A stretch of DNA of 64,000 nucleotides from Gammaproteobacteria bacterium. Lineage in GTDB: Bacteria > Pseudomonadota > Gammaproteobacteria > JAADGQ01. The notes under the pieces are model-generated. The model saw only the letters and a list, made by a program, of their open reading frames with translations, was not told the DNA's origin and ran no database searches. Shown here in pieces: positions 1-64,000 of the stretch (position 1 is its first letter; each line of letters opens with the position of its first letter). The stretch covers positions 6,219 to 70,218 of the forward strand of contig JAADGQ010000131.1 of NCBI GenBank assembly GCA_013152295.1, written 5' to 3'. A program made the translations under genes and the position numbers.

Positions 1-12
1 GCTAGCCACTTA

Positions 13-903
13 TCACGCATAACCCGCACGTTCGCACAGCGGCGAGCGATTTATACCTTTGACAACAGTGCCCTGCCACTTTTCTGGCAGCTGCTGCAAC
101 GCACGCTGCGCTGCCGACTCTGTATCAAACGCGCTGAAAACAGAGGCACCACTACCACTCATTCTCGCCGGGGCATATTGCGAGAGCCACTCCAGCGCTT
201 CCGCTACATCAGGGTAGCGCGCGCAAACCACCGGCTCACAGTCGTTACGACCAGCCGAGGCAATAAAACCGCGTATTTTGACGATCTTGGAGTCACGTGT
301 CAATTCAGGCGCAGAAAAGATTTCGGCGGTCGAAATCGAACACGCGGGCACCACAACCAAATACCAGGGCTCTTCGGGATTAATGCGCGTCAACCGCTCG
401 CCAACGCCTTCCGCCCATGCCGCATAGCCATGAATAAAAACCGGCACATCCGCGCCCAGCGCCAAGCCTATCTCAGCCAGTCGCTGCAATGAAAAATTCA
501 AACCCCACAACTGATTAAGTGCCACCAGCGTCGTCGCAGCATTAGAGCTGCCGCCGCCAAGCCCACCGCCCATCGGCAGCCGCTTATCAACATAAATGTT
601 CACACCAAGAGAGTCCACCGCTGCACTATCGCGCAACGCCCGCGCCGCGCGCACCACCAAATCATCCTCCTCAGCAACACCCGCCAACCGCGACGAACGG
701 CATAAACGCCGGTCGGAGCGCAGCTCAAAATAGAGATCATCACACCAATCGATGAACTGAAAAACTGTTTGCAGCAGATGATAGCCATCATCGCGCCGAC
801 CAACCACATGTAGAAACAGATTTAACTTGGCAGGGGCAGGCCATGGCTGCCCCGAAGGCTTGTTGCCGTTGTTACTCAAGTTAATTTCCCTTAATTTTGC
901 CAA
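13..903 (-). CDS. ispE: 4-diphosphocytidyl-2-C-methyl-D-erythritol kinase
   Basis: 296-aa ORF with the WPAPAKLNLFLHV N-terminal motif and GHMP-kinase Gly-rich loop (PMGGGLGGGSSNAA). Confidence 0.9.
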   Translation of the reverse strand: MAKLREINLSNNGNKPSGQPWPAPAKLNLFLHVVGRRDDGYHLLQTVFQFIDWCDDLYFELRSDRRLCRSSRLAGVAEEDDLVVRAARALRDSAAVDSLGVNIYVDKRLPMGGGLGGGSSNAATTLVALNQLWGLNFSLQRLAEIGLALGADVPVFIHGYAAWAEGVGERLTRINPEEPWYLVVVPACSISTAEIFSAPELTRDSKIVKIRGFIASAGRNDCEPVVCARYPDVAEALEWLSQYAPARMSGSGASVFSAFDTESAAQRALQQLPEKWQGTVVKGINRSPLCERAGYA

Positions 904-989
904 ATTTTAATTGCGCCCCATTGAACGTGCGCGAACTGTTGGCGCACAATACACCTTTTACCGATCCACGCAAAAAAATAGGTGGAGTT

Positions 990-1448
990 ATGGACCACGA
1001 TCAATACGAAGTTGTCTTTCGCGGCGTGATTACGGAGGGCAAAAACGTCGAGGAGGTCAAGCTTGGCATCGCGCGACTCTTTAAAGTCGACGCCGCCAAA
1101 GTGAGCCACCTCTTTTCCGGCCAACACTACACAATTAAAAGAGGTATCGACAAACAGACCGCGCTTAAATACAAAGCAGCCATGCTCAACGCGGGCGCCT
1201 TGTGCTACATCAAACAAGAGGTTCGACAAGAGGCGCCGCCGCTCGCAGAACGCCCCGCCGCTGCCATGACCCTTGCCGAAGTGGGCGCCATGCTGCTCCC
1301 GCCCAAACAGACACCACCGCTCAAAGTTAACCTGAGCGGCATGAGTATGGCAATGCCGGGCACGATGATCAGCGAACCAAGCATCACGCCCAAAGCCGAC
1401 ATCGACACCAGCACTTTCACGCTCGTCGATCGCGAGCAAGAGCAATAA
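990..1448 (+). CDS. hypothetical protein (152 aa from internal ATG with SD AGGTGGAG)
   Basis: Longest ORF begins at 897, but the ATG at 990 has a strong RBS. N-terminal ~70 aa resemble a small alpha/beta domain; the rest is Pro/Met-rich low complexity. No recognisable family. Confidence 0.45.
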   Translation: MDHDQYEVVFRGVITEGKNVEEVKLGIARLFKVDAAKVSHLFSGQHYTIKRGIDKQTALKYKAAMLNAGALCYIKQEVRQEAPPLAERPAAAMTLAEVGAMLLPPKQTPPLKVNLSGMSMAMPGTMISEPSITPKADIDTSTFTLVDREQEQ

Positions 1449-1532
1449 GAGCGCTATCCGCCAAGCCTATAAAAATAAACCCCGCTTATTTAACCTTACT
1501 TTCCAGGTGCGATATTAACCATTTATTTTATG

Positions 1533-1561
1533 TGGACAATACCCATATCCAATGCTATATT
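1533..1561 (+). promoter_or_regulatory. sigma-70 type promoter (-35 TGGACA, 17-nt spacer, -10 TATATT) with AT-rich UP-like tract upstream
   Basis: TGGACA at 1533-1538; TATATT at 1556-1561; exactly 17 nt between. No CDS start follows within 250 nt on this strand. Confidence 0.45.
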
Positions 1562-1567
1562 GGCGTC

Positions 1568-1806
1568 CAACCGTAACTTCAGATACGGGATAAAGGTATT
1601 ACGACAACGCGCTAAAACGCCTCGGGCAGCCGCCGTTCGCAAGCCCCCTCCTAGCAGAGGACGGCGCCTGGGTTCAACCGCCTACCCCCCGGCGAAAGTG
1701 AGCCACCCTCCCGACGGAGCGCGCGTCGAATACCGTTAGTTAGTACGGAAGATCCCTCTCTCCGACACTTACCGGAACGCGCCCCCCGCGTCTCCGGTTT
1801 TTTTTT
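1568..1806 (+). ncRNA. candidate ~240-nt small RNA (unclassified) bracketed by promoter and intrinsic terminator
   Basis: Near-consensus promoter at 1533-1561 and GC hairpin plus T9 terminator at 1772-1806. GC-rich interior with many short complementary segments. Only an Arg/Pro-rich 69-aa ORF (1530-1739) that starts upstream of the predicted TSS. Confidence 0.3.
1772..1806 (+). terminator. rho-independent terminator (9-bp GC stem with 1-nt bulge, followed by nine T)
   Basis: ccggaacgcg-cccccc-gcgtctccgg followed by ttttttttt. Confidence 0.6.
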
Positions 1807-1843
1807 GCCACTTTTTATTGATCGCCTTGATCGCCCGACCGAC

Positions 1844-4066
1844 TCATTCACCACGCCGCCAGCCGTGAAAACGCTTAACCCACTCCAGCAAACCTTGAGG
1901 AGCATGTGCCCGCTTCCATTCACCCGCAACATATTTATTCGCCTCTGCCAGAGTGGGATAGATATGAATGGTGCCAAGAACCTTGTTCAAACCGATTTTA
2001 TGGCGCATCGCCATAACATATTCGGCAATCAGGTCACCGGCGTGTTCACCGGCAATCGTCACACCAAGAATTCGATCTTTACCCGGCACCGTCAGCACCT
2101 TGACCAAACCATGCGCCTCCTCGTCAGCGATGGCGCGATCCAGATCATCAATGCCGAAAGTCGTCACCTCATAAGCAATATTCTGCTCTTTGGCTTCACG
2201 CTCATTGAGTCCAACCCGCGCAACTTCGGGATCAGTAAAAGTCGCCCACGGAATGACTGAGTAATCCGCCTTAAACATTTTAAAACCACTGAACAGCGCA
2301 TTCACCGACGCATACCAAGCCTGATGAGCAGCCACATGGGTAAACTGATAGGGGCCAGCCACATCACCGCAAGCATAAATATTGGGGAAGTTACTCTGCA
2401 GGTATTCATTCACCTCCACCGTACCGCGATCACTCAATGCGACACCTAACGCCTCAAGACCAAAGCCGCGCGTGTTAGCAGCACGACCCACTGCCACCAA
2501 GACCTGATCAAACTCAATGCGCACCATCTCACCTTGATGCTCGCAGAGCAGTATCTTTTTGCCATCCTCCAACAAAAACTCTTTCGCCGTATGCTCGACA
2601 CGCACATCGACGCCTTCGGCGACAAAGCGCTCCATCACCATCTGTGAAATTTCAGGATCTTCGCGACTCATTAGCGTTGAGCCACGCTCAACTTGAATAA
2701 CCTGACTGCCGAGACGGGCAAAGCACTGAGTTAGCTCACTGCCAATCGGGCCACCACCCAACACCAGCAGGCGTTGAGGCTGTTCACGCAAATCCCAGAT
2801 CGTATCTGAAGTCAAATAATCGACCCGATCAATCCCCGGAATTGGCGGCACAAAAGGGCGTGCTCCGGTGGCCACCACAATATTGCGCGTCGTCAGCGTC
2901 TGGCCATTCACTTCAACCGTATAGGGGGACGTAATTTTTGCCTCACCCTCGATCACTTCCACACCTAGTTCGGTATAACGCTCCACTGAATCGTGCGGCT
3001 CAATGGTCTTAATCACTCGCTGCACTCGCTCCATCACATCGGAAAAATCAAACGCCGCCTCTGCCGAGCGAATACCAAACTCTTTCGCTCGACTGACATG
3101 GGCGAGAAACTTGGCTGAACGAATTAACGCTTTAGAGGGAACACAGCCTGTATTAAGGCAATCACCACCCATTTTATGTTTTTCAATGAGTGTCACCTTT
3201 GCTTTCACAGCGGCTGCAATATACGAAGTCACCAACCCCGCCGATCCACCACCGATCACAACAATGTTGCGATCAAATTTTTCCGGTTTAGTATACGGCT
3301 TAAGCACCTTGCGCGCCTTGATCACCGCCACCGCTTTTTTTGCAATCAACGGAAACAGGCCGAGCAATACAAAGGAGAAGATCAGACCCGGAGAGAGGAT
3401 GCCGGATAAAGAATCGATCTGCGCGATCTGCGTGCCCGCGTTAATGAAAACAATGGTACCGAGCAGCATGCCAACCTGACTGACCACAAAGAAAGTAACC
3501 GTGCGAATCGGCGTCAACCCCATCACTAGGTTAATCACAAAAAACGGGATAACCGGCACTAGGCGCAATGTAAAAAGATAGAAAGCGCCATCTTTTTTAA
3601 CGCCTTCATTAACCGTTTTCAGTCTGTCACCAAAACGACCTTGAACCGAATCACGCAATAAAAAACGTGACACCAGGAAAGCAAGCGTTGCGCCCAGCGT
3701 CGAGGCAAACGAGACCAGCACCGTACCCACCAGCAGACCAAATATGGCGCCGCCCGCAAGGGTCATGATCGCCGCGCCGGGTAGAGATAATCCGGTGACC
3801 AGTACATATAGAAGAAAAAAGATTAGTGCGGCATAACCCGGATTCGCTTCGTAATAAGCATTGATCGCTTGCTGCTGCGACTTGAAGTATTCGAGGCTGA
3901 AATACTGCCCCAGATCAAATACAAAAAAAGCGCCCAGCAGCACCGCTATCGTCGCCACCAATAAGATCTTCGTTCTGTTCATTGTCACATTGCCCTTGTT
4001 AATGTAGATATTTTTTGGTTGGCAGCCTGCGGAATCGATCAAGCCCAGCGGAGGTTCGCCTGACAA
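1844..4066 (-). CDS. bifunctional DedA/TVP38 membrane domain - FAD-dependent pyridine nucleotide-disulfide oxidoreductase
   Basis: N-terminal ~230 aa are multi-TM DedA/SNARE-associated-like. C-terminal ~460 aa have the GGGSAGL FAD motif, redox-active CLNTGCVPSK disulfide and a dimerisation domain (dihydrolipoamide dehydrogenase/mercuric reductase-like). Start may be the ATG at 3982 (MNRTKILL). Confidence 0.8.
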   Translation of the reverse strand: MSGEPPLGLIDSAGCQPKNIYINKGNVTMNRTKILLVATIAVLLGAFFVFDLGQYFSLEYFKSQQQAINAYYEANPGYAALIFFLLYVLVTGLSLPGAAIMTLAGGAIFGLLVGTVLVSFASTLGATLAFLVSRFLLRDSVQGRFGDRLKTVNEGVKKDGAFYLFTLRLVPVIPFFVINLVMGLTPIRTVTFFVVSQVGMLLGTIVFINAGTQIAQIDSLSGILSPGLIFSFVLLGLFPLIAKKAVAVIKARKVLKPYTKPEKFDRNIVVIGGGSAGLVTSYIAAAVKAKVTLIEKHKMGGDCLNTGCVPSKALIRSAKFLAHVSRAKEFGIRSAEAAFDFSDVMERVQRVIKTIEPHDSVERYTELGVEVIEGEAKITSPYTVEVNGQTLTTRNIVVATGARPFVPPIPGIDRVDYLTSDTIWDLREQPQRLLVLGGGPIGSELTQCFARLGSQVIQVERGSTLMSREDPEISQMVMERFVAEGVDVRVEHTAKEFLLEDGKKILLCEHQGEMVRIEFDQVLVAVGRAANTRGFGLEALGVALSDRGTVEVNEYLQSNFPNIYACGDVAGPYQFTHVAAHQAWYASVNALFSGFKMFKADYSVIPWATFTDPEVARVGLNEREAKEQNIAYEVTTFGIDDLDRAIADEEAHGLVKVLTVPGKDRILGVTIAGEHAGDLIAEYVMAMRHKIGLNKVLGTIHIYPTLAEANKYVAGEWKRAHAPQGLLEWVKRFHGWRRGE

Positions 4067-4200
4067 ACATGACTGACTAGTCGCACCGTCGCATACAAAC
4101 TTACAGGGCGCGCGGTCGCTAACGGTGAAAACCAGAAGGGAAGGGGGGATCTGCTGAACAGCAGAACAAAGACCATTGAGAGATTAAAGTAGAGCCTCAC

Positions 4201-4226
4201 GATCCCCACGATAAACCGTGGGGATC
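4201..4226. repeat. perfect 10-bp stem hairpin (GATCCCCACG-ATAAAC-CGTGGGGATC), with a second palindrome CTGCTGaaCAGCAG at 4151-4164
   Basis: Seen directly. Lies between the DUF2892 gene stop and the DedA-oxidoreductase start. No T-tract follows on either strand. Confidence 0.4.
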
Positions 4227-4252
4227 AGTGCAATCAAGCGTATAACGGGCTG

Positions 4253-4465
4253 TTAAAGTTCACTACCCGCATTACAGGATTGTTTATCTTTGCACGTACT
4301 GATGCCCAGTAGCGCATAAGGTGGGCACCAACCCATCAGAGCAGTGGCGATAAGCACCAGACCAACAATACCCCACAAACTTTGAAAATAGACCCCCGCA
4401 CCAATCACGGCAAGCCCAACGACAATACGAAGACCCTTGTCAATCCCGCCAACATTTTTTTGCAT
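4253..4465 (-). CDS. DUF2892/YgaP-like small inner-membrane protein
   Basis: 70 aa, two TM helices (GLAVIGAGVYF, IVGLVLIATALMGWCPPYALLGI), matching the YgaP C-terminal membrane module. Confidence 0.55.
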   Translation of the reverse strand: MQKNVGGIDKGLRIVVGLAVIGAGVYFQSLWGIVGLVLIATALMGWCPPYALLGISTCKDKQSCNAGSEL

Positions 4466-4580
4466 AATAGCTCTCCTCTTTTCGATTTAATAAATCAGGT
4501 TCGCTATTAATGTAGACTGAACTCATACGCCTGTATGTGACTAAAACACCTTACCCAAAAACAAAATGCTCCAGAGCAAG

Positions 4581-5255
4581 TTAACGCCGATAGACTTGCA
4601 GGCCGGGTAGATCGGCAACGGTCAGTTTACCGCGCGCCCCTTTTACCAAGCCCTTCCCTTCAAACTCTTTGAGAATGCGACTGACAACTTCGCGGGTGGT
4701 ACCCAGGTCAGAGGCGATCTCGTGATGGGTGATATTGACTGTAGGCCCTCGCGGCGCGATGGCGATCAAATAGGCGGCAATACGCTCATCCATGCGATGA
4801 AAAGCGACATCCTCCAACACGGCAATCACATCTGCCAACCGTTTCGAGATCAAACTAAAAATGAAGGCACCCCAAGGCTTTGATTCACTCATCCACTCAT
4901 GCACCTGCTTTGAAGGGATCAGCAGCGCTTCAACATCCGATTCGGTTACAGCAATGGCGGGGAAGGGTGTATCGCTCATAATACACGAAGCAGTAAGCAC
5001 GCAGCTGTCACCACAGCTAATACGATAGAGCGTAATTTCACGACCTGAATCAGCGAGTTTGTATACGCGTACCATGCCGGAAACCACAAGCGCCAGCCGA
5101 CGGCACTCATTACCATCCGACGCAACGGTGTGGCCTGCAGGAATCTGCATCAGCGTTGCGTTGCGGAAAAAGTCATTACGAAAATCGGGAGAGGAGTCCG
5201 CCAATAGCGGAAAATTTTGGATCAGGCGCTGCTGTTGTTCCGGATTTTCTATCAT
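4581..5255 (-). CDS. Crp/Fnr family transcriptional regulator
   Basis: cNMP-binding-like beta-roll followed by C-terminal HTH (REVVSRILKEFEGKGLV). Confidence 0.85.
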   Translation of the reverse strand: MIENPEQQQRLIQNFPLLADSSPDFRNDFFRNATLMQIPAGHTVASDGNECRRLALVVSGMVRVYKLADSGREITLYRISCGDSCVLTASCIMSDTPFPAIAVTESDVEALLIPSKQVHEWMSESKPWGAFIFSLISKRLADVIAVLEDVAFHRMDERIAAYLIAIAPRGPTVNITHHEIASDLGTTREVVSRILKEFEGKGLVKGARGKLTVADLPGLQVYRR

Positions 5256-5352
5256 CGATAAGCCTGCTGCAATCTATCCACTCAATGTAGCGACTGTTAC
5301 GGCGGTTGGAACGATCACGACACGGGTGGAGTTGAAAGCAGGCGGGTAAGTT

Positions 5353-5429
5353 TGGTCGGGGTGACAGGATTTGAACTTGCGACCCCTGCCTCCCGAAGGC
5401 AGTGCTCTACCAGGCTGAGCTACACCCCG
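5353..5429 (-). tRNA. tRNA-Pro (anticodon CGG)
   Basis: Reverse complement gives CGGGGTG acceptor, GCTC/GAGC D-arm, CTGCC-TTCGGGA-GGCAG anticodon arm (CGG), TTCAAAT T-loop and CACCCCG-A-CCA 3' end. One A.C mismatch in the T-stem. Confidence 0.85.
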
Positions 5430-5430
5430 A

Positions 5431-6399
5431 CTAATAACCGCGTGTTACAGCGAAATCGGCCAGCGCATAGAGCGCGTCAGTATAAGACGACGCAGGAACA
5501 CACGATAGCGCGTCTGCCGCTTTGCGCGCCTCCTCACGGGCCGACTGCGCAGTGTACTGGATGGCCCCGGTGGATTCAATGGCGTCAATAATCGCATCAA
5601 TATTATCCAAGCCACCGTTTTCGATCGCCCGACGCACCGTCATCACCTGTGTCGGCGTGCCGGTACGCATGGCATAAATTAGTGGCAGCGTCGGCTTCCC
5701 TTCGGCTAGGTCATCGCCGATATTTTTCCCCGTATCTTTTGATGCCGCGCTGTAGTCCAGCACATCATCGATCAACTGAAATGCCGTTCCCAGATGCATT
5801 CCGTAAGCAGCCATTGCTCGCTCTTCTGCCTCGGGACGGCCACCGATCACTGCACCAAGACGGGTTGCAGCCTCAAACAGCTTGGCTGTCTTCGAGCGAA
5901 TCACCATCAGATAACGCTCTTCGCTGGTGTCTGCGTTATTGCAGTTAAGCAACTGCAGCACTTCACCTTCAGCGATCACGTTGGTTGCATCGGCAAGGAT
6001 CTCCATCACGCGCATATTGCCGACTTTCACCATCATCTGGAACGCGCGCGAATAGAGAAAATCACCGACCAGAACACTGGCCTCGTTACCCCAAACAGCA
6101 TTTGCCGTATCTCGTCCACGGCGCAGTGCCGAAGCGTCGACAACATCATCATGAAGTAGCGTTGCGGTGTGGATAAATTCGATGATGGCAGCCAGGTCGC
6201 GATGGCTGGATCCAGCGTGACCGCATACTTTGGCACTCAGCAACGCCAGCAGCGGTCGTAGCCGCTTACCCCCACTATTTATAATGTAGCGACTGACCTG
6301 ACTAACGAGTGCAACTTCAGAGTGAAGGCTGTGACGGATAATCTCATCCACCGTTTGCATATCATCCGCAACCAGGGCGCGTATATCCTTTAACTCCAT
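5431..6399 (-). CDS. ispB: octaprenyl-diphosphate synthase
   Basis: Polyprenyl synthetase with DDxxD motifs (LLHDDVVD, LIDDVLD). Start placed at MELKDIRALVADDM by comparison with IspB N-termini; the ORF runs to 6456. Confidence 0.9.
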   Translation of the reverse strand: MELKDIRALVADDMQTVDEIIRHSLHSEVALVSQVSRYIINSGGKRLRPLLALLSAKVCGHAGSSHRDLAAIIEFIHTATLLHDDVVDASALRRGRDTANAVWGNEASVLVGDFLYSRAFQMMVKVGNMRVMEILADATNVIAEGEVLQLLNCNNADTSEERYLMVIRSKTAKLFEAATRLGAVIGGRPEAEERAMAAYGMHLGTAFQLIDDVLDYSAASKDTGKNIGDDLAEGKPTLPLIYAMRTGTPTQVMTVRRAIENGGLDNIDAIIDAIESTGAIQYTAQSAREEARKAADALSCVPASSYTDALYALADFAVTRGY

Positions 6400-6640
6400 G
6401 ACGACCTTTGGTCGATTGTGATCTGTTGTTTCACTGTCGATACAGATGTTTTGCATAACGTCACGGTCTGGAAAGCCAAATATAGATAGCGCTAGCGGAC
6501 AGACTCACAAGCCTGACCAACACTTTACACCGTCGGTCTAGTTTTTTGTAGCGCCATGCCGTACCGGATTGTAGAAGCACAGCACCGCCGGTTACAAGTT
6601 TTTCGCCACAGACGCGCCAGCTGCTCCGAGTCAATGCAGT

Positions 6641-6669
6641 TTGACGCGATTCAACACAGCAGATAGAAT
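6641..6669 (+). promoter_or_regulatory. candidate sigma-70 promoter of the rplU-rpmA operon (TTGACG-17-TAGAAT)
   Basis: Exact hexamers and spacing seen. ~120-nt leader precedes rplU. Confidence 0.5.
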
Positions 6670-6789
6670 GGCCCGTTTGACGCGAAGCTCAACCATAAAG
6701 CCGATCAATGCTGGCTGAGCGCGCACTTGATCACCTATCGGGATGTCGTTCGACACACTTGATACACAGGTTTTATTGGGAGCAAAGTT

Positions 6790-7104
6790 ATGTACGCGGT
6801 CGTTGTAAGCGGAGGAAAGCAGTACCGTATCGCAGAAGGCGATACCATCAAGGTTGAAAAAATTACCGCCGAAGAGGGAACCTCTATCGAACTCGACAAG
6901 GTTTTGATGATCAGCGATGCCGACAATATTAGCGTTGGCGCACCCTACCTTGATGACTGCAAAGTCACCGCGACCATCGCAAGCCATGGCCGTCACAAGA
7001 AGATCAAAATCGTCAAATTTCGTCGCCGCAAACACTCAAGAACACAGATGGGCCATCGCCAATGGTATACAGAGCTCAAGATAACAGGCATCGCGGCCAG
7101 CTAA
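6790..7104 (+). CDS. rplU: 50S ribosomal protein L21
   Basis: [18 protein letters not shown], diagnostic for L21. Confidence 0.95.
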
Positions 7105-7152
7105 ACTTTTCACACCAAACAAGCAAGACGAGCAACACAGAGGCATTCACTC

Positions 7153-7410
7153 ATGGCACATAAGAAAGCAGGCGGAAGTACGCGCAACGGTCGCGATTCT
7201 GAATCGAAACGACTCGGCGTCAAGCGCTTCGGTGGGCAGCAAGTATTGGCTGGAAATATTTTGGTTCGCCAACGCGGCACACGCTTTCACCCCGGAGTGA
7301 ACGTCGGCTGCGGGCATGACCACACACTGTTTGCCAAGTCAGACGGTATCGTACTATTTGAAGTCAAAGGCCCCAAAAACCGCAAATATGTCAGCATCAT
7401 CCCTAGCTAG
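7153..7410 (+). CDS. rpmA: 50S ribosomal protein L27
   Basis: [16 protein letters not shown]...RFGG, diagnostic for L27. Confidence 0.95.
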
Positions 7411-7443
7411 CGGCACAGCATCGTGAACAAGCTGGACCAAAAG

Positions 7444-7465
7444 AGCCCCGAACCGGGGCTTTTTT
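7444..7465 (+). terminator. intrinsic terminator/attenuator between rpmA and obgE
   Basis: agccccg-aac-cggggct followed by TTTTT. Confidence 0.6.
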
Positions 7466-7554
7466 GTCTGTAACAACAGAGCGCGAAACAAGATGCGCTA
7501 CCATCCGCAAACACCCCAACAACGCCTCAAACCCGGAAGCGCGGCTCAGCATAA

Positions 7555-8601
<1,047 letters not shown>

Positions 8602-8613
8602 CGTGCAGCAATA

Positions 8614-9744
8614 ATGACACACAGCCGAAAACAGATCGCAGCAACCACACGCTGGGTCGTCAAGGTCGGTAGCTCGCTGCTCACCAACAATGGCTGCGGC
8701 CTCGACAAATCGCTCATTGCCCAATGGGTCAGTCAGATTGTCGCCCTGCGTGCACGTGGCATTGAAGTGGTGCTGGTCTCCTCAGGCGCTGTCGCCGAAG
8801 GTATGACACGCCTCAACTGGTCGCAACGCCCGCACGCTCTCCACGAGCTGCAGGCCGCTGCGGCCGTCGGCCAAATGGGGCTGATTCAGGTCTACGAATC
8901 CCACTTTCAAAAATATAACACCCACACCGCACAGATATTGCTGACACACGAAGATCTTGCCGACCGTCAACGCTACCTCAATGCACGCAGCACGCTGCGC
9001 ACCCTGCTCGATCTGAAAACAGTACCTGTCGTCAATGAAAATGACACCGTCGCCGCCGATGAGCTGCGCTTTGGCGACAACGACACGCTAGCCGCGTTGG
9101 TCGCCAACCTGCTCGAAGCCGACCTGCTGGTGCTGCTCACCGACCAAAACGGCATGTATGATCTCGATCCAACCCGTCACAGCAACGCAAAACTCATACG
9201 CGAAGCACGTGTTGGCGACCCACAGCTTGAGCAGCAGGCTGCGGCAGGAGGCGTTAGCGCGCAAGGGCGCGGCGGGATGTTGACCAAAGTCAGAGCGGCG
9301 AGCAAAGCCGCGCGCTCTGGAACAGCAACGATCATCGCCTCGGGCCGGGAGGGCGACATATTGCTGCGCATCGCCCAAGGCGATGAGATCGGCACACTCC
9401 TGCTGCCCAACCAGGAACCCATGACAGCGCGCAAACGCTGGCTTGCCGGGCAGCTCCAATACCACGGCGAGCTACACCTCGATGCGGGCGCTGAAAAAAA
9501 TCTAAAAGCATCAGGAGGCAGCTTGCTACCCGTTGGTGTTCGCACTACGAAGGGAAATTTTTCCCGCGGAGAGCTGGTGATCTGCGTTAACCAGCGCGGC
9601 GATGAAATTGCGCGTGGCCTGGTTAACTACAGCGCCGACGAAACAGAAAAAATCATCGGAAAACCAACGGGAGAGATTGAAACCATCCTGGGCTACATCG
9701 ATGAACCGGAGCTCATTCACCGCGACAACCTTGTGCTCACATAA
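8614..9744 (+). CDS. proB: glutamate 5-kinase
   Basis: [10 protein letters not shown] amino-acid kinase motif with C-terminal PUA domain. No proA follows. Confidence 0.95.
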
Positions 9745-9783
9745 AGTGGCAAACACCCTTTCGCAGTAAAATAGAGCGCCTAC

Positions 9784-10971
9784 CTACATTTCATCCATAT
9801 CGCCACCAGATTCCATACCATCTCCGCTCGCGCTGCTTTCAGACGAGGGGGCTGGAGCGAGTAAAGCCTCCTCCTGCGTACGCTTAAAGTTCTCCAGATC
9901 TGCAAGCGCCCGACCAGCCAGTTCGGCGACACGCTCATCTGAGTCCAAAGTCGCCTGCTGCAGCGCACCCGCAATACGACCATCGTGATCGAGTCCATCT
10001 GCTGCTGAGTGCCACAAACTCTGTACCGCTTGGTAGCGTGACTCCACATGCACATCATTGGCGATTTCAAGCCATGCATTGACGCCCGCATCATTGCGCT
10101 GAATGCTCAGCGCCTGCAGCGCAGCGACGCGCTCCTCATCACTTTGTGCAGTCTGTAGCTGCTCAGTCAGTCGTTGCACGACCGCGACTTCTCGCTGTTG
10201 CACAGCAACCTCATACTCCGCCAGCTTTATCTGATATTCAGGGTCGTCGATCGCCTTGTTCTGCGCCGGATTAGCATCATCGGTTGCCGGCTCATTTTGC
10301 ACCGGCGTGGGTGGCCGCAAAACGATCTCATCCTGAGTCGGCCCCTCGTCCATGCGCTGCTTGAATCGCTGCAGATCAGCCAGAGCACGAGCGGCCTCGT
10401 TGGCCACAGCCGCGCTGCTGTCCCGACTGGCCACATCGAGCGCCGTAAGCGCCCGTTGCGGCACACCAATGTCACCGCTGACATCACCGACATAACGCCA
10501 CAGCGCAGCAATCGCCTCGCGTTTCGCATCATCGCCTTCAGCCACATTCAGCGCGGCCAATAATTTATCCAAGCCCCGCGTCGCGGCATCGGCACGCCGG
10601 CCTGCATAGTCAGCCTGTACCTCGGACGCCATCTCTGCGTCATCCGCACCGTCCTCTCCGCCCGATGTATTGCTCTGCAATTGCACGGCATTCAGCCCCT
10701 CACGCGCCTGGCGCAGCAGCTTGTCAGCCACAGGATCACTCTCTGCCACAACACCCCCGCCCGAAGCAACGCCTGATTCAGGTGACACCATCGGCTCGAC
10801 AAAGACCACATCGTCCGTCAACGGAGCAGCGAGTTTCGCGCGCTCATCCAGCGAAGAGATATGACCATTCGATTGAGATGGTGACCACCAAATGGATTGC
10901 CAAACCAAAACAATTCCAAGAAAAACGATAAGACCGCCACCAAAGAGCGCTGCTTTTTTCAAATAGTGCAT
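9784..10971 (-). CDS. hypothetical membrane-anchored HEAT-like repeat protein with acidic C-terminal tail
   Basis: N-terminal TM (LFGGGLIVFLGIVLVWQSIWW), then five or more ~35-aa helical repeats (e.g. AARALADLQRFKQR and AGRALADLENFKRTQ), ending SGDGMESGGDMDEM. Confidence 0.5.
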   Translation of the reverse strand: MHYLKKAALFGGGLIVFLGIVLVWQSIWWSPSQSNGHISSLDERAKLAAPLTDDVVFVEPMVSPESGVASGGGVVAESDPVADKLLRQAREGLNAVQLQSNTSGGEDGADDAEMASEVQADYAGRRADAATRGLDKLLAALNVAEGDDAKREAIAALWRYVGDVSGDIGVPQRALTALDVASRDSSAAVANEAARALADLQRFKQRMDEGPTQDEIVLRPPTPVQNEPATDDANPAQNKAIDDPEYQIKLAEYEVAVQQREVAVVQRLTEQLQTAQSDEERVAALQALSIQRNDAGVNAWLEIANDVHVESRYQAVQSLWHSAADGLDHDGRIAGALQQATLDSDERVAELAGRALADLENFKRTQEEALLAPAPSSESSASGDGMESGGDMDEM

Positions 10972-11011
10972 GACGATTAAACCTTGCTTCGTAAAATTTC
11001 AAGAACCAAAC

Positions 11012-11485
11012 TTATCCTGCCAATGCTGTTTGCAACAACCGAACGCGCAATTTACGCGCGCTATCTTTGGGCAGACTATCTGCCAGCAGAACGACCGAGC
11101 GGCGGCGTTTTTTTGCCTCTTTTTCCGTGACAAAATTGAGCACGACCAGTTTCGGGTGAACGTAGCTGGATATCAGTGTTGCATGGCCGTAGTCTTTGCC
11201 ATTGCCGTCGTGCAATATCCACTCATCCTCATCCCCCCAGACCAACCACTTAACAGCTGACTTTCCACACAGTAGAAAATGTTGGTTGATGTGGTGAATA
11301 AAGCCCACCACCAAAACGCTTGCCAGCAGTAGTTTTATCGCTACGGGTAGCGGTAGGGGGATCAGCAGTGGCAGTGCGCCGCCGTACATCAAGATTAACA
11401 ATCCGCCGAGGTAGCGGGAGCGCTGTGGCTCAAGGTGTAACGGCGTAGCGTATGGCGCTGACGACATCGGCGGCCTCCTGATCAT
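11012..11485 (-). CDS. ygfX: YgfX/CptA-family inner-membrane protein (DUF1434)
   Basis: Two N-terminal TM helices; immediately downstream of and overlapping sdhE, as in the E. coli ygfY-ygfX pair. Confidence 0.6.
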   Translation of the reverse strand: MIRRPPMSSAPYATPLHLEPQRSRYLGGLLILMYGGALPLLIPLPLPVAIKLLLASVLVVGFIHHINQHFLLCGKSAVKWLVWGDEDEWILHDGNGKDYGHATLISSYVHPKLVVLNFVTEKEAKKRRRSVVLLADSLPKDSARKLRVRLLQTALAG

Positions 11486-11672
11486 CGGGCACAGTGCGGC
11501 CCATCAGGTATTCGAGCAGTTGGTTGTCGGCTGTTTTTAGCAACGCGTAGAATGTCTGTTGTTGCGCGTCACTGAGATCATCGTAACCGCTATCGAGAAA
11601 ACCCTGCAGCAGCACATCGAGCTCGCGCATGCCGCGGCGACACTGCCAGCGTAGTCGTGAATGGTTATCCAT
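11430..11672 (-). CDS. sdhE: FAD assembly factor SdhE (YgfY)
   Basis: 80 aa with the conserved RLRWQCRRGMRELD (RGxxE) motif. Confidence 0.85.
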   Translation of the reverse strand: MDNHSRLRWQCRRGMRELDVLLQGFLDSGYDDLSDAQQQTFYALLKTADNQLLEYLMGRTVPDDQEAADVVSAIRYAVTP

Positions 11673-11696
11673 GGTTCGTCTCCTTTGAACAGTTCG

Positions 11697-12179
11697 CTAT
11701 ATCCACACCCAAGCCAGCGCCTGCAGTATGAGACAAGAGAACAGCCCGGCCAGCACATCATCAAGCATGATACCGAGCCCACCGTCGAGTTTGCGATCCG
11801 CCACACCAATAAACCACGGCTTGCAGATATCGAACAGCCGAAACAGCACAAAACCGACGACGATCCACAACCAACCCGGTGGCGCAGCGACCATGGTGAT
11901 CCAGTAACCGACGAACTCATCCCAGACAATGCCGGGGTGGTCGTGTGCACCAAGCAGCTCTGAACTGCGTTGGCAGATCCAGATACCCGCAATCAGCGCG
12001 ACGAAAACAACCGCAATGTAGAGCGCCAACGACAACGGTTGCAACAGCAAAAAAATGGGGATAGCCGCCAGCGTGCCGACGGTGCCAGGTGCCCTAGGCG
12101 CCAGACCACTGCCAAAACCGAACGCTAAAAGGTGCACGGGGTTGCGCAATACAACAGCGGGCGTAATGGGGTTGTTCAT
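11697..12179 (-). CDS. pgpA: phosphatidylglycerophosphatase A
   Basis: LLAFGFGSGLAPRAPGTVGTLAAIP N-terminal signature. Confidence 0.85.
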   Translation of the reverse strand: MNNPITPAVVLRNPVHLLAFGFGSGLAPRAPGTVGTLAAIPIFLLLQPLSLALYIAVVFVALIAGIWICQRSSELLGAHDHPGIVWDEFVGYWITMVAAPPGWLWIVVGFVLFRLFDICKPWFIGVADRKLDGGLGIMLDDVLAGLFSCLILQALAWVWI

Positions 12180-12207
12180 GATACGTGAACAGCTCAGGTT
12201 CGTTTTG

Positions 12208-13194
12208 TCATTGAAAGTGATTGTAACCCGGCTGCTTGATCTCTACCGCCGCGCCATCTGCAGTAACACAGCGCAGCCCGCTGCGCGCTTCAATTGTACC
12301 GATCAGTGTACAGTCACAGTCGAGCGCTGCAAACAGCGGCGGCAGAAGATGCTGCCGGGCTGCGGGAACGGTAAAGCAGAGTTCGTAATCATCGCCTGCC
12401 GTCAGCGCTAACTGATAGCGCTCAACGTCACTGTTGTCTGATTTTTTGCCGATGATTTCAACAAAAGCGCCAGAGCATGGAATTTGATCAACACGCAGTG
12501 TCGCGCCAACCTTGCTGGCTTGAAGCACATGCCCCAAGTCTGCCACCAAACCATCGGAGATATCGATGGCGGCCGTTGCAACAGCGCTCAACGCACGTCC
12601 CGCAGCGATGCGCGGCGTCGGATAGTTGAGACGAGCGAGCAGCGCGTCACCGCTGCTGTTGGCTGGCAGGTGACTATCCAGCAGCAGGCGCAGCGCCAAC
12701 CCAGCATCACCCAATGTGCCGGTCACGTAGATCAGATCGCCAGGTTGCGCGCCGTCACGACGCAGTGCTGCGCCGTGCTCGACCAGACCGTGCAGCTGCA
12801 CCGTGATGGTGAGCGGACCGCGCGTCGTGTCGCCCCCGACCAGCGCCACCCGATAGCGCTCGGCCAACTCAAACAGACCGTTGCTGAACGACTCCAGCCA
12901 GTGCGCATCGCTGTCTGGCACGGTGAGCGCCAGCGTCGCCCACGCCGGCTCCGCCCCCATCGCCGCGATGTCACTCAAGTTCACCGCCATCGCTTTGTAA
13001 CCAATCGCGTGGGCCGGGGTGTCGTGCGGAAAATGGACACCGGCAACCAACGTATCCACACAGACCACGAGCTGCTTGCCATGAGGGACATCGAGCAGCG
13101 CCGCGTCATCACCAATCGCGAGGCTCACGTCGTCACGCTGCGGCCGTGATCGCTTGAAATAGTGCTCAATGATGTTGAATTCGGATTCGGCCAT
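12208..13194 (-). CDS. thiL: thiamine-monophosphate kinase
   Basis: AIGDDAALLD...VCVDTLVAGVHF AIR-synthase-like motifs; conserved thiL-pgpA adjacency. Confidence 0.85.
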   Translation of the reverse strand: MAESEFNIIEHYFKRSRPQRDDVSLAIGDDAALLDVPHGKQLVVCVDTLVAGVHFPHDTPAHAIGYKAMAVNLSDIAAMGAEPAWATLALTVPDSDAHWLESFSNGLFELAERYRVALVGGDTTRGPLTITVQLHGLVEHGAALRRDGAQPGDLIYVTGTLGDAGLALRLLLDSHLPANSSGDALLARLNYPTPRIAAGRALSAVATAAIDISDGLVADLGHVLQASKVGATLRVDQIPCSGAFVEIIGKKSDNSDVERYQLALTAGDDYELCFTVPAARQHLLPPLFAALDCDCTLIGTIEARSGLRCVTADGAAVEIKQPGYNHFQ

Positions 13195-13350
13195 GGGCTC
13201 GGTACAGGCTTGAAAATTGCTCTGATATTGACGTTATCCTAACGTAGCAACAGGGCATCAGACAGTAAGGGCGCACAGCATAGAAGGTGCCCCATTTTTT
13301 GTCTATGCCATGCTTTGCAAAAGCGTTGAGCAGAACTTTCACAGGAGTGA

Positions 13351-16300
13351 ATGCAGATGATTGACAGTACAGCTACTGACTCGGCATCGCCGCTGCGCGC
13401 CGCCATCGACGGCGCACATCACATTGATGAGTCCGCCTGCATTGAGTCACTGCTGGCACGGGCGCACGCCCACCACAAAAAACATGCCGGTGAGCGCCAG
13501 CGCGTCGACCACCTCGCGCGCACGCTGGTGAGTCGTGTGAGAGCACAGTCAGAGAACCATCAAAGTATTGAAGCGTTTTTGCAGGAGTACAACCTCTCCA
13601 GCCAGGAGGGCACCGCGCTGATGTGCCTGGCCGAAGCACTGCTACGCATTCCCGACAGCGCCACCGCAGACCGGCTGATCCGCGACAAGTTGAGCGCTGC
13701 CCAGTGGGGCGAACACCTGGGTCGCAGTCCGTCACTGTTTGTGAATGCCTCCACCTGGGGGCTGATGTTGACCGGCAAGGTCGTACGCCTCGACGACGCA
13801 ACACTGAACGATGCCGGTACCTTTCTCAACCGCACCGTCGCCCGTATCGGAGAGCCACTGGTACGGCTGGCACTCACTCGGGCGATGCGCATTCTCGGCC
13901 AGCAGTTTGTCATGGGTACAACCATCGAGGCAGCGCTGCAACGCGCCCGCAACGAGGCAACACACAGTGGGCGCTGCAGTCGCTATTCGTTCGACATGTT
14001 GGGCGAAGCGGCGCTCACCGAGATGGATGCAGCGCACTATTTTGAGCGTTATGCCACAGCCATCGACACCCTCGCTGCACAGCATACTTGCGCTAAGTCA
14101 CTGTTCGATGCGCCGGGCATCTCGATCAAACTCTCGGCGCTGCACCCCCGTTATGAGTTCGCACAACGACAGCGCGTAATCAACGAGCTGGCGCCCAAAC
14201 TGTTGGCACTGGCGGAGCAGGCCATGGCGGCGGGCATCTCGTTGACCGTGGATGCCGAAGAGTGGCGCCACCTGTCGTTGAGCCTCGATCTGTTTGCAGC
14301 GGTATTCCGCGCGCCCAGACTGCACGGCTGGGAGGGGTTCGGACTGGCCGTGCAGGCCTACCACAAAAACGCGCTGGCACTGATCGACTGGCTGGCCGAA
14401 CTGGCACGTAGCAGAGCACGACGCATTCCACTGCGTCTGGTTAAAGGGGCCTACTGGGACAGCGAGATTAAACAGGCGCAGCTGCAAGGCTTGCCCGGAT
14501 ATCCGGTCTTTACCCGCAAAGCCTCTACCGATCTCTCATACCTGGTTTGCGCGCGGCACATTTTGGCCCAAAGCAGACAGTTTTACGCACAGTTTGCCAC
14601 CCATAATGCTCACACGATGGCCAATATTATGGTGATGGCGGAGCAACACCGCAGCATCGACTTTGAATTTCAGCGTCTGCACGGTATGGGCGAAGAGCTG
14701 TACGGTGCCCTGCATGAAGAGCTGAGCGAAAAGCCGCAAACGTCTGAACTTGATATTCCGTGCCGGGTCTACGCGCCCGTGGGTAACTATAAAACGCTGC
14801 TCCCCTATCTCGTCAGGCGGCTGCTCGAAAACGGCGCCAACACCTCGTTTGTTCATCGCATTACCGACCGTGCAGTCGCCATCGAGCAGATTGTCAGTGA
14901 TCCGCTGACGCTGTTAACGGATGCAAAACAGAAAGTGCACCCGCGCATTCCTCTGCCGCCCAACCTGTTCGGCGCACAACGCATCAACGCCGCAGGACTC
15001 TGCCTCGATCAAGAGAGGGATCTCCAACCGCTACAGGCGGCACTGCACGATGCACTGTCACAGCAGTGGAGTGCGCAGCCCATTGTCGGCGGCCATGATT
15101 GCACCACATCGACAGCAGCAACGTACACCATCCTCGATCCTGCCGATCAGCGTCGCAGCGTGGGCAATGTGCTGACGGCCGACGCAGCGCTCATCGAGCA
15201 GGCACTGTCCCTGGCTGACAGCGCTTCGCCGCAGTGGAATCGACAACCTGCCAGCGAGCGCGCCGCATCGCTGCAGCGTGCCGCCACACTGCTGGAGAGC
15301 CACCGCGCGGCACTGATCGCGCTGTGTATTCGCGAGGGCGGGAAAACCATCCCGGATGCGCTGGCGGAGCTGCGCGAAGCGGTCGACTTCTGCCGCTACT
15401 ATGCCGCCGAAGCGCGCAATAAATTCGCACAACCCATCATCATGCCAGGGCCAACCGGCGAACATAACGAACTGACCCTGCAGGGCCGTGGCATCTTTAT
15501 CTGCATCAGTCCGTGGAATTTTCCGCTGGCGATTTTTGTCGGACAGATTGCCGCAGCGCTGGCCGCTGGTAACGCGGTAATCGCCAAACCCGCCAGCCAG
15601 ACCCCTCTGGTTGCCGCATTGGTGATACGTCTACTGCATCAGGCGGGCATTCCCGGCGACGTGCTCCACTATCTGCCAGGGTCTGGCACGAACGTTGGTA
15701 ACCGCTTGGTACGTGACCCGCGCATCGCAGGCGTCGCATTCACCGGCGCCAGCGACACCGCGCACACGATCAACCGGGTGCTGGCCGAACGAGACGGCCC
15801 CATCATCCCGTTCATCGCCGAAACGGGTGGTCAGAACGCGATGATTGTCGACAGCTCTGCGTTGACCGAGCAGGTGGTGATCGACACGCTGCATTCAGCC
15901 TTCAATAGCGCGGGCCAGCGCTGCTCGGCACTGCGCGTGCTGTTTCTTCAGAAGGATAACGCCGCCGCTATCATCAAAATGCTGCAGGGCGCGATGGCCG
16001 AGCTGCGCATCGGAGACCCGGCAAAACTAGAGACCGACATAGGGCCGATTATCGATGCCAACGCACTGAAAAAATTGAAGGAGCATGTCGCCCGCATGCG
16101 CGAAGTCGGCACCGTAATCTACGGCTCACCGCTACCCGACAGCACCGCCCACGGCCACTTCTTTGCCCCCTGTGCATTCGAGATCGATAATCTGGCACTG
16201 CTAAAGGGCGAAGTATTCGGGCCAATCCTGCACATTATCACCTACCCGGAGCATGAGCTGGATCGGGTCATCGCAGCAATAAACCACACCGGCTACGGCC

Positions 16301-16590
16301 TGACACTGGGTATTCACAGCCGCATTAATGAGCGGGTTGATTACATCCGCAGCCGTGTTCGCGGCGGCAACATCTATGTCAATCGCAACATCATCAGTGC
16401 GGTAGTGGGCGTGCAGCCATTCGGCGGGCAGGGGCTCTCTGGCACCGGACCGAAGGCGGGCGGACCGCACTATCTGCAGCGCTTTGCCAACGAACGCACG
16501 CTAACCGTTAATACCGCCGCAGTGGGTGGCAACGCCGATCTGCTGGCGCTGAATGAGGACAATCCTGTTGAACGAGGGCCAGGCTTTTAG
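13351..16590 (+). CDS. putA: bifunctional proline dehydrogenase / delta-1-pyrroline-5-carboxylate dehydrogenase
   Basis: 1079 aa; N-terminal PRODH barrel and C-terminal aldehyde dehydrogenase (FIAETGGQNAMIVDSSAL, catalytic Cys in GQRCSALR). Confidence 0.95.
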   Translation: MQMIDSTATDSASPLRAAIDGAHHIDESACIESLLARAHAHHKKHAGERQRVDHLARTLVSRVRAQSENHQSIEAFLQEYNLSSQEGTALMCLAEALLRIPDSATADRLIRDKLSAAQWGEHLGRSPSLFVNASTWGLMLTGKVVRLDDATLNDAGTFLNRTVARIGEPLVRLALTRAMRILGQQFVMGTTIEAALQRARNEATHSGRCSRYSFDMLGEAALTEMDAAHYFERYATAIDTLAAQHTCAKSLFDAPGISIKLSALHPRYEFAQRQRVINELAPKLLALAEQAMAAGISLTVDAEEWRHLSLSLDLFAAVFRAPRLHGWEGFGLAVQAYHKNALALIDWLAELARSRARRIPLRLVKGAYWDSEIKQAQLQGLPGYPVFTRKASTDLSYLVCARHILAQSRQFYAQFATHNAHTMANIMVMAEQHRSIDFEFQRLHGMGEELYGALHEELSEKPQTSELDIPCRVYAPVGNYKTLLPYLVRRLLENGANTSFVHRITDRAVAIEQIVSDPLTLLTDAKQKVHPRIPLPPNLFGAQRINAAGLCLDQERDLQPLQAALHDALSQQWSAQPIVGGHDCTTSTAATYTILDPADQRRSVGNVLTADAALIEQALSLADSASPQWNRQPASERAASLQRAATLLESHRAALIALCIREGGKTIPDALAELREAVDFCRYYAAEARNKFAQPIIMPGPTGEHNELTLQGRGIFICISPWNFPLAIFVGQIAAALAAGNAVIAKPASQTPLVAALVIRLLHQAGIPGDVLHYLPGSGTNVGNRLVRDPRIAGVAFTGASDTAHTINRVLAERDGPIIPFIAETGGQNAMIVDSSALTEQVVIDTLHSAFNSAGQRCSALRVLFLQKDNAAAIIKMLQGAMAELRIGDPAKLETDIGPIIDANALKKLKEHVARMREVGTVIYGSPLPDSTAHGHFFAPCAFEIDNLALLKGEVFGPILHIITYPEHELDRVIAAINHTGYGLTLGIHSRINERVDYIRSRVRGGNIYVNRNIISAVVGVQPFGGQGLSGTGPKAGGPHYLQRFANERTLTVNTAAVGGNADLLALNEDNPVERGPGF

Positions 16591-16967
16591 CTTTTTAAGC
16601 CGTGTTTGTTGGGGCTTGAGCAGTAACTTTGAGTATGTTATGCACACTGCATATTGCACCTGAGCAGCGCTACAAACAGTCTGCTCCTCGGCTCAACGAG
16701 CCTTTTGAGGCGGCTGTAACTAATTGATTAAAAAGAGAGTTATTGATCGGTTATTTTTTGATCAATTTAACACAGAGGTAGAACTGACGGGCTTTTCGCG
16801 CGGTTGCCATCAATTCGCCCACAGAGTTATCCACAGGTTTTGTGAATAAGAACCAAAAGCCAATGGCGACATGGAGTTAGCCTCACCAAGGGACGCAGCT
16901 GCATCATCAATGCGCAGCTGCGTTTGCTCTCTGAATACGAAACTCTTTGAGTACGGGATCCCCCGTG

Positions 16968-19826
16968 CTACTTCAAACGTTCGTACAACTGCTGGGCGTT
17001 CTCACTGCTGTCAAAAGCGTCGTGCGGTTGCGCTAACAACGCCTCCAGAGTAGACAGCGCCCGTTCGCGGCTGCCGGATCGAGCGTATGCAGCGGCCAAA
17101 TGGTAACGAATATCGGCAACGCCGGGAGCCCGTTCTGCGGCTTGACTCAGCAACTTCAACGCGCGCATCGGCTCCCCCCGGTTGAGCAAAATCCACCCCA
17201 ACGTGTCGTTGAGTACCGGGTGGTTCGGGCGCAGCGACACTGCTCTCTCCGCCAGCGCCAACGACCTCTCGGGCTCTATCTCTATCAATAGTGACGCCAA
17301 ATCATTGAGCGCATAGATGTTGTTTGGGCTCTGCTTCAGCACATATTCGTAGTGACTGACAGCATCTTCAATCAACCCCGCTTTGCGATAGGCGCTGGCC
17401 AGGGTTAAACGCACCAGTATCTCTTGCGGGTGCATCGTCAGCCACTGGGTCAGCACCCGGCGAGCACTCTTGGTTTGACCCAACTGCTGGCGTGTCTCGA
17501 AAATTTTTATCGCTAGCACCGCGAGCTTATGTCGCTTGGCGGTGGCTTCGTAGATTTTCAGCGCTTTGGCATATTTTTTCTGTGCAGAGTAGATGTCTCC
17601 GCGTAATATGCCGTCTTTGCCACCCAGCTCCTTCTGTCTGGATAGCTTTTTAACGACACGAAATGCCGCCCCGCTATCACCTTGGTCGAGCTCAACACGA
17701 ACCAGCAACTTGGCTGCCGCGATGAAATCCGGCTGCAATTCGAGCGCCTTGGCGAGCTGCCGTTTTGCATCGGCAACGCGCCCCAACTTCAGTTCGGCAT
17801 TGGCCAGGTGGTAGCGTCCACTCGTTGAATTTGGATAGAGCTTGGTGAGCTTTCGAAAGGTTAACAGCGCATCAAGGTAGGTGCCACGCGCCATCTGTGC
17901 GGCCCCCAATGCCAGCAAGGCTTCCGCCTGCTCTGGCGCAGCGGCCACCGCCTCTTGAACCAGCTCCAGCGCTCGGTTGTGCTGACCGCGTGCGGAGTAG
18001 TGACGGGCCAACACAATACGCGATGAGATAGAGTCTGGCGCGGCGCGGCGCGCCCGTTTCAACCAGCTCAGGGCGAGATCTTCGTTGCCCAAACGGTTGG
18101 CGATTTTTGCCAGTTCAAGCATGATTCCAGCATTTTGCGCATCCCAGACAAGCACCGACTCATAACGTGCTTGAGCACTCTTCAAACGTCCGGCACGCTC
18201 GTCCATCCGTGCCAGCTTGACCACGGGCAGTGAATAACGAGGGTTTAGCAATAGTGCTTGCTCGTAGCACTGGCGCGCGCGCTTTTTATCCCCTGCGCGC
18301 TCGTGGAGCGTGGCCAGCAAAACTTGCGCTTCAGCGCTCTGCGGCGCCTCTTTGGCCAAAATTTCAGCCAGGGCGATAGCTTTCTTCATATTGCCCTGAC
18401 GAGCATAGGTCATCGCCAGCAGTGCGCCACTGCGCAACGACGGCTTGTCTCCAGCAAATGACGAACGCAACTCGTCAATGGCGTCTTGCGTATCCCCCTC
18501 GGCCAGATAGGCTTCGGCCAACTTTAAACGAAATAATTCATTGCCGGGGCTCGCCGCAACAGCTTGCTGGTAATAGTTTGTGGCCATTGCGCCATCACCG
18601 TCCAGTATCGCAGCACTGCCCAGCAGTGCCAGCAATTCAGCGTCATCGGGGGCGATTCTCAATGCCGGATTAATAGCACTCATCGCCAGTGCCGGCTGGT
18701 GCTGCTTGAGCCGTGTCGAAGCCAGTAGCTTGTGAGCAGCAATATTGGCAGGCACTCTGGCGAGAAAGCTCGTCAGGTAATCATCGGCCTGCTCATAGAG
18801 CCCCATGGCGTAGCTCACCGCACCCATCAACAGAACAGAGGGGTAGTGTTTGGCATTGATTTTCAGCGCTTGGCCGAGATAATCCCGCGCGGTGCCATAC
18901 TCGCCCTTTTCATAGGCGATGTAACCACGGAAATACTTGATGATCGGCGTCCGTCTCAGACTGTTGCTGAGGCGTGTTATGTGAACTTCAGCCGTCTTCC
19001 AGTCACGCAGTGCCAGCAGAGCCCAGATCAAGCGAATGCGCGCATCGTGAGAGCGTGCGGTAATAACCTTGTCTGGCTGTTGTTTTAACACGCCCTCCAG
19101 CGTGGTGACCGCTGTTACATAGTCAGCCTGAATGAACTCCAATGCGCCCCGCAACAGCAACACATCTTGCTTCAGCCACCGCATCTCGTCAGCTATAGGT
19201 GCGTTCAACGCCCGTTCGATCGCGCTGTGCGCGTCGTCATACGCACTCTGACTTATCAAAAGCACTGCCTGCCCGTAGAGCACCCAAACCGAATCAGCGT
19301 CGTAATGTGCTGCGCTACGCATCGCACTCTGCGCACCGTCTGTGTCACCCAGTGCCAGCAGCGCCCGCCCTCTGAGCGATAACAGAGTCGCTCTGACAGT
19401 CGCGGGCAAGGCATCATCTACCGCAACGTTATCGAGCAGCTCTTGATACTTGTTTTCTTGAATATAGGCCTGTGCGAGATAGAGGCTGAATAGGGGGCCT
19501 ACTGCGCCAGCACCCCGCGCGCGCAGCAACTCTTTCTCGCCATTAATACCGTCTCCGGTGGCAACATAGATCTGTCCAAGCATCATACGTGCCGCCATAT
19601 CATCCGGTTTTTTTTGCAGCGCCCCTTTTAGCTCGATGATGGCAGAAGAGAGATCCCCCCTGCTTTTGTGCTCGACCGCCTGATTGAAATGGTCAACACT
19701 ATCAACATCGCTCTTTTCGCAGCCAGGCAGAAAAATCACCAGCAATAGCAAAACACTACAAAGATATCCGCGTCCCTTCACTTTCACATAACTCTCGAAA
19801 TAACTCTCTGCTGTTCTGTTCGGCAA
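16968..19826 (-). CDS. prsT: PEP-CTERM system TPR-repeat lipoprotein
   Basis: 952 aa, lipobox (LLLVIFLPGC), ~20 TPR repeats; sits next to the exosortase gene. Confidence 0.8.
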   Translation of the reverse strand: MPNRTAESYFESYVKVKGRGYLCSVLLLLVIFLPGCEKSDVDSVDHFNQAVEHKSRGDLSSAIIELKGALQKKPDDMAARMMLGQIYVATGDGINGEKELLRARGAGAVGPLFSLYLAQAYIQENKYQELLDNVAVDDALPATVRATLLSLRGRALLALGDTDGAQSAMRSAAHYDADSVWVLYGQAVLLISQSAYDDAHSAIERALNAPIADEMRWLKQDVLLLRGALEFIQADYVTAVTTLEGVLKQQPDKVITARSHDARIRLIWALLALRDWKTAEVHITRLSNSLRRTPIIKYFRGYIAYEKGEYGTARDYLGQALKINAKHYPSVLLMGAVSYAMGLYEQADDYLTSFLARVPANIAAHKLLASTRLKQHQPALAMSAINPALRIAPDDAELLALLGSAAILDGDGAMATNYYQQAVAASPGNELFRLKLAEAYLAEGDTQDAIDELRSSFAGDKPSLRSGALLAMTYARQGNMKKAIALAEILAKEAPQSAEAQVLLATLHERAGDKKRARQCYEQALLLNPRYSLPVVKLARMDERAGRLKSAQARYESVLVWDAQNAGIMLELAKIANRLGNEDLALSWLKRARRAAPDSISSRIVLARHYSARGQHNRALELVQEAVAAAPEQAEALLALGAAQMARGTYLDALLTFRKLTKLYPNSTSGRYHLANAELKLGRVADAKRQLAKALELQPDFIAAAKLLVRVELDQGDSGAAFRVVKKLSRQKELGGKDGILRGDIYSAQKKYAKALKIYEATAKRHKLAVLAIKIFETRQQLGQTKSARRVLTQWLTMHPQEILVRLTLASAYRKAGLIEDAVSHYEYVLKQSPNNIYALNDLASLLIEIEPERSLALAERAVSLRPNHPVLNDTLGWILLNRGEPMRALKLLSQAAERAPGVADIRYHLAAAYARSGSRERALSTLEALLAQPHDAFDSSENAQQLYERLK

Positions 19827-19848
19827 CGCGCCGAGGCCCTGTTAACAA

Positions 19849-21444
19849 CTACGAATGATCAATGCCCTCTATTCTGCCATGTCCACTGGTCTCAGGTTGT
19901 GCGATATTGGGCAAGCGATCCAGTGATGGGCGCGCCTCCTGCAGAAAGCGTTTTAATAAATTTCGGGAGGGGCCAAGATTCGCTTCGTCGACTAAGGTGG
20001 CGATGGCAAACACCGAAGCACCGGGGGTCTGAGTAAACAGTCCCCATACACCTAGCAGCTTGGCGACGATGGGTTGGGGCGTCACGTAACCGGCAACCCG
20101 ATACCAGGACCAGATCAACATCACCTCACCACCAACTGAACGTACGACCGTCTCTTTGATTTGCCAGGCAGGGGTATCAGCGAACTCTATCTTTTGACTT
20201 CCTTTTTCCAATACGTCCCGCCACACCTCTTCATCATAGAGATAGTTCAGTGAATTAATCAGCTCTGCACCTTGATCCTGCTGCTGATAATAGGCCGTGT
20301 AGAGCTGTATATTTCCAGAACCGCTGCGCTGGTACGTTGCGTTAAATGCCCCTGTTGCACCCCGATACAAGGGCTGCCACGCGCCATCGAAAGGCTCACC
20401 ACCCTGCCAGGAACCGATGCTCGACGGTGCCTCCATCGAAAACTCATCCGGCACATGAATCACCACACTTTTCAGTGCCATGGCCGTCACCGGGGCGACA
20501 ACTAAAACACCGACGGTTAACAGCGCTCCGACAAGCAAATTTTTCGGTTTTAACACAGAGCCAGCATGTTCTTCACTTTTTGTGAATGTAGAGTGCGGTG
20601 CCACAACCACCGGTTTTATGATGTTTTTACCAAACCAAAAAAACAGCACAAGAAACCCTGCGTAGAGCAACCAACCGAAAGTCTCGTGATCATTAATCAT
20701 CGGATGCTGCATTTCGGTCACATGACCAACCCAGACAACAATGAAAACGCGCAACCAGTTGAGCACAATAGCTGCTACCGTCACAGCCCCGACAAACAGC
20801 AATCGCGGCCATAAGTATCGGTAGTTTTCATAGGCATACAGTACTGCCAAAGCCATTGAGACCAACAGGTAACGCAACCCTCCGCACACTTTCTCTATGA
20901 CAAATTGGCCGGAAGGAATGGTAATATGCACGCCCTCCAGTAGAACCGGCACATCCATTAATCGCATCAGATAATAGATAACATGCGCTGTACCAACCTG
21001 CAGCGCCGGCGCAATCAACTCCCAGATCGGCGCTGCAAACCACAAATACGCCAACGGAAAGGTAAGCGTCACCAACACGCGCGTACCAAACAACCCCCAG
21101 ACAACCATCGGCACCATTGCGATCAGGGCAATGTGCTGAATACGTTCGACATCCACTAAAAATGCGACGAACCAGAGTAGGCTCAGCGCGAACAGAAAGG
21201 TCAGCCCAAAGAGGTTGGTCGAGGCGTGACAACGACGAAGTTCATCGCGCTTCTCCCACGCCAAATAAGCAGCGATAATGATGATCAATACGCTGTGTTG
21301 ATAGTTGGAGGACTCCAGCCACAGCTCGAACAAAGAGCGCCACGACTGCCAATACAGCAGCACAAATGCCACCATGACAACGAATAGTGCAGCAATCGGC
21401 GAGCGTCTCCAGAAAATCTGACTTGTCATTACCTGACCACCCAT
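19849..21444 (-). CDS. xrtA: exosortase A fused to EpsI-family periplasmic domain
   Basis: N-terminal ~290 aa polytopic exosortase-like core; C-terminal ~220 aa with one TM plus a soluble domain typical of EpsI. 531 aa total. Confidence 0.7.
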   Translation of the reverse strand: MGGQVMTSQIFWRRSPIAALFVVMVAFVLLYWQSWRSLFELWLESSNYQHSVLIIIIAAYLAWEKRDELRRCHASTNLFGLTFLFALSLLWFVAFLVDVERIQHIALIAMVPMVVWGLFGTRVLVTLTFPLAYLWFAAPIWELIAPALQVGTAHVIYYLMRLMDVPVLLEGVHITIPSGQFVIEKVCGGLRYLLVSMALAVLYAYENYRYLWPRLLFVGAVTVAAIVLNWLRVFIVVWVGHVTEMQHPMINDHETFGWLLYAGFLVLFFWFGKNIIKPVVVAPHSTFTKSEEHAGSVLKPKNLLVGALLTVGVLVVAPVTAMALKSVVIHVPDEFSMEAPSSIGSWQGGEPFDGAWQPLYRGATGAFNATYQRSGSGNIQLYTAYYQQQDQGAELINSLNYLYDEEVWRDVLEKGSQKIEFADTPAWQIKETVVRSVGGEVMLIWSWYRVAGYVTPQPIVAKLLGVWGLFTQTPGASVFAIATLVDEANLGPSRNLLKRFLQEARPSLDRLPNIAQPETSGHGRIEGIDHS

Positions 21445-21686
21445 ACAATCCTTGGTTAACGTTAGCAGACTGCTAGTCTATCTCGCCCCGACGCCAGGAA
21501 ACGCAACGCCAAGCACATTCACAGAACCACAGACTAAAAAGAGAGAGGTAACCACTGCTCGCAGCATGAAAACAGATTGAGGGGGATCAGCGTACACTTG
21601 CTGAGTATCGGGCGGGAAACAGCCAGGAACAGCTGTCGTAAATGGAGGAAGCGCGAAACCAGAAGCTTCGCGCTAAATGTCGAACA

Positions 21687-23057
21687 CTACGCTTTGGAAG
21701 CAGCCCCCTTGAGGCTATATTTATTCATCAACGTATACAGCGTTGGTCGACTCACACCCAGCATCTCTGCTGTCTGAGAGACATTATCGTTACATAGCGC
21801 GAGCGCCCGGCGCAGTGCTATCAACTCCGCCTCTTCCCGTACCTGGCGAAGATTAAAGGGGATCGGCTCCTCACCCGGAATATCCAGCTCTAGATCTTCT
21901 GCAACGACCTGATTTCCTTCTGCCATAATCGCTGCGCGCTTAACTCGGTTCTCCAGCTCGCGAACATTACCCGGCCAGCTATAGGCCGCCAACGCCTCCA
22001 GTGCACTGGGAGAAAAGCCGCGCAAGTTTCGACCATTTTGTTGGCCAAAGGACTCCAGAAAGACTCGCGCCAGCAACATAGCATCGCCCGTTCTCTCGCG
22101 CAGTGGTGGAATTCTGATCGTCATCTCGCTAATACGGTAGTAGAGATCCTCTCTAAACGTCTTCTCCTGAACCAACACCGGCAGATCTTGATGCGTTGCA
22201 CACACCACACGCACATCCACTGCGATCTCTTCACGGCTACCGAGGCGCTCAATCACCCGCTCCTGTAAGAACCTCAACAGCTTAGCCTGCAATGACATAG
22301 GCAGGTCGCCTAACTCATCAAGAAAAAGGGTGCCGCCATTGGCGTGTTCAATTTTGCCTTTGGTCTGTTTGGCTGCGCCGGTAAACGCCCCTTTTTCGTA
22401 GCCAAAAAGCTCACTCTCTAGCAGTGCATCGGGAATAGCTGCGCAATTGATTGCGACAAATCGTTTGCCCGCACGAGGACTTAACTCGTGCAGCGCTCTG
22501 GCCAACAGCTCTTTACCCGTGCCGCTTTCACCCAGCAGCAGCGTTGTAATATCTGTCGGCGCCACCCGCTCAATGGTTCGGCAGATCTTGAGCATCTGTG
22601 GACTGGAGGTGATCAGATTACGTAGCGGTGTATCGCCCCGCTGCCGGGACAGCTCGCGATTCTCCGTCTCCAGCGCATGCAGATGGTAGGCGCGCTCAAC
22701 GATCAGCGACAGCACATCGGGATCGATAGGTTTTTGGCAAAAATCATAAGCACCCATACCAACCGCGCGAACTGCGTTTTCCCGATCATCATTACCGGTC
22801 ACTACGATCACTTTGCAGTCCGGCGCCAGAGCCAGTATCTGTTCGATAGTCGCCAAACCCTCGCTTGCGCCATCAGGATCCGGCGGCAGTCCAAGATCGG
22901 CGGTGACGACCTGAGGTTCATAACGGCGCAAATTGGCCAGTGCGCTCTCCCGATCTCCAGCCACGCTGACTTCAAACCCGTCAAAGCACCAACGCAGTTG
23001 GTTCTGCAAACCCGGATCATCTTCGATAACCAATAATCTTTTCTTTGCTTCGCTCAA
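21687..23057 (-). CDS. prsR: PEP-CTERM-box sigma-54-dependent response regulator
   Basis: Receiver domain (LLVIEDD, phospho-Asp in VVTADLGLPPD), AAA+ sigma-54 activator (GESGTGKE, GAFTGA) and C-terminal Fis-type HTH. Confidence 0.85.
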   Translation of the reverse strand: MSEAKKRLLVIEDDPGLQNQLRWCFDGFEVSVAGDRESALANLRRYEPQVVTADLGLPPDPDGASEGLATIEQILALAPDCKVIVVTGNDDRENAVRAVGMGAYDFCQKPIDPDVLSLIVERAYHLHALETENRELSRQRGDTPLRNLITSSPQMLKICRTIERVAPTDITTLLLGESGTGKELLARALHELSPRAGKRFVAINCAAIPDALLESELFGYEKGAFTGAAKQTKGKIEHANGGTLFLDELGDLPMSLQAKLLRFLQERVIERLGSREEIAVDVRVVCATHQDLPVLVQEKTFREDLYYRISEMTIRIPPLRERTGDAMLLARVFLESFGQQNGRNLRGFSPSALEALAAYSWPGNVRELENRVKRAAIMAEGNQVVAEDLELDIPGEEPIPFNLRQVREEAELIALRRALALCNDNVSQTAEMLGVSRPTLYTLMNKYSLKGAASKA

Positions 23058-23112
23058 CGGATCACCTCTACTTCTTCCACTGATAAAAGGGGTGTTTTAC
23101 ATACACTCCATC

Positions 23113-25224
23113 TCATAATAATGCTGCAACCCCTTCTTTATCGGCCCTTGATTCATTACCGTTAGCGCTGACAGCAGGCAGCCAAATACTAAACTTTGTA
23201 CCAATATCCAGAGTGCTGTTTACCTCTATTTTTCCACCAAGTTTCTGCACAAATTCACGGCTCTCATAGACACCAATACCCATGCCTGCACTGCCCTTGG
23301 TGGAGTCAAATGGCCGAAACAGACGCTCACGAACAAATTGATGATCCATACCACTGCCGTTGTCTTCAATTTCAATCAACGCGCCGCCTTTTGAGCGCGT
23401 CAGCGTTACCTTGACCCAGCCATCATCGGGCGTCGACTCCTGTGCGTTCTGCACAAGGTGCTCGATAATGGCGACTGCCCGGTCTCGGTCCGCGCGGATG
23501 ACAATATCGTCCTCTACATGTTGAATTTGCAGAGGTGGACGACGCTTTTGAGTCAGCTCTTTCACCTCATTCAGCAGCGCCAGTAAACTTACGCCGCTGA
23601 TGACATCTGTTTTTGCCTGACCCGCACGTAACTGAGCCAACAACCGGTTCATTTTCTCCACCGAGTACGCAACTGTCGTGATCGCGTCCTCCATAAATTG
23701 TGGATTATGTTTGTGCTTTTCAGCGTTTGAGACCACTAGTGTAAGCTGCGCTGCAAGATTTTTAATGTCATGAATCACAAACGCAGACAGACGATTGAAC
23801 GCTTCGAACTGGCGCGCATCAATCAACGCCCGGTTTGCCTCTAAAAGAGCAAGGTAGCTGGCAACCTGACGACCCGCGACTCTAAGCAGGTCGATATCTT
23901 CCCAATTGAAGTGATCACCAGCGCGAGAGCGCGCCAACACCAAAAAACCAACCAACTGAGTCTGCTGCATCAGCGGCACAACCAACCAGGCGTCTTCAAG
24001 GTTTTGCAACCATTCGGGCAGATCTAAATCCCGGTACAGACCTGGATCGCGAGCGTACTCATTGACATTAACCACCCACTGCCATGTCTCCAGAAAGTGG
24101 GCCAAAGAACCGTCCGCCGATTCGCTGAGGTTGTAGTCCACTTTAAGATTGCTTGCAGTAACGGGCACAAAGTGGCCAGCTTCCTGGCGCTGCCATAAAA
24201 TACCGCCGGGGCTCTCCATAATGTTGGCAACCGCGTGAATCACCTTGCGCCGCAGCTCCTCATCAGTACCTTGCATTGACAAGGTCCGTATAAATTGCTG
24301 CCACTGCTCACGATAGTCATATTTATAGGAGTAGAAATTTTTTCCGAGAAAAACTTTCAGACGCGCCTGCAACTGACCGGAGAAAACGAAAAGGAGCAGA
24401 ACCAACACCGTACCTGAAAGGAAAGCGACCTGGGCCACCCCGCCCCAGCTACCGCCAAGAAAGCGGATGTAATAACCACCGGCAGCCATCACCAGCAGAT
24501 AGAGGCCGGCCCCAAACAGTACAGTGCTACGAAATACGAGGCGCCGCGAGACGGTAATATCGACAGCCCACTGAGGATTACGAGAGACTGATATGGCAAT
24601 GAGCGGAACAACAAGCGCATTGACAATGCCACGGGCATTCCATAAATCTGCATCAATGACATTGACCAACAGTGCATCTGAATAGAGCACAAAGTCATAC
24701 GCAAACAGGCCACCAATCCCGAAACACAAAAACTTCACGGCCCAGCGCTGATCCTTGGGTGTATTGCGGAACAGCTGCTCAATCAACACTAGCCCAATCA
24801 CCGCCAATATCACCTGACCAACGATACTGACATTCACATCGATGAGTGGCTGCAACAGCTCCCTGGCCATTTGCGGATAGAGCAGAACCAGAACCAACAG
24901 AAGACAAAACAGCGGCATAACCAGACTAACCGCTCTGATTTTTGCCGGTCCAACTTCGCCATCATGCCCAGAACGCACCAAGACAAACAGGAAGAGCAGC
25001 CAGAAAGAGCTGCGTAACACTTCGAGCAGCGACATCATCAACGAAGAGGGATAGTCCGCAGCCGCGTGATAGGCGGCCGTTACCGCCCATACCGTGGAGA
25101 TCATGGATGCAATCGCCAGAAAAACACCCTGCCTCTGCCCACGCCAACCAACGACCAGCAATAGCGTCAGTACCAAAAATGCTACCGCAGCAGCTGCGTA
25201 ACAGACCATCCCGACACTAAACAA
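23113..25224 (-). CDS. prsK: PEP-CTERM system sensor histidine kinase
   Basis: 703 aa; ~10 N-terminal TM helices, a GAF-like region, HisKA (FVIHDIKN) and HATPase_c (DNGSGMD...GMGIGV). Confidence 0.8.
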   Translation of the reverse strand: MFSVGMVCYAAAAVAFLVLTLLLVVGWRGQRQGVFLAIASMISTVWAVTAAYHAAADYPSSLMMSLLEVLRSSFWLLFLFVLVRSGHDGEVGPAKIRAVSLVMPLFCLLLVLVLLYPQMARELLQPLIDVNVSIVGQVILAVIGLVLIEQLFRNTPKDQRWAVKFLCFGIGGLFAYDFVLYSDALLVNVIDADLWNARGIVNALVVPLIAISVSRNPQWAVDITVSRRLVFRSTVLFGAGLYLLVMAAGGYYIRFLGGSWGGVAQVAFLSGTVLVLLLFVFSGQLQARLKVFLGKNFYSYKYDYREQWQQFIRTLSMQGTDEELRRKVIHAVANIMESPGGILWQRQEAGHFVPVTASNLKVDYNLSESADGSLAHFLETWQWVVNVNEYARDPGLYRDLDLPEWLQNLEDAWLVVPLMQQTQLVGFLVLARSRAGDHFNWEDIDLLRVAGRQVASYLALLEANRALIDARQFEAFNRLSAFVIHDIKNLAAQLTLVVSNAEKHKHNPQFMEDAITTVAYSVEKMNRLLAQLRAGQAKTDVISGVSLLALLNEVKELTQKRRPPLQIQHVEDDIVIRADRDRAVAIIEHLVQNAQESTPDDGWVKVTLTRSKGGALIEIEDNGSGMDHQFVRERLFRPFDSTKGSAGMGIGVYESREFVQKLGGKIEVNSTLDIGTKFSIWLPAVSANGNESRADKEGVAALL

Positions 25225-25259
25225 TGTAGAGCCCGCCTCGTTGCAATGCCGTGTATGAA

Positions 25260-26648
25260 CTAACGACTACCCTGGCGCCAGAATATGACCGGCGAAGTCT
25301 GAAAAACAATCATTAAATCGAGCAGTAAACTATAGTTTTTCACATAATACAGGTCATATTGCAGCTTTTCATAGGAGTCCTGCTCCGACGCACCATAGGG
25401 ATAACAGATCTGCGCCCAGCCCGTGATACCAGGCTTAACACGGTGGCGTTCTGCATAATAAGGGATGCTCGCAGAGAGCTGCTCAACAAATTCTGGGCGC
25501 TCGGGGCGCGGCCCGACAAAACTCATTTCACCCTTAAGTACATTGAAAATTTGCGGCAATTCATCAATACGCACTTTGCGGATAAAGTCACCAACCCGTG
25601 TAATACGGTTATCATTTTCCAGAGCCCACTGCGCACCATCCTGCGCCTCGGCATCAACACGCATACTGCGAAATTTGATCACCTGAAATAACTTCCAGTT
25701 CTGCCCCACTCGAACCTGGCGATAGAATATGGGACCGCTATCCTCAAAAAGGATGGCTAACGCCGTTAACAACATAATGGGCCAAGTCACCGCCAGCAGC
25801 AACAGAGCCGCCACGATATCAATGACTCTTTTGCTATACACACGAAAAGCACCAAAACGAAAACCATCGGAAAAAACCATCCAGCTGGGATGCATGATAT
25901 CAAGCATCACCTTACCGCGCTGACGCTCAAAGAAAGTCAACAGGTCAATAACTTCGATGCCACTCATGCGGCAGTCCAATATCTCGTGCACAGGGAAGGC
26001 CTTGCGTCGATCATCCAGCGCCTCCACAATTTCATGCGCATCATAGCGCTTGGAAATTTCCAGTAATGTGGTATCAGCATGAATAATGTTGCTGCGCTCT
26101 ACAAGCTCTTCACCACCCATTGAGACATAGCCAACGACAACGAATCCGCGGCGATCCAGCTTTCTGCGCAATCGCTCATTGATACTTTTTGCACGCGCTC
26201 CGGCACCCAGCACCAAGACGCGCCGCTGCAGTGCGTCTTGGTCAACCAGCTTGAAAAATATCGCGCGTGCAGCGACCACACAGATAAAAGCAAAAAAGAG
26301 CGCAATACCGAAAGCACCGCGCCCCAAAAACATACTGGGAAATGCGTAGAATATCAGCGACATCAAGGCGAACCCGAGCAGGAAGCCAGCGCCCAAACGC
26401 AGCAGCATTCCCGAAAACCCTTCCCGCAGCTGACGCTGGTACAGACCCATGGCGGTATTAATACTAACCATGAGCAACATAAACAGTGTTGCTTTAAAAA
26501 ATATCGGTTCGATGCCAGGCGGAAGCTCCTCTTCCCCCCAAAACCGTAGTGCAACACCCAGGTAAATGGAGACAAAAAAGAGAGCAGCTTCCACCAATCC
26601 CAAAAATACAAAATATTTCGGTATGTAGTGCCTGAATACTCGGAGCAT
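25260..26648 (-). CDS. PEP-CTERM-associated undecaprenyl-phosphate sugar phosphotransferase (EpsB/WbaP-like)
   Basis: Five TM helices, central Rossmann-like domain and C-terminal bacterial sugar transferase motif (DELPQIFNVLKGEMSFVGPRPERPEF). Confidence 0.85.
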   Translation of the reverse strand: MLRVFRHYIPKYFVFLGLVEAALFFVSIYLGVALRFWGEEELPPGIEPIFFKATLFMLLMVSINTAMGLYQRQLREGFSGMLLRLGAGFLLGFALMSLIFYAFPSMFLGRGAFGIALFFAFICVVAARAIFFKLVDQDALQRRVLVLGAGARAKSINERLRRKLDRRGFVVVGYVSMGGEELVERSNIIHADTTLLEISKRYDAHEIVEALDDRRKAFPVHEILDCRMSGIEVIDLLTFFERQRGKVMLDIMHPSWMVFSDGFRFGAFRVYSKRVIDIVAALLLLAVTWPIMLLTALAILFEDSGPIFYRQVRVGQNWKLFQVIKFRSMRVDAEAQDGAQWALENDNRITRVGDFIRKVRIDELPQIFNVLKGEMSFVGPRPERPEFVEQLSASIPYYAERHRVKPGITGWAQICYPYGASEQDSYEKLQYDLYYVKNYSLLLDLMIVFQTSPVIFWRQGSR

Positions 26649-27399
26649 CTTTAGTCCCTAAAAATAAAATGTTAATAAATCGGCCCTAAATAAAGATAGC
26701 CGTTAGCTGCCAAGTCAAGGCAGCTCAAATACACTCACACAAAAGCGACCGCACCTTCGGCTCTAATCGGCAAGCCTGACCCCATCACTAAAATCTCAAG
26801 AACACGATTGAAATAGCCGATGAAGGTTAGCTCAACCCGAGCACACCAACTGTCGCCGTAGTAGTCGGCTGACAGCAGAGAAAATCAAGTCAAGGCAGAC
26901 ACTTTTAACATGCATAAAAAACCGTTGCGCGAAACGCAATAAGTGGGTCATATGACAAGAGGGCAATGGCATTGTTGAGAACGGCACACAACTTGACTGC
27001 TGACGACCAAAATCAGGAGCGACGAGCAGCTTCCGCTCACGGGAATAACGATCGAATGAGAAGCCCATCGACACTGGCTGCTGAATCAGAAGCAGATTTA
27101 CAATGAGAAATCCACTACCCAATTTGCGCTGCAATCATAACGCCCCAGGCTACCATTTTCCATCCAAACCCAAACCCATTCACTCATCCATATTCCGTGA
27201 ACCATGTCGCTAATTTGGCGAAGCCGGAACACTATAATCAGTGTCCACGCACTATATTCTCATTCCATGCACAAGAATGTGACGAAAGTCAACAAGTTTG
27301 ATATCGTTACTCTCCCCAGCAGGTGCGGCGCCATCCAGCAGTTCATTCGCTATTTTCCACAAGCAAACCGTTCAGATTTAATTTAATGGAGCAAATTAT

Positions 27400-28728
27400 A
27401 TGAAGGTCACCATTTTTGGCTCAGGGTATGTTGGGCTCGTTACGGGCACCTGCCTCGCTGAAGTCGGCAACGACGTACTGTGCGTTGACATCGACGCCAA
27501 TAAAATCGATATGCTCAATCGCGGGGAGCTCCCCATTTACGAGCCCGGTCTCGAAGAGCTCGTACACAGCAACGCCAAAGCGGGCCGCCTCGCCTTCACC
27601 ACGGATGTTGCTGCGGGCATCACCCACGGACTATTTCAATTCATCGCTGTGGGCACCCCGCCCGACGAAGATGGCTCTGCCGACCTGCAGTATGTGCTCG
27701 CTGTCGCCAACAGCATCGGTGAGCACATGCCGGACTACCGGGTCGTCATCGATAAATCCACAGTGCCTGTAGGCACGGCTGACAAGGTACACGAAACCAT
27801 TCGAAGCGCCTTGAAAAAACGTGGTGTCGAGGTCGATTTCGATGTCGTATCAAATCCGGAGTTTCTCAAAGAGGGCGCAGCAATTGATGACTTCATGAAG
27901 CCTGACCGCATTGTCATCGGCACCGACAATCCACGCACCACCGAGCTGTTGCGTGCGCTCTACACACCGTTCAACCGCAGCCGAGACCGCCTGATATCAA
28001 TGGACATTCGCTCAGCCGAACTGACCAAGTATGCTGCTAACGCCATGCTTGCCACCAAGATCAGCTTTATGAATGAGCTATCGAACCTCGCGGAACGACT
28101 GGGTGCCGATATTGAACAAGTACGCATCGGTATCGGCTCAGACCCACGCATCGGCTACCATTTCATCTACCCAGGCTGCGGCTATGGCGGCTCATGCTTT
28201 CCCAAAGATGTTCAAGCATTGGAACGAACAGCACATGAAGTGGGCTACCAAGCAGACTTGCTCAGCGCCGTAGAAGCCGTCAACAAAAACCAGAAACAGA
28301 TACTCTTTAACAAAATCAGCCACCACTTTGATGGCAATCTGAAGGGCAAGACGTTTGCGCTTTGGGGGCTGGCGTTCAAACCCAACACTGACGATATGCG
28401 TGCGGCTCCCAGCCGAGCATTGATGGAAGCGCTGTGGGAAAATGGCGCGCAGGTGCAAGCATACGACCCGGAAGCGATCAACGAAGCACAACGCATTTAT
28501 GGCGAGCGCTCTGATCTAGCATTGGTTGAGTCACCGGAAGCAGCACTACAGGGAGCCGACGCGCTGGTTATCGTTACCGAATGGAATGTCTTCCGCAGCC
28601 AAGATCCCGCCAAAATCAAAGAGATTCTACAAGAGCCGCTCATATTCGACGGTCGAAATCTCTACGATCCAAAGCGATTGCAAGCGGAGGGCTTTACCTA
28701 CTACGCCATAGGGCGCGGAACTTCATAA
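27400..28728 (+). CDS. ugd: UDP-glucose 6-dehydrogenase
   Basis: [13 protein letters not shown] fold and catalytic [10 protein letters not shown] motif. Confidence 0.9.
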
Positions 28729-28842
28729 GCATCTACTCAAACAAGGCCAGCCATTGCTGGTGCAGTCCCTCTGCAATTTTTATAGATTACCCCTGCAGGG
28801 CATAGCATCGGTAAATGGCGCATATAATCGACGGAAAAAAAT

Positions 28843-30120
28843 ATGGCAAACTTGGAAAATACTCGCATAGGAATGATCGGACTGGGTTACGTTGGCCTCC
28901 CGCTTGCGGTGGAGTTCGGCAAACAGTTTCCCACTGTTGGGTTGGATATCAACGAAGCGCGCATCGCCGAACTCAAGCAGGGCAAAGACAGCTCGCTGGA
29001 AGTTGAGCCCGAGGAGCTTCAACAGTGCCCTCATATCAGCTTCACTGCTAACCCAAACGATCTCGCCGACTGTAACGTCTACATCGTTACCGTCCCCACG
29101 CCGATCGACAACAACAAACGCCCCGACCTGTCACCACTGGTCGGGGCCAGCACCAGCATCGGCAAGTTACTCAAAGAGGGTGATGTCGTCATCTATGAGT
29201 CAACCGTCTATCCCGGCGCAACAGAAGAGGTCTGCATCCCTATTCTTGAAGCTCAATCGGGACTCACCTATAACAAAAACTTCTTTGCTGGCTACAGTCC
29301 GGAGCGCATCAATCCCGGCGACAAAGAGCACCGGGTCACAAACATCAAAAAGGTGACCGCTGGCTCTACCCCGGAAATCGCTGATTTCGTTGATGCGCTT
29401 TATTGTCGCGTTATTACAGTAGGCACCCATAAAGCGAGTAGCATCCGCGTTGCTGAAGCCGCCAAGGTGATCGAAAACACTCAGCGCGATGTCAACATTG
29501 CCCTGATCAACGAACTCGCACTGATCTTTGGCCGTCTTGGAATCAATACCGAAGAGGTACTCGAAGCAGCAGGTTCAAAATGGAACTTTCTGCCGTTTCG
29601 CCCCGGCCTGGTCGGTGGCCACTGCATCGGCGTTGACCCCTACTACCTGACACACAAAGCGCAAGAGATCGGCTATCATCCCGAGATGATACTTGCCGGG
29701 CGCCGCGTCAATGACGGAATGGGCGCTTATGTGGCAGAGCAGGTCGTTAAACTCATGACGCGCAAACGCATTCATGTCACCGACGCTAACATTTTGATAA
29801 TGGGCCTCACATTCAAAGAGAATTGCCCCGATCTGCGCAACACGCGCGTCGTCGATATCATTGATGAATTTCAGGACTACCACGCCAATGTCACCGTCTA
29901 CGACCCTTGGGTTAGTGCCGAAGAAGCGAAACGTGAATACGGCATCACCACCGTTGATACACTTGAAAAAGGACGTTACGACGCCATCATTCTCGCTGTC
30001 TCTCACAATCAATTCAAAGAGATGGGACTTGAAGAGATTCGCGCACTGGGCAAACCTCAGTCCGTACTTTTTGACATTAAATACCTTTTCCCCGCCGACC
30101 AGGTAGACGGGCGCCTGTAA
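28843..30120 (+). CDS. nucleotide-sugar dehydrogenase, TviB/WbpO-like (UDP-N-acetyl-D-glucosamine 6-dehydrogenase family)
   Basis: [18 protein letters not shown]-terminus and [12 protein letters not shown] catalytic motif, typical of the UDP-GlcNAc/ManNAc dehydrogenase branch. Confidence 0.8.
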
Positions 30121-30186
30121 CTACACGACCATCACCGCTGCCGGCAGCGGTGCAACACTAACCATTTGTTCAATGTAGGAGTCACC

Positions 30187-31194
30187 ATGAAAGTCCTCGT
30201 TACGGGCACCGCCGGATTCATCGGCAGCACGCTGGCACTGCGCTTAATGGCGCGCGGCGATGAAGTCATTGGCGTGGATAACGTCAATGACTATTACGAC
30301 GTCAATTTAAAGCTGGCCCGTCTGGAACGCGTTAAAGTCGGCGGCAACTTCACAGAAGAGCGCATCGACCTCGAAGACCGGGCAGCAATGGAAGCGGTCT
30401 TCAAAAAGCATCGTCCACAACGTGTCGTGAATTTGGCCGCCCAGGCAGGTGTGCGTTACTCGCTAACCAACCCTCATGCTTATATCGAAAGCAATATTGC
30501 TGGCTTCATCAACATTCTCGAAGGCTGTCGACACAACGATGTCGAGCATCTGGTCTACGCATCAAGCAGCTCGGTCTACGGTGCCAACACCACCATGCCA
30601 TTCTCTGTGCACCATAATGTCGATCACCCGGTCAGTCTCTACGCGGCAAGTAAAAAAGCCAACGAGCTGATGGCGCACACCTACAGTCATCTCTACCAGA
30701 TGCCAACCACAGGACTACGTTTCTTTACTGTTTACGGTCCGTGGGGTCGACCAGACATGGCACTGTTTATCTTTACCAAGAAAATTCTTGAAGGCGAGCC
30801 CATTGATGTTTTTAATTTCGGCAAATGCCAGCGCGACTTCACCTACATCGACGACATTGTTGAGGGCGTGATTCGTACACTGGATAACGTCGCCACCAGC
30901 AACCCCGATTGGTCAGGCGCCGAACCTGACTCAGCCACCAGCCTAGCGCCCTACAAGCTCTACAATATCGGCAATAACCAGCCCGTTGAATTGCTCTATT
31001 TCATTGAAGTCATTGAAAAATGCCTGGGTAAAAAAGCCAACAAAAATCTGATGCCGCTACAACCCGGCGACGTTCCGGCCACTTATGCGGATGTAGATGA
31101 TCTGATCAACGATGTCGGCTTTGCGCCAAAAACAGCGATCGAAGATGGTATTGGGCGCTTTATCGAGTGGTATAAGGGATACTACAAAGTTTAG
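30187..31194 (+). CDS. NAD-dependent UDP-glucuronate (or UDP-GlcNAcA) 4-epimerase, Cap1J/TviC-like
   Basis: [14 protein letters not shown], the [16 protein letters not shown] signature of the UDP-uronate 4-epimerase clade, and YASSSSVYG...YAASK catalytic triad. Start at 30187 (AGGAG RBS) rather than 30166. Confidence 0.85.
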
Positions 31195-31256
31195 TCTCAG
31201 CAAGCCAAACTCAGCACGGCCAGCAAAAACGATCCTGACTCGGGAAGGATAACGCC

Positions 31257-32342
31257 ATGCGATTTGAAGAGACGCTTGCCGGAAATTATAGCTACGTCTA
31301 CGGTGGCCCCGTTGCTCACGCAACCATTCGCCGCGACCCGGAAGATTTTCAGGTCGAGGAGGAGCTTGGGTTTGAACCCAGTGGCAGCGGCCAGCACCTG
31401 CTGCTGCAGATAAGAAAACGCAGCACGAATACCGACTATTGTGCCCGCCGACTCGCCGATTACTGCCAGGTCTCGCTGCGTGATGTCGGTTACGCTGGCC
31501 TCAAAGATCGCCACGCCGTCACCAGCCAGTGGTTCAGTATCGACCTCAAAGGCAAAACAGCTCCCGATTGGCAGCTATTTTGTGAAGAGAATATCGAGCT
31601 GCTACATGTCGAAGCGCACAACCGCAAGCTAAAAAAAGGGGCGCTCAGCGGTAACCGCTTTTCAATCATCCTGCGCGATATCAGTGGTGACAACGGTGCC
31701 ATTGAGCAGCGGCTGCAACAGATCGCCAGCACAGGCGTCGCCAACTACTTTGGCGAACAGCGCTTCGGCCATTCGAACATCGACATGGCCCGCAAGATGC
31801 TCAACAACGACATTGTGGTCAAAAATCGCCACAAAAAAGGGATCTATCTGTCAACAGCCCGAGCATTGCTATTCAACCATGTACTATCAAATCGCGTCAG
31901 CGACAGGAGCTGGAATCAGCCCGTTAACGGTGATGTCATGATACTGGCCGGTCGCCGCGCCACATTCCGCGCCGATCAAGTGGATGAGGCTATTACGCAG
32001 CGACTCGAAGCCGGTGAAATCCATATCACCGGTCCACTGTGTGGCCGCGGTGAACAGCTCATTCAAGAGGATGCGAAAACCATTGAAGAGCCTCTGCTCG
32101 CCCCCTGCACATTCTGGGTCAAAGGTCTGGAGCGCGCTGGCGTGGAGCATGGGCGGCGACCTCTGAGACTCAGCGTCGAAAACCTCCATTGGCAATGGCT
32201 GGAGAGCGATGTGCTCAACCTGCACTTTCGCCTCACCTCTGGCAGCTACGCCACATCAGTGTTACGCGAAATCGTTAGCTATCAACAACACCACGAATCC
32301 ATGCAACGATCATCCGAAAAGAACAACAGAAAAAACCTATGA
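31257..32342 (+). CDS. truD: tRNA pseudouridine(13) synthase
   Basis: GYAGLKDRHAVTSQWFSI and GEQRFG motifs of TruD. Confidence 0.9.
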   Translation: MRFEETLAGNYSYVYGGPVAHATIRRDPEDFQVEEELGFEPSGSGQHLLLQIRKRSTNTDYCARRLADYCQVSLRDVGYAGLKDRHAVTSQWFSIDLKGKTAPDWQLFCEENIELLHVEAHNRKLKKGALSGNRFSIILRDISGDNGAIEQRLQQIASTGVANYFGEQRFGHSNIDMARKMLNNDIVVKNRHKKGIYLSTARALLFNHVLSNRVSDRSWNQPVNGDVMILAGRRATFRADQVDEAITQRLEAGEIHITGPLCGRGEQLIQEDAKTIEEPLLAPCTFWVKGLERAGVEHGRRPLRLSVENLHWQWLESDVLNLHFRLTSGSYATSVLREIVSYQQHHESMQRSSEKNNRKNL

Positions 32343-33053
32343 ATTCCCACTCAAAAAACAGGTGTGCAACCGTACTTATCAGTGGCGCGAACAGAGGTAT
32401 CGGCCTCGAATTTTGCCGTCAATATACGCAGGCCGGTTGGCACGTCATTGCCTGTTGCCGGGATGTCAGTGGTGCCACACAGCTACAAAACCTCTGCCAT
32501 ACAGCAGCAGGTCAATTTGAAATTTTCCCGCTCGCTTGATCTGCTTGAGTCCAAGCAAATCAAGACGCTATCAGCCAGCTTGGCAGGTCAATCCATCGAC
32601 CTGCTGATCAACAACGCGGGCTACTATGGTCCCAAAAACGCGGCATTAGGCTGCATCGATAGTGATGAATGGATGCGGGTTCTACAAATCAACACCATCG
32701 CGCCGCTCAAGCTGGTCGAAGCACTCATACCTCAATTGGCGCTGTGCAAACACGCCACCGTTGCCATGCTCAGCAGCAAAATGGGCAGTATGGATGACAA
32801 CCATTCTGGCGGTTCTTATATCTACCGCTCATCGAAGGCGGCGCTAAATGCCATCACCAAAAGTCTGGCCATTGACCTGGGCATCAAGGCAGTGGCACTG
32901 CATCCCGGCTGGGTGAAAACAGATATGGGCGGCACCAATGCGCTGATCACGACTGAAACTGCCGTTAGCGGCCTGCGCCAAGTGATCGCGCAACTCACGC
33001 CTGAGAACAGCGGCTCATTCTTCGCCTATGATGGCACTGCCATCCCCTGGTAG
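32339..33053 (+). pseudogene. short-chain dehydrogenase/reductase (C-factor-like SDR) disrupted by a +1 frameshift
   Basis: N-terminal 66 aa (VLISGANRGIGLEF...) in frame 2 ends at TGA 32537-32539. The rest (LDLLESK...NNAGYYG...YRSSKAAL...) continues in frame 0 from ~32538. A 4-nt gctt at 32534-32537 (repeated at 32544-32547) separates the two frames. Start overlaps the truD stop by ATGA. Confidence 0.6.
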
Positions 33054-33102
33054 TCTGGTAACAGACATCTGTTACCCCCCCCCTCAAAAAAACCAAAAAA
33101 AA

Positions 33103-33127
33103 GCCGCCCCTAGCAAAAAAGGGCGGC
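33103..33127 (-). terminator. rho-independent terminator for the PEP-CTERM protein gene (GCCGCCC stem, then TTTTTTTTGGTTTTTTT on the minus strand)
   Basis: Seen directly. A second perfect 8-bp hairpin (GGTAACAG-acat-CTGTTACC) at 33057-33076 follows the SDR stop. Confidence 0.6.
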
Positions 33128-33178
33128 ACAAAACAAAACATCACTGACAAATAATTAAATACGGCTATTTGGCTATCT

Positions 33179-33772
33179 CTATCTATTTAAAAAAGGGGGA
33201 TATGTTGCAGCTCGACGGCGAGCGACGAGACCCATCCCCACCAAACCAAGCCCCATAATTGCGAGAGTGCCAGGCTCAGGCACACCAATCTGGGTCACCT
33301 GTCCACTGGACTGCGCCAGGTTAAAACCATAGCCGGTAACATTAGCAGCCGATGGACTACCGACGGCGCCAACCCCAAAATCCAAGGCTAACGCCGCAGT
33401 ATCGTACTGATCAATGGTGAAAGCACTGCCACTCACTCTACCGCCAGTGGTATCGACATAGAGGTAGGCGTCGATGGATTCGCCGCCCACATTATCATTC
33501 GTCAAATAGAGTTTAATACCACTGAAGCCGCTAAAATCGAGCGACCCGGCAACGCCGAAGTCGGCTTGGTTAGCGCCCACTCCAGACCATGTGGTGGTTA
33601 GATCTCCGCCGTCGGTGACGCCAATCGACACAACGATGGGATCACCACCCTGATATTCAAAATCAGCCAGCTGCTCAGCGGAGTATGTAAAATTCGCCGC
33701 TTGCACAGACGAGATAGAGAAAAAACAGACCAGCAAGGCGCAACCCATTGCAAGAATATGGCGTTTAATCAT
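33179..33772 (-). CDS. PEP-CTERM sorting-domain secreted protein (putative exosortase substrate)
   Basis: Signal peptide (CALLVCFFSISSVQA), Gly/Asp/Thr-rich body, C-terminal VPEPGTLAIMGLGLVGMGLVARRRA (PEP motif, TM helix, Arg cluster) with an unusual 9-aa extension. Confidence 0.8.
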   Translation of the reverse strand: MIKRHILAMGCALLVCFFSISSVQAANFTYSAEQLADFEYQGGDPIVVSIGVTDGGDLTTTWSGVGANQADFGVAGSLDFSGFSGIKLYLTNDNVGGESIDAYLYVDTTGGRVSGSAFTIDQYDTAALALDFGVGAVGSPSAANVTGYGFNLAQSSGQVTQIGVPEPGTLAIMGLGLVGMGLVARRRAATYPPFLNR

Positions 33773-33874
33773 GATTTGAATTCCTTCGGATACGAGGAGT
33801 TAGCTTAATTTTTTAAAAATTATCGCCCGAATTTCTGATAAACCGGCGACTTGATTCGTTGTTGTGCAAATAAA

Positions 33875-33889
33875 GCAAATACTTTGCCA
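33875..33889 (-). promoter_or_regulatory. sigma-54 (-24/-12) promoter TGGCAAAGTATTTGC upstream of the PEP-CTERM protein gene
   Basis: Minus-strand reading gives TGGCA-N6-TTGC with correct GG/GC spacing, ~100 nt upstream of the ATG at 33772. Consistent with control by the sigma-54 activator PrsR. Confidence 0.5.
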
Positions 33890-33926
33890 GCTTTTTAGCT
33901 TTTTGTTTTTATAGGATATTTAATCG

Positions 33927-33943
33927 CATTCAGTGACTGAATG
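33927..33943. promoter_or_regulatory. perfect 8-1-8 palindrome CATTCAGT-G-ACTGAATG, candidate enhancer-binding-protein site
   Basis: Located ~40 bp upstream of the -24 element relative to transcription direction. Confidence 0.35.
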
Positions 33944-34217
33944 TGGGTGTATTGTAAAGAAAACCAACACCACAAACGACTACACTGCAATGCCTCAATA
34001 CAGCATCCCGGCGTTCGGCCAGCTCGACTCGAAACTCCTCTGAAATGACAATGTCATCTGTGCGCATTTGCCCTCAAGGGCAGCAAACGTGCATCGGCAA
34101 GCCATGATATGATTACTTATTCGGTAGCTGAAAAGTAACGCGATAGATCAGGGGGGGCTCGTTCCCTCCGCGAAGCTAAAAAACGGTCGACATCAAACGA
34201 CCGCGCAGGATGAAATC

Positions 34218-35537
34218 ATGAGCGGCACAAGTCAATCTCGAATTAAAATTCCGGTCGTCATAGAAGGGCGCTCGTCTACGCCATACAAAGGCTTGCGCTG
34301 GAAAAATCGGGCCGCCCGTTACGGGGTCATCATTTTGGCGATTTTGATTCCGTTATCGGGTCTGTTTCGCATCGACGTGTCATCAGGCTTTATCATCCTC
34401 TCTCGGCAGGTCTGGTTTTCTGATTTTTTTCTGGTATTTGGCCTCTGGCTAGCGCTCGTCAGCTTGATCATCATGTTCTACTCAACGCTAGGCACTGCTT
34501 TTTGTGGCTGGGTCTGCCCACAAAATACGCTCTCATCCTGGGCCGATTCGGTCACACAGAAGCTTCTAGGCAAGCGCGCCGTCGTTGATTGGGAAAAGAG
34601 CGCGGGAGGAAAAGTCGCCGCCGCCAAAAACAGATGGGGAAACTGGCTGCTACTGGTGCTCAAATTAGTAGCAGCATCGATGCTGATTGCACTGATCCCT
34701 CTACTCTATTTCAACACCCCTGGTGCGATGTGGTCGTTTGTCACCTTTCAGGCTAACGATCAACTGGCGGGCTCTCTGCACTGGATATACCTGGTTTTTG
34801 TCTTCATCATTTTTGTCAACATTGCAGTGGTACGCCACTTTATGTGCCGCTACATGTGTTTCTATCGCATGTGGCAATTTCTGTTTAAAACGCGCGATAC
34901 GCTGCACGTAGAATACGATGAATCACGAGCGGATGAGTGCCGCAAATGCAACTACTGCGTCACGTCATGCATGGTCGGCATTGATCCCCGCAAGACGCAA
35001 ACATATGACAGCTGCACTAACTGTGGTGAGTGTTTGAGCGCCTGTGCGTCACTTCAAGCCAAAAGCGGAAAAAGCGGCCTGCTCAGCTTCAAATTCGGAC
35101 CACGCAGAAGTGAGCGCTTGCAGGTTGCTGAACAAACTAAACTGGCATCGATCTCCAGCCGCTTGAAGTGGGTATCCCCCGTATTTCTGCTCGGCACCGC
35201 CCTTTTTGTATGGGGATTGTGGTCATACCAGCCTTATCACTTCACGGTGTATCGAGCAGAGATGCAGCAGCGTGGCCAAATCGACAACTACCGTATCAAT
35301 ATCGCAAATAAGATCTACCATCCGGTGAACTTCACCATTGATATCGAAGGGATCGACAAAGCGCTGTACGAGATCGACACTACATCGATCAATCTTTCCA
35401 GTGCCGGTCGCAGCGATGCTCTGCTGCACATAAAAGAGGGCCTGCCAGGCGGCGTACATACGTTTACGGTGCGGGTGAGCTCTGACGATGGTTGGAGCAA
35501 CTCCTATAGAATGCAGCACATTGTAAAGAGAGGTTGA
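34218..35537 (+). CDS. CcoG/FixG/RdxA-family polyferredoxin membrane protein
   Basis: CGWVCPQNT motif after TM helices; two CxxCxxCxxxC-like 4Fe-4S clusters (CRKCNYCVTSC, CTNCGECLSAC); C-terminal Ig-like FixG_C domain. Confidence 0.8.
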   Translation: MSGTSQSRIKIPVVIEGRSSTPYKGLRWKNRAARYGVIILAILIPLSGLFRIDVSSGFIILSRQVWFSDFFLVFGLWLALVSLIIMFYSTLGTAFCGWVCPQNTLSSWADSVTQKLLGKRAVVDWEKSAGGKVAAAKNRWGNWLLLVLKLVAASMLIALIPLLYFNTPGAMWSFVTFQANDQLAGSLHWIYLVFVFIIFVNIAVVRHFMCRYMCFYRMWQFLFKTRDTLHVEYDESRADECRKCNYCVTSCMVGIDPRKTQTYDSCTNCGECLSACASLQAKSGKSGLLSFKFGPRRSERLQVAEQTKLASISSRLKWVSPVFLLGTALFVWGLWSYQPYHFTVYRAEMQQRGQIDNYRINIANKIYHPVNFTIDIEGIDKALYEIDTTSINLSSAGRSDALLHIKEGLPGGVHTFTVRVSSDDGWSNSYRMQHIVKRG

Positions 35538-35538
35538 T

Positions 35539-35985
35539 ATGAGTGAGCAGAATCAAAACGGCAACAACAAAATCCCCCTGAAACCCACCACCAAAGTTGG
35601 CTGGGGAGAAACAGCTGCGGATAACTTTGGTTATGAGAGCGATGCCGAACGCATCAGCAAGCGCGGCCTGGAAGATTGGGAAATGCTTGAAAAGATGGAT
35701 GAATCTGACAACGCCATCCCCTACTGGTTTGTTGCCATCTTTATCGTGCTACTGCTCGTCGCGGTTGGCCTAACCTTTCCATTTTGGGGTGTGCGCTCCG
35801 GCTACGAACGCGACTGGTTCGACTGGGGTATCGTCGCAGGGGTTGCGTGGTGTGTGGCAATGGCTGCGCTGATCTATTACTTCGTGGATTACCGCTACCA
35901 GCACGCTGAAAAAGTGGCCAAAAAAGATGCCAACAACAGCCCTGATAACAACTCAGACAAAAACACAGCGGTACCGAAAGAGTGA
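35539..35985 (+). CDS. hypothetical two-TM membrane protein
   Basis: 148 aa; tightly coupled (1-nt gap) to the CcoG-like gene; hydrophobic segments IPYWFVAIFIVLLLVAVGL and IVAGVAWCVAMAALIYYF. Confidence 0.5.
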   Translation: MSEQNQNGNNKIPLKPTTKVGWGETAADNFGYESDAERISKRGLEDWEMLEKMDESDNAIPYWFVAIFIVLLLVAVGLTFPFWGVRSGYERDWFDWGIVAGVAWCVAMAALIYYFVDYRYQHAEKVAKKDANNSPDNNSDKNTAVPKE

Positions 35986-36020
35986 CAAACACGCAAACTA
36001 ACAGAACACGCGATCGCGTG

Positions 36021-36332
36021 ATGAGTGGTTATTTGGGTTGGGTGACTGTGGCTATTAGCACGATGCTGCTGGTGGGCTGTTCCCTAGAAAATGAGGGTTC
36101 ACCACGCAAAGCACTGCCTGAAAGCAACTCGCCAGGCGCGCAACTGTTGAAGAAATTTTGCTCCAATTGCCACGCCCCACCACAACCTGCGATCCACAAC
36201 CATGGTGAGTGGAAAAATATTGTGCTGCGCATGGAGGATCATCGAATCATGAATGGCGAAGAGCACATGACGGCATCTCAAATTGAGCAGTTAAGCGGTT
36301 ATTTAGACAAACATGCCGGAGGATCCAGGTAG
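36021..36332 (+). CDS. mono-haem c-type cytochrome lipoprotein
   Basis: Lipobox MLLVGCS; single CSNCH haem-binding motif. The ORF could start at GTG 35982, but the lipoprotein signal begins at ATG 36021. Confidence 0.65.
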   Translation: MSGYLGWVTVAISTMLLVGCSLENEGSPRKALPESNSPGAQLLKKFCSNCHAPPQPAIHNHGEWKNIVLRMEDHRIMNGEEHMTASQIEQLSGYLDKHAGGSR

Positions 36333-36334
36333 AG

Positions 36335-36781
36335 ATGAGGTACCTTGCAAGATTATTCATCGTGGCAGGAGTGTTGACAGGATTAGGTGGCTGCTCCGAC
36401 GAAGTTACACCCAGACTCGGCCCACAACAGTGGCAAGATATTGTCTTTCTGGTAGAGACGCGCCCACCACAGCTCCGCATCGGAATGAATGAGTTTTTGG
36501 TGCTTGCGAGCATCGACGGGCACAAACCCGCTCATGACATGATTCTCTCGTTTCGGCTTAACGGCGAAGGAAAATGGCAGCAGGCCATACAAGACGGCTA
36601 TGTTGGTGTTTACCGTAAAGCGATACGAGTTAACGATATCGAGAACGACGTGCTGGAGGTACGGGTTGAGCGCTATGTCGAAGGTCAAAACGAAAGGGAT
36701 CTGACGCTGCTGCGCTTTCCATTGCGCCAACAAACAGAGAAGAGAGCGCCAACGCCTACCAGCGAAACGGCAAAAGACTGA
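36335..36781 (+). CDS. hypothetical periplasmic lipoprotein (beta-rich, possibly FixH/Ig-like)
   Basis: Lipobox LTGLGGCS; no recognisable motifs; last gene of the four-gene operon. Confidence 0.45.
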   Translation: MRYLARLFIVAGVLTGLGGCSDEVTPRLGPQQWQDIVFLVETRPPQLRIGMNEFLVLASIDGHKPAHDMILSFRLNGEGKWQQAIQDGYVGVYRKAIRVNDIENDVLEVRVERYVEGQNERDLTLLRFPLRQQTEKRAPTPTSETAKD

Positions 36782-36808
36782 AAGAGTTCGTAACAGCAGT
36801 GCCACTAC

Positions 36809-38839
36809 TCACTTGCTTTCTGAATACGGGCACCTGGCTCTGCTGTAGTGAACATTGCGAATTTGGTTGACGATGGTTAGCAGTTTGTCCTCGTCCAGCG
36901 GTTTCGATAAAACTTCTACTGCACCAATCTCCAATCCTTCACTGCGGCAATCCGCGCGCGAGACGATGACCACGGGGACGTTGCTGAGCGCCAGATCGCC
37001 GTTGAATTTATCCATCAACGCCCATCCGACCTCCACATTGGGCAGGTTCGGATCAAGCAGTATCAGCATCGGCCTCACTGCACACGCACGAATAAAGCCA
37101 TCCTCTGAACTCGTAGCGGTGTAGACCAAGTAGCCCGACTGCCGCAATAGCCCTTCCATTCTGTCGACGAAACCTGCATCGGCATCGATGAGCAACGTTG
37201 ATGGGATATCGCTGGGCTCCGCCATCTGCGGTGCAGTTGATGGCCTATGGGCGTCATTTTCACGTTGCGAGGCTGGATTATCTTTGATCGGTAACGGGAT
37301 ATTGATGGTGAAGCGCGAACCTTTGTCTGGCTCGCTATCAACTTCGATATCACCACCCATCAGTCGGCACAGTCGTTGACTAATGGTCAGGCCGAGCCCG
37401 GTGCCACCATAATCGCGGGTGGTCGTCATATCCGCTTGACGAAACTCCTCAAAAATATGGCGTTGCTGCGCTTCGCTCATGCCAATACCGGTATCGCTAA
37501 CTACAACAACCACCCTATCGCTGTCGTGTTCGGCATCGATTTTGATCAATCCGTGGTGAGTGAACTTTGAGGCATTGCTGAGCAGGTTAAGCAGTATCTG
37601 GTAGAGCTTTTTAGCATCAATACGCAGGGTTTCTGTGACATTTTTGGTGACACTGATTTTGAGCTGATTGTCATTTTTGACCACAAGGGGACGAATGGTA
37701 TCTTCAGTTTGCCGAATAATGGACTCCAGGTCTGTATATTCGAGCAGTAGCTCCGCACGACCGGATTCGATTTTGGCCAGATCAAGAATACTGCTGATCA
37801 GTGACAGTAGATGGTGAGAGGCGTTGAGCACACGATTCAAGTCACTGACCACCGTTTCGGGACCGGCGAGCTCTTCGAGGCTCATCTCCGTATAGCCGAT
37901 GATAGCATTCAACGGTGTGCGCAGCTCGTGGCTCATATTGGCCAAAAATTCCGACTTCAGACGATTGGATTTGAGCGCCTCATCGCGCGCCTGCACAATC
38001 TCGGCTGTGACCACCGCAATCTGCGATTCGAGCATGTTTTTGTGGCGCCGCAAACGCATATTGCGCTCATCGAGGGTGTCCATCATGTTGTTGAACACCT
38101 CCCCCATGCAGGCAATTTCAACCGGCCCGGTCACTTCAGCGCGAACACTAGACTCTTCAGTTTTTGCTCGCAGCATGATGGTAGAGAGGTTTTGTAACGG
38201 GGTCGTGATGCGCCTGATAACGACCATCAACAGCAGCAGCAATATTGCAGCGAAGGCCATTGAGACGGCAATATTCTGGGCAAAAATAGCATACTGGACC
38301 GCGTTGAGTTGCGCCTTGCTCATGGTGACGTGCACGTAGCCCAGCAGCTCCGTTGCGGCAGGCGCTTCGTCAAACAGCGCCTCTGCTTCATTATCCTCGT
38401 TGCGGAAAGAGTAGACGGGTGCCATAAACTGCAGTACGGCGTCACTCTCATTAACCAACACCGCCTCTTTCCCAGGCTCGGTAACCGCGACGGGCAGTGC
38501 GGAAAGCGCCTGTTCAGGCTCTCCTCGGTCAATAAGTACTTTGCCACTATTATCGATGATCGCGACGTAATCGATGTCGGCAAAACCAAGCGTTGCTAGC
38601 AGCGCATCGCGAGCATTGTCTCCCGAACCAACCAGCAGCGATAGGACGCTCTGCTCGGCGAGGTTTCCGGTAATCTGCATACCCTGCTCGACCATACGCT
38701 CGCGGGCGCTACTGCTGGCCATCCACGCCGTCGTCAATGATGCTGAGAGCGCCAGAAAGATAATGCCCAAGGTAAAAACCAGGATCAGCTCCCGACGGAA
38801 GCTTGTTCTGCCCGATTTTAGGTTACTTAACATAGCCAT
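36809..38839 (-). CDS. hybrid sensor histidine kinase/response regulator with periplasmic sensor domain
   Basis: Two TM helices flanking a ~150-aa periplasmic segment, HAMP, HisKA (NMSHELRTPLN), HATPase_c (DTGIGM, GGTGLGL), C-terminal receiver with DD pair and LILLDPNLP phospho-acceptor. Confidence 0.85.
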   Translation of the reverse strand: MAMLSNLKSGRTSFRRELILVFTLGIIFLALSASLTTAWMASSSARERMVEQGMQITGNLAEQSVLSLLVGSGDNARDALLATLGFADIDYVAIIDNSGKVLIDRGEPEQALSALPVAVTEPGKEAVLVNESDAVLQFMAPVYSFRNEDNEAEALFDEAPAATELLGYVHVTMSKAQLNAVQYAIFAQNIAVSMAFAAILLLLLMVVIRRITTPLQNLSTIMLRAKTEESSVRAEVTGPVEIACMGEVFNNMMDTLDERNMRLRRHKNMLESQIAVVTAEIVQARDEALKSNRLKSEFLANMSHELRTPLNAIIGYTEMSLEELAGPETVVSDLNRVLNASHHLLSLISSILDLAKIESGRAELLLEYTDLESIIRQTEDTIRPLVVKNDNQLKISVTKNVTETLRIDAKKLYQILLNLLSNASKFTHHGLIKIDAEHDSDRVVVVVSDTGIGMSEAQQRHIFEEFRQADMTTTRDYGGTGLGLTISQRLCRLMGGDIEVDSEPDKGSRFTINIPLPIKDNPASQRENDAHRPSTAPQMAEPSDIPSTLLIDADAGFVDRMEGLLRQSGYLVYTATSSEDGFIRACAVRPMLILLDPNLPNVEVGWALMDKFNGDLALSNVPVVIVSRADCRSEGLEIGAVEVLSKPLDEDKLLTIVNQIRNVHYSRARCPYSESK

Positions 38840-38869
38840 GCTAGGTGAGATGGCCTGTGCGATCGCCTG

Positions 38870-39832
38870 TCAGCGAGCCGGAAATATCCATTTAAAATCG
38901 TCCATATGGTCAGAAATATCGAGACTGAGGTGTGCGGCAGTGCGCCTATTTAGAGACATATTGAGCTCTTTTACCGGCTCAATAACCAAAGGTCGTCGCC
39001 CTTTGATCTTGTTTTGGCTGAGCGCCATTTCGGCCAAGCTGACACCTAGTTTGAAGTAATCTGGCGACGCGGAAAACAGCACCCCTTTTTTCGCATGACT
39101 TGGCACACTGGAAAAAAGGATCAATTTTTTCTGCCAGGCTGCCTTCAACAACATCGAGATAATGGACTTGCCGTTGATGGCGTCGCGCATGATCCATATC
39201 GCGTCTGTATCGGATTGTATACGGTCAAGAATATCGCCATAGACTACAGCCGCTTCGCGCAAGCTGCTCACCGGGTACGCACGCAATTTAAGCCCAAATT
39301 TAGCGCTGGCTTGCTCACTTAGACGGTGTAACCACGAAAAACGGTTTGGGTTGTAGAGCACAACCACTCGCTTCACTTTCGGTGCGATCTTTTTCAGCTG
39401 GGCGAATAGACGCTCTACATCGGCCGTCAGGCTGATGCCAGACACACCCTCGCCATCAGTAATCAAATGGGCACCACTGATATAGGGTATATCGCTTTTC
39501 AAACGTTTGGTGGCATTAACGCCACGCTGCCCCAAAGCGATAATAGAGTCGGCCGGGTTCTCTTTCAGCCACTTGGCGAGGTCCTCCAGCTCGTACTTGC
39601 GGGGCAACTTGTATTGCCCGCTAACCATCACCCGTTGCTCTATGCCCAAGATAATGGAGGAGAAAACCTTTTGGTAAGGACCTCGGGCCTCAGGGTAGAT
39701 GACGACGACACTGGATGTAGCTGCGTATATCGGCAGAGAGGGGAAGGAGAGAAGCAGGGCAAAAAGCAATGGGATGAGCCGCCCCCAATGCATTTGGCTG
39801 CCACCGTGTCGTCGTTCAATCGAGCGATCCAT
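38870..39832 (-). CDS. COG2984-type periplasmic substrate-binding protein (ABC-type SBP without transporter genes)
   Basis: Signal peptide (likely start MHWGRLIPLLFALLL at 39793); PBP fold. Immediately upstream of and co-oriented with the hybrid kinase. Confidence 0.7.
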   Translation of the reverse strand: MDRSIERRHGGSQMHWGRLIPLLFALLLSFPSLPIYAATSSVVVIYPEARGPYQKVFSSIILGIEQRVMVSGQYKLPRKYELEDLAKWLKENPADSIIALGQRGVNATKRLKSDIPYISGAHLITDGEGVSGISLTADVERLFAQLKKIAPKVKRVVVLYNPNRFSWLHRLSEQASAKFGLKLRAYPVSSLREAAVVYGDILDRIQSDTDAIWIMRDAINGKSIISMLLKAAWQKKLILFSSVPSHAKKGVLFSASPDYFKLGVSLAEMALSQNKIKGRRPLVIEPVKELNMSLNRRTAAHLSLDISDHMDDFKWIFPAR

Positions 39833-40107
39833 GCGTTTTTCCGTTTCCCGTACCTGACTTTTTTGTTTTTACTTTTTATTATAAAAGTAGCAACAGCTGA
39901 GTGGATGCGGAGCATCAAGCCTCGACTGTATAACGGCGGCTATAGTCGTTGTTTTTAGCTTCCGTTGGAAACGCCTATCTGCGTGGATGTAGCCGCATAG
40001 GCTATACCGCTAATTGTTGCCCGGTTTGTGGTCTATATGCAATGATCCTGTTGAGCTGCGTACACACGACCAAATTGAGCGGTGCAAAAAAGTGCCTTTA
40101 AGAGACC

Positions 40108-40148
40108 TTTGCACGAAAACTATTTTTCGTGCAAATTTTCGTGCAAAG
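40108..40148. promoter_or_regulatory. operator-like array: 12-4-12 palindrome TTTGCACGAAAA-ctat-TTTTCGTGCAAA followed directly by a third direct copy TTTTCGTGCAAA
   Basis: Seen directly in the divergent promoter region between the SBP-kinase operon and the orphan CheY gene. A degenerate fourth copy (GGTGCAAAAAAGTGCC) lies at 40081-40096. Confidence 0.4.
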
Positions 40149-40245
40149 ATCTCTTAAACTTATTTTGCCAAGCCGACGATAACCGGTCTGTTGCGAAGTA
40201 CGGTAGAGATCTATTCGACCGCTTAATCATGGAACCACATCTTTT

Positions 40246-40614
40246 ATGGCAACAGAGATATTGCTTATCGAGGATCACCCGGATAATCGGGATATGCTGG
40301 CACGCCGTTTAACGCGGATTGGCTACACTGTTCACACCGCTGTCAATGGCGAAGAGGGTGTTCAAGCTGTATATGATCGACCACCTGAGTTGATCCTAAT
40401 GGACGTCAGCATGCCAATCATGGATGGTATCGAAGCAACGCGCCACATCAAATCAGACCCTGACTACCAACATATTCCTATCATTGGTATCAGCGGCCAT
40501 ACTTTGAGTGAAGAGAGGGAGAGGATGTTTGCTGCCGGCGCAAATGATTACACGCACAAGCCGATCGATTTTAACAAGCTGTCAATCTGTATTAAGCAGT
40601 GGCTTAGCCACTGA
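40246..40614 (+). CDS. single-domain CheY-like response regulator
   Basis: ILLIEDHPDNRDML, phospho-acceptor in LILMDVSMP, conserved T/S and K positions; no output domain. Confidence 0.85.
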   Translation: MATEILLIEDHPDNRDMLARRLTRIGYTVHTAVNGEEGVQAVYDRPPELILMDVSMPIMDGIEATRHIKSDPDYQHIPIIGISGHTLSEERERMFAAGANDYTHKPIDFNKLSICIKQWLSH

Positions 40615-40666
40615 GTGAGTATTGATGAGAAGCGCGAATTAATTTAATGGTTGAGTGGACGAAAAA

Positions 40667-40696
40667 GCGCCCTGATTCGTTAACGAATCAGGGCGC
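40667..40696 (-). terminator. strong intrinsic terminator (13-bp perfect stem GCGCCCTGATTCG-ttaa-CGAATCAGGGCGC, T-tract on the minus strand)
   Basis: Convergent intergenic region between the cheY-like gene and the roadblock gene. Confidence 0.6.
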
Positions 40697-40731
40697 ATGA
40701 ACAACGGTTACTGTATTTTGTCAGCGCTTAA

Positions 40732-41103
40732 TCAGTGCAGTAGTTCTTCAGTTACATCAATGGCGGCGCGTTGAATCTCATTCGAGACCAACCCCAGTTC
40801 GGCGTTGGCTTTGATAATGGTGGCAACGACAGCATCGTCGCCCGCGTGGGTGATCATCATGCAACCAGCCTCCCCGCTTACAACAATCTGCTTCATGGTA
40901 CCACCGCATATCAGTTCGATCATGGCCTGATCGCCTAGCGATACGATAGCGGCGCTCACCGCTCCCAAGCGGTCTTCATCCATATCGGTCGGCAGTTGAG
41001 AAGCCATGACCAAGCCGTCGATCGACATAATTGCCGATGCTTCAATATCCGGTGACTCTTTGTTCAGATCAACAAGAATAGATTGCAGAGCTGTGTGATT
41101 CAT
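40732..41103 (-). CDS. Roadblock/LC7 (MglB-like) domain protein
   Basis: 123 aa with the alpha-beta-alpha roadblock pattern (AIMSIDGLVMAS...GAVSAAIVSLG...VVSGEAGCMMITHAG). Confidence 0.75.
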   Translation of the reverse strand: MNHTALQSILVDLNKESPDIEASAIMSIDGLVMASQLPTDMDEDRLGAVSAAIVSLGDQAMIELICGGTMKQIVVSGEAGCMMITHAGDDAVVATIIKANAELGLVSNEIQRAAIDVTEELLH

Positions 41104-41176
41104 CGAAAACCCCCGTGGTTTTTTTAATTCTCCGAAAGTTAACCTGGCAACCTACATCATCGAATAAAAAGCGATG

Positions 41177-41752
41177 TTAGGCCGCCTCAATTTTGCGGGC
41201 GATGTCAGCATACACCGTCTTGAGCATATTCCTCATCAGTGGTGGCGTCCACCCCGTCGCCTGTAGCAGCCCTTTTTTACGCCCCTCATCAACCAGCGTC
41301 GTCGTCAACGCAACGGTTGCATCGACAACATGCTGAAAAGCAAGGAAAAGCCTGACCCCTTCGTCTGCTCCTAGTTCACTCACCATCGCCTGTAGAAAAA
41401 ACTCACGAGAACGGCTGGCCATGGTCAGCATGTAACGATTGGGCACTTCTCGACGAATGTGCGCCAAACCGATCAGGTACTGTTTTTTCCAGAATTCGTC
41501 ATCGTCATGCCCCTCAACAAGGCTTAACACCCACTTGCGCAACGTATCCTCAACCGCTGGCCGCTCCCCTTCGCGGAAAATTTCACGGGGGCCCTCGTTG
41601 TCGTAAATCGTATCGTAGAAGTGCTTAACAAAGCCCTCCAAATTACTTGTAAAGAAGTCCGTATGCTTTTTGAGAAGGGCAAAGTCACCTTCCGAAACGG
41701 AAATGACTGCATGGACTTCCCTCAGATAGAGTCCAAAATTTTGTTCACTCAT
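41177..41752 (-). CDS. protoglobin-domain protein (single-domain sensor globin)
   Basis: Globin-coupled-sensor-type globin fold with putative proximal His in LIGLAHIRREVPNRYM. Start taken as MSEQNFG (41752); the ORF extends to 41881. Confidence 0.65.
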   Translation of the reverse strand: MSEQNFGLYLREVHAVISVSEGDFALLKKHTDFFTSNLEGFVKHFYDTIYDNEGPREIFREGERPAVEDTLRKWVLSLVEGHDDDEFWKKQYLIGLAHIRREVPNRYMLTMASRSREFFLQAMVSELGADEGVRLFLAFQHVVDATVALTTTLVDEGRKKGLLQATGWTPPLMRNMLKTVYADIARKIEAA

Positions 41753-41984
41753 TTGCGACAATCTCCCGCGTGCGCTTGCCTGGGGCCATCTAAAAAGATG
41801 GCTCAGAGCGTGTGTCAAATATCCATGATGGCGACCATTCCGTTCAGCGTGTACAGCTGCGAGCTGTCCCACGGCGGCCAATAACGATGGGGCTTAACAA
41901 GAGCAGCTAACGCTCCACAGCACGGTGGAACATAACTACATGCATAGTGTTGTTATCGTCCGCTGGATCGTTAACTTTAGCGAC

Positions 41985-42887
41985 TCAGCGGGCGGGCAGA
42001 CCACTGGCCAGGTCAGGATAATCAGGTTGTACGCCCAAACCATGCACCATAAGCCGGTTATCGAGGCGCTTTGATTCGGCAAGGTAGGAGAGCATGGCGG
42101 GACTCAGCTGTTGCTGTGCTTGCAATAGAGTGATCGCAGGTGGGCGAGGTAGTCCCAGCAGATCGGCAACCCGATTGAAGTAGTCGGTCATCGTCGTGGG
42201 GTTGCCGTCACTGGCGTTATAGATGGGTGCTGGCACCTCTTTATGAGCTGCGGCAAAACAGACACGGGCAAGATCGTCGGCATGGATGCGATTGCTAAAT
42301 GGTGCCTCTGCTTCGCGCAGTACCGGCACCTCTTGGCGGATGCGTGCTATCGGCAAGCGCTGCGGACCATAGATACCTGCAACACGCAGAACAACCGAAG
42401 AGATAGCGCGCTGTTGGCTCCAGCTGCGCAGGGTGATCTCGCCATCGAGTCGCCGCCAAGCGCGTTCGCTCTGCGGGTTGGTCGGCGCTGTTTCGTCAAT
42501 CCAGGCACCGTGGCAATTGCCATAAACACCGCTAGTACTGATCAACACAATGCGCTGCGGTTGATGATCGTCGTGGATGGCACCAAGAAACGCGGCTATG
42601 CGCGAATCCGTGGCTCCCTGCGCAGGTGGTGGTGCAAAGTAGTAGATCAATGCATTGTGCGTTGGCAGCTGAATCAACGACCGCGCCACATCAAGGTCGC
42701 ACTGCAATAACTCAACGCCTTGCGCTGCTAACCGGGTGGCCGCCACACCGCTGCGCGCAACCCCTATTACCTGCTGCGCACCGCCAAGCCGTTCAAGCCG
42801 CGCAACACGGCAACCGATATCGCCACATCCAACGATGAGCACTCTTGGCACTATTTTGAGAAGCCGTACGAGGACTCTTGTAGCCAC
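41985..42887 (-). CDS. NAD(P)-binding epimerase/dehydratase-family (extended SDR) protein
   Basis: Rossmann VLIVGCGDIGCRVA N-terminus. True start probably the GTG at ~42851, abutting the GGDEF-EAL stop. Confidence 0.65.
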   Translation of the reverse strand: MATRVLVRLLKIVPRVLIVGCGDIGCRVARLERLGGAQQVIGVARSGVAATRLAAQGVELLQCDLDVARSLIQLPTHNALIYYFAPPPAQGATDSRIAAFLGAIHDDHQPQRIVLISTSGVYGNCHGAWIDETAPTNPQSERAWRRLDGEITLRSWSQQRAISSVVLRVAGIYGPQRLPIARIRQEVPVLREAEAPFSNRIHADDLARVCFAAAHKEVPAPIYNASDGNPTTMTDYFNRVADLLGLPRPPAITLLQAQQQLSPAMLSYLAESKRLDNRLMVHGLGVQPDYPDLASGLPAR

Positions 42888-45331
42888 TGCTTAAAGTGGT
42901 CGGCGGGTATTGGCGGGCTGAAAAAGTGACCCTGCCCATAGTCACAACCCAGTTTTATCAATAGCTCGCAAATAGCCGCGTTTTCAACACCTTCGGCGAT
43001 GACTTTAATACCCATGTTATGGGCCAGCTCGATCGTTGAGCGGACGATCGTGGCATCAGCTTCATCTTCGTTGACACGCAACACAAACGACTTATCGATT
43101 TTAAGCTCGTCCACTGGCAGCTGTTTCAGGTAAGCAAGTGAGGAGTAACCCGTACCAAAGTCATCGATCGAAAACTGTATGCCCATGGCATTCAGTTCAT
43201 TGATCACCTCCAGCGCACGTACTGGCTCCTCCATGATGGCGGTTTCAGTGATCTCCATACGCAGCAACTCAGGAATGGCATCGGCCCTTTTCAATATCCC
43301 TTTGATCCGTGACGGGAACTGCTCCTCCAGTAAATTTTGTGGGGAGAGATTCACCGCCACATTCAGTTCGATACCTGCCTGCTGACACATTCTGCACTGC
43401 CTGACGGCAGCCTCTACAACCCACAGGGTGAGCGGACGAATCAGCCCGGTCTGCTCCGCGAGGGGAATAAACTCATCCGGTGGTAGCAAACCGTGCTTGG
43501 GGTGCTGCCAGCGCACCAACGCCTCAACACCAATCACTTTGTGCTGAATCAGATCGATTTTAGGCTGGTAATACAAAATCAGTTGCTCTGCATGAATTGC
43601 TGTGCGCAGCTCGCCCGCCAGAGCGAAATTGCGCGCACTGTGTCTATCCTGATCCGGGTTGTAGACGACGACATCGCGGTGGCCACGCTTGGCGGCATAC
43701 ATCGCCACATCTGCGTGGCGGGTCAGCGTAATGCTGTCGTTGCCGTGGTCGGGGTAGAGTGCAATGCCGACGCTGGCGGACAAGTGCAATGACTGGCCAT
43801 CCATTTTGTCGATAACGAAGGGGGCCTCTATAGCGGTGAGCAGTTCATGTGCGACTTGCGAGGCATGTTCGCCGCTACTGCCCGGCAGATAGACGGCGTA
43901 CTTGTCGCCACCGAGACGGGCGATGACACCGGGTGGGCTATCCACGCGCTGTTTTAAACGGCGGGCAACTTGCAGCAATACGTTGTCACCGCACTGATGA
44001 CCCAGCGTATTGTTGATCTCTTTGAAGCGATCAAGGTCCAACAACAGCAGGGCAAACTGCAGCTGTTGCTCAGCCCCGTCGGCGATGGCTTGTTGAAGTG
44101 CGTGATCGATGTAGGCGTGGTTGGGCAGCCCGGTTTGAGCATCGTGAGTGGATTGATACTCCAGTGCAGCAGTCTGCGCTCTTCGTGTGGTGATGTTGTG
44201 AAGAATGCCGACAAAGTAGTGGCGCCTGTCCAGCGTCATTTTGCTTAACGTCACCTCCACCGGGAACAATGAGCCATCTTTGCGCAGGCCCAGCAGTTCG
44301 CGGCCAATACCCATCATTCTTGGCACTTTTGATGAGATGCAGCGGCTCATATAAGCACCATGCAGATCACTAAGATGGGTGGGCATCAACATGGTAACGT
44401 TCTGGCCAACCAATGCTTGGGAAGGGTAACCGAACATCTCTTCAGTGGCCGGATTGACCGTCACCATCTCGCCCTCTTCATTGGTCGTAATCACAGCATC
44501 GGCGAGGTTGTCAACAATCGCCCTGATACGTGCTTCGGAGGCGATAAGATCGCGTTGCATAGAGTTAAAAACTGTGGCCACCTGACCCAGCTCATCCTTT
44601 CTCTCCTCAGCCAACAGCGCGGTGCGATCACCCTGACCAACCCTTGTAATAGCATCGCGCAGGATACCGATCGGGCGCAACACATTGACGCGTAGTGCCA
44701 GCCACATGGCGATACCGAGAAACAGTGACAGCAACACAAGAATCATCCACATACGTGATTGCATATAGGCAATATGCTTGGAGACCTCTTTTATAGAGGA
44801 TGTCAGCATCAACACACCACGCAATGGTGCGGAGTCATAGCCGTGACATGCCAAACACTCTGCATCCGCTCTGATCGGCATCAGCACGGTAATCTGCTCG
44901 CTAGTGCCTGTTTCGATAATTGTATCGCCGCTGAGAGCGGCGTTGAAGGCCGTCATTGGCACTGAAGGTGGCGTACTTGACAGTACTGCTGTTCTCTGAA
45001 AACGTGGGGTGTGCAGATATGAGTTGACGGCGTTGACCGTCTCAAGGTCGGTGAACGCGGGCTGGCCGTTACGGCGCAGAATCTCGATACGCACAATGCC
45101 TTCGGCATCTTTCATGCGATCCAACCACTCTCGCGCCAACGTCCCCTGACCGTTGAGCATCAATGTTTTCAGGCTGGCTAGCAGGGTTTTAGCGTGAGAT
45201 TCAGCGCGCCTGACCTCCTCTTTATAAACGGTGTCAGCGAGCTGTTTCTGAATCCACAAGCCGCTGAAGATCAGCGGTACTGCGAGCACCAGGGAGATAA
45301 TTAAAGCGAGGCGGGTGCTCAGGCTGTTCAT
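42851..45331 (-). CDS. membrane-anchored signalling protein with periplasmic domain, PAS, degenerate GGDEF and intact EAL domains
   Basis: Two TM helices flanking a ~170-aa periplasmic region. PAS (IVDNLADAVITTNEEG). GGDEF A-site reads RLGGDKY (Glu to Lys, Phe to Tyr; no RxxD I-site). EAL domain has EALVRW, DDFGTGYSSL and KIDKSFV motifs. Confidence 0.9.
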   Translation of the reverse strand: MNSLSTRLALIISLVLAVPLIFSGLWIQKQLADTVYKEEVRRAESHAKTLLASLKTLMLNGQGTLAREWLDRMKDAEGIVRIEILRRNGQPAFTDLETVNAVNSYLHTPRFQRTAVLSSTPPSVPMTAFNAALSGDTIIETGTSEQITVLMPIRADAECLACHGYDSAPLRGVLMLTSSIKEVSKHIAYMQSRMWMILVLLSLFLGIAMWLALRVNVLRPIGILRDAITRVGQGDRTALLAEERKDELGQVATVFNSMQRDLIASEARIRAIVDNLADAVITTNEEGEMVTVNPATEEMFGYPSQALVGQNVTMLMPTHLSDLHGAYMSRCISSKVPRMMGIGRELLGLRKDGSLFPVEVTLSKMTLDRRHYFVGILHNITTRRAQTAALEYQSTHDAQTGLPNHAYIDHALQQAIADGAEQQLQFALLLLDLDRFKEINNTLGHQCGDNVLLQVARRLKQRVDSPPGVIARLGGDKYAVYLPGSSGEHASQVAHELLTAIEAPFVIDKMDGQSLHLSASVGIALYPDHGNDSITLTRHADVAMYAAKRGHRDVVVYNPDQDRHSARNFALAGELRTAIHAEQLILYYQPKIDLIQHKVIGVEALVRWQHPKHGLLPPDEFIPLAEQTGLIRPLTLWVVEAAVRQCRMCQQAGIELNVAVNLSPQNLLEEQFPSRIKGILKRADAIPELLRMEITETAIMEEPVRALEVINELNAMGIQFSIDDFGTGYSSLAYLKQLPVDELKIDKSFVLRVNEDEADATIVRSTIELAHNMGIKVIAEGVENAAICELLIKLGCDYGQGHFFSPPIPADHFKQWLQESSYGFSK

Positions 45332-45411
45332 TTATTATCTGTTCATCTTGTGATGGAACAGCACATTGCACAAAGAGTTAGAGTTAAGCAAACTGTTTAC
45401 CATTAAGGCGC

Positions 45412-46599
45412 TCACTGGATGTTGCTGATGTGAGCGACACCTCCGAAGCTACCGATCCAGACGCTGCCGTCTGCAGCATCGCTCATTGAGAAGACGTTAT
45501 CGGCATAGAGACCATCGGCACGAGTCAGCACAGAGAAGCCGCTACCCTGTTTATTAAAATAGGCCAAGCCGTTACTGGTGCCGATCCAGATCCGACCATT
45601 GGGCGCACGGTGCAACATAAAAATGTGGTTCGCAGGGAGGCCATCTACGGTGGTGTAGTTGCGCCAGCTTTTACCATCGAAACGTGCCAAACCGCCACCC
45701 CAAGTGCCGCACCAGACAACGCCTTGGCTATCTACTGCAAGCGAGATGATGTAGTTGGGATTATAGGCGACTTTGACATCAGACAGACCCTGCTCAGCTT
45801 TCTGTCGGGCGTGATGTGAGGAGGCTTGCGCCGGATCGTTGGTAAATTGAATGGTCTCTTTTACCACGTCGTAGGGTGCTCCCAACCCGTCATCATGTTT
45901 CCAGTTAACCCAGCTACCATCCCTATACCGCGCCAGCCCATCTTCGGTAGCGAACCAGATATCACCGTTCAAACCCTCTTCAAGGCCGTAAACCCATGGG
46001 TTCGGCAGCCCGCCATCGGTGTTTTCAACGGTAAATGATTGCCAGCTATCTGGGTCTTCGAGCACGCCGCCTTTAATACGATTAACCCCCGACCAGGTTG
46101 CAATCCAGATATCGCCGTTGGAAACTTTCTTGACATCATAGACAAACTGATCGGCAAGTCCTTCGGGAATATTATAGTTCTTCCATTTATCGGCACTGAT
46201 GTCGTAAACCGACAGGCCGCCACCGTAGGTGCCAAGGTAGATCCGCTCATCAATTCTGCTAACGTGAAAAATACCGTTAGAGAGAATACCGCTGACTTTG
46301 TTGTCGAAAACCTTGTAGCTGTCATCTCGGGTATCGTAGCGAATGACGCCTCCGGAAGTACCGATCCAGACGTAGTGACCCTCGGCATGTATCGATTTAA
46401 CGTTGCTGTTGCCCACCTCAAATTGAGCAAAGTGGTTGTTGCTCGGCATCTGCTGTTTGTGTTGTGCCGTCGAAGCGTTGGCTGTACCGCTGCTGGTCGT
46501 TGTATTGGTTTCGCTCGGTGAACAGGCGATGAGGGCAGTAGCCATTGCTAGCAGCCCCGTCGCGATGATGACGCGTTTATTGATCCAACCCTGACTCAT
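45412..46599 (-). CDS. secreted two-component-regulator-propeller (Reg_prop) beta-propeller lipoprotein
   Basis: Signal/lipobox (LLAMATALIACS). At least six WxGT/WIGT repeats (VWIGTSGG, IWIATWSG, IWFATEDG, VWCGTWGG, IWIGTSNG, VWIGSFGG). Confidence 0.75.
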   Translation of the reverse strand: MSQGWINKRVIIATGLLAMATALIACSPSETNTTTSSGTANASTAQHKQQMPSNNHFAQFEVGNSNVKSIHAEGHYVWIGTSGGVIRYDTRDDSYKVFDNKVSGILSNGIFHVSRIDERIYLGTYGGGLSVYDISADKWKNYNIPEGLADQFVYDVKKVSNGDIWIATWSGVNRIKGGVLEDPDSWQSFTVENTDGGLPNPWVYGLEEGLNGDIWFATEDGLARYRDGSWVNWKHDDGLGAPYDVVKETIQFTNDPAQASSHHARQKAEQGLSDVKVAYNPNYIISLAVDSQGVVWCGTWGGGLARFDGKSWRNYTTVDGLPANHIFMLHRAPNGRIWIGTSNGLAYFNKQGSGFSVLTRADGLYADNVFSMSDAADGSVWIGSFGGVAHISNIQ

Positions 46600-47789
46600 T
46601 GCTTGTTATCCGCTTGTTGAGGTGTATTGCCAATGCGCACAACGCCGCTACGTGTTCCAGCCCAAATCTCACCGTCTGCGGTTGTAGCTACTGAGTAGAC
46701 GCTCTCACCAAGCAGCCCGTTGCTTCGGTCAAGGGTAATCCAAGATGTTCCATCGAAGCGCGACAATCCTTTGTTAGTGCCAAACCAAAGCGCACCCTGA
46801 CGATCTTCCGCGATGCTGAAGACAATATCGCCAGCAAGGCCATCCTCAGAGGAGAAACTTTGCCACTGTTTACCGTCGAAACGGCTGACGCCACCACCCC
46901 AGGTACCCGCCCAGATTGAGCCATCATCAGCCTTGTGGTGTATCGAAAAGACATAAGAGGGGTTGTAAGTAGGGCGCCCTTCAGTGAGCACGCTCAGGTT
47001 GTGTCGTGAGCGAGTGCCGAGCCCGGTGTTGATGCTGAGCGGCAGACTGCCCCGGTTATCGGCACCAAGGCCATCGGCGTGGGTCCACGCTTGCCACTGC
47101 ATGCCGTCAAACATTGAGACGCCACCCTCTGTGGCAAACCAGACGCGCTCTTGTGCATCCACAGCGATACCGTAGACCCACTCGTTAACGAGTTCTTCAA
47201 CGTAGTTGGTTAATTCGCCGCTGCTGCCATCCAGGCGGCTGGCGCCTGCCCAGGTGCCAACCCACAGCGTATTATCAGATTGCTGTGCGAAAGCATAAAC
47301 CCAGTAGTCGGCCAGTCCGTGCATGGGAAAGTAAGTTTTCCACTTGTCATCGCGATAGCGCGACATGCCGCCGCCGTTGGTGCCAAACCAAGTTGCGCCG
47401 CTATTATCGGTGAGAATACTGAACACGTATTCGTTGGCCAGGCCGTGTTCTCGGGTGAAGGTGTTGAGGACGTTTTGATCTTTTAAGTCGACCTCGATGA
47501 CGCCGACGGATGAACCAACCCACAACCGCTTGCGCTTTTCATCCACGTTGAGTGCGCGCACATAGACCTCTTTGCCCACATCAAAAGCGTCGAGAACGCG
47601 AAAATTGTGCGCTTTGATCTGTTTGTTAGCGCTGCTCTCCGCCGGATTTTTAACTTGAGCAACGCTTGTTGGTTGCGTGGTGGTTGCTTGCTGCTGCGCC
47701 GTGGCAGGAGGTTCGCTATTCTGTTCCGAGCAGGATGCCAACATCAAAGAGATACACAGCAACGCAACAGAAAGAACAGCTGCACGCAT
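46596..47789 (-). CDS. secreted Reg_prop beta-propeller protein (paralogue of the gene above)
   Basis: Signal peptide with lipobox (LMLASCSE); repeats LWVGSSVG, TWFGTNGG, LWVGTWAG, VWFATEGG, IWAGTWGG, LWFGTNKG, IWAGTRSG. ATGA overlap with the downstream propeller gene. Confidence 0.75.
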   Translation of the reverse strand: MRAAVLSVALLCISLMLASCSEQNSEPPATAQQQATTTQPTSVAQVKNPAESSANKQIKAHNFRVLDAFDVGKEVYVRALNVDEKRKRLWVGSSVGVIEVDLKDQNVLNTFTREHGLANEYVFSILTDNSGATWFGTNGGGMSRYRDDKWKTYFPMHGLADYWVYAFAQQSDNTLWVGTWAGASRLDGSSGELTNYVEELVNEWVYGIAVDAQERVWFATEGGVSMFDGMQWQAWTHADGLGADNRGSLPLSINTGLGTRSRHNLSVLTEGRPTYNPSYVFSIHHKADDGSIWAGTWGGGVSRFDGKQWQSFSSEDGLAGDIVFSIAEDRQGALWFGTNKGLSRFDGTSWITLDRSNGLLGESVYSVATTADGEIWAGTRSGVVRIGNTPQQADNKQ

Positions 47790-48103
47790 CAGCGCAACGT
47801 CCTCAGATAAGCAATCACGTCAAGCATCTCCGTCTCATTCATACGCCCCATGAACGCAGGCATCATCCCCTTTCCCGCTTTCAGCACAGAGAGCAGCCCA
47901 ATATCGGACTGCAGCAACCCTTCACCACGCGTGAAATCGGGCACTCCGGGAATGGCACCACGGCCACCGCTGCCATGACAGCCTGTGCAGTAGCGATTGT
48001 ATTTTTTGGCTCCCTCACCAGGGTTGCCAGCATGTGCGACACCGCTCAGCAGAAAAGCGAGCAAGACGACCATCAAATTTATTTTGGCTGTGTGGTTTTT
48101 CAT
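47789..48103 (-). CDS. periplasmic class I c-type cytochrome (c553/c6-like)
   Basis: 104 aa from MKNHTAKINLMVVLL (signal peptide) with a single CTGCH haem site and distal Met (GKGMMPAF). Its stop overlaps the propeller start by 1 nt. The listed ORF extends upstream to 48253. Confidence 0.75.
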   Translation of the reverse strand: MKNHTAKINLMVVLLAFLLSGVAHAGNPGEGAKKYNRYCTGCHGSGGRGAIPGVPDFTRGEGLLQSDIGLLSVLKAGKGMMPAFMGRMNETEMLDVIAYLRTLR

Positions 48104-48170
48104 CTCCCATCCCTCCTTAATTTTGCGCTGCATCTTATTGCTTTTATCATTTTTGTGGGCCAGAGCAAAG

Positions 48171-48707
48171 CTACTGCGCACTGATCGGCAATGTTCCATC
48201 ATAAGCAGCTTCGAGCATCTCAATCGTTGCTGGGTCGTGCCACTGTCGCGCACCGATAATCTGGCGCAGCAAAACCCCGTCTCGGGAGATCAAAAACGTG
48301 CTTGGGTATGCGCTGATAGCCAACTGCTGCTGAGCAATCGCCATTGTCTTATCGATAAAGCTCATCAGCCTGACCCCTCTATCGATCAGGTATTCACGCA
48401 CCGGCAGCTCATCATCGTCTACCGACATGAGCAGCACCGCAAAACGCTCTCTGTCCAACGCACCCATCAGTTTTTCAAGGCTGGGTAACTCACTGCGACA
48501 TGGCGCGCACCAAGTCGCCCAGACGTTGAGCATGACGACTTTGCCACGATACTGCTCAAGCGGGGTCTGGCTTCCATCTAGTCCCGTCAACATGATCGCG
48601 GGAAAACGCTTCCCCTCAATGAGTCCCTTTTCAGGGGGCGGCGGCTCGCTGCATGCTGAGGCAGCCAATAACGTGATTAACAACAGCAGAAGCCTGCAGC
48701 GTCTCAT
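48171..48707 (-). CDS. TlpA/ResA-family periplasmic thiol:disulfide oxidoreductase
   Basis: Signal peptide and WATWCAPCRSE thioredoxin-fold active site. Confidence 0.8.
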   Translation of the reverse strand: MRRCRLLLLLITLLAASACSEPPPPEKGLIEGKRFPAIMLTGLDGSQTPLEQYRGKVVMLNVWATWCAPCRSELPSLEKLMGALDRERFAVLLMSVDDDELPVREYLIDRGVRLMSFIDKTMAIAQQQLAISAYPSTFLISRDGVLLRQIIGARQWHDPATIEMLEAAYDGTLPISAQ

Positions 48708-48748
48708 CTATTAGCGACCAATGTTAGCGGCCAGTTTTTCCCGTTGAT

Positions 48749-50035
48749 TTACGGCACTATCTGATCGATAACGATGGTCACGTCGTCGCTACCAACCGGC
48801 ACATTTGCCGCGATGCCTTGCAGATCACCACTGGCCGATGATGCATCGCCGCTACGCGAGACGCGAGCGACAAGAATAACGTTTTGGTGGTCTGACAACT
48901 TCAGTGACGGCATCAACGCAGTCGTGTCATCCAGCGTAAAAGTTACGGGCAGCTCTTTGAGCTGTTTGCGCACAATAGCGACCGGCATGCGTGCATTTTC
49001 ATCGGTGCGAGCAAAGATGAACACAGTGTCATCGGGCTCTGCTTTGCCCAGCAAATCGGGATTCAGCTCAACACGGCCCGAGATCTGAGTCGTGCGATCT
49101 GCTTCGCCTAGTGTGTCTTGAGTGACATCGCCGGACTGAGAGGCATCACCAAACGTTGGCGGCGCAGCATTACCCGTAGCCAGGTGACGTGCCTGGGCAA
49201 TGTTACCTTCGATAATCCCCGCGTCTTCCGAGCCCGGCGTCAGTAGCGTCAGCAACTTCTCCCAGTAAGGAATGGACGCGAGAAAGTTACCCCGGTCAAA
49301 TTCGTAGGTGGCGGATAACCACAACCCCTTGCCGTTGTTGGGGTCGAGCTCCAGAGCACGACGTATCAACGTGATCGGCCTGCCTTCGAGGCTTTCGTTG
49401 TTGCTGCTCATAGCCAGTGCATCGGCATAATCGAGGAGCAAATTGGGATCATTGGGACCGACCAGTTTAACGACGTTGCCATACGCGTTGGCTGCCTCCG
49501 CAAAGCGGCGCAGGGCAAAATAGGAGCGGCCGAGCATGTTCCAACCATCCACGTCATCGGGATTCTCGTGCATGCGCTGCTCCAGAGCCGCCACCATCGC
49601 CTCGATCTGACCCGGCAAATTATGGTCCGCTGTGTTCGGCGCAGCTATCTCGGCAGGCTGCTCCGCAAACGCCTGCGGATTGCCCAACGTCTGATAAAGC
49701 GTAATGGCAAGTGCAGGAACCGCCACCGCGACCAGCACAGCGGTGATCAAAGAGGGCTTTCTCTCGGTCTTTGTTTCGACAGCGGCGCTACTGTCACCGA
49801 TATCCTCAAGCATCCGTTTTTGCAGGTCCGCACGCGCCTGATTGAGACGAATATCACTGAGCGTGCCCTGCTCCAGGTCTCTATCGAGGTCGGCAAACTG
49901 CTCTTTGTAGATGGATACGTTAACCGCAGTGCGATCGACTTCAGCCTTTGCAGAGCCACGCCGCAGCATGGGGGGGAGCAGAAAAAACAGGGCAACTGCA
50001 ATAAATCCAGCAGCCACCATCCAAAAAACCATCAT
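48749..50035 (-). CDS. ccmI: c-type cytochrome biogenesis protein CcmI (CycH)
   Basis: N-terminal TM hairpin (FWMVAAGFIAVALFFLLPPML) and C-terminal TPR region. Last gene of the ccm cluster. Confidence 0.8.
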   Translation of the reverse strand: MMVFWMVAAGFIAVALFFLLPPMLRRGSAKAEVDRTAVNVSIYKEQFADLDRDLEQGTLSDIRLNQARADLQKRMLEDIGDSSAAVETKTERKPSLITAVLVAVAVPALAITLYQTLGNPQAFAEQPAEIAAPNTADHNLPGQIEAMVAALEQRMHENPDDVDGWNMLGRSYFALRRFAEAANAYGNVVKLVGPNDPNLLLDYADALAMSSNNESLEGRPITLIRRALELDPNNGKGLWLSATYEFDRGNFLASIPYWEKLLTLLTPGSEDAGIIEGNIAQARHLATGNAAPPTFGDASQSGDVTQDTLGEADRTTQISGRVELNPDLLGKAEPDDTVFIFARTDENARMPVAIVRKQLKELPVTFTLDDTTALMPSLKLSDHQNVILVARVSRSGDASSASGDLQGIAANVPVGSDDVTIVIDQIVP

Positions 50036-50508
50036 GCCTTATCTCTCCCGATATCCTCATTTAGCAGCTGATCAACGCGTTCACGCTCCTCCTTGGTGAG
50101 CACGGTTTCGGTGCCGCGTGCCCGGCGCCGTTTGAGCACCACAAACAGAACCGTCGCGCCGATCAACAACATGCCCAGCGGCCCCAGCCACAACAGCATC
50201 GTGGTGCTATTGAAGGGAGGACGGTAGCGAACAAAATCACCGTAACGTTCGACCAAATAGTCGACAATCTGCTGGTCACTCCATCCAGATTTCATTTTGT
50301 CGCGCACTTCATTGCGCATATCAATAGCAAGCTCAGCGTGGGAAGCTGCCACAGACTGATTCTGACAAACGAGACAGCGCAGCTCTTTGCTGAGTGCCAT
50401 CACCCGTTTCTCCAGCACCGGATCTTCGGCCATGGGGGTCGCTTCATTTGCCACGACCGCGCCAGACAGCAACCCTGCAATCAATATGAGAGGTATCAGT
50501 ATTTTCAT
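50032..50508 (-). CDS. ccmH: cytochrome c-type biogenesis protein CcmH
   Basis: LRCLVCQNQSV (LRCxxC) motif. Confidence 0.85.
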   Translation of the reverse strand: MKILIPLILIAGLLSGAVVANEATPMAEDPVLEKRVMALSKELRCLVCQNQSVAASHAELAIDMRNEVRDKMKSGWSDQQIVDYLVERYGDFVRYRPPFNSTTMLLWLGPLGMLLIGATVLFVVLKRRRARGTETVLTKEERERVDQLLNEDIGRDKA

Positions 50509-50527
50509 TCCATTAACTCTATTGGTG

Positions 50528-51061
50528 TTAGCTCTCTAGCTTCAGCTTTTTAATCAGGGGGATGATGGTTTCGTCCAGTGCTTTTCGCGTTACCGGACCA
50601 ATCTGCTTGTAGCGGATTGTGCCATTCTGGTCGATGAGGTAGGTCTCTGGAACGCCGTATACGCCGTAATCGAAACCAACTTTGCCTTCCACATCCTGAG
50701 CACTCAACACGTAGGGGTTGCCAAGCTGACGTAGCCAGCGGATGGCATCCGTCCGTTTATCTTTGTAGTTGAGACCATAGATCGGAACAATGTTCTGTTT
50801 GGCAAGCGCGATCAGCAGCGGGTGCTCGGCACGGCACGAGACGCACCACGATGCCCACACATTGAGCAGCCACACTTTGCCAGCCATATCGCTACGCGAG
50901 AATGTTTTTTCTGGCTGGTGCAACTGGCTGAGTTGAAACGCAGGCGCAGCTTTGTCAATCAACGGTGAAGGAACGTTGCGTGGATTGAGATCCAGCCCAA
51001 TCAGCAAAAACACGGCGATACCGATAAAAACGGCGAGCGGGGCAATAAAACGAATCATCAA
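50528..51061 (-). CDS. ccmG: thiol:disulfide interchange protein DsbE/CcmG
   Basis: WASWCVSCRAEHP active site and GVYGVPETYLID motif. Confidence 0.9.
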   Translation of the reverse strand: MMIRFIAPLAVFIGIAVFLLIGLDLNPRNVPSPLIDKAAPAFQLSQLHQPEKTFSRSDMAGKVWLLNVWASWCVSCRAEHPLLIALAKQNIVPIYGLNYKDKRTDAIRWLRQLGNPYVLSAQDVEGKVGFDYGVYGVPETYLIDQNGTIRYKQIGPVTRKALDETIIPLIKKLKLES

Positions 51062-53097
51062 CTACTAGCCTCTGTGGCGATGTTATTGTCAACAACCGCT
51101 CTACCATCGGCAATGGATGCCATACGCGCCTGTTGTTTGCGTGCGGCGATGCGGTAACGGCGGTCACTCATGGCCAGAAAACCGCCAATAGCGAGAAACC
51201 CACAGCCGCCCCACAACCAACCGATGAATGGTTTGTAGTAGACACGAACGCTCCAAGCGCCGCCGCTAAGTGGATCACCGAGCGATATGTAGAGATCGCG
51301 GGTAAAGCCATAATCGATAGCGGCCTCGGTCATAGGCATTGACTGTACGTTGTAAATACGTTTTTCCGGCTCCAGCACCATTAGATCTTTGCCGTCTTTG
51401 ATGACTTGAATCATGCCGCGGTTGGCGCGGTAATTTGGACCAGTGGTCGACATAACGCCATCAAAGCGAAAGGTGTAACCAGACATCGTCAAGGTGTCGC
51501 CCACCTCCATACGCACATCCTGCTCAACCTCATAGCCTTTAACCAAAGTGATGCCTGCGACGATGACTGCGAGTCCGAAATGAGCTACCTGCATACCCAG
51601 GTAGCCGTTGGGCAAGCCCAGTAACGCAGTGATAGCGCTTTTGCCGCGCTTTATCTCCTGAGCAATCCTGCTCCCGACCCCCTGCAAAATCGACAGCATC
51701 AGCCAAGCAGCCAAAAACAATCCGACACTCACCATGAGTGATATTTCACCCATCAAGAATGGCAGCGCAACAGCTAATACGATGCTGATAATGAACGACG
51801 TGCGCAGCTGTTTGATCAGCTCGCCTGCATTACCCTGCTTCCAGCGTACATAGGGGCCAATCGACATCAACAGCAGCAACGGAATCATCGGCAGCAGAAA
51901 CATGCTGTTGAAGTAGGGCTCACCGACAGATATTTTCGCAGGCTCGATAATGTTCAGTGCTACGAATGCATCGACGACCAGCGGGAACAGTGTGCCGAGC
52001 AGCACCACACCGAGTGCGACCACCAACAACACGTTATTGATGAGCAGCATGGTTTCTCGTGAGAAGGCGTTGAAACCACCGCCGAGCCCAACGCGCGGCG
52101 CACGCCATGCATAGAGCAACAGCGCGCCACCGATGACCACGCCAAGAAAGATCAGAATGAACAGGCCACGCTCGGGATCGGTGGCAAAGGCATGTACCGA
52201 TGTTAAAACACCGGAACGAACCAGAAAGGTGCCCAGCAAGCTCAGTGAAAAGGCGAGGATGGCGAGTAGTACCGTCCAACTGCGGAAGCCGCCCCGTTTT
52301 TCGGTGACAGCAAGCGAGTGGATCAGTGCAGTGCCAGCCAACCACGGCATGAATGATGCGTTTTCAACGGGGTCCCAAAACCACCAGCCGCCCCAACCAA
52401 GTTCGTAATAGGCCCACCAGCTCCCCAGACCAATGCCAATGGTGAGGAACACCCAGGCCACAGTTGTCCACGGTCGTGACCAGCGCGCCCAGGCGGCATC
52501 AAGTTTGCCGCCGATCAAGGCCGCGATGGCAAAGGCAAATGCAACGGAAAAACCGACGTAGCCCATATAGAGCATCGGTGGATGGATGACCAGCCCGAAA
52601 TCTTGCAGCAGCGGATTCAGGTCGCGACCATCGACAGCAGCCGGAAACAGCCGCTCAAACGGGTTGGAGGTAAACAGGATAAACAGCAAAAACCCAACAC
52701 AGATCAAACCCATAACACCCAGCACCCGGGCAGCCATTGCCGGGGAGAGGTGGCGACTGAAGAGCGCAACTGCTGTAGCCCAGCCTGAGAGCATCAAAAT
52801 CCACAACAGCAGAGAGCCCTCATGACCACCCCACACGGCGGCAACGCGGTACTGGATTGGCAGTGCCGAGTTGGAGTGTAACGCCACGTAGAGCACCGAG
52901 AAGTCATTCTGCACAAAGGCGTAGACGAGACAGCCGAAGGCGGTGGCGACAAACAGAAACAGCGCATACGCCGCCGGGCGAGCTACAGCAACCCACGCGG
53001 GAATGCGCAGAACCGTGCCAGCAATAGGCAGTATGCCGAGCAACAGTGCAACGCTGAGCGCGGTGATGAGGGCAAAATGCCCAATCTCTGGAATCAT
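51058..53097 (-). CDS. ccmF: cytochrome c haem lyase subunit CcmF
   Basis: 679 aa polytopic membrane protein with the WWxxD tryptophan-rich motif (WGGWWFWDPVEN). Confidence 0.9.
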   Translation of the reverse strand: MIPEIGHFALITALSVALLLGILPIAGTVLRIPAWVAVARPAAYALFLFVATAFGCLVYAFVQNDFSVLYVALHSNSALPIQYRVAAVWGGHEGSLLLWILMLSGWATAVALFSRHLSPAMAARVLGVMGLICVGFLLFILFTSNPFERLFPAAVDGRDLNPLLQDFGLVIHPPMLYMGYVGFSVAFAFAIAALIGGKLDAAWARWSRPWTTVAWVFLTIGIGLGSWWAYYELGWGGWWFWDPVENASFMPWLAGTALIHSLAVTEKRGGFRSWTVLLAILAFSLSLLGTFLVRSGVLTSVHAFATDPERGLFILIFLGVVIGGALLLYAWRAPRVGLGGGFNAFSRETMLLINNVLLVVALGVVLLGTLFPLVVDAFVALNIIEPAKISVGEPYFNSMFLLPMIPLLLLMSIGPYVRWKQGNAGELIKQLRTSFIISIVLAVALPFLMGEISLMVSVGLFLAAWLMLSILQGVGSRIAQEIKRGKSAITALLGLPNGYLGMQVAHFGLAVIVAGITLVKGYEVEQDVRMEVGDTLTMSGYTFRFDGVMSTTGPNYRANRGMIQVIKDGKDLMVLEPEKRIYNVQSMPMTEAAIDYGFTRDLYISLGDPLSGGAWSVRVYYKPFIGWLWGGCGFLAIGGFLAMSDRRYRIAARKQQARMASIADGRAVVDNNIATEASS

Positions 53098-53142
53098 GGT
53101 CAGCGTGTCCTTTTATATTGTCGCGCTTAACTTGTCGCTTAT

Positions 53143-53592
53143 TTACAGGGCGGGTTGCGCCACTGATGAGTTTGCCTGCTCAGCTTTCTCGAGCGCTGCC
53201 GCAACCTCGGGAGGCATGTAAGTCTCATCATGCTTGGCCAGCACCTCTTCGGCGTGGAACACGCCATCACTGCGCATGCGCCCCTGCGCGACCACCCCCT
53301 GCCCTTCCTGAAACAGGTCCGGGAGAATGCCGGTGTAGCTGACCGAGACCGTTTCGGCGTTGTCGGTGACATCAAAGCGCACCGTCAGACCCTCGCGTTT
53401 AACAGTCCCCTTTTTAACCAATCCACCCAAACGCATGGTGTGATCAACTGGTGCCTTATTGGCAACGATGTCGCTAGGGGAGAAAAAGTAGGCAAGGTTG
53501 CCCTCAAGTGCTTTGAGTACCAGTGTGGCCGCAATGGCGATAGCCACTAATCCACCGACAATAAAGGCCAGGCGTTTGTGTCTAGGTTTCAT
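53143..53592 (-). CDS. ccmE: cytochrome c-type biogenesis haem chaperone CcmE
   Basis: N-terminal TM and the conserved LAKHDETYMPPE region carrying the haem-binding His. Confidence 0.9.
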   Translation of the reverse strand: MKPRHKRLAFIVGGLVAIAIAATLVLKALEGNLAYFFSPSDIVANKAPVDHTMRLGGLVKKGTVKREGLTVRFDVTDNAETVSVSYTGILPDLFQEGQGVVAQGRMRSDGVFHAEEVLAKHDETYMPPEVAAALEKAEQANSSVAQPAL

Positions 53593-53761
53593 GACGTTTA
53601 GCTTCCTCAGCTTTAATCCGCATAATACGACTCAGCCGCTGCAGAATAGTTCGGCGACGCTGTTTTACCATCACAATTTCAACAATGATGAACAGCGCAC
53701 TGACACCGAATGAGCCCCAGACGTAGAAGGCGTGCCCACCCATCGCAAAAAAATCCGCCAT
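53582..53761 (-). CDS. ccmD: haem exporter protein CcmD (59 aa, absent from the ORF track)
   Basis: Manual translation gives MADFFAMGGHAFYVWGSFGVSALFIIVEIVMVKQRRRTILQRLSRIMRIKAEEAKRHET. Single TM with conserved YVW...G. 11-nt overlap with ccmE, 2-nt gap to ccmC. Confidence 0.7.
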   Translation of the reverse strand: MADFFAMGGHAFYVWGSFGVSALFIIVEIVMVKQRRRTILQRLSRIMRIKAEEAKRHET

Positions 53762-53763
53762 GG

Positions 53764-54522
53764 TTAACCTCTCCCGCCACGGTTGTCGGGACCGACTACC
53801 GAAGCGACCCAGTCTGTGTTTCGCTCACGCTCCAAAATAATGGAGCGCACCCGGCTTAACACCACAGCGATCGCGTAACTCCAGCAGGCAGCAGTCATAA
53901 TCAGCAGCGTGGTCAGCATGATGCTGGTCATCGAAGGAGCAGCGCCAGGGCTGATGGATGCACCTTGGTGAAGGGTGTTCCACCACTGCACCGAGTAGTA
54001 GATGATCGGGATATTGACCGCGCCGACGAGCGCCAACAGAGCGCTGGCTTTATCGGCGCGACGTGGATCGTCGATGGAGGCGTGCAGGGCCATGAAACCA
54101 AAATAGAGGAACAGTAGAATCAGTTCAGAGGTGAGGCGTGCATCCCACACCCACCATGCACCCCACATCGGCTTGCCCCACAGTGCGCCGGTCCACAGCG
54201 CGAGAAAGGTAAACATCGCGCCGGTTGGTGCCAACGCCTGACTCATCATCGCGGAAACGCGCGTCTTGAAAGCCAGCCCGATCGCGGCCCACATCGCCAT
54301 GACCAGATAGATGAACATCGACATCCACGCCGCCGGGACGTGAATAAACATAATGCGATAGCCCTCACCCTGCTTGTAGTCGGTGGGTGCCACGAAGAAG
54401 CTGAGGTAGAGCCCGACGACCATTAGCACTACAGCGAGCACACCAAACAGCGGTGCTAATCGGCCTGCCAGCGGATAAAAGGTGGGCGGCGAAGCGTACT
54501 TGAACCAGTTAATAGAACTCAT
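53764..54522 (-). CDS. ccmC: haem exporter protein CcmC
   Basis: WGxxWxWD tryptophan-rich motif (WGAWWVWDARL). Confidence 0.9.
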   Translation of the reverse strand: MSSINWFKYASPPTFYPLAGRLAPLFGVLAVVLMVVGLYLSFFVAPTDYKQGEGYRIMFIHVPAAWMSMFIYLVMAMWAAIGLAFKTRVSAMMSQALAPTGAMFTFLALWTGALWGKPMWGAWWVWDARLTSELILLFLYFGFMALHASIDDPRRADKASALLALVGAVNIPIIYYSVQWWNTLHQGASISPGAAPSMTSIMLTTLLIMTAACWSYAIAVVLSRVRSIILERERNTDWVASVVGPDNRGGRG

Positions 54523-54554
54523 AATTGGCGATACAACCCGTTATCGTAATCTTT

Positions 54555-55229
54555 TTATTCAATGGAAATGCGTAGTGCTGCGACAGCAGAGATGGGCGAG
54601 AAACAGAGCGCCAACACAAAAATAGCGCCGAGCATGGCAACATGGCTCTGTGCACCCAACCCGGATGTGCTCGCCTCAACGGCACCAGCCCCAAAAATCA
54701 GTACAGGAATGCACAACGGCAGCACGATCAGTGACAGCAGCACCCCGCCACCACGAAGGCCCAGCGTCAACGCTGCGCCAATAGCGCCGACCAAGCTCAG
54801 CACCGGAGTGCCAAGCAGCAGCGTTACGACCAGCACTCCCAATGCATCCAGCGCCATGTCGTACTGCAAGCCCAACAGCGGCGCCATCAATACAATCGGC
54901 AGACCTGAAACCAGCCAGTGAGCGCATATTTTTCCGAACACCAGCACCGATGGCGGCTGCGGTGTCAGCAGCATCTGCTCCAGACTGCCATCATCATAGT
55001 CGTTGGCAAACAGTCGCTCCATTGACAGCATCGATGCCAACAGCGCAGCAACCCAGACCACTCCAGGGGCGATAGTGCGCAGCGTGTCACTCTCAGGCCC
55101 GATACCCAAAGGGAACAGGCTGACCACAATGACGAAAAAGAACAGCGTCGTAAACACATCCGATTTGCGTCGTATGGCCAGGGTGAGATCGCGCCTCACT
55201 ATACAGCGAAATGTTGCCCACATACCCAT
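54555..55229 (-). CDS. ccmB: haem exporter permease CcmB
   Basis: Six-TM ABC permease. Start set at MGMWATF (55229), 5 nt after the ccmA stop; the ORF extends to 55277. Confidence 0.85.
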   Translation of the reverse strand: MGMWATFRCIVRRDLTLAIRRKSDVFTTLFFFVIVVSLFPLGIGPESDTLRTIAPGVVWVAALLASMLSMERLFANDYDDGSLEQMLLTPQPPSVLVFGKICAHWLVSGLPIVLMAPLLGLQYDMALDALGVLVVTLLLGTPVLSLVGAIGAALTLGLRGGGVLLSLIVLPLCIPVLIFGAGAVEASTSGLGAQSHVAMLGAIFVLALCFSPISAVAALRISIE

Positions 55230-55234
55230 GGTTA

Positions 55235-55852
55235 CTATGCGTCTAACTCTATCTCTTGCACGCGACCCGACGTCCACTCAATCTCTTGATGAGTTGTCAG
55301 CACCACCAAACCGCCTTGCGCCACATGCCGCTCAATGACCTCACGCAGCTGCTCAACCGCAGCGCTGTCCAGCGCAACAAATGGTTCGTCCAGTATCCAC
55401 AGGCGCGCCGTTGTCAGCAGCAGACGCGCCAAAGCGACGCGGCGCTTCTGGCCCTGCGACAGCACTCTGACCGGCAGATCTTCATAACCGCGCAGACCAA
55501 CCTCTTGCAGAGCATCCCAAATCTGCGTCTCTGCCAAATCGTCGCCATCAAGCTGGGCAGCGACGGATAAATTCTCTACCGCCGTTAAGTCACCTTTAAC
55601 TGCGTTGAGGTGCCCCAGATACAGAACCTCTCGACAAAACCCTTCAGCCAGTGCGCCGATCTTTTCATCGCGCCAACGGATCTCTCCCTGCTCCGGCTCA
55701 CTGAGACCGCACAGTGTACGCAGCAACGTGGTTTTGCCGCTGCCATTGCGACCACGCAAGTGCAACACTTCACCCTCGCCCAATGAAAAATTCAGAGCGG
55801 AAAACAGGCGACGATCACCGCGCACGCACTCCAGATCAACAACACTCAGCAT
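55235..55852 (-). CDS. ccmA: cytochrome c biogenesis ATP-binding export protein CcmA
   Basis: Walker A (GRNGSGKTTLL), ABC signature (LSQGQKRRVALA), Walker B (ILDEP). Confidence 0.85.
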   Translation of the reverse strand: MLSVVDLECVRGDRRLFSALNFSLGEGEVLHLRGRNGSGKTTLLRTLCGLSEPEQGEIRWRDEKIGALAEGFCREVLYLGHLNAVKGDLTAVENLSVAAQLDGDDLAETQIWDALQEVGLRGYEDLPVRVLSQGQKRRVALARLLLTTARLWILDEPFVALDSAAVEQLREVIERHVAQGGLVVLTTHQEIEWTSGRVQEIELDA

Positions 55853-56361
55853 TTATAGCGTATCCGCTGGCAGACGAAACGGGCGAGTATACAATATTAG
55901 CGCCAAGCTAAGAAATTATAGTGCGGAGAAATATTTGCACCCTAATATAGCCTGCGCAAACACTTTATCACCATGAATTAATTAATATTTCTCCACACCT
56001 CAGCGATACACCAAAGCACTAAACAGGGGCGCAAAAAAGCATTATGGCAATTACTGCGCGACTTGAGTCTTGATTTTTGACAAAAACCTATTTTAAATGT
56101 GCCTTTGTCGCTATTCATAAGGCGGCGGAAAATGTAGAATCTACGCCGCCCGCAGGGCTGGCGGCTGGGGATCGTGAGGAGAACATCTGTTTTTTTGCGT
56201 GACTTGGCATTTTGCAGCCGGGTGAGCCCTGAAATTGGATGATTGACCAAGGGCGTTATCAATAATAAACGGGGTGGAGGAGTGCAGGTTCAAGCTTCTG
56301 ACTATTCCGAGAAACGACAGAACTTTAACGACAAGACAGACAGACTAAAAGGCTTTTAACC

Positions 56362-56667
56362 ATGAAAAAGAGACGACTAGGTAAGGCGTTGTTCATATGC
56401 TTGTTGCCGATTTTGGCCGTTGGTTGTGCATCAACCGCCGAACTGAGCAAACTAAAAGAGTCCGTAGCTTCTGCTCAGACAACCGCCGACGAAGCAAAAG
56501 CGATGGCTGCTGATGCGAAGAGCATGGCGCAACAAGCGATGGACAAAGCAAACACGGCTGATTCAAATGCAGGTAGCGCCCAGCGTGCTGCTGAGAACGC
56601 GCTGGCTGAAGCACGCAAAGCCAACGAAAAAGCGGGTCGCATGTTTCAAAAGGCGATCAGCAAATAA
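56362..56667 (+). CDS. Lpp/OprI-like alanine-zipper lipoprotein with C-terminal Lys
   Basis: Lipobox LAVGCAS, Ala-rich heptad-like coiled coil, terminal ...QKAISK (Lys at the C-terminus, as in peptidoglycan-linked Lpp). Confidence 0.55.
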   Translation: MKKRRLGKALFICLLPILAVGCASTAELSKLKESVASAQTTADEAKAMAADAKSMAQQAMDKANTADSNAGSAQRAAENALAEARKANEKAGRMFQKAISK

Positions 56668-56675
56668 GGTGTTGT

Positions 56676-56717
56676 AAAAAACTGCCGCTCTTGGGCTAAA
56701 TAGAGCGGCAGCTTTTT
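56676..56717. terminator. bidirectional intrinsic terminator between the Lpp-like gene and serS
   Basis: A-tract, then CTGCCGCTC...GAGCGGCAG 9-bp stem, then TTTTT. Confidence 0.6.
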
Positions 56718-56748
56718 CCCGTCTGTTCCTCCCTCCCGGCTTCAGTCG

Positions 56749-58388
<1,640 letters not shown>

Positions 58389-58786
58389 GTGCCGCCGACG
58401 CAGAGGCCCACGCTGAGCACCATGTTCAGCACCGCCTTAATACGCTCACCCTGCTCGATCAGATTCAGCGTCTCGATAGAGAAGGTGGAGAACGTAGTGA
58501 ATGCGCCCAACAATCCCACCAGCAACGCGCCCCGCCACTCTGCACTGATGGTGACGCGATCCGTCAACAGCACGTAGAGCACCCCCATCAACAACGAGCC
58601 GAGCACATTCACGGCCAGCGTGCCATAAGGGAATGAGCGACCAACTACCGCGTAGACCCAGTTAGACATGGTAAAGCGCATCACCGCACCGGCGGCGCCA
58701 CCGGCCGCGATGGCGAACAGTTGCGTCATGCGCCTGTCCTGTTGTTGAGCTGAATCAAGCTATTAAACCGAATCAAACGATGTGGA

Positions 58787-60097
58787 TTATTGATCATCGT
58801 GCGCCTGTCCATCCCGTTGCTCTCTGTTTTGCGCCTCTCTATCCAACGCTTTCAGATGATTTAACTTTTCGCCGATTTTGATCTCAAGGCCACGTGGCGC
58901 TGGACTGTAGTAGCGCCTGCCGCTCAGCTGCTCGGGAAAATAGTCCTCTGCCGCCGCATAAGCCTCGGGTTCGTCGTGTGCGTAGCGGTAATCTTTTCCG
59001 TAATCGAGTTCTTTCATCAGGCGTGTCGGTGCGTTGCGCAAATGCAGTGGCACCTCCAGCGAGCCGAATTTTTTGGCATCCGCCGCAGCGGCTTTATGAG
59101 CCATGTAAACAGCATTGCTCTTCGCGGCGCAGGCAAGATAAGTGACCGCTTGCGACAATGCCAGCTCGCCCTCGGGGCTGCCCAGTCGCTGCAATATTTC
59201 CCAGCTATTGAGCGCCAGCGTCAACGCGCGCGGATCGGCATTGCCAATATCTTCGCTGGCCATGCGCACCACGCGCCGGGCAATATACAGCGGGTCGCAG
59301 CCACCGTCCAACATGCGCGCCAACCAGTAGAGGGCGGCGTCCGGGGCCGAGCCGCGCACCGCTTTGTGCAGTGCTGAGATCTGATCATAAAACGCTTCGC
59401 CGTGGTGATCAAAACGGCGCGTGCCGCCCGCCAGCACCTCGTCCAGCAATGTTGCGCTAACAACCAAAGCGTCGTGTTGCTGCTCGGCAAGGCTACAGGC
59501 GATCTCAAGAAAATTGAGGGCGCGGCGGCCGTCGCCATCTGCGGCGCTGGCGATGCGATCACGCAGCTCGGTAGCAATATCGATCGTGTCACCACCGAGA
59601 CCGTTCTCTTTATCGAGCAGCGCACGATCGATAAGTTGGCGAATTTCATCGGGCTGCAACGCTTTGAGCACGTAGACGCGGGCACGCGAGAGCAGCGCGT
59701 TATTCAACTCAAATGACGGATTCTCAGTGGTTGCACCAATGAAGGTAAAAGTACCGTTTTCAACAGCGGGCAGAAATGCATCCTGTTGCGATTTGTTAAA
59801 GCGGTGGACCTCATCGATGAACAGTACCGTACCGCGACCGCTGTGCTGACGCGCGTGCTGCGCCTGCTCGACAGCAGCGCGCACATCTTTGACACCCGCG
59901 AGCACCGCCGACAGGGTAATCATCTGCGCATCGGCCTGTGCGGCCATCATACGTGCCAACGTGGTTTTGCCGGTGCCGGGTGGCCCCCACAAGATCATAG
60001 AGTGCAGGCGGTCCGATTCGACCGCGCGACGCAGCGGCTTTCCCGGTCCGAGCAGGTGCTGCTGACCGCAGAAATCAGCCAGTATGCGTGGCCGCAT
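58787..60097 (-). CDS. rarA: replication-associated recombination protein A
   Basis: AAA+ Walker [13 protein letters not shown], sensor motifs and MgsA C-terminal domain. True start may lie further upstream, overlapping lolA. Confidence 0.9.
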
Positions 60098-60156
60098 GCG
60101 ATCTGCCAGCGGGCGAAACTCGTCCGCTGGGTGCTGTTTCGCTTGTCTATGCGTGG

Positions 60157-60792
60157 CTATTGCTGCTCTCCCACCACATCGACGCCTGCTGGCACGACAA
60201 AGCGGAACAGCTCATCTTTTAACCGGATGTTGCGCTGACTATTGCTGAACTCCAGATAGGTGGTCTGATCGAACGCGTCGCGTAGCTCCATCGCCTGCAG
60301 GGTCTGCTCGCTAAAGCCAAGCCGCACCCGCTTGAAGTTGCTGTCAGTGGCCTTTGGGCTCAGCTCGACCCACTCCACCCCTTTGATGTTGCCCAGTTCG
60401 CGAATGTTGAAGCGCTCGTCCAGAGCAACAGATTGAGTGAGCAGCAGCGCCGGTGTATCGCCGAGTTCGCTGGACTGGGGCTTCACCGTGACCTGCTCCA
60501 AATCTTCGTCATAGAGCCAAATATTGCGTCCATCAGCGATGATCAGCTGAATGAATGGTTCGATATATTCCCAGCGAAAACGGCCCGGCTGTGACAGATA
60601 AAACGTGCCCTCTGCGCGCTGCGTGACCTGGCCATCGTCATTCAGAATGATCTGTGTGAATTGCGCGCGCAGAGTCTGCGTCTCTTTGTAGAAGTTCTGC
60701 AACTGCGCTGCGCCACCACCTGCGTGACTGGTCAGTGATGCGGTGATGAGTAACGTGCCGAGCAGGCGACGAATCAGTGGGGTTATTGGCAT
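60157..60792 (-). CDS. lolA: outer-membrane lipoprotein carrier protein
   Basis: Signal peptide followed by the LolA fold N-terminus (QLQNFYKETQTLRAQFTQ). Confidence 0.85.
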   Translation of the reverse strand: MPITPLIRRLLGTLLITASLTSHAGGGAAQLQNFYKETQTLRAQFTQIILNDDGQVTQRAEGTFYLSQPGRFRWEYIEPFIQLIIADGRNIWLYDEDLEQVTVKPQSSELGDTPALLLTQSVALDERFNIRELGNIKGVEWVELSPKATDSNFKRVRLGFSEQTLQAMELRDAFDQTTYLEFSNSQRNIRLKDELFRFVVPAGVDVVGEQQ

Positions 60793-61013
60793 AGATAATG
60801 AGGCCTTAGTATTAGTCGTTGCGTATGTTCTCGCATATAAAAAAGTACTTTTTTCACCCTGATGGGGAAAATTAACTGCGAATATTTATGCCGCTATTCA
60901 TGCAGATCACCTGTAGGTCCGTTCAAGCTTTGGCGGAACGGGCGAGGCTTTTCTGCGTATCAACGCCTGATCCGCTGAGGCTTGATCAGGCCTACGGCGA
61001 TGTTTAACGCAGG

Positions 61014-63329
61014 TTAATCCCGTGCGGGCGGCGCTGGTGCCAGCACTTCGCGAGAACCATTGGACTGCACCGGGCCGACAACACCAGCCGCCTCCATCGC
61101 CTCGACCAGCCGCGCAGCCCGGTTATAACCGATTTTGAGCCGCCGCTGCACACCCGAGACGGAGGCACGGCGTGTTTCGGTCACAATCTGCAACGCCTCA
61201 TCGTAGAGTGGATCGCTTTCGGCATCCGAGTTGCCGCTCTTTTCACCAGGCAGCCCGATATCGACCACCTCGGCGTGCAACACCTCTTCGATGTAGTCCG
61301 GCTCACCACTCCCACGCAGATGGGCGACGACGCGGTGTACCTCTTCATCCGAGACAAAAGCACCGTGCACGCGCGTGGGCACGCTGGTGCCCGGCGGCAG
61401 ATAGAGCATGTCGCCATGGCCGAGCAGCTGCTCGGCGCCCATCTGATCAAGAATGGTGCGCGAATCGATTTTTGACGAAACCTGAAAGGCCATGCGTGTA
61501 GGGATATTGGCTTTGATCAGCCCGGTCAACACATCCACAGAGGGGCGTTGTGTAGCAAGAATCAGGTGAATGCCCGAAGCACGTGCTTTCTGCGCCAGCC
61601 GCGCGATCAGCTGTTCAACCTTTTTGCCCACTACCATCATCATGTCGGCAAGCTCATCGACAACAACCACGATAAACGGAATATGCTCCAGCATCGGCTG
61701 GTCGGCCAGGCTATCGCCGGGCTGTGGCGTAAACGTAGGGTCAGGAATCGGCGTACCGTTTTTTTCGGCCTCGCTGATTTTTTTGTTGTAACCACCGATG
61801 TTACGCACGCCAACTGAAGCCATCCAGCGGTAACGCTTCTCCATCTCGGCCACGCACCAGCGCAGCGCTGTGGCGGCATCTTTCATATCGGTGACCACCG
61901 GCGTCAACAGGTGTGGTATGCCTTCGTAGATCGACAGTTCAAGCATTTTCGGATCGATCATGATCAGCCGCACATCCCGTGCGGTGGCGTTGTAGAGCAA
62001 ACTCAGCAGCATTGCGTTAACCGCCACCGATTTGCCCGACCCGGTCGTGCCTGCGACCAGCAAGTGGGGCATCTTGATCAGGTCAACCACAACCGGCAGG
62101 CCGACGATATCTTTGCCCAGAGCCAGACTGAGTGGTGATCCGGCACAATCATAGGCTTTGGATTTGATGATTTCGCTGAGGCACACAGTTTCGCGCAGCT
62201 CATTAGGGATCTCCAGCCCGATCACCGGCTTGCCGGGGATGACCTCCACCACGCGCACGCTATTGACGGAGAGCGCGCGCGCCAGATCTTTGCTGAGGTT
62301 GGTGACCTGATTGACCTTGAGGCCCGCAGCAAGCTCCAGCTCAAAACTGGTGATGATGGGGCCGGGGTGTACCGCAACAACCCGCGCCTCAACACCGAAG
62401 TCACGCAGCTTTAGCTCTACCTGGCGCGACAGCACCTCCAGCGACTCCTTCGATGGCCCGCCGACGTGCGGCTCTTTGTTATCGAGCAGTGACAGAGGTG
62501 GCAGGGTGGTGTTTGGGTTGGTGTCGGTAAACAGCGGCAGTTGCCGCTCCTGATCGACCCGCTCACTGATCTCGATGACATTCAACGTCGGTTCAATGCG
62601 CGGTGGTGGGCGCTGCTCCACTTTTTTGACCTCTTCACGGATCGACTCCGCACGCTGCTGCTGCACCATTCTGAAACGCGCATACTCACTCAAACGACCC
62701 AATTGAATGCGCAGATAGTCGCCGAACTGAAGCGTAATGCGGCCCGTACTGTCGATCAGCCAGACCCAGGAGAGGCCGGTAAACAGTGTGATACCGGTCA
62801 GGAACAGCGCCAGTAAAAACAGCGTCGCACCAAGAAAGCTGAACAGTTTAACCAGCAGTGCGCCGAACAGATCACCGAGGATACCGCCCGACTGCAGCGG
62901 CAGATGCTGGCCAAACTCGCCGAAGTGCAGCGCAGCGATGGCGGCGCCAGTGCTGAGGGTCAACACAAACCCCGTTGCGGCGAGTACCAGCGGATAGCGG
63001 TGGATCTCTACGCCAGGCTTGCTGCTGCGACCGCGATAGAGGGTGAGCGCAGCATGGATCACCATCAACGGAAAGAGGTAAGCCATATAACCAAACAGAT
63101 AAAAAAAGAGATCGGCAAACCAGGCGCCGACGACGCCGCCGGTGTTAGTCGGTACTGTGTTACCACCATGATGAGACCAGCCCGGATCAGCGGGATCGTA
63201 GCTGGTCAGCGATATGAACAGATAGATGGCAATCGCACCAAACAGCCACAGCGCAATTTCGCGAACGCCCTTGCCCATATAAGCTGTGGTGGACGGCGTA
63301 TTCTGCTTCTTCTTTGTAGCTTGTCCCAA
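61014..63329 (-). CDS. ftsK: DNA translocase FtsK (short-linker form, 771 aa)
   Basis: Four N-terminal TM helices; motor domain with Walker A (GTTGSGKS) and Walker B; C-terminal gamma winged-helix domain ([18 protein letters not shown]). Confidence 0.9.
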
Positions 63330-63369
63330 CGATGTAGCCTTTAGTATCTGTCAGCGAGGGCTCACATAA

Positions 63370-64000
<631 letters not shown>

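Follow-up and report, generated by a model that had tools for sequence, protein, structure and literature searches.

The locus

The 64-kb stretch of DNA analysed here (the window) encodes a small periplasmic class I cytochrome c of 104 aa (47789..48103), followed by two Reg_prop beta-propeller proteins: propeller 1, of 397 aa (46596..47789), and its paralogue propeller 2, of 395 aa (45412..46599). These assignments draw on the open reading frame listing and Pfam, and for propeller 1 also on an AF2 model. The trio lies on the minus strand, as do the genes on both sides. Directly upstream of the cytochrome gene, across a gap of 67 nt, is a gene for a TlpA/ResA-like thiol:disulfide oxidoreductase lipoprotein with a CAPC motif (48171..48707), and beyond it the system I cytochrome c maturation operon, ccmA-B-C-(D)-E-F-G-H-I (48749..55852). 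Downstream, 80 nt beyond propeller 2, begins the gene for an 826-aa membrane c-di-GMP enzyme (42851..45331). The original prediction had placed the trio at the tail of the ccm-tlpA array, just before a GGDEF-EAL gene, and this is where it sits. The window also contains a PEP-CTERM/exosortase exopolysaccharide (EPS) locus.

The reading frames are tightly packed. The cytochrome stop and the propeller-1 start overlap by 1 nt (TGATG, 47787..47791), where the sequence reads CTGATG and the stop TGA and the ATG have one A in common; the propeller-1 stop and the propeller-2 start overlap by 4 nt (ATGA, 46596..46599). Both overlaps had been predicted and both are present. The first suggests that the cytochrome and propeller 1 are translationally coupled and made in matched amounts. 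On inspection, all three proteins have export signals, and the trio has no output domain of its own.

The cytochrome c

The cytochrome gene starts with an ATG preceded by AGGAGGG. Its product has the features of a class I c-type cytochrome: a Sec signal peptide, read from the sequence as MKNHTAKINLMVVLLAFLLSGVAHA|G, a single CXXCH motif, a distal Met, and a mature domain of about 80 aa. The protein is predicted to carry covalent haem via this motif, CTGCH (residues 39-43, positions 47975-47989), with the axial Met in a conserved MP (region GKGMMP). Pfam assigns it to Cytochrome_CBB3/Cytochrom_C (PF13442, PF00034; E 5e-11), and among solved structures it comes closest to the C-terminal domains of CcoP, to KustA0088, and to c6. 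The original description as c553-like was thus too narrow: the protein is nearer to the CcoP C-terminal and c6-type class I domains than specifically to c553. Orthologues are 31-46% identical (median 37%), which makes the cytochrome the least conserved member of the trio.

The two propellers

Both propellers match Reg_prop (PF07494; E 5.5e-27 for propeller 1 and 6.3e-21 for propeller 2), and Pfam detects no kinase, Y_Y_Y, or other output domain in either. They are 31% identical to each other (E 5e-59), in line with the predicted pair of stand-alone, kinase-less paralogues. Predicted export is borne out on inspection: each N-terminus opens with an n-region and a hydrophobic stretch, after which comes a lipobox (LASC|S in propeller 1, LIAC|S in propeller 2) matching the consensus [LVI][ASTVI][GAS]C.

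Anchoring varies across the family. The propeller-1 lipobox is conserved only among gammaproteobacterial loci, where the sequence indicates a lipoprotein; in high-GC loci propeller 1 appears to be a soluble periplasmic protein. Between the lipoprotein signal and the propeller lies a low-complexity tether of about 40 aa. In most orthologues propeller 2 has, in place of a lipobox, a membrane helix at its N-terminus that is not cleaved and closes with GAYxLG; a Pro/Ala linker carrying the conserved motif HPP comes next.

The AF2 model of propeller 1 has seven four-stranded blades (pLDDT 84.4). The protein carries a family-specific, invariant insert of 40 residues (…S.NTGLGTR.RH.L…YNP.Y) and a set of invariant residues: E120, D161, E203, E221, H157, H237, H263, R260, and R262. 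These concentrate in loops that, by analogy with other propellers, would lie on the top face of blades 2-5. Confidence in the monomer model is low only at two invariant loops (157-160 and 257-263), which fits loops that become ordered on a partner. Propeller 1 is 52-67% identical across Gamma- and Betaproteobacteria and forms about one cluster at 50% identity. The orthologues among the best 120 propeller matches are 350-440 aa long and mostly contain PF07494 alone.

In fold (Foldseek) and in sequence profile, the best solved relatives of propeller 1 are BT4663, BT3049, and BT4673, the periplasmic sensors of hybrid two-component systems (HTCS); in fold and in Pfam, the metal-dependent Vgb lyase propeller ranks after them. 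Pfam and NCBIfam detect no cofactor-binding motif or enzyme family in the propellers, and no OmpA or YfiR family match for the trio proteins. An ApbE gene lies downstream of the operon in Burkholderiales-type loci, which prompted a check for the ApbE flavinylation motif [ST]GA[ST]; it was not found in the module proteins.

The membrane-bound neighbour

The c-di-GMP enzyme downstream is ordered as a first transmembrane helix, a putative periplasmic haem-c PAS-like domain, a second transmembrane helix, HAMP, PAS, GGDEF, and EAL, with HAMP-PAS-GGDEF-EAL assigned by Pfam. The original prediction called it a periplasm-sensing protein; near the C-terminal end of its periplasmic domain is a CXXCH haem motif (CLACH, 44843-44857, minus strand). 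CLACH is invariant in 13 GGDEF-EAL orthologues, and the transmembrane helices span approximately residues 2-29 and 190-218. In the AF2 model the periplasmic domain has a PAS-like alpha/beta fold, whose top Foldseek matches are 3b42 and 3b47 (E 3e-6 to 4e-4, with low TM-scores); the haem motif also coincides with matches to PF21563 and PF11845 that stay below Pfam cut-offs.

The EAL domain is intact (Pfam E 1e-78), with both VEALVR (EAL motif, 43511-43528) and DDFGTGYS (43142-43165) present on the minus strand. The GGDEF active site of the window's protein is degenerate (RLGGDKY; GGDKY at 43898-43912, minus strand), while all 12 of the orthologous loci compared have RLGGDEF. With GGDKY in place of GGDEF, the window's enzyme probably acts only as a phosphodiesterase. 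The stretch that separates its gene from propeller 2 shows no terminator-like or promoter-like site.

Conservation and gene neighbourhoods

We gathered related loci by an alignment-based metagenome scan and labelled them by six-frame phmmer; a scan of species genomes with a single protein gave 7 loci, 2 of them useful. The propellers are abundant: 3,539 clusters at 90% identity match at E<=0.001, and a betaproteobacterial propeller query retrieves 2,556 such clusters at E<=1e-50. An exhaustive search of representatives is dominated by long multi-repeat sensors that score on summed repeats.

The same trio occurs in dozens of unrelated contigs. Both propellers are present in 65 of 85 related loci; in 13 further loci the contig ends ahead of propeller 2, and in only three is propeller 2 unlabelled despite room for it, two of which (L031, L037) have a propeller-2-like reading frame according to another labelling pass. 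The overlap of the cytochrome stop with the propeller-1 start (-1 or -4) is preserved in 32 of 43 loci, and the gap between the two propeller genes is mostly about 0-60 nt. This recurrence, together with the kept overlap, is more than chance would give, and it upholds the expectation that the triplet is conserved. Apparent propeller fusions of 600-800 aa in high-GC loci proved to be wrong-frame or stop-to-stop artefacts, and the loci relabelled by six-frame phmmer contain no genuine cytochrome-propeller or propeller-propeller fusion. A supposed cultured carrier, 'Kaarinaea lacus', was set aside: the organism is a cyanobacterium, and the contig probably comes from a culture contaminant.

Signalling genes commonly adjoin the trio, and they are of several kinds. 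A histidine kinase and a sigma54 response regulator lie directly upstream in 21 of the 41 loci with enough upstream sequence; some loci of this type, though not all, also have a cytoplasmic hybrid kinase on the downstream side. Where downstream sequence suffices (43 loci), a haem-c GGDEF-EAL gene follows directly in 11, including Candidatus Tenderia, and a PAS-labelled gene in 5 more, which Pfam identifies, where checked, as a cytoplasmic PAS hybrid kinase. In some loci this kinase (PAS-PAS-HK-REC-REC-Hpt) starts about 4-30 nt beyond propeller 2, and in locus L074 stop/start overlaps run from the response regulator through the cytochrome to propeller 1. Other lineages repeatedly have, close to the trio, either stand-alone haem-c sensor proteins of the Tll0287-like kind or fusions of Tll0287 with GGDEF-EAL. 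The N-terminal domains of the membrane histidine kinases belong to one family across locus classes (hhalign P=100). We considered a periplasmic docking domain shared by the kinase and the phosphodiesterase and rejected it, since the two periplasmic domains are unrelated (BLASTP; hhalign P<1). Of the 29 loci with enough sequence on both sides, about 10 lack an adjacent regulator, as in the order ccmI-trio-Kelch.

Cytochrome genes are the more constant company. Maturation genes (ccm or ccsBA, and tlpA) and multihaem clusters are nearly always near the trio; a tlpA-like gene is a frequent neighbour, and the ccm operon is conserved upstream in many loci. Gene order classes A and B run ccmA-I-tlpA-trio, and classes C and D run ccsB-ccsA-TPR-tlpA-(HK-RR)-trio, with polysaccharide export genes downstream of the trio in class C. 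The surrounding cytochromes include UetJ-like undecahaem, NHL plus pentahaem, and tri- or dihaem types, and a dihaem or c7-type cytochrome gene immediately follows propeller 2 in L003, L041, L059, L074, L088, and L090. Even where no ccm genes are nearby (L003, L074, L089, L091), the cytochrome gene remains joined to propeller 1, usually by overlapping codons. Many loci add a periplasmic Sel1 protein (a weak NCBIfam match). A sigma54 promoter ahead of the Sel1 or cytochrome gene was sought as well; the strict motif TGGCAC-N5-TTGC occurs in only three loci, inside the 3' end of the response regulator gene, and so is not general.

Relation to known systems

The Bacteroides HTCS sensors (BT4663, BT3049, BT4673; PDB 4a2l/4a2m, 3v9f, 3va6) share PF07494 and the seven-bladed fold with the trio propellers, and they too employ two propellers together. 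The differences are considerable: sequence identity is only about 20%, and HTCS sensors carry tandem propellers and Y_Y_Y in one polypeptide, linked across the membrane to HisKA/HATPase/REC (AraC HTH), whereas the two proteins here are each a single propeller of about 395 aa with its own tether and, by Pfam, none of these further domains. Unlike HTCS sensors, the trio is co-encoded with a cytochrome c and has the invariant 40-residue insert.

The nearest counterpart in gene order is Candidatus Tenderia electrophaga (ALP54648-ALP54655), with orthologues of ccm, thioredoxin, cytochrome, two propellers, and c-di-GMP enzyme in the same sequence. In Tenderia, genes for an NHL protein, one pentahaem cytochrome, and two trihaem cytochromes come next, whereas the window has no multihaem or NHL genes within its 64 kb; Tenderia retains GGDEF where the window has GGDKY, and its propeller 2 is anchored by a membrane helix rather than a lipobox. 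The Tenderia genes are annotated as two 'periplasmic ligand-binding sensor domain' proteins and a 'haem containing c-di-GMP phosphodiesterase' (bioRxiv 10.1101/2022.05.06.490989). The same 2022 preprint on the Tenderiales listed the trio genes as possible regulators, without functional analysis, so the idea of a regulatory role was reached there independently; it reports the ccm pathway in most genomes examined and the trio cluster mainly in groups 1-2 (bioRxiv 10.1101/2022.05.06.490989). The trio genes go unmentioned in the text of the Tenderia metatranscriptome paper. The iron-induced Sideroxydans genes Slit_1321-1324, which encode a cytochrome b, a hypothetical extracellular protein, and monohaem and dihaem cytochromes, may be related.

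The GGDEF-EAL neighbour, and not the trio, may resemble haem-c PAS-like sensors of the GSU0582/GSU0935 and Tll0287 kinds. The Geobacter chemoreceptors GSU0582 and GSU0935 (PDB 3b47, 3b42) have a PAS-like periplasmic domain with haem c, to which that of the neighbour is a candidate match; their output is an MCP whereas that of the neighbour is HAMP-PAS-GGDEF-EAL, and the sequence similarity is below Pfam thresholds.

Periplasmic accessory sensors of inner-membrane transducers are known: YfiB/YfiR-YfiN (c-di-GMP), RcsF-IgaA, NlpE-CpxA, ExoR(Sel1)-ExoS, and TorT/TorC-TorS, in which TorC is a cytochrome with feedback on its kinase. Such sensors are output-less periplasmic or lipid-anchored proteins that control a membrane diguanylate cyclase, phosphodiesterase, or kinase encoded alongside. 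The Sel1 proteins of many trio loci resemble ExoR. The trio itself has no sequence or fold relation to any of these proteins; the likeness, drawn by analogy, would be one of logic only.

What the trio may do

From gene order and fold we tentatively favor, at somewhat less than even confidence, the reading that the trio is a portable accessory periplasmic sensing module. The two propellers would pair, rebuilding from two polypeptides the tandem double-propeller sensor of the HTCS; the cytochrome would bind propeller 1 at its conserved top face and insert loops; and the complex would respond to how reduced or oxidised the periplasmic cytochrome pool is, or to a ligand such as a metal. The signal would then be relayed laterally to whichever membrane transducer adjoins the trio genes. 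In the window this would be the haem-c PAS-like/HAMP/PAS/EAL phosphodiesterase, with c-di-GMP breakdown as the output and, by inference, an effect on biofilm or exopolysaccharide behavior; in other lineages the partner would be the histidine kinase with its sigma54 regulator, with or without the cytoplasmic hybrid kinase. Three unrelated transducer types next door support a signalling link, and the HTCS sensors, as best fold relatives, support sensing. Also in its favor are the pairing of both paralogues in most loci, the kept overlap of cytochrome and propeller 1, the haem-c PAS-like sensors that recur nearby, the invariant loops, the single family of kinase N-terminal domains, the lack of a terminator- or promoter-like site ahead of the window's phosphodiesterase gene, and the regulatory guess of the Tenderiales preprint. 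The original prediction of a split redox sensor feeding c-di-GMP turnover is therefore upheld only in part: its signalling link agrees with the neighborhoods, and c-di-GMP is just one of at least three outputs. Moreover, the GGDEF-EAL protein has a predicted haem-c sensor domain of its own, so a split sensor would be unnecessary for its redox sensing.

Several observations count against a sensing module: the loci lacking an adjacent regulator, the unusually high conservation of propeller 1 for a ligand sensor, the low conservation of the cytochrome, and the phosphodiesterase and kinases having their own, mutually unrelated periplasmic domains. Its most constant neighbors, moreover, are cytochrome-maturation, multihaem, NHL, or dihaem cytochrome genes, which a role in electron transfer explains equally well. 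That role is the substance of the main rival, which we consider rather unlikely: the propellers would serve as a scaffold or as a redox enzyme of the periplasm, for example one whose conserved acidic/His site on the top face binds a metal such as Fe(II) or a different substrate, with the cytochrome as electron acceptor or donor; the nearby kinases and c-di-GMP enzyme would merely regulate or respond to the cytochrome cluster. The cytochrome-rich surroundings, the dihaem or c7-type gene right after propeller 2 in several loci, and the regulator-free loci all suit it; so do the enzyme-like invariant acidic, His, and Arg residues, the Vgb lyase as next match after the HTCS sensors, and a cytochrome/propeller-1 coupling as close as is typical of an enzyme and its redox partner. 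It has to contend with closest relatives that are sensors and with Pfam and NCBIfam searches that give no cofactor motif or enzyme family. In many operons the trio has signalling genes on either side, joined to it by frames that overlap or nearly abut, an unusual arrangement if the cassette were purely catalytic, and the window keeps the trio-phosphodiesterase pair without any multihaem or NHL genes.

Two further readings seem to us improbable. The trio might help multihaem cytochromes of the periplasm and outer membrane to mature, to pass quality control, or to reach their place, as chaperone, scaffold, or sentinel cytochrome whose apo/holo state reports maturation capacity. Persistent linkage to two maturation systems (ccm, ccsBA) and to TlpA speaks for it, and there is precedent in BamB, a beta-propeller lipoprotein that scaffolds an envelope machine. 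However, many bacteria have ccm operons without the trio, the linkage to ccm could be inherited synteny, and the adjacent kinases and c-di-GMP enzymes are left unexplained. About equally improbable is a propeller pair that senses a glycan or other envelope ligand, with the cytochrome as a passenger from the tail of the ccm operon. Here the Reg_prop precedent is glycan sensing (BT4663, according to PDB entry titles), and both the polysaccharide export genes of class C and the EPS locus of the window would fit; against it, the cytochrome stays with propeller 1 even in the four loci without ccm.

A bolder form of the sensing module, which we consider unlikely, would make the trio a new periplasmic receptor, perhaps envelope-spanning, that reads extracellular electron availability for interchangeable transducers. 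The propeller lipoprotein would sit in the outer membrane and its paralogue in the inner membrane, through the helix and HPP linker; electrons would be read by the cytochrome, or an Fe(II)-like metal at the invariant acidic/His top face, and the transducers would be the c-di-GMP phosphodiesterase, the sigma54 two-component system, or the hybrid kinase.

Significance

The trio is widely conserved and abundant, and it is tied to multihaem and maturation clusters and to three signalling outputs. It bears on how bacteria that use electrons from minerals or electrodes perceive this donor, and on how they induce attachment and their cytochrome conduits. As a redox enzyme instead of a sensor, it would add a new pairing of propeller and cytochrome to the oxidation of iron or electrodes. 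As an accessory sensor of redox state or of a ligand, it would give the Reg_prop sensors, beside their glycan-sensing fused kinases, a split form linked to a cytochrome, and would offer a gene target for the regulation of extracellular electron uptake and of c-di-GMP-controlled biofilm growth on solid donors. Were the envelope-spanning receptor true, the trio would supply the missing sensory input by which electroautotrophs and iron oxidisers time their attachment and the building of multihaem conduits.

Genes and junctions of the trio

On the minus strand of the window, three adjacent genes encode a 104-aa cytochrome c (47789-48103) and two propeller proteins: propeller 1 (397 aa; 46596-47789) and propeller 2 (395 aa; 45412-46599). 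We refer to them as the trio. Upstream on the same strand lie ccmC (53764-54522), then ccmE, ccmF, ccmG, and ccmH, ccmI (48749-50035), and the gene for a TlpA/ResA-like thioredoxin-fold lipoprotein with a CAPC motif (48171-48707). Downstream, after an 80-nt gap, a minus-strand gene (42851-45331) encodes an 826-aa HAMP-PAS-GGDEF-EAL protein. The cytochrome ATG is preceded by an AGGAGGG ribosome-binding site, and the genes overlap at CTGATG (cytochrome c and propeller 1) and at ATGA (propeller 1 and propeller 2). The layout, overlaps, and placement between a ccm-tlpA array and a GGDEF-EAL gene described in the original prediction are borne out by these junctions and this gene order. A scan between propeller 2 and the GGDEF-EAL gene returned no promoter-like or terminator-like site, its counts not exceeding shuffled expectation; at the sequence level, this absence bears weakly on co-transcription.

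The cytochrome matches Cytochrome_CBB3/Cytochrom_C in Pfam and carries a Sec signal (…GVAHA/G), a CTGCH motif, and a conserved Met region. The propellers were predicted to stand alone, without a kinase; indeed, Pfam gives Reg_prop in both and no other significant match. They are paralogues (31% identity, E 5e-59). In each, the N-terminal hydrophobic segment closes with a lipobox (LASC/S in propeller 1, LIAC/S in propeller 2), followed by a low-complexity tether of approximately 40 residues.

Conservation of the trio

A search of 90%-identity clusters gives 3,539 relatives of propeller 1 at E<=0.001. The top 120 are 350-440 aa long, 52-67% identical, and almost all Reg_prop-only; their source names are "regulator" or "ligand-binding sensor domain-containing protein." A betaproteobacterial-type orthologue used as query retrieves a further dense set, for example, from Rubrivivax, Aquincola, Rhizobacter, and Immundisolibacter MAGs. 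When 50%-identity representatives are searched exhaustively, 98,086 Reg_prop relatives emerge, and only two of the best 150 are orthologue-like single-stretch matches; the stand-alone propeller family is therefore tight. NCBIfam has no model for it. One propeller-1 orthologue (P0091) is labelled "Kaarinaea lacus," a heterocytous cyanobacterium; its 36-kb contig probably comes from a culture-associated bacterium, and thus the label is likely a misattribution.

Gene context was compared across Ca. Tenderia electrophaga, one 4.7-Mb genome, 80 metagenomic contigs, and one long Burkholderiales-type contig. Loci were labelled in six frames with reference proteins, and gene calls on the long contig were independent. 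Conservation in other genomes had been set as a test beforehand, and it was found: both propellers are present in 65 of 85 loci. Another 13 loci lie on contigs that stop short of propeller 2; in 3, propeller 2 is unlabelled despite room, and an earlier pass labelled a propeller-2-like open reading frame in two of them (L031 and L037). The cytochrome stop and the nearest in-frame propeller-1 start overlap by 1 or 4 nt in 32 of 43 loci, and most gaps between the propellers measure about 0-60 nt. Of the three proteins, the cytochrome is conserved least, with a median identity of 37% to the window protein.

Gene arrangements around the trio

Four gene arrangements recur, here termed classes A to D. 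In class A, ccmA-I and tlpA precede the trio and a haem-c GGDEF-EAL protein, the counterpart of the 826-aa window product, follows; in Tenderia-like genomes, the class extends to an NHL protein, a pentahaem cytochrome, and two tri-/dihaem cytochromes. The window is class A without this NHL/multihaem tail, flanked by ftsK-lolA-rarA-serS on one side and by epimerase, protoglobin, Roadblock, and other regulator genes on the other. Class B consists of ccm genes, the trio, and a Kelch-repeat protein of about 465 aa, often with the NHL/multihaem tail next. The Kelch-repeat protein occupies the slot held elsewhere by the haem-c GGDEF-EAL protein; its gene directly follows propeller 2 in L014, L019, L024, L033, L044, L050, L061, L065, and L080, and in L065 a haem-c GGDEF-EAL gene comes next.

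Classes C and D bring in kinases and sigma54 response regulators. Class C runs from a UetJ-like 9-11-haem cytochrome through ccsB, ccsA, a COX1-like protein, tlpA, and a short HisKA protein to a membrane histidine kinase (HAMP), a sigma54 NtrC-type response regulator, the trio, a dihaem cytochrome, and polysaccharide export genes. In the class C locus L074, stop/start overlaps connect the response regulator to the cytochrome and the cytochrome to propeller 1. Class D comprises a histidine kinase, a sigma54 response regulator, a Sel1 protein, and the trio, with multihaem, ccsBA, and TPR genes as an optional start; in its high-GC subgroup, a cytoplasmic PAS-PAS-HisKA-HATPase-REC-REC-Hpt kinase starts approximately 4-30 nt past propeller 2, and ApbE follows. 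In classes C and D, the N-terminal domains of the kinases belong to a single family (hhalign P=100), which is unrelated to the N-domain of the GGDEF-EAL protein.

Among 41 loci with at least 3 kb upstream, the upstream gene is a sigma54 response regulator in 21, tlpA or ccmI in 19, and a cytochrome in 1. Downstream (43 loci with at least 2.8 kb), it is a haem-c GGDEF-EAL protein in 11, a Kelch-repeat protein in 9, a PAS-labelled hybrid kinase or GGDEF-EAL protein in 5, and another gene in 14.

Several neighbouring features deserve mention. After the trio and dihaem cytochrome of L074, positions 13565-15547 encode a Wza-like polysaccharide export protein (Poly_export + SLBB) and a putative beta-barrel, with equivalents labelled in L041, L058, and L059; this order links the trio to exopolysaccharide export in class C. 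The window itself holds a PEP-CTERM/exosortase-type exopolysaccharide locus (16968-26648, minus strand) with genes for a 952-aa TPR protein, exosortase EpsH with DUF3485, a sigma54 response regulator, a GAF histidine kinase, and a sugar transferase, and near it a UDP-glucose dehydrogenase gene (27400-28728); c-di-GMP or sigma54 signalling may act on this locus as a downstream target. A second sensory cluster (36809-42887), downstream of the GGDEF-EAL gene, encodes an NAD-epimerase, a protoglobin-domain protein (41177-41881), and a Roadblock/LC7 protein (40732-41103), and further on a single-domain response regulator (40246-40614, plus strand), an ABC_sub_bind periplasmic protein, and an sCache-HAMP hybrid kinase.

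Wherever Burkholderiales-type loci extend far enough (L091, 15064-16116; also L040, L069, L075, and L077), the hybrid kinase gene is followed by genes for an ApbE FMN-transferase and a 123-aa secreted protein; no [ST]GA[ST] flavinylation motif occurs in the L091 Sel1 protein, cytochrome, propellers, Tll0287-like protein, or kinase. A strict sigma54-type motif, TGGCA(C/T)-N5-TTGCT, lies within the 3' end of the response regulator gene, approximately 190-230 nt upstream of the Sel1 reading frame, in L064 (~1037), L067 (~232), and L076 (~386). As only these three loci carry it, it could be either a promoter or simply coding sequence that is conserved.

Candidate haem-c sensors beside the trio

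Hydropathy predicts two membrane helices in the GGDEF-EAL protein, near residues 2-29 and 190-218. In the periplasmic region that separates them lies CLACH (residues 159-163), which, with a following GYD, is invariant in 13 orthologues. Sub-threshold Pfam matches on this haem motif are to PF21563 (Geobacter class 40H haem-c sensor) and PF11845 (Tll0287). The AF2 model of the periplasmic domain has a PAS-like alpha/beta core (pLDDT 79.7), and among solved structures it is best matched by the periplasmic haem-c sensor domains of GSU0935 and GSU0582 (3b42 and 3b47; E 3e-6 to 4e-4, low TM-scores). The EAL motifs are intact, and the GGDEF motif reads RLGGDKY in the window (43898-43912, minus strand) versus RLGGDEF in 12 of 12 orthologous loci; judged from these motifs, cyclase activity has probably been lost in the window lineage. 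Because of the haem motif, fold matches, intact EAL motifs, and RLGGDKY, the protein is most likely a haem-c-sensing phosphodiesterase. Its name in a Tenderiales preprint agrees with this reading (10.1101/2022.05.06.490989).

Tll0287-like proteins provide a second type of haem-c sensor that accompanies the trio. In class D high-GC loci, they are secreted, carry a CMHCH motif, and lie beside the kinase-regulator-Sel1-trio operon; stand-alone examples occur in L091 (5205-5789), L075, L038, L037, and L053. In L049 and L064, the Tll0287-like domain shares reading frames with GGDEF-EAL domains.

Propeller structure and tethering

The AF2 model of propeller 1 shows seven blades after a disordered tether (pLDDT 84.4, pTM 0.80). 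Its best solved relatives are sensor domains of Bacteroides hybrid two-component systems (HTCS; 17-22% identity); the metal-dependent Vgb lyase and generic WD40 propellers rank next. In alignments of 27 and 53 orthologues, a very large set of residues is invariant; set against the model strand pattern, most of these residues belong to two kinds of loop within blades 2-5: loops ahead of each repeat's first strand (…GLANEY, FPMHGLADYW, ELVNEW, WTH..GLGA.N) and tight turns (GTN.GG, GTW.G, TEGG, GTWGGG). In other propellers, loops of these two kinds make up the top face; by analogy, the invariant loops of propeller 1 would do the same. Invariant loops include residues 154-163 and 238-279. Between blades 4 and 5, a 40-residue insert contains S.NTGLGTR.RH.L and YNP.Y. 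Model confidence in the folded part is low only at residues 157-160 and 257-263, and these stretches are made up of invariant residues. Propeller 2 has a related but distinct signature (W.H..G.GA, DP…S.HH..QK, NPNY).

Propeller 1 has a lipobox where the locus is gammaproteobacterial, and its high-GC orthologues have an ordinary AxA signal instead. Propeller 2 orthologues almost always have an uncleaved N-terminal helix ending in GAYxLG, then a Pro/Ala-rich linker with a conserved HPP; class D adds REGKVxVDPxxKFTH. The window protein is an exception, with a lipobox and without HPP (N-terminus, 46510-46599). Given the helix in orthologues and the lipobox here, membrane tethering of propeller 2 is the conserved feature.

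A candidate sensing module and its rivals

Gene order and structure prediction lead us to favour, tentatively and at somewhat less than even odds, an accessory periplasmic sensing module. This reading draws on the fold, the obligatory pairing of the propellers, and the lack of an output domain; it also draws on repeated placement beside, and often in an operon with, transducers of three unrelated types as well as haem-c PAS-like sensors. The cytochrome would supply or report redox state to the module, and in the window, the output would be c-di-GMP hydrolysis. The original prediction of a split redox sensor feeding c-di-GMP turnover thus stands in part: a haem-c GGDEF-EAL protein adjoins the trio here and in class A, whereas the transducers of classes C and D are kinases and sigma54 response regulators.

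The same neighbourhoods can be read differently. The trio itself may be an electron-transfer or enzymatic unit of multihaem-cytochrome clusters, with the regulators merely neighbours; we consider this unlikely, yet the main competitor, as loci without a regulator exist, cytochrome genes directly follow propeller 2, conservation is enzyme-like, and the conserved face is rich in acidic and His residues. Far less probable are a helper in cytochrome assembly and, to a similar degree, a sensor of a non-redox ligand in which the cytochrome is a passenger.

Relation to known systems

HTCS sensors fuse a double propeller, Y_Y_Y, and a kinase, and the trio falls outside that definition; it is a Reg_prop sensor variant that is split, stand-alone, and linked to a cytochrome. 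Its logic resembles that of YfiB/YfiR-YfiN, RcsF-IgaA, NlpE-CpxA, ExoR-ExoS, and TorC/TorT-TorS, although none of these is homologous to it. The gene set is uncharacterised, yet already noticed in the literature: section 11 of the Tenderiales comparative-genomics preprint lists orthologous genes and remarks, without further analysis, that they "may be involved in regulation" (10.1101/2022.05.06.490989). The Tenderia metatranscriptome paper does not discuss the trio genes, and the Gallionellaceae pangenome paper covers Uet clusters and not the trio. Abundant and strongly conserved, the module is linked to gene clusters for extracellular electron transfer.
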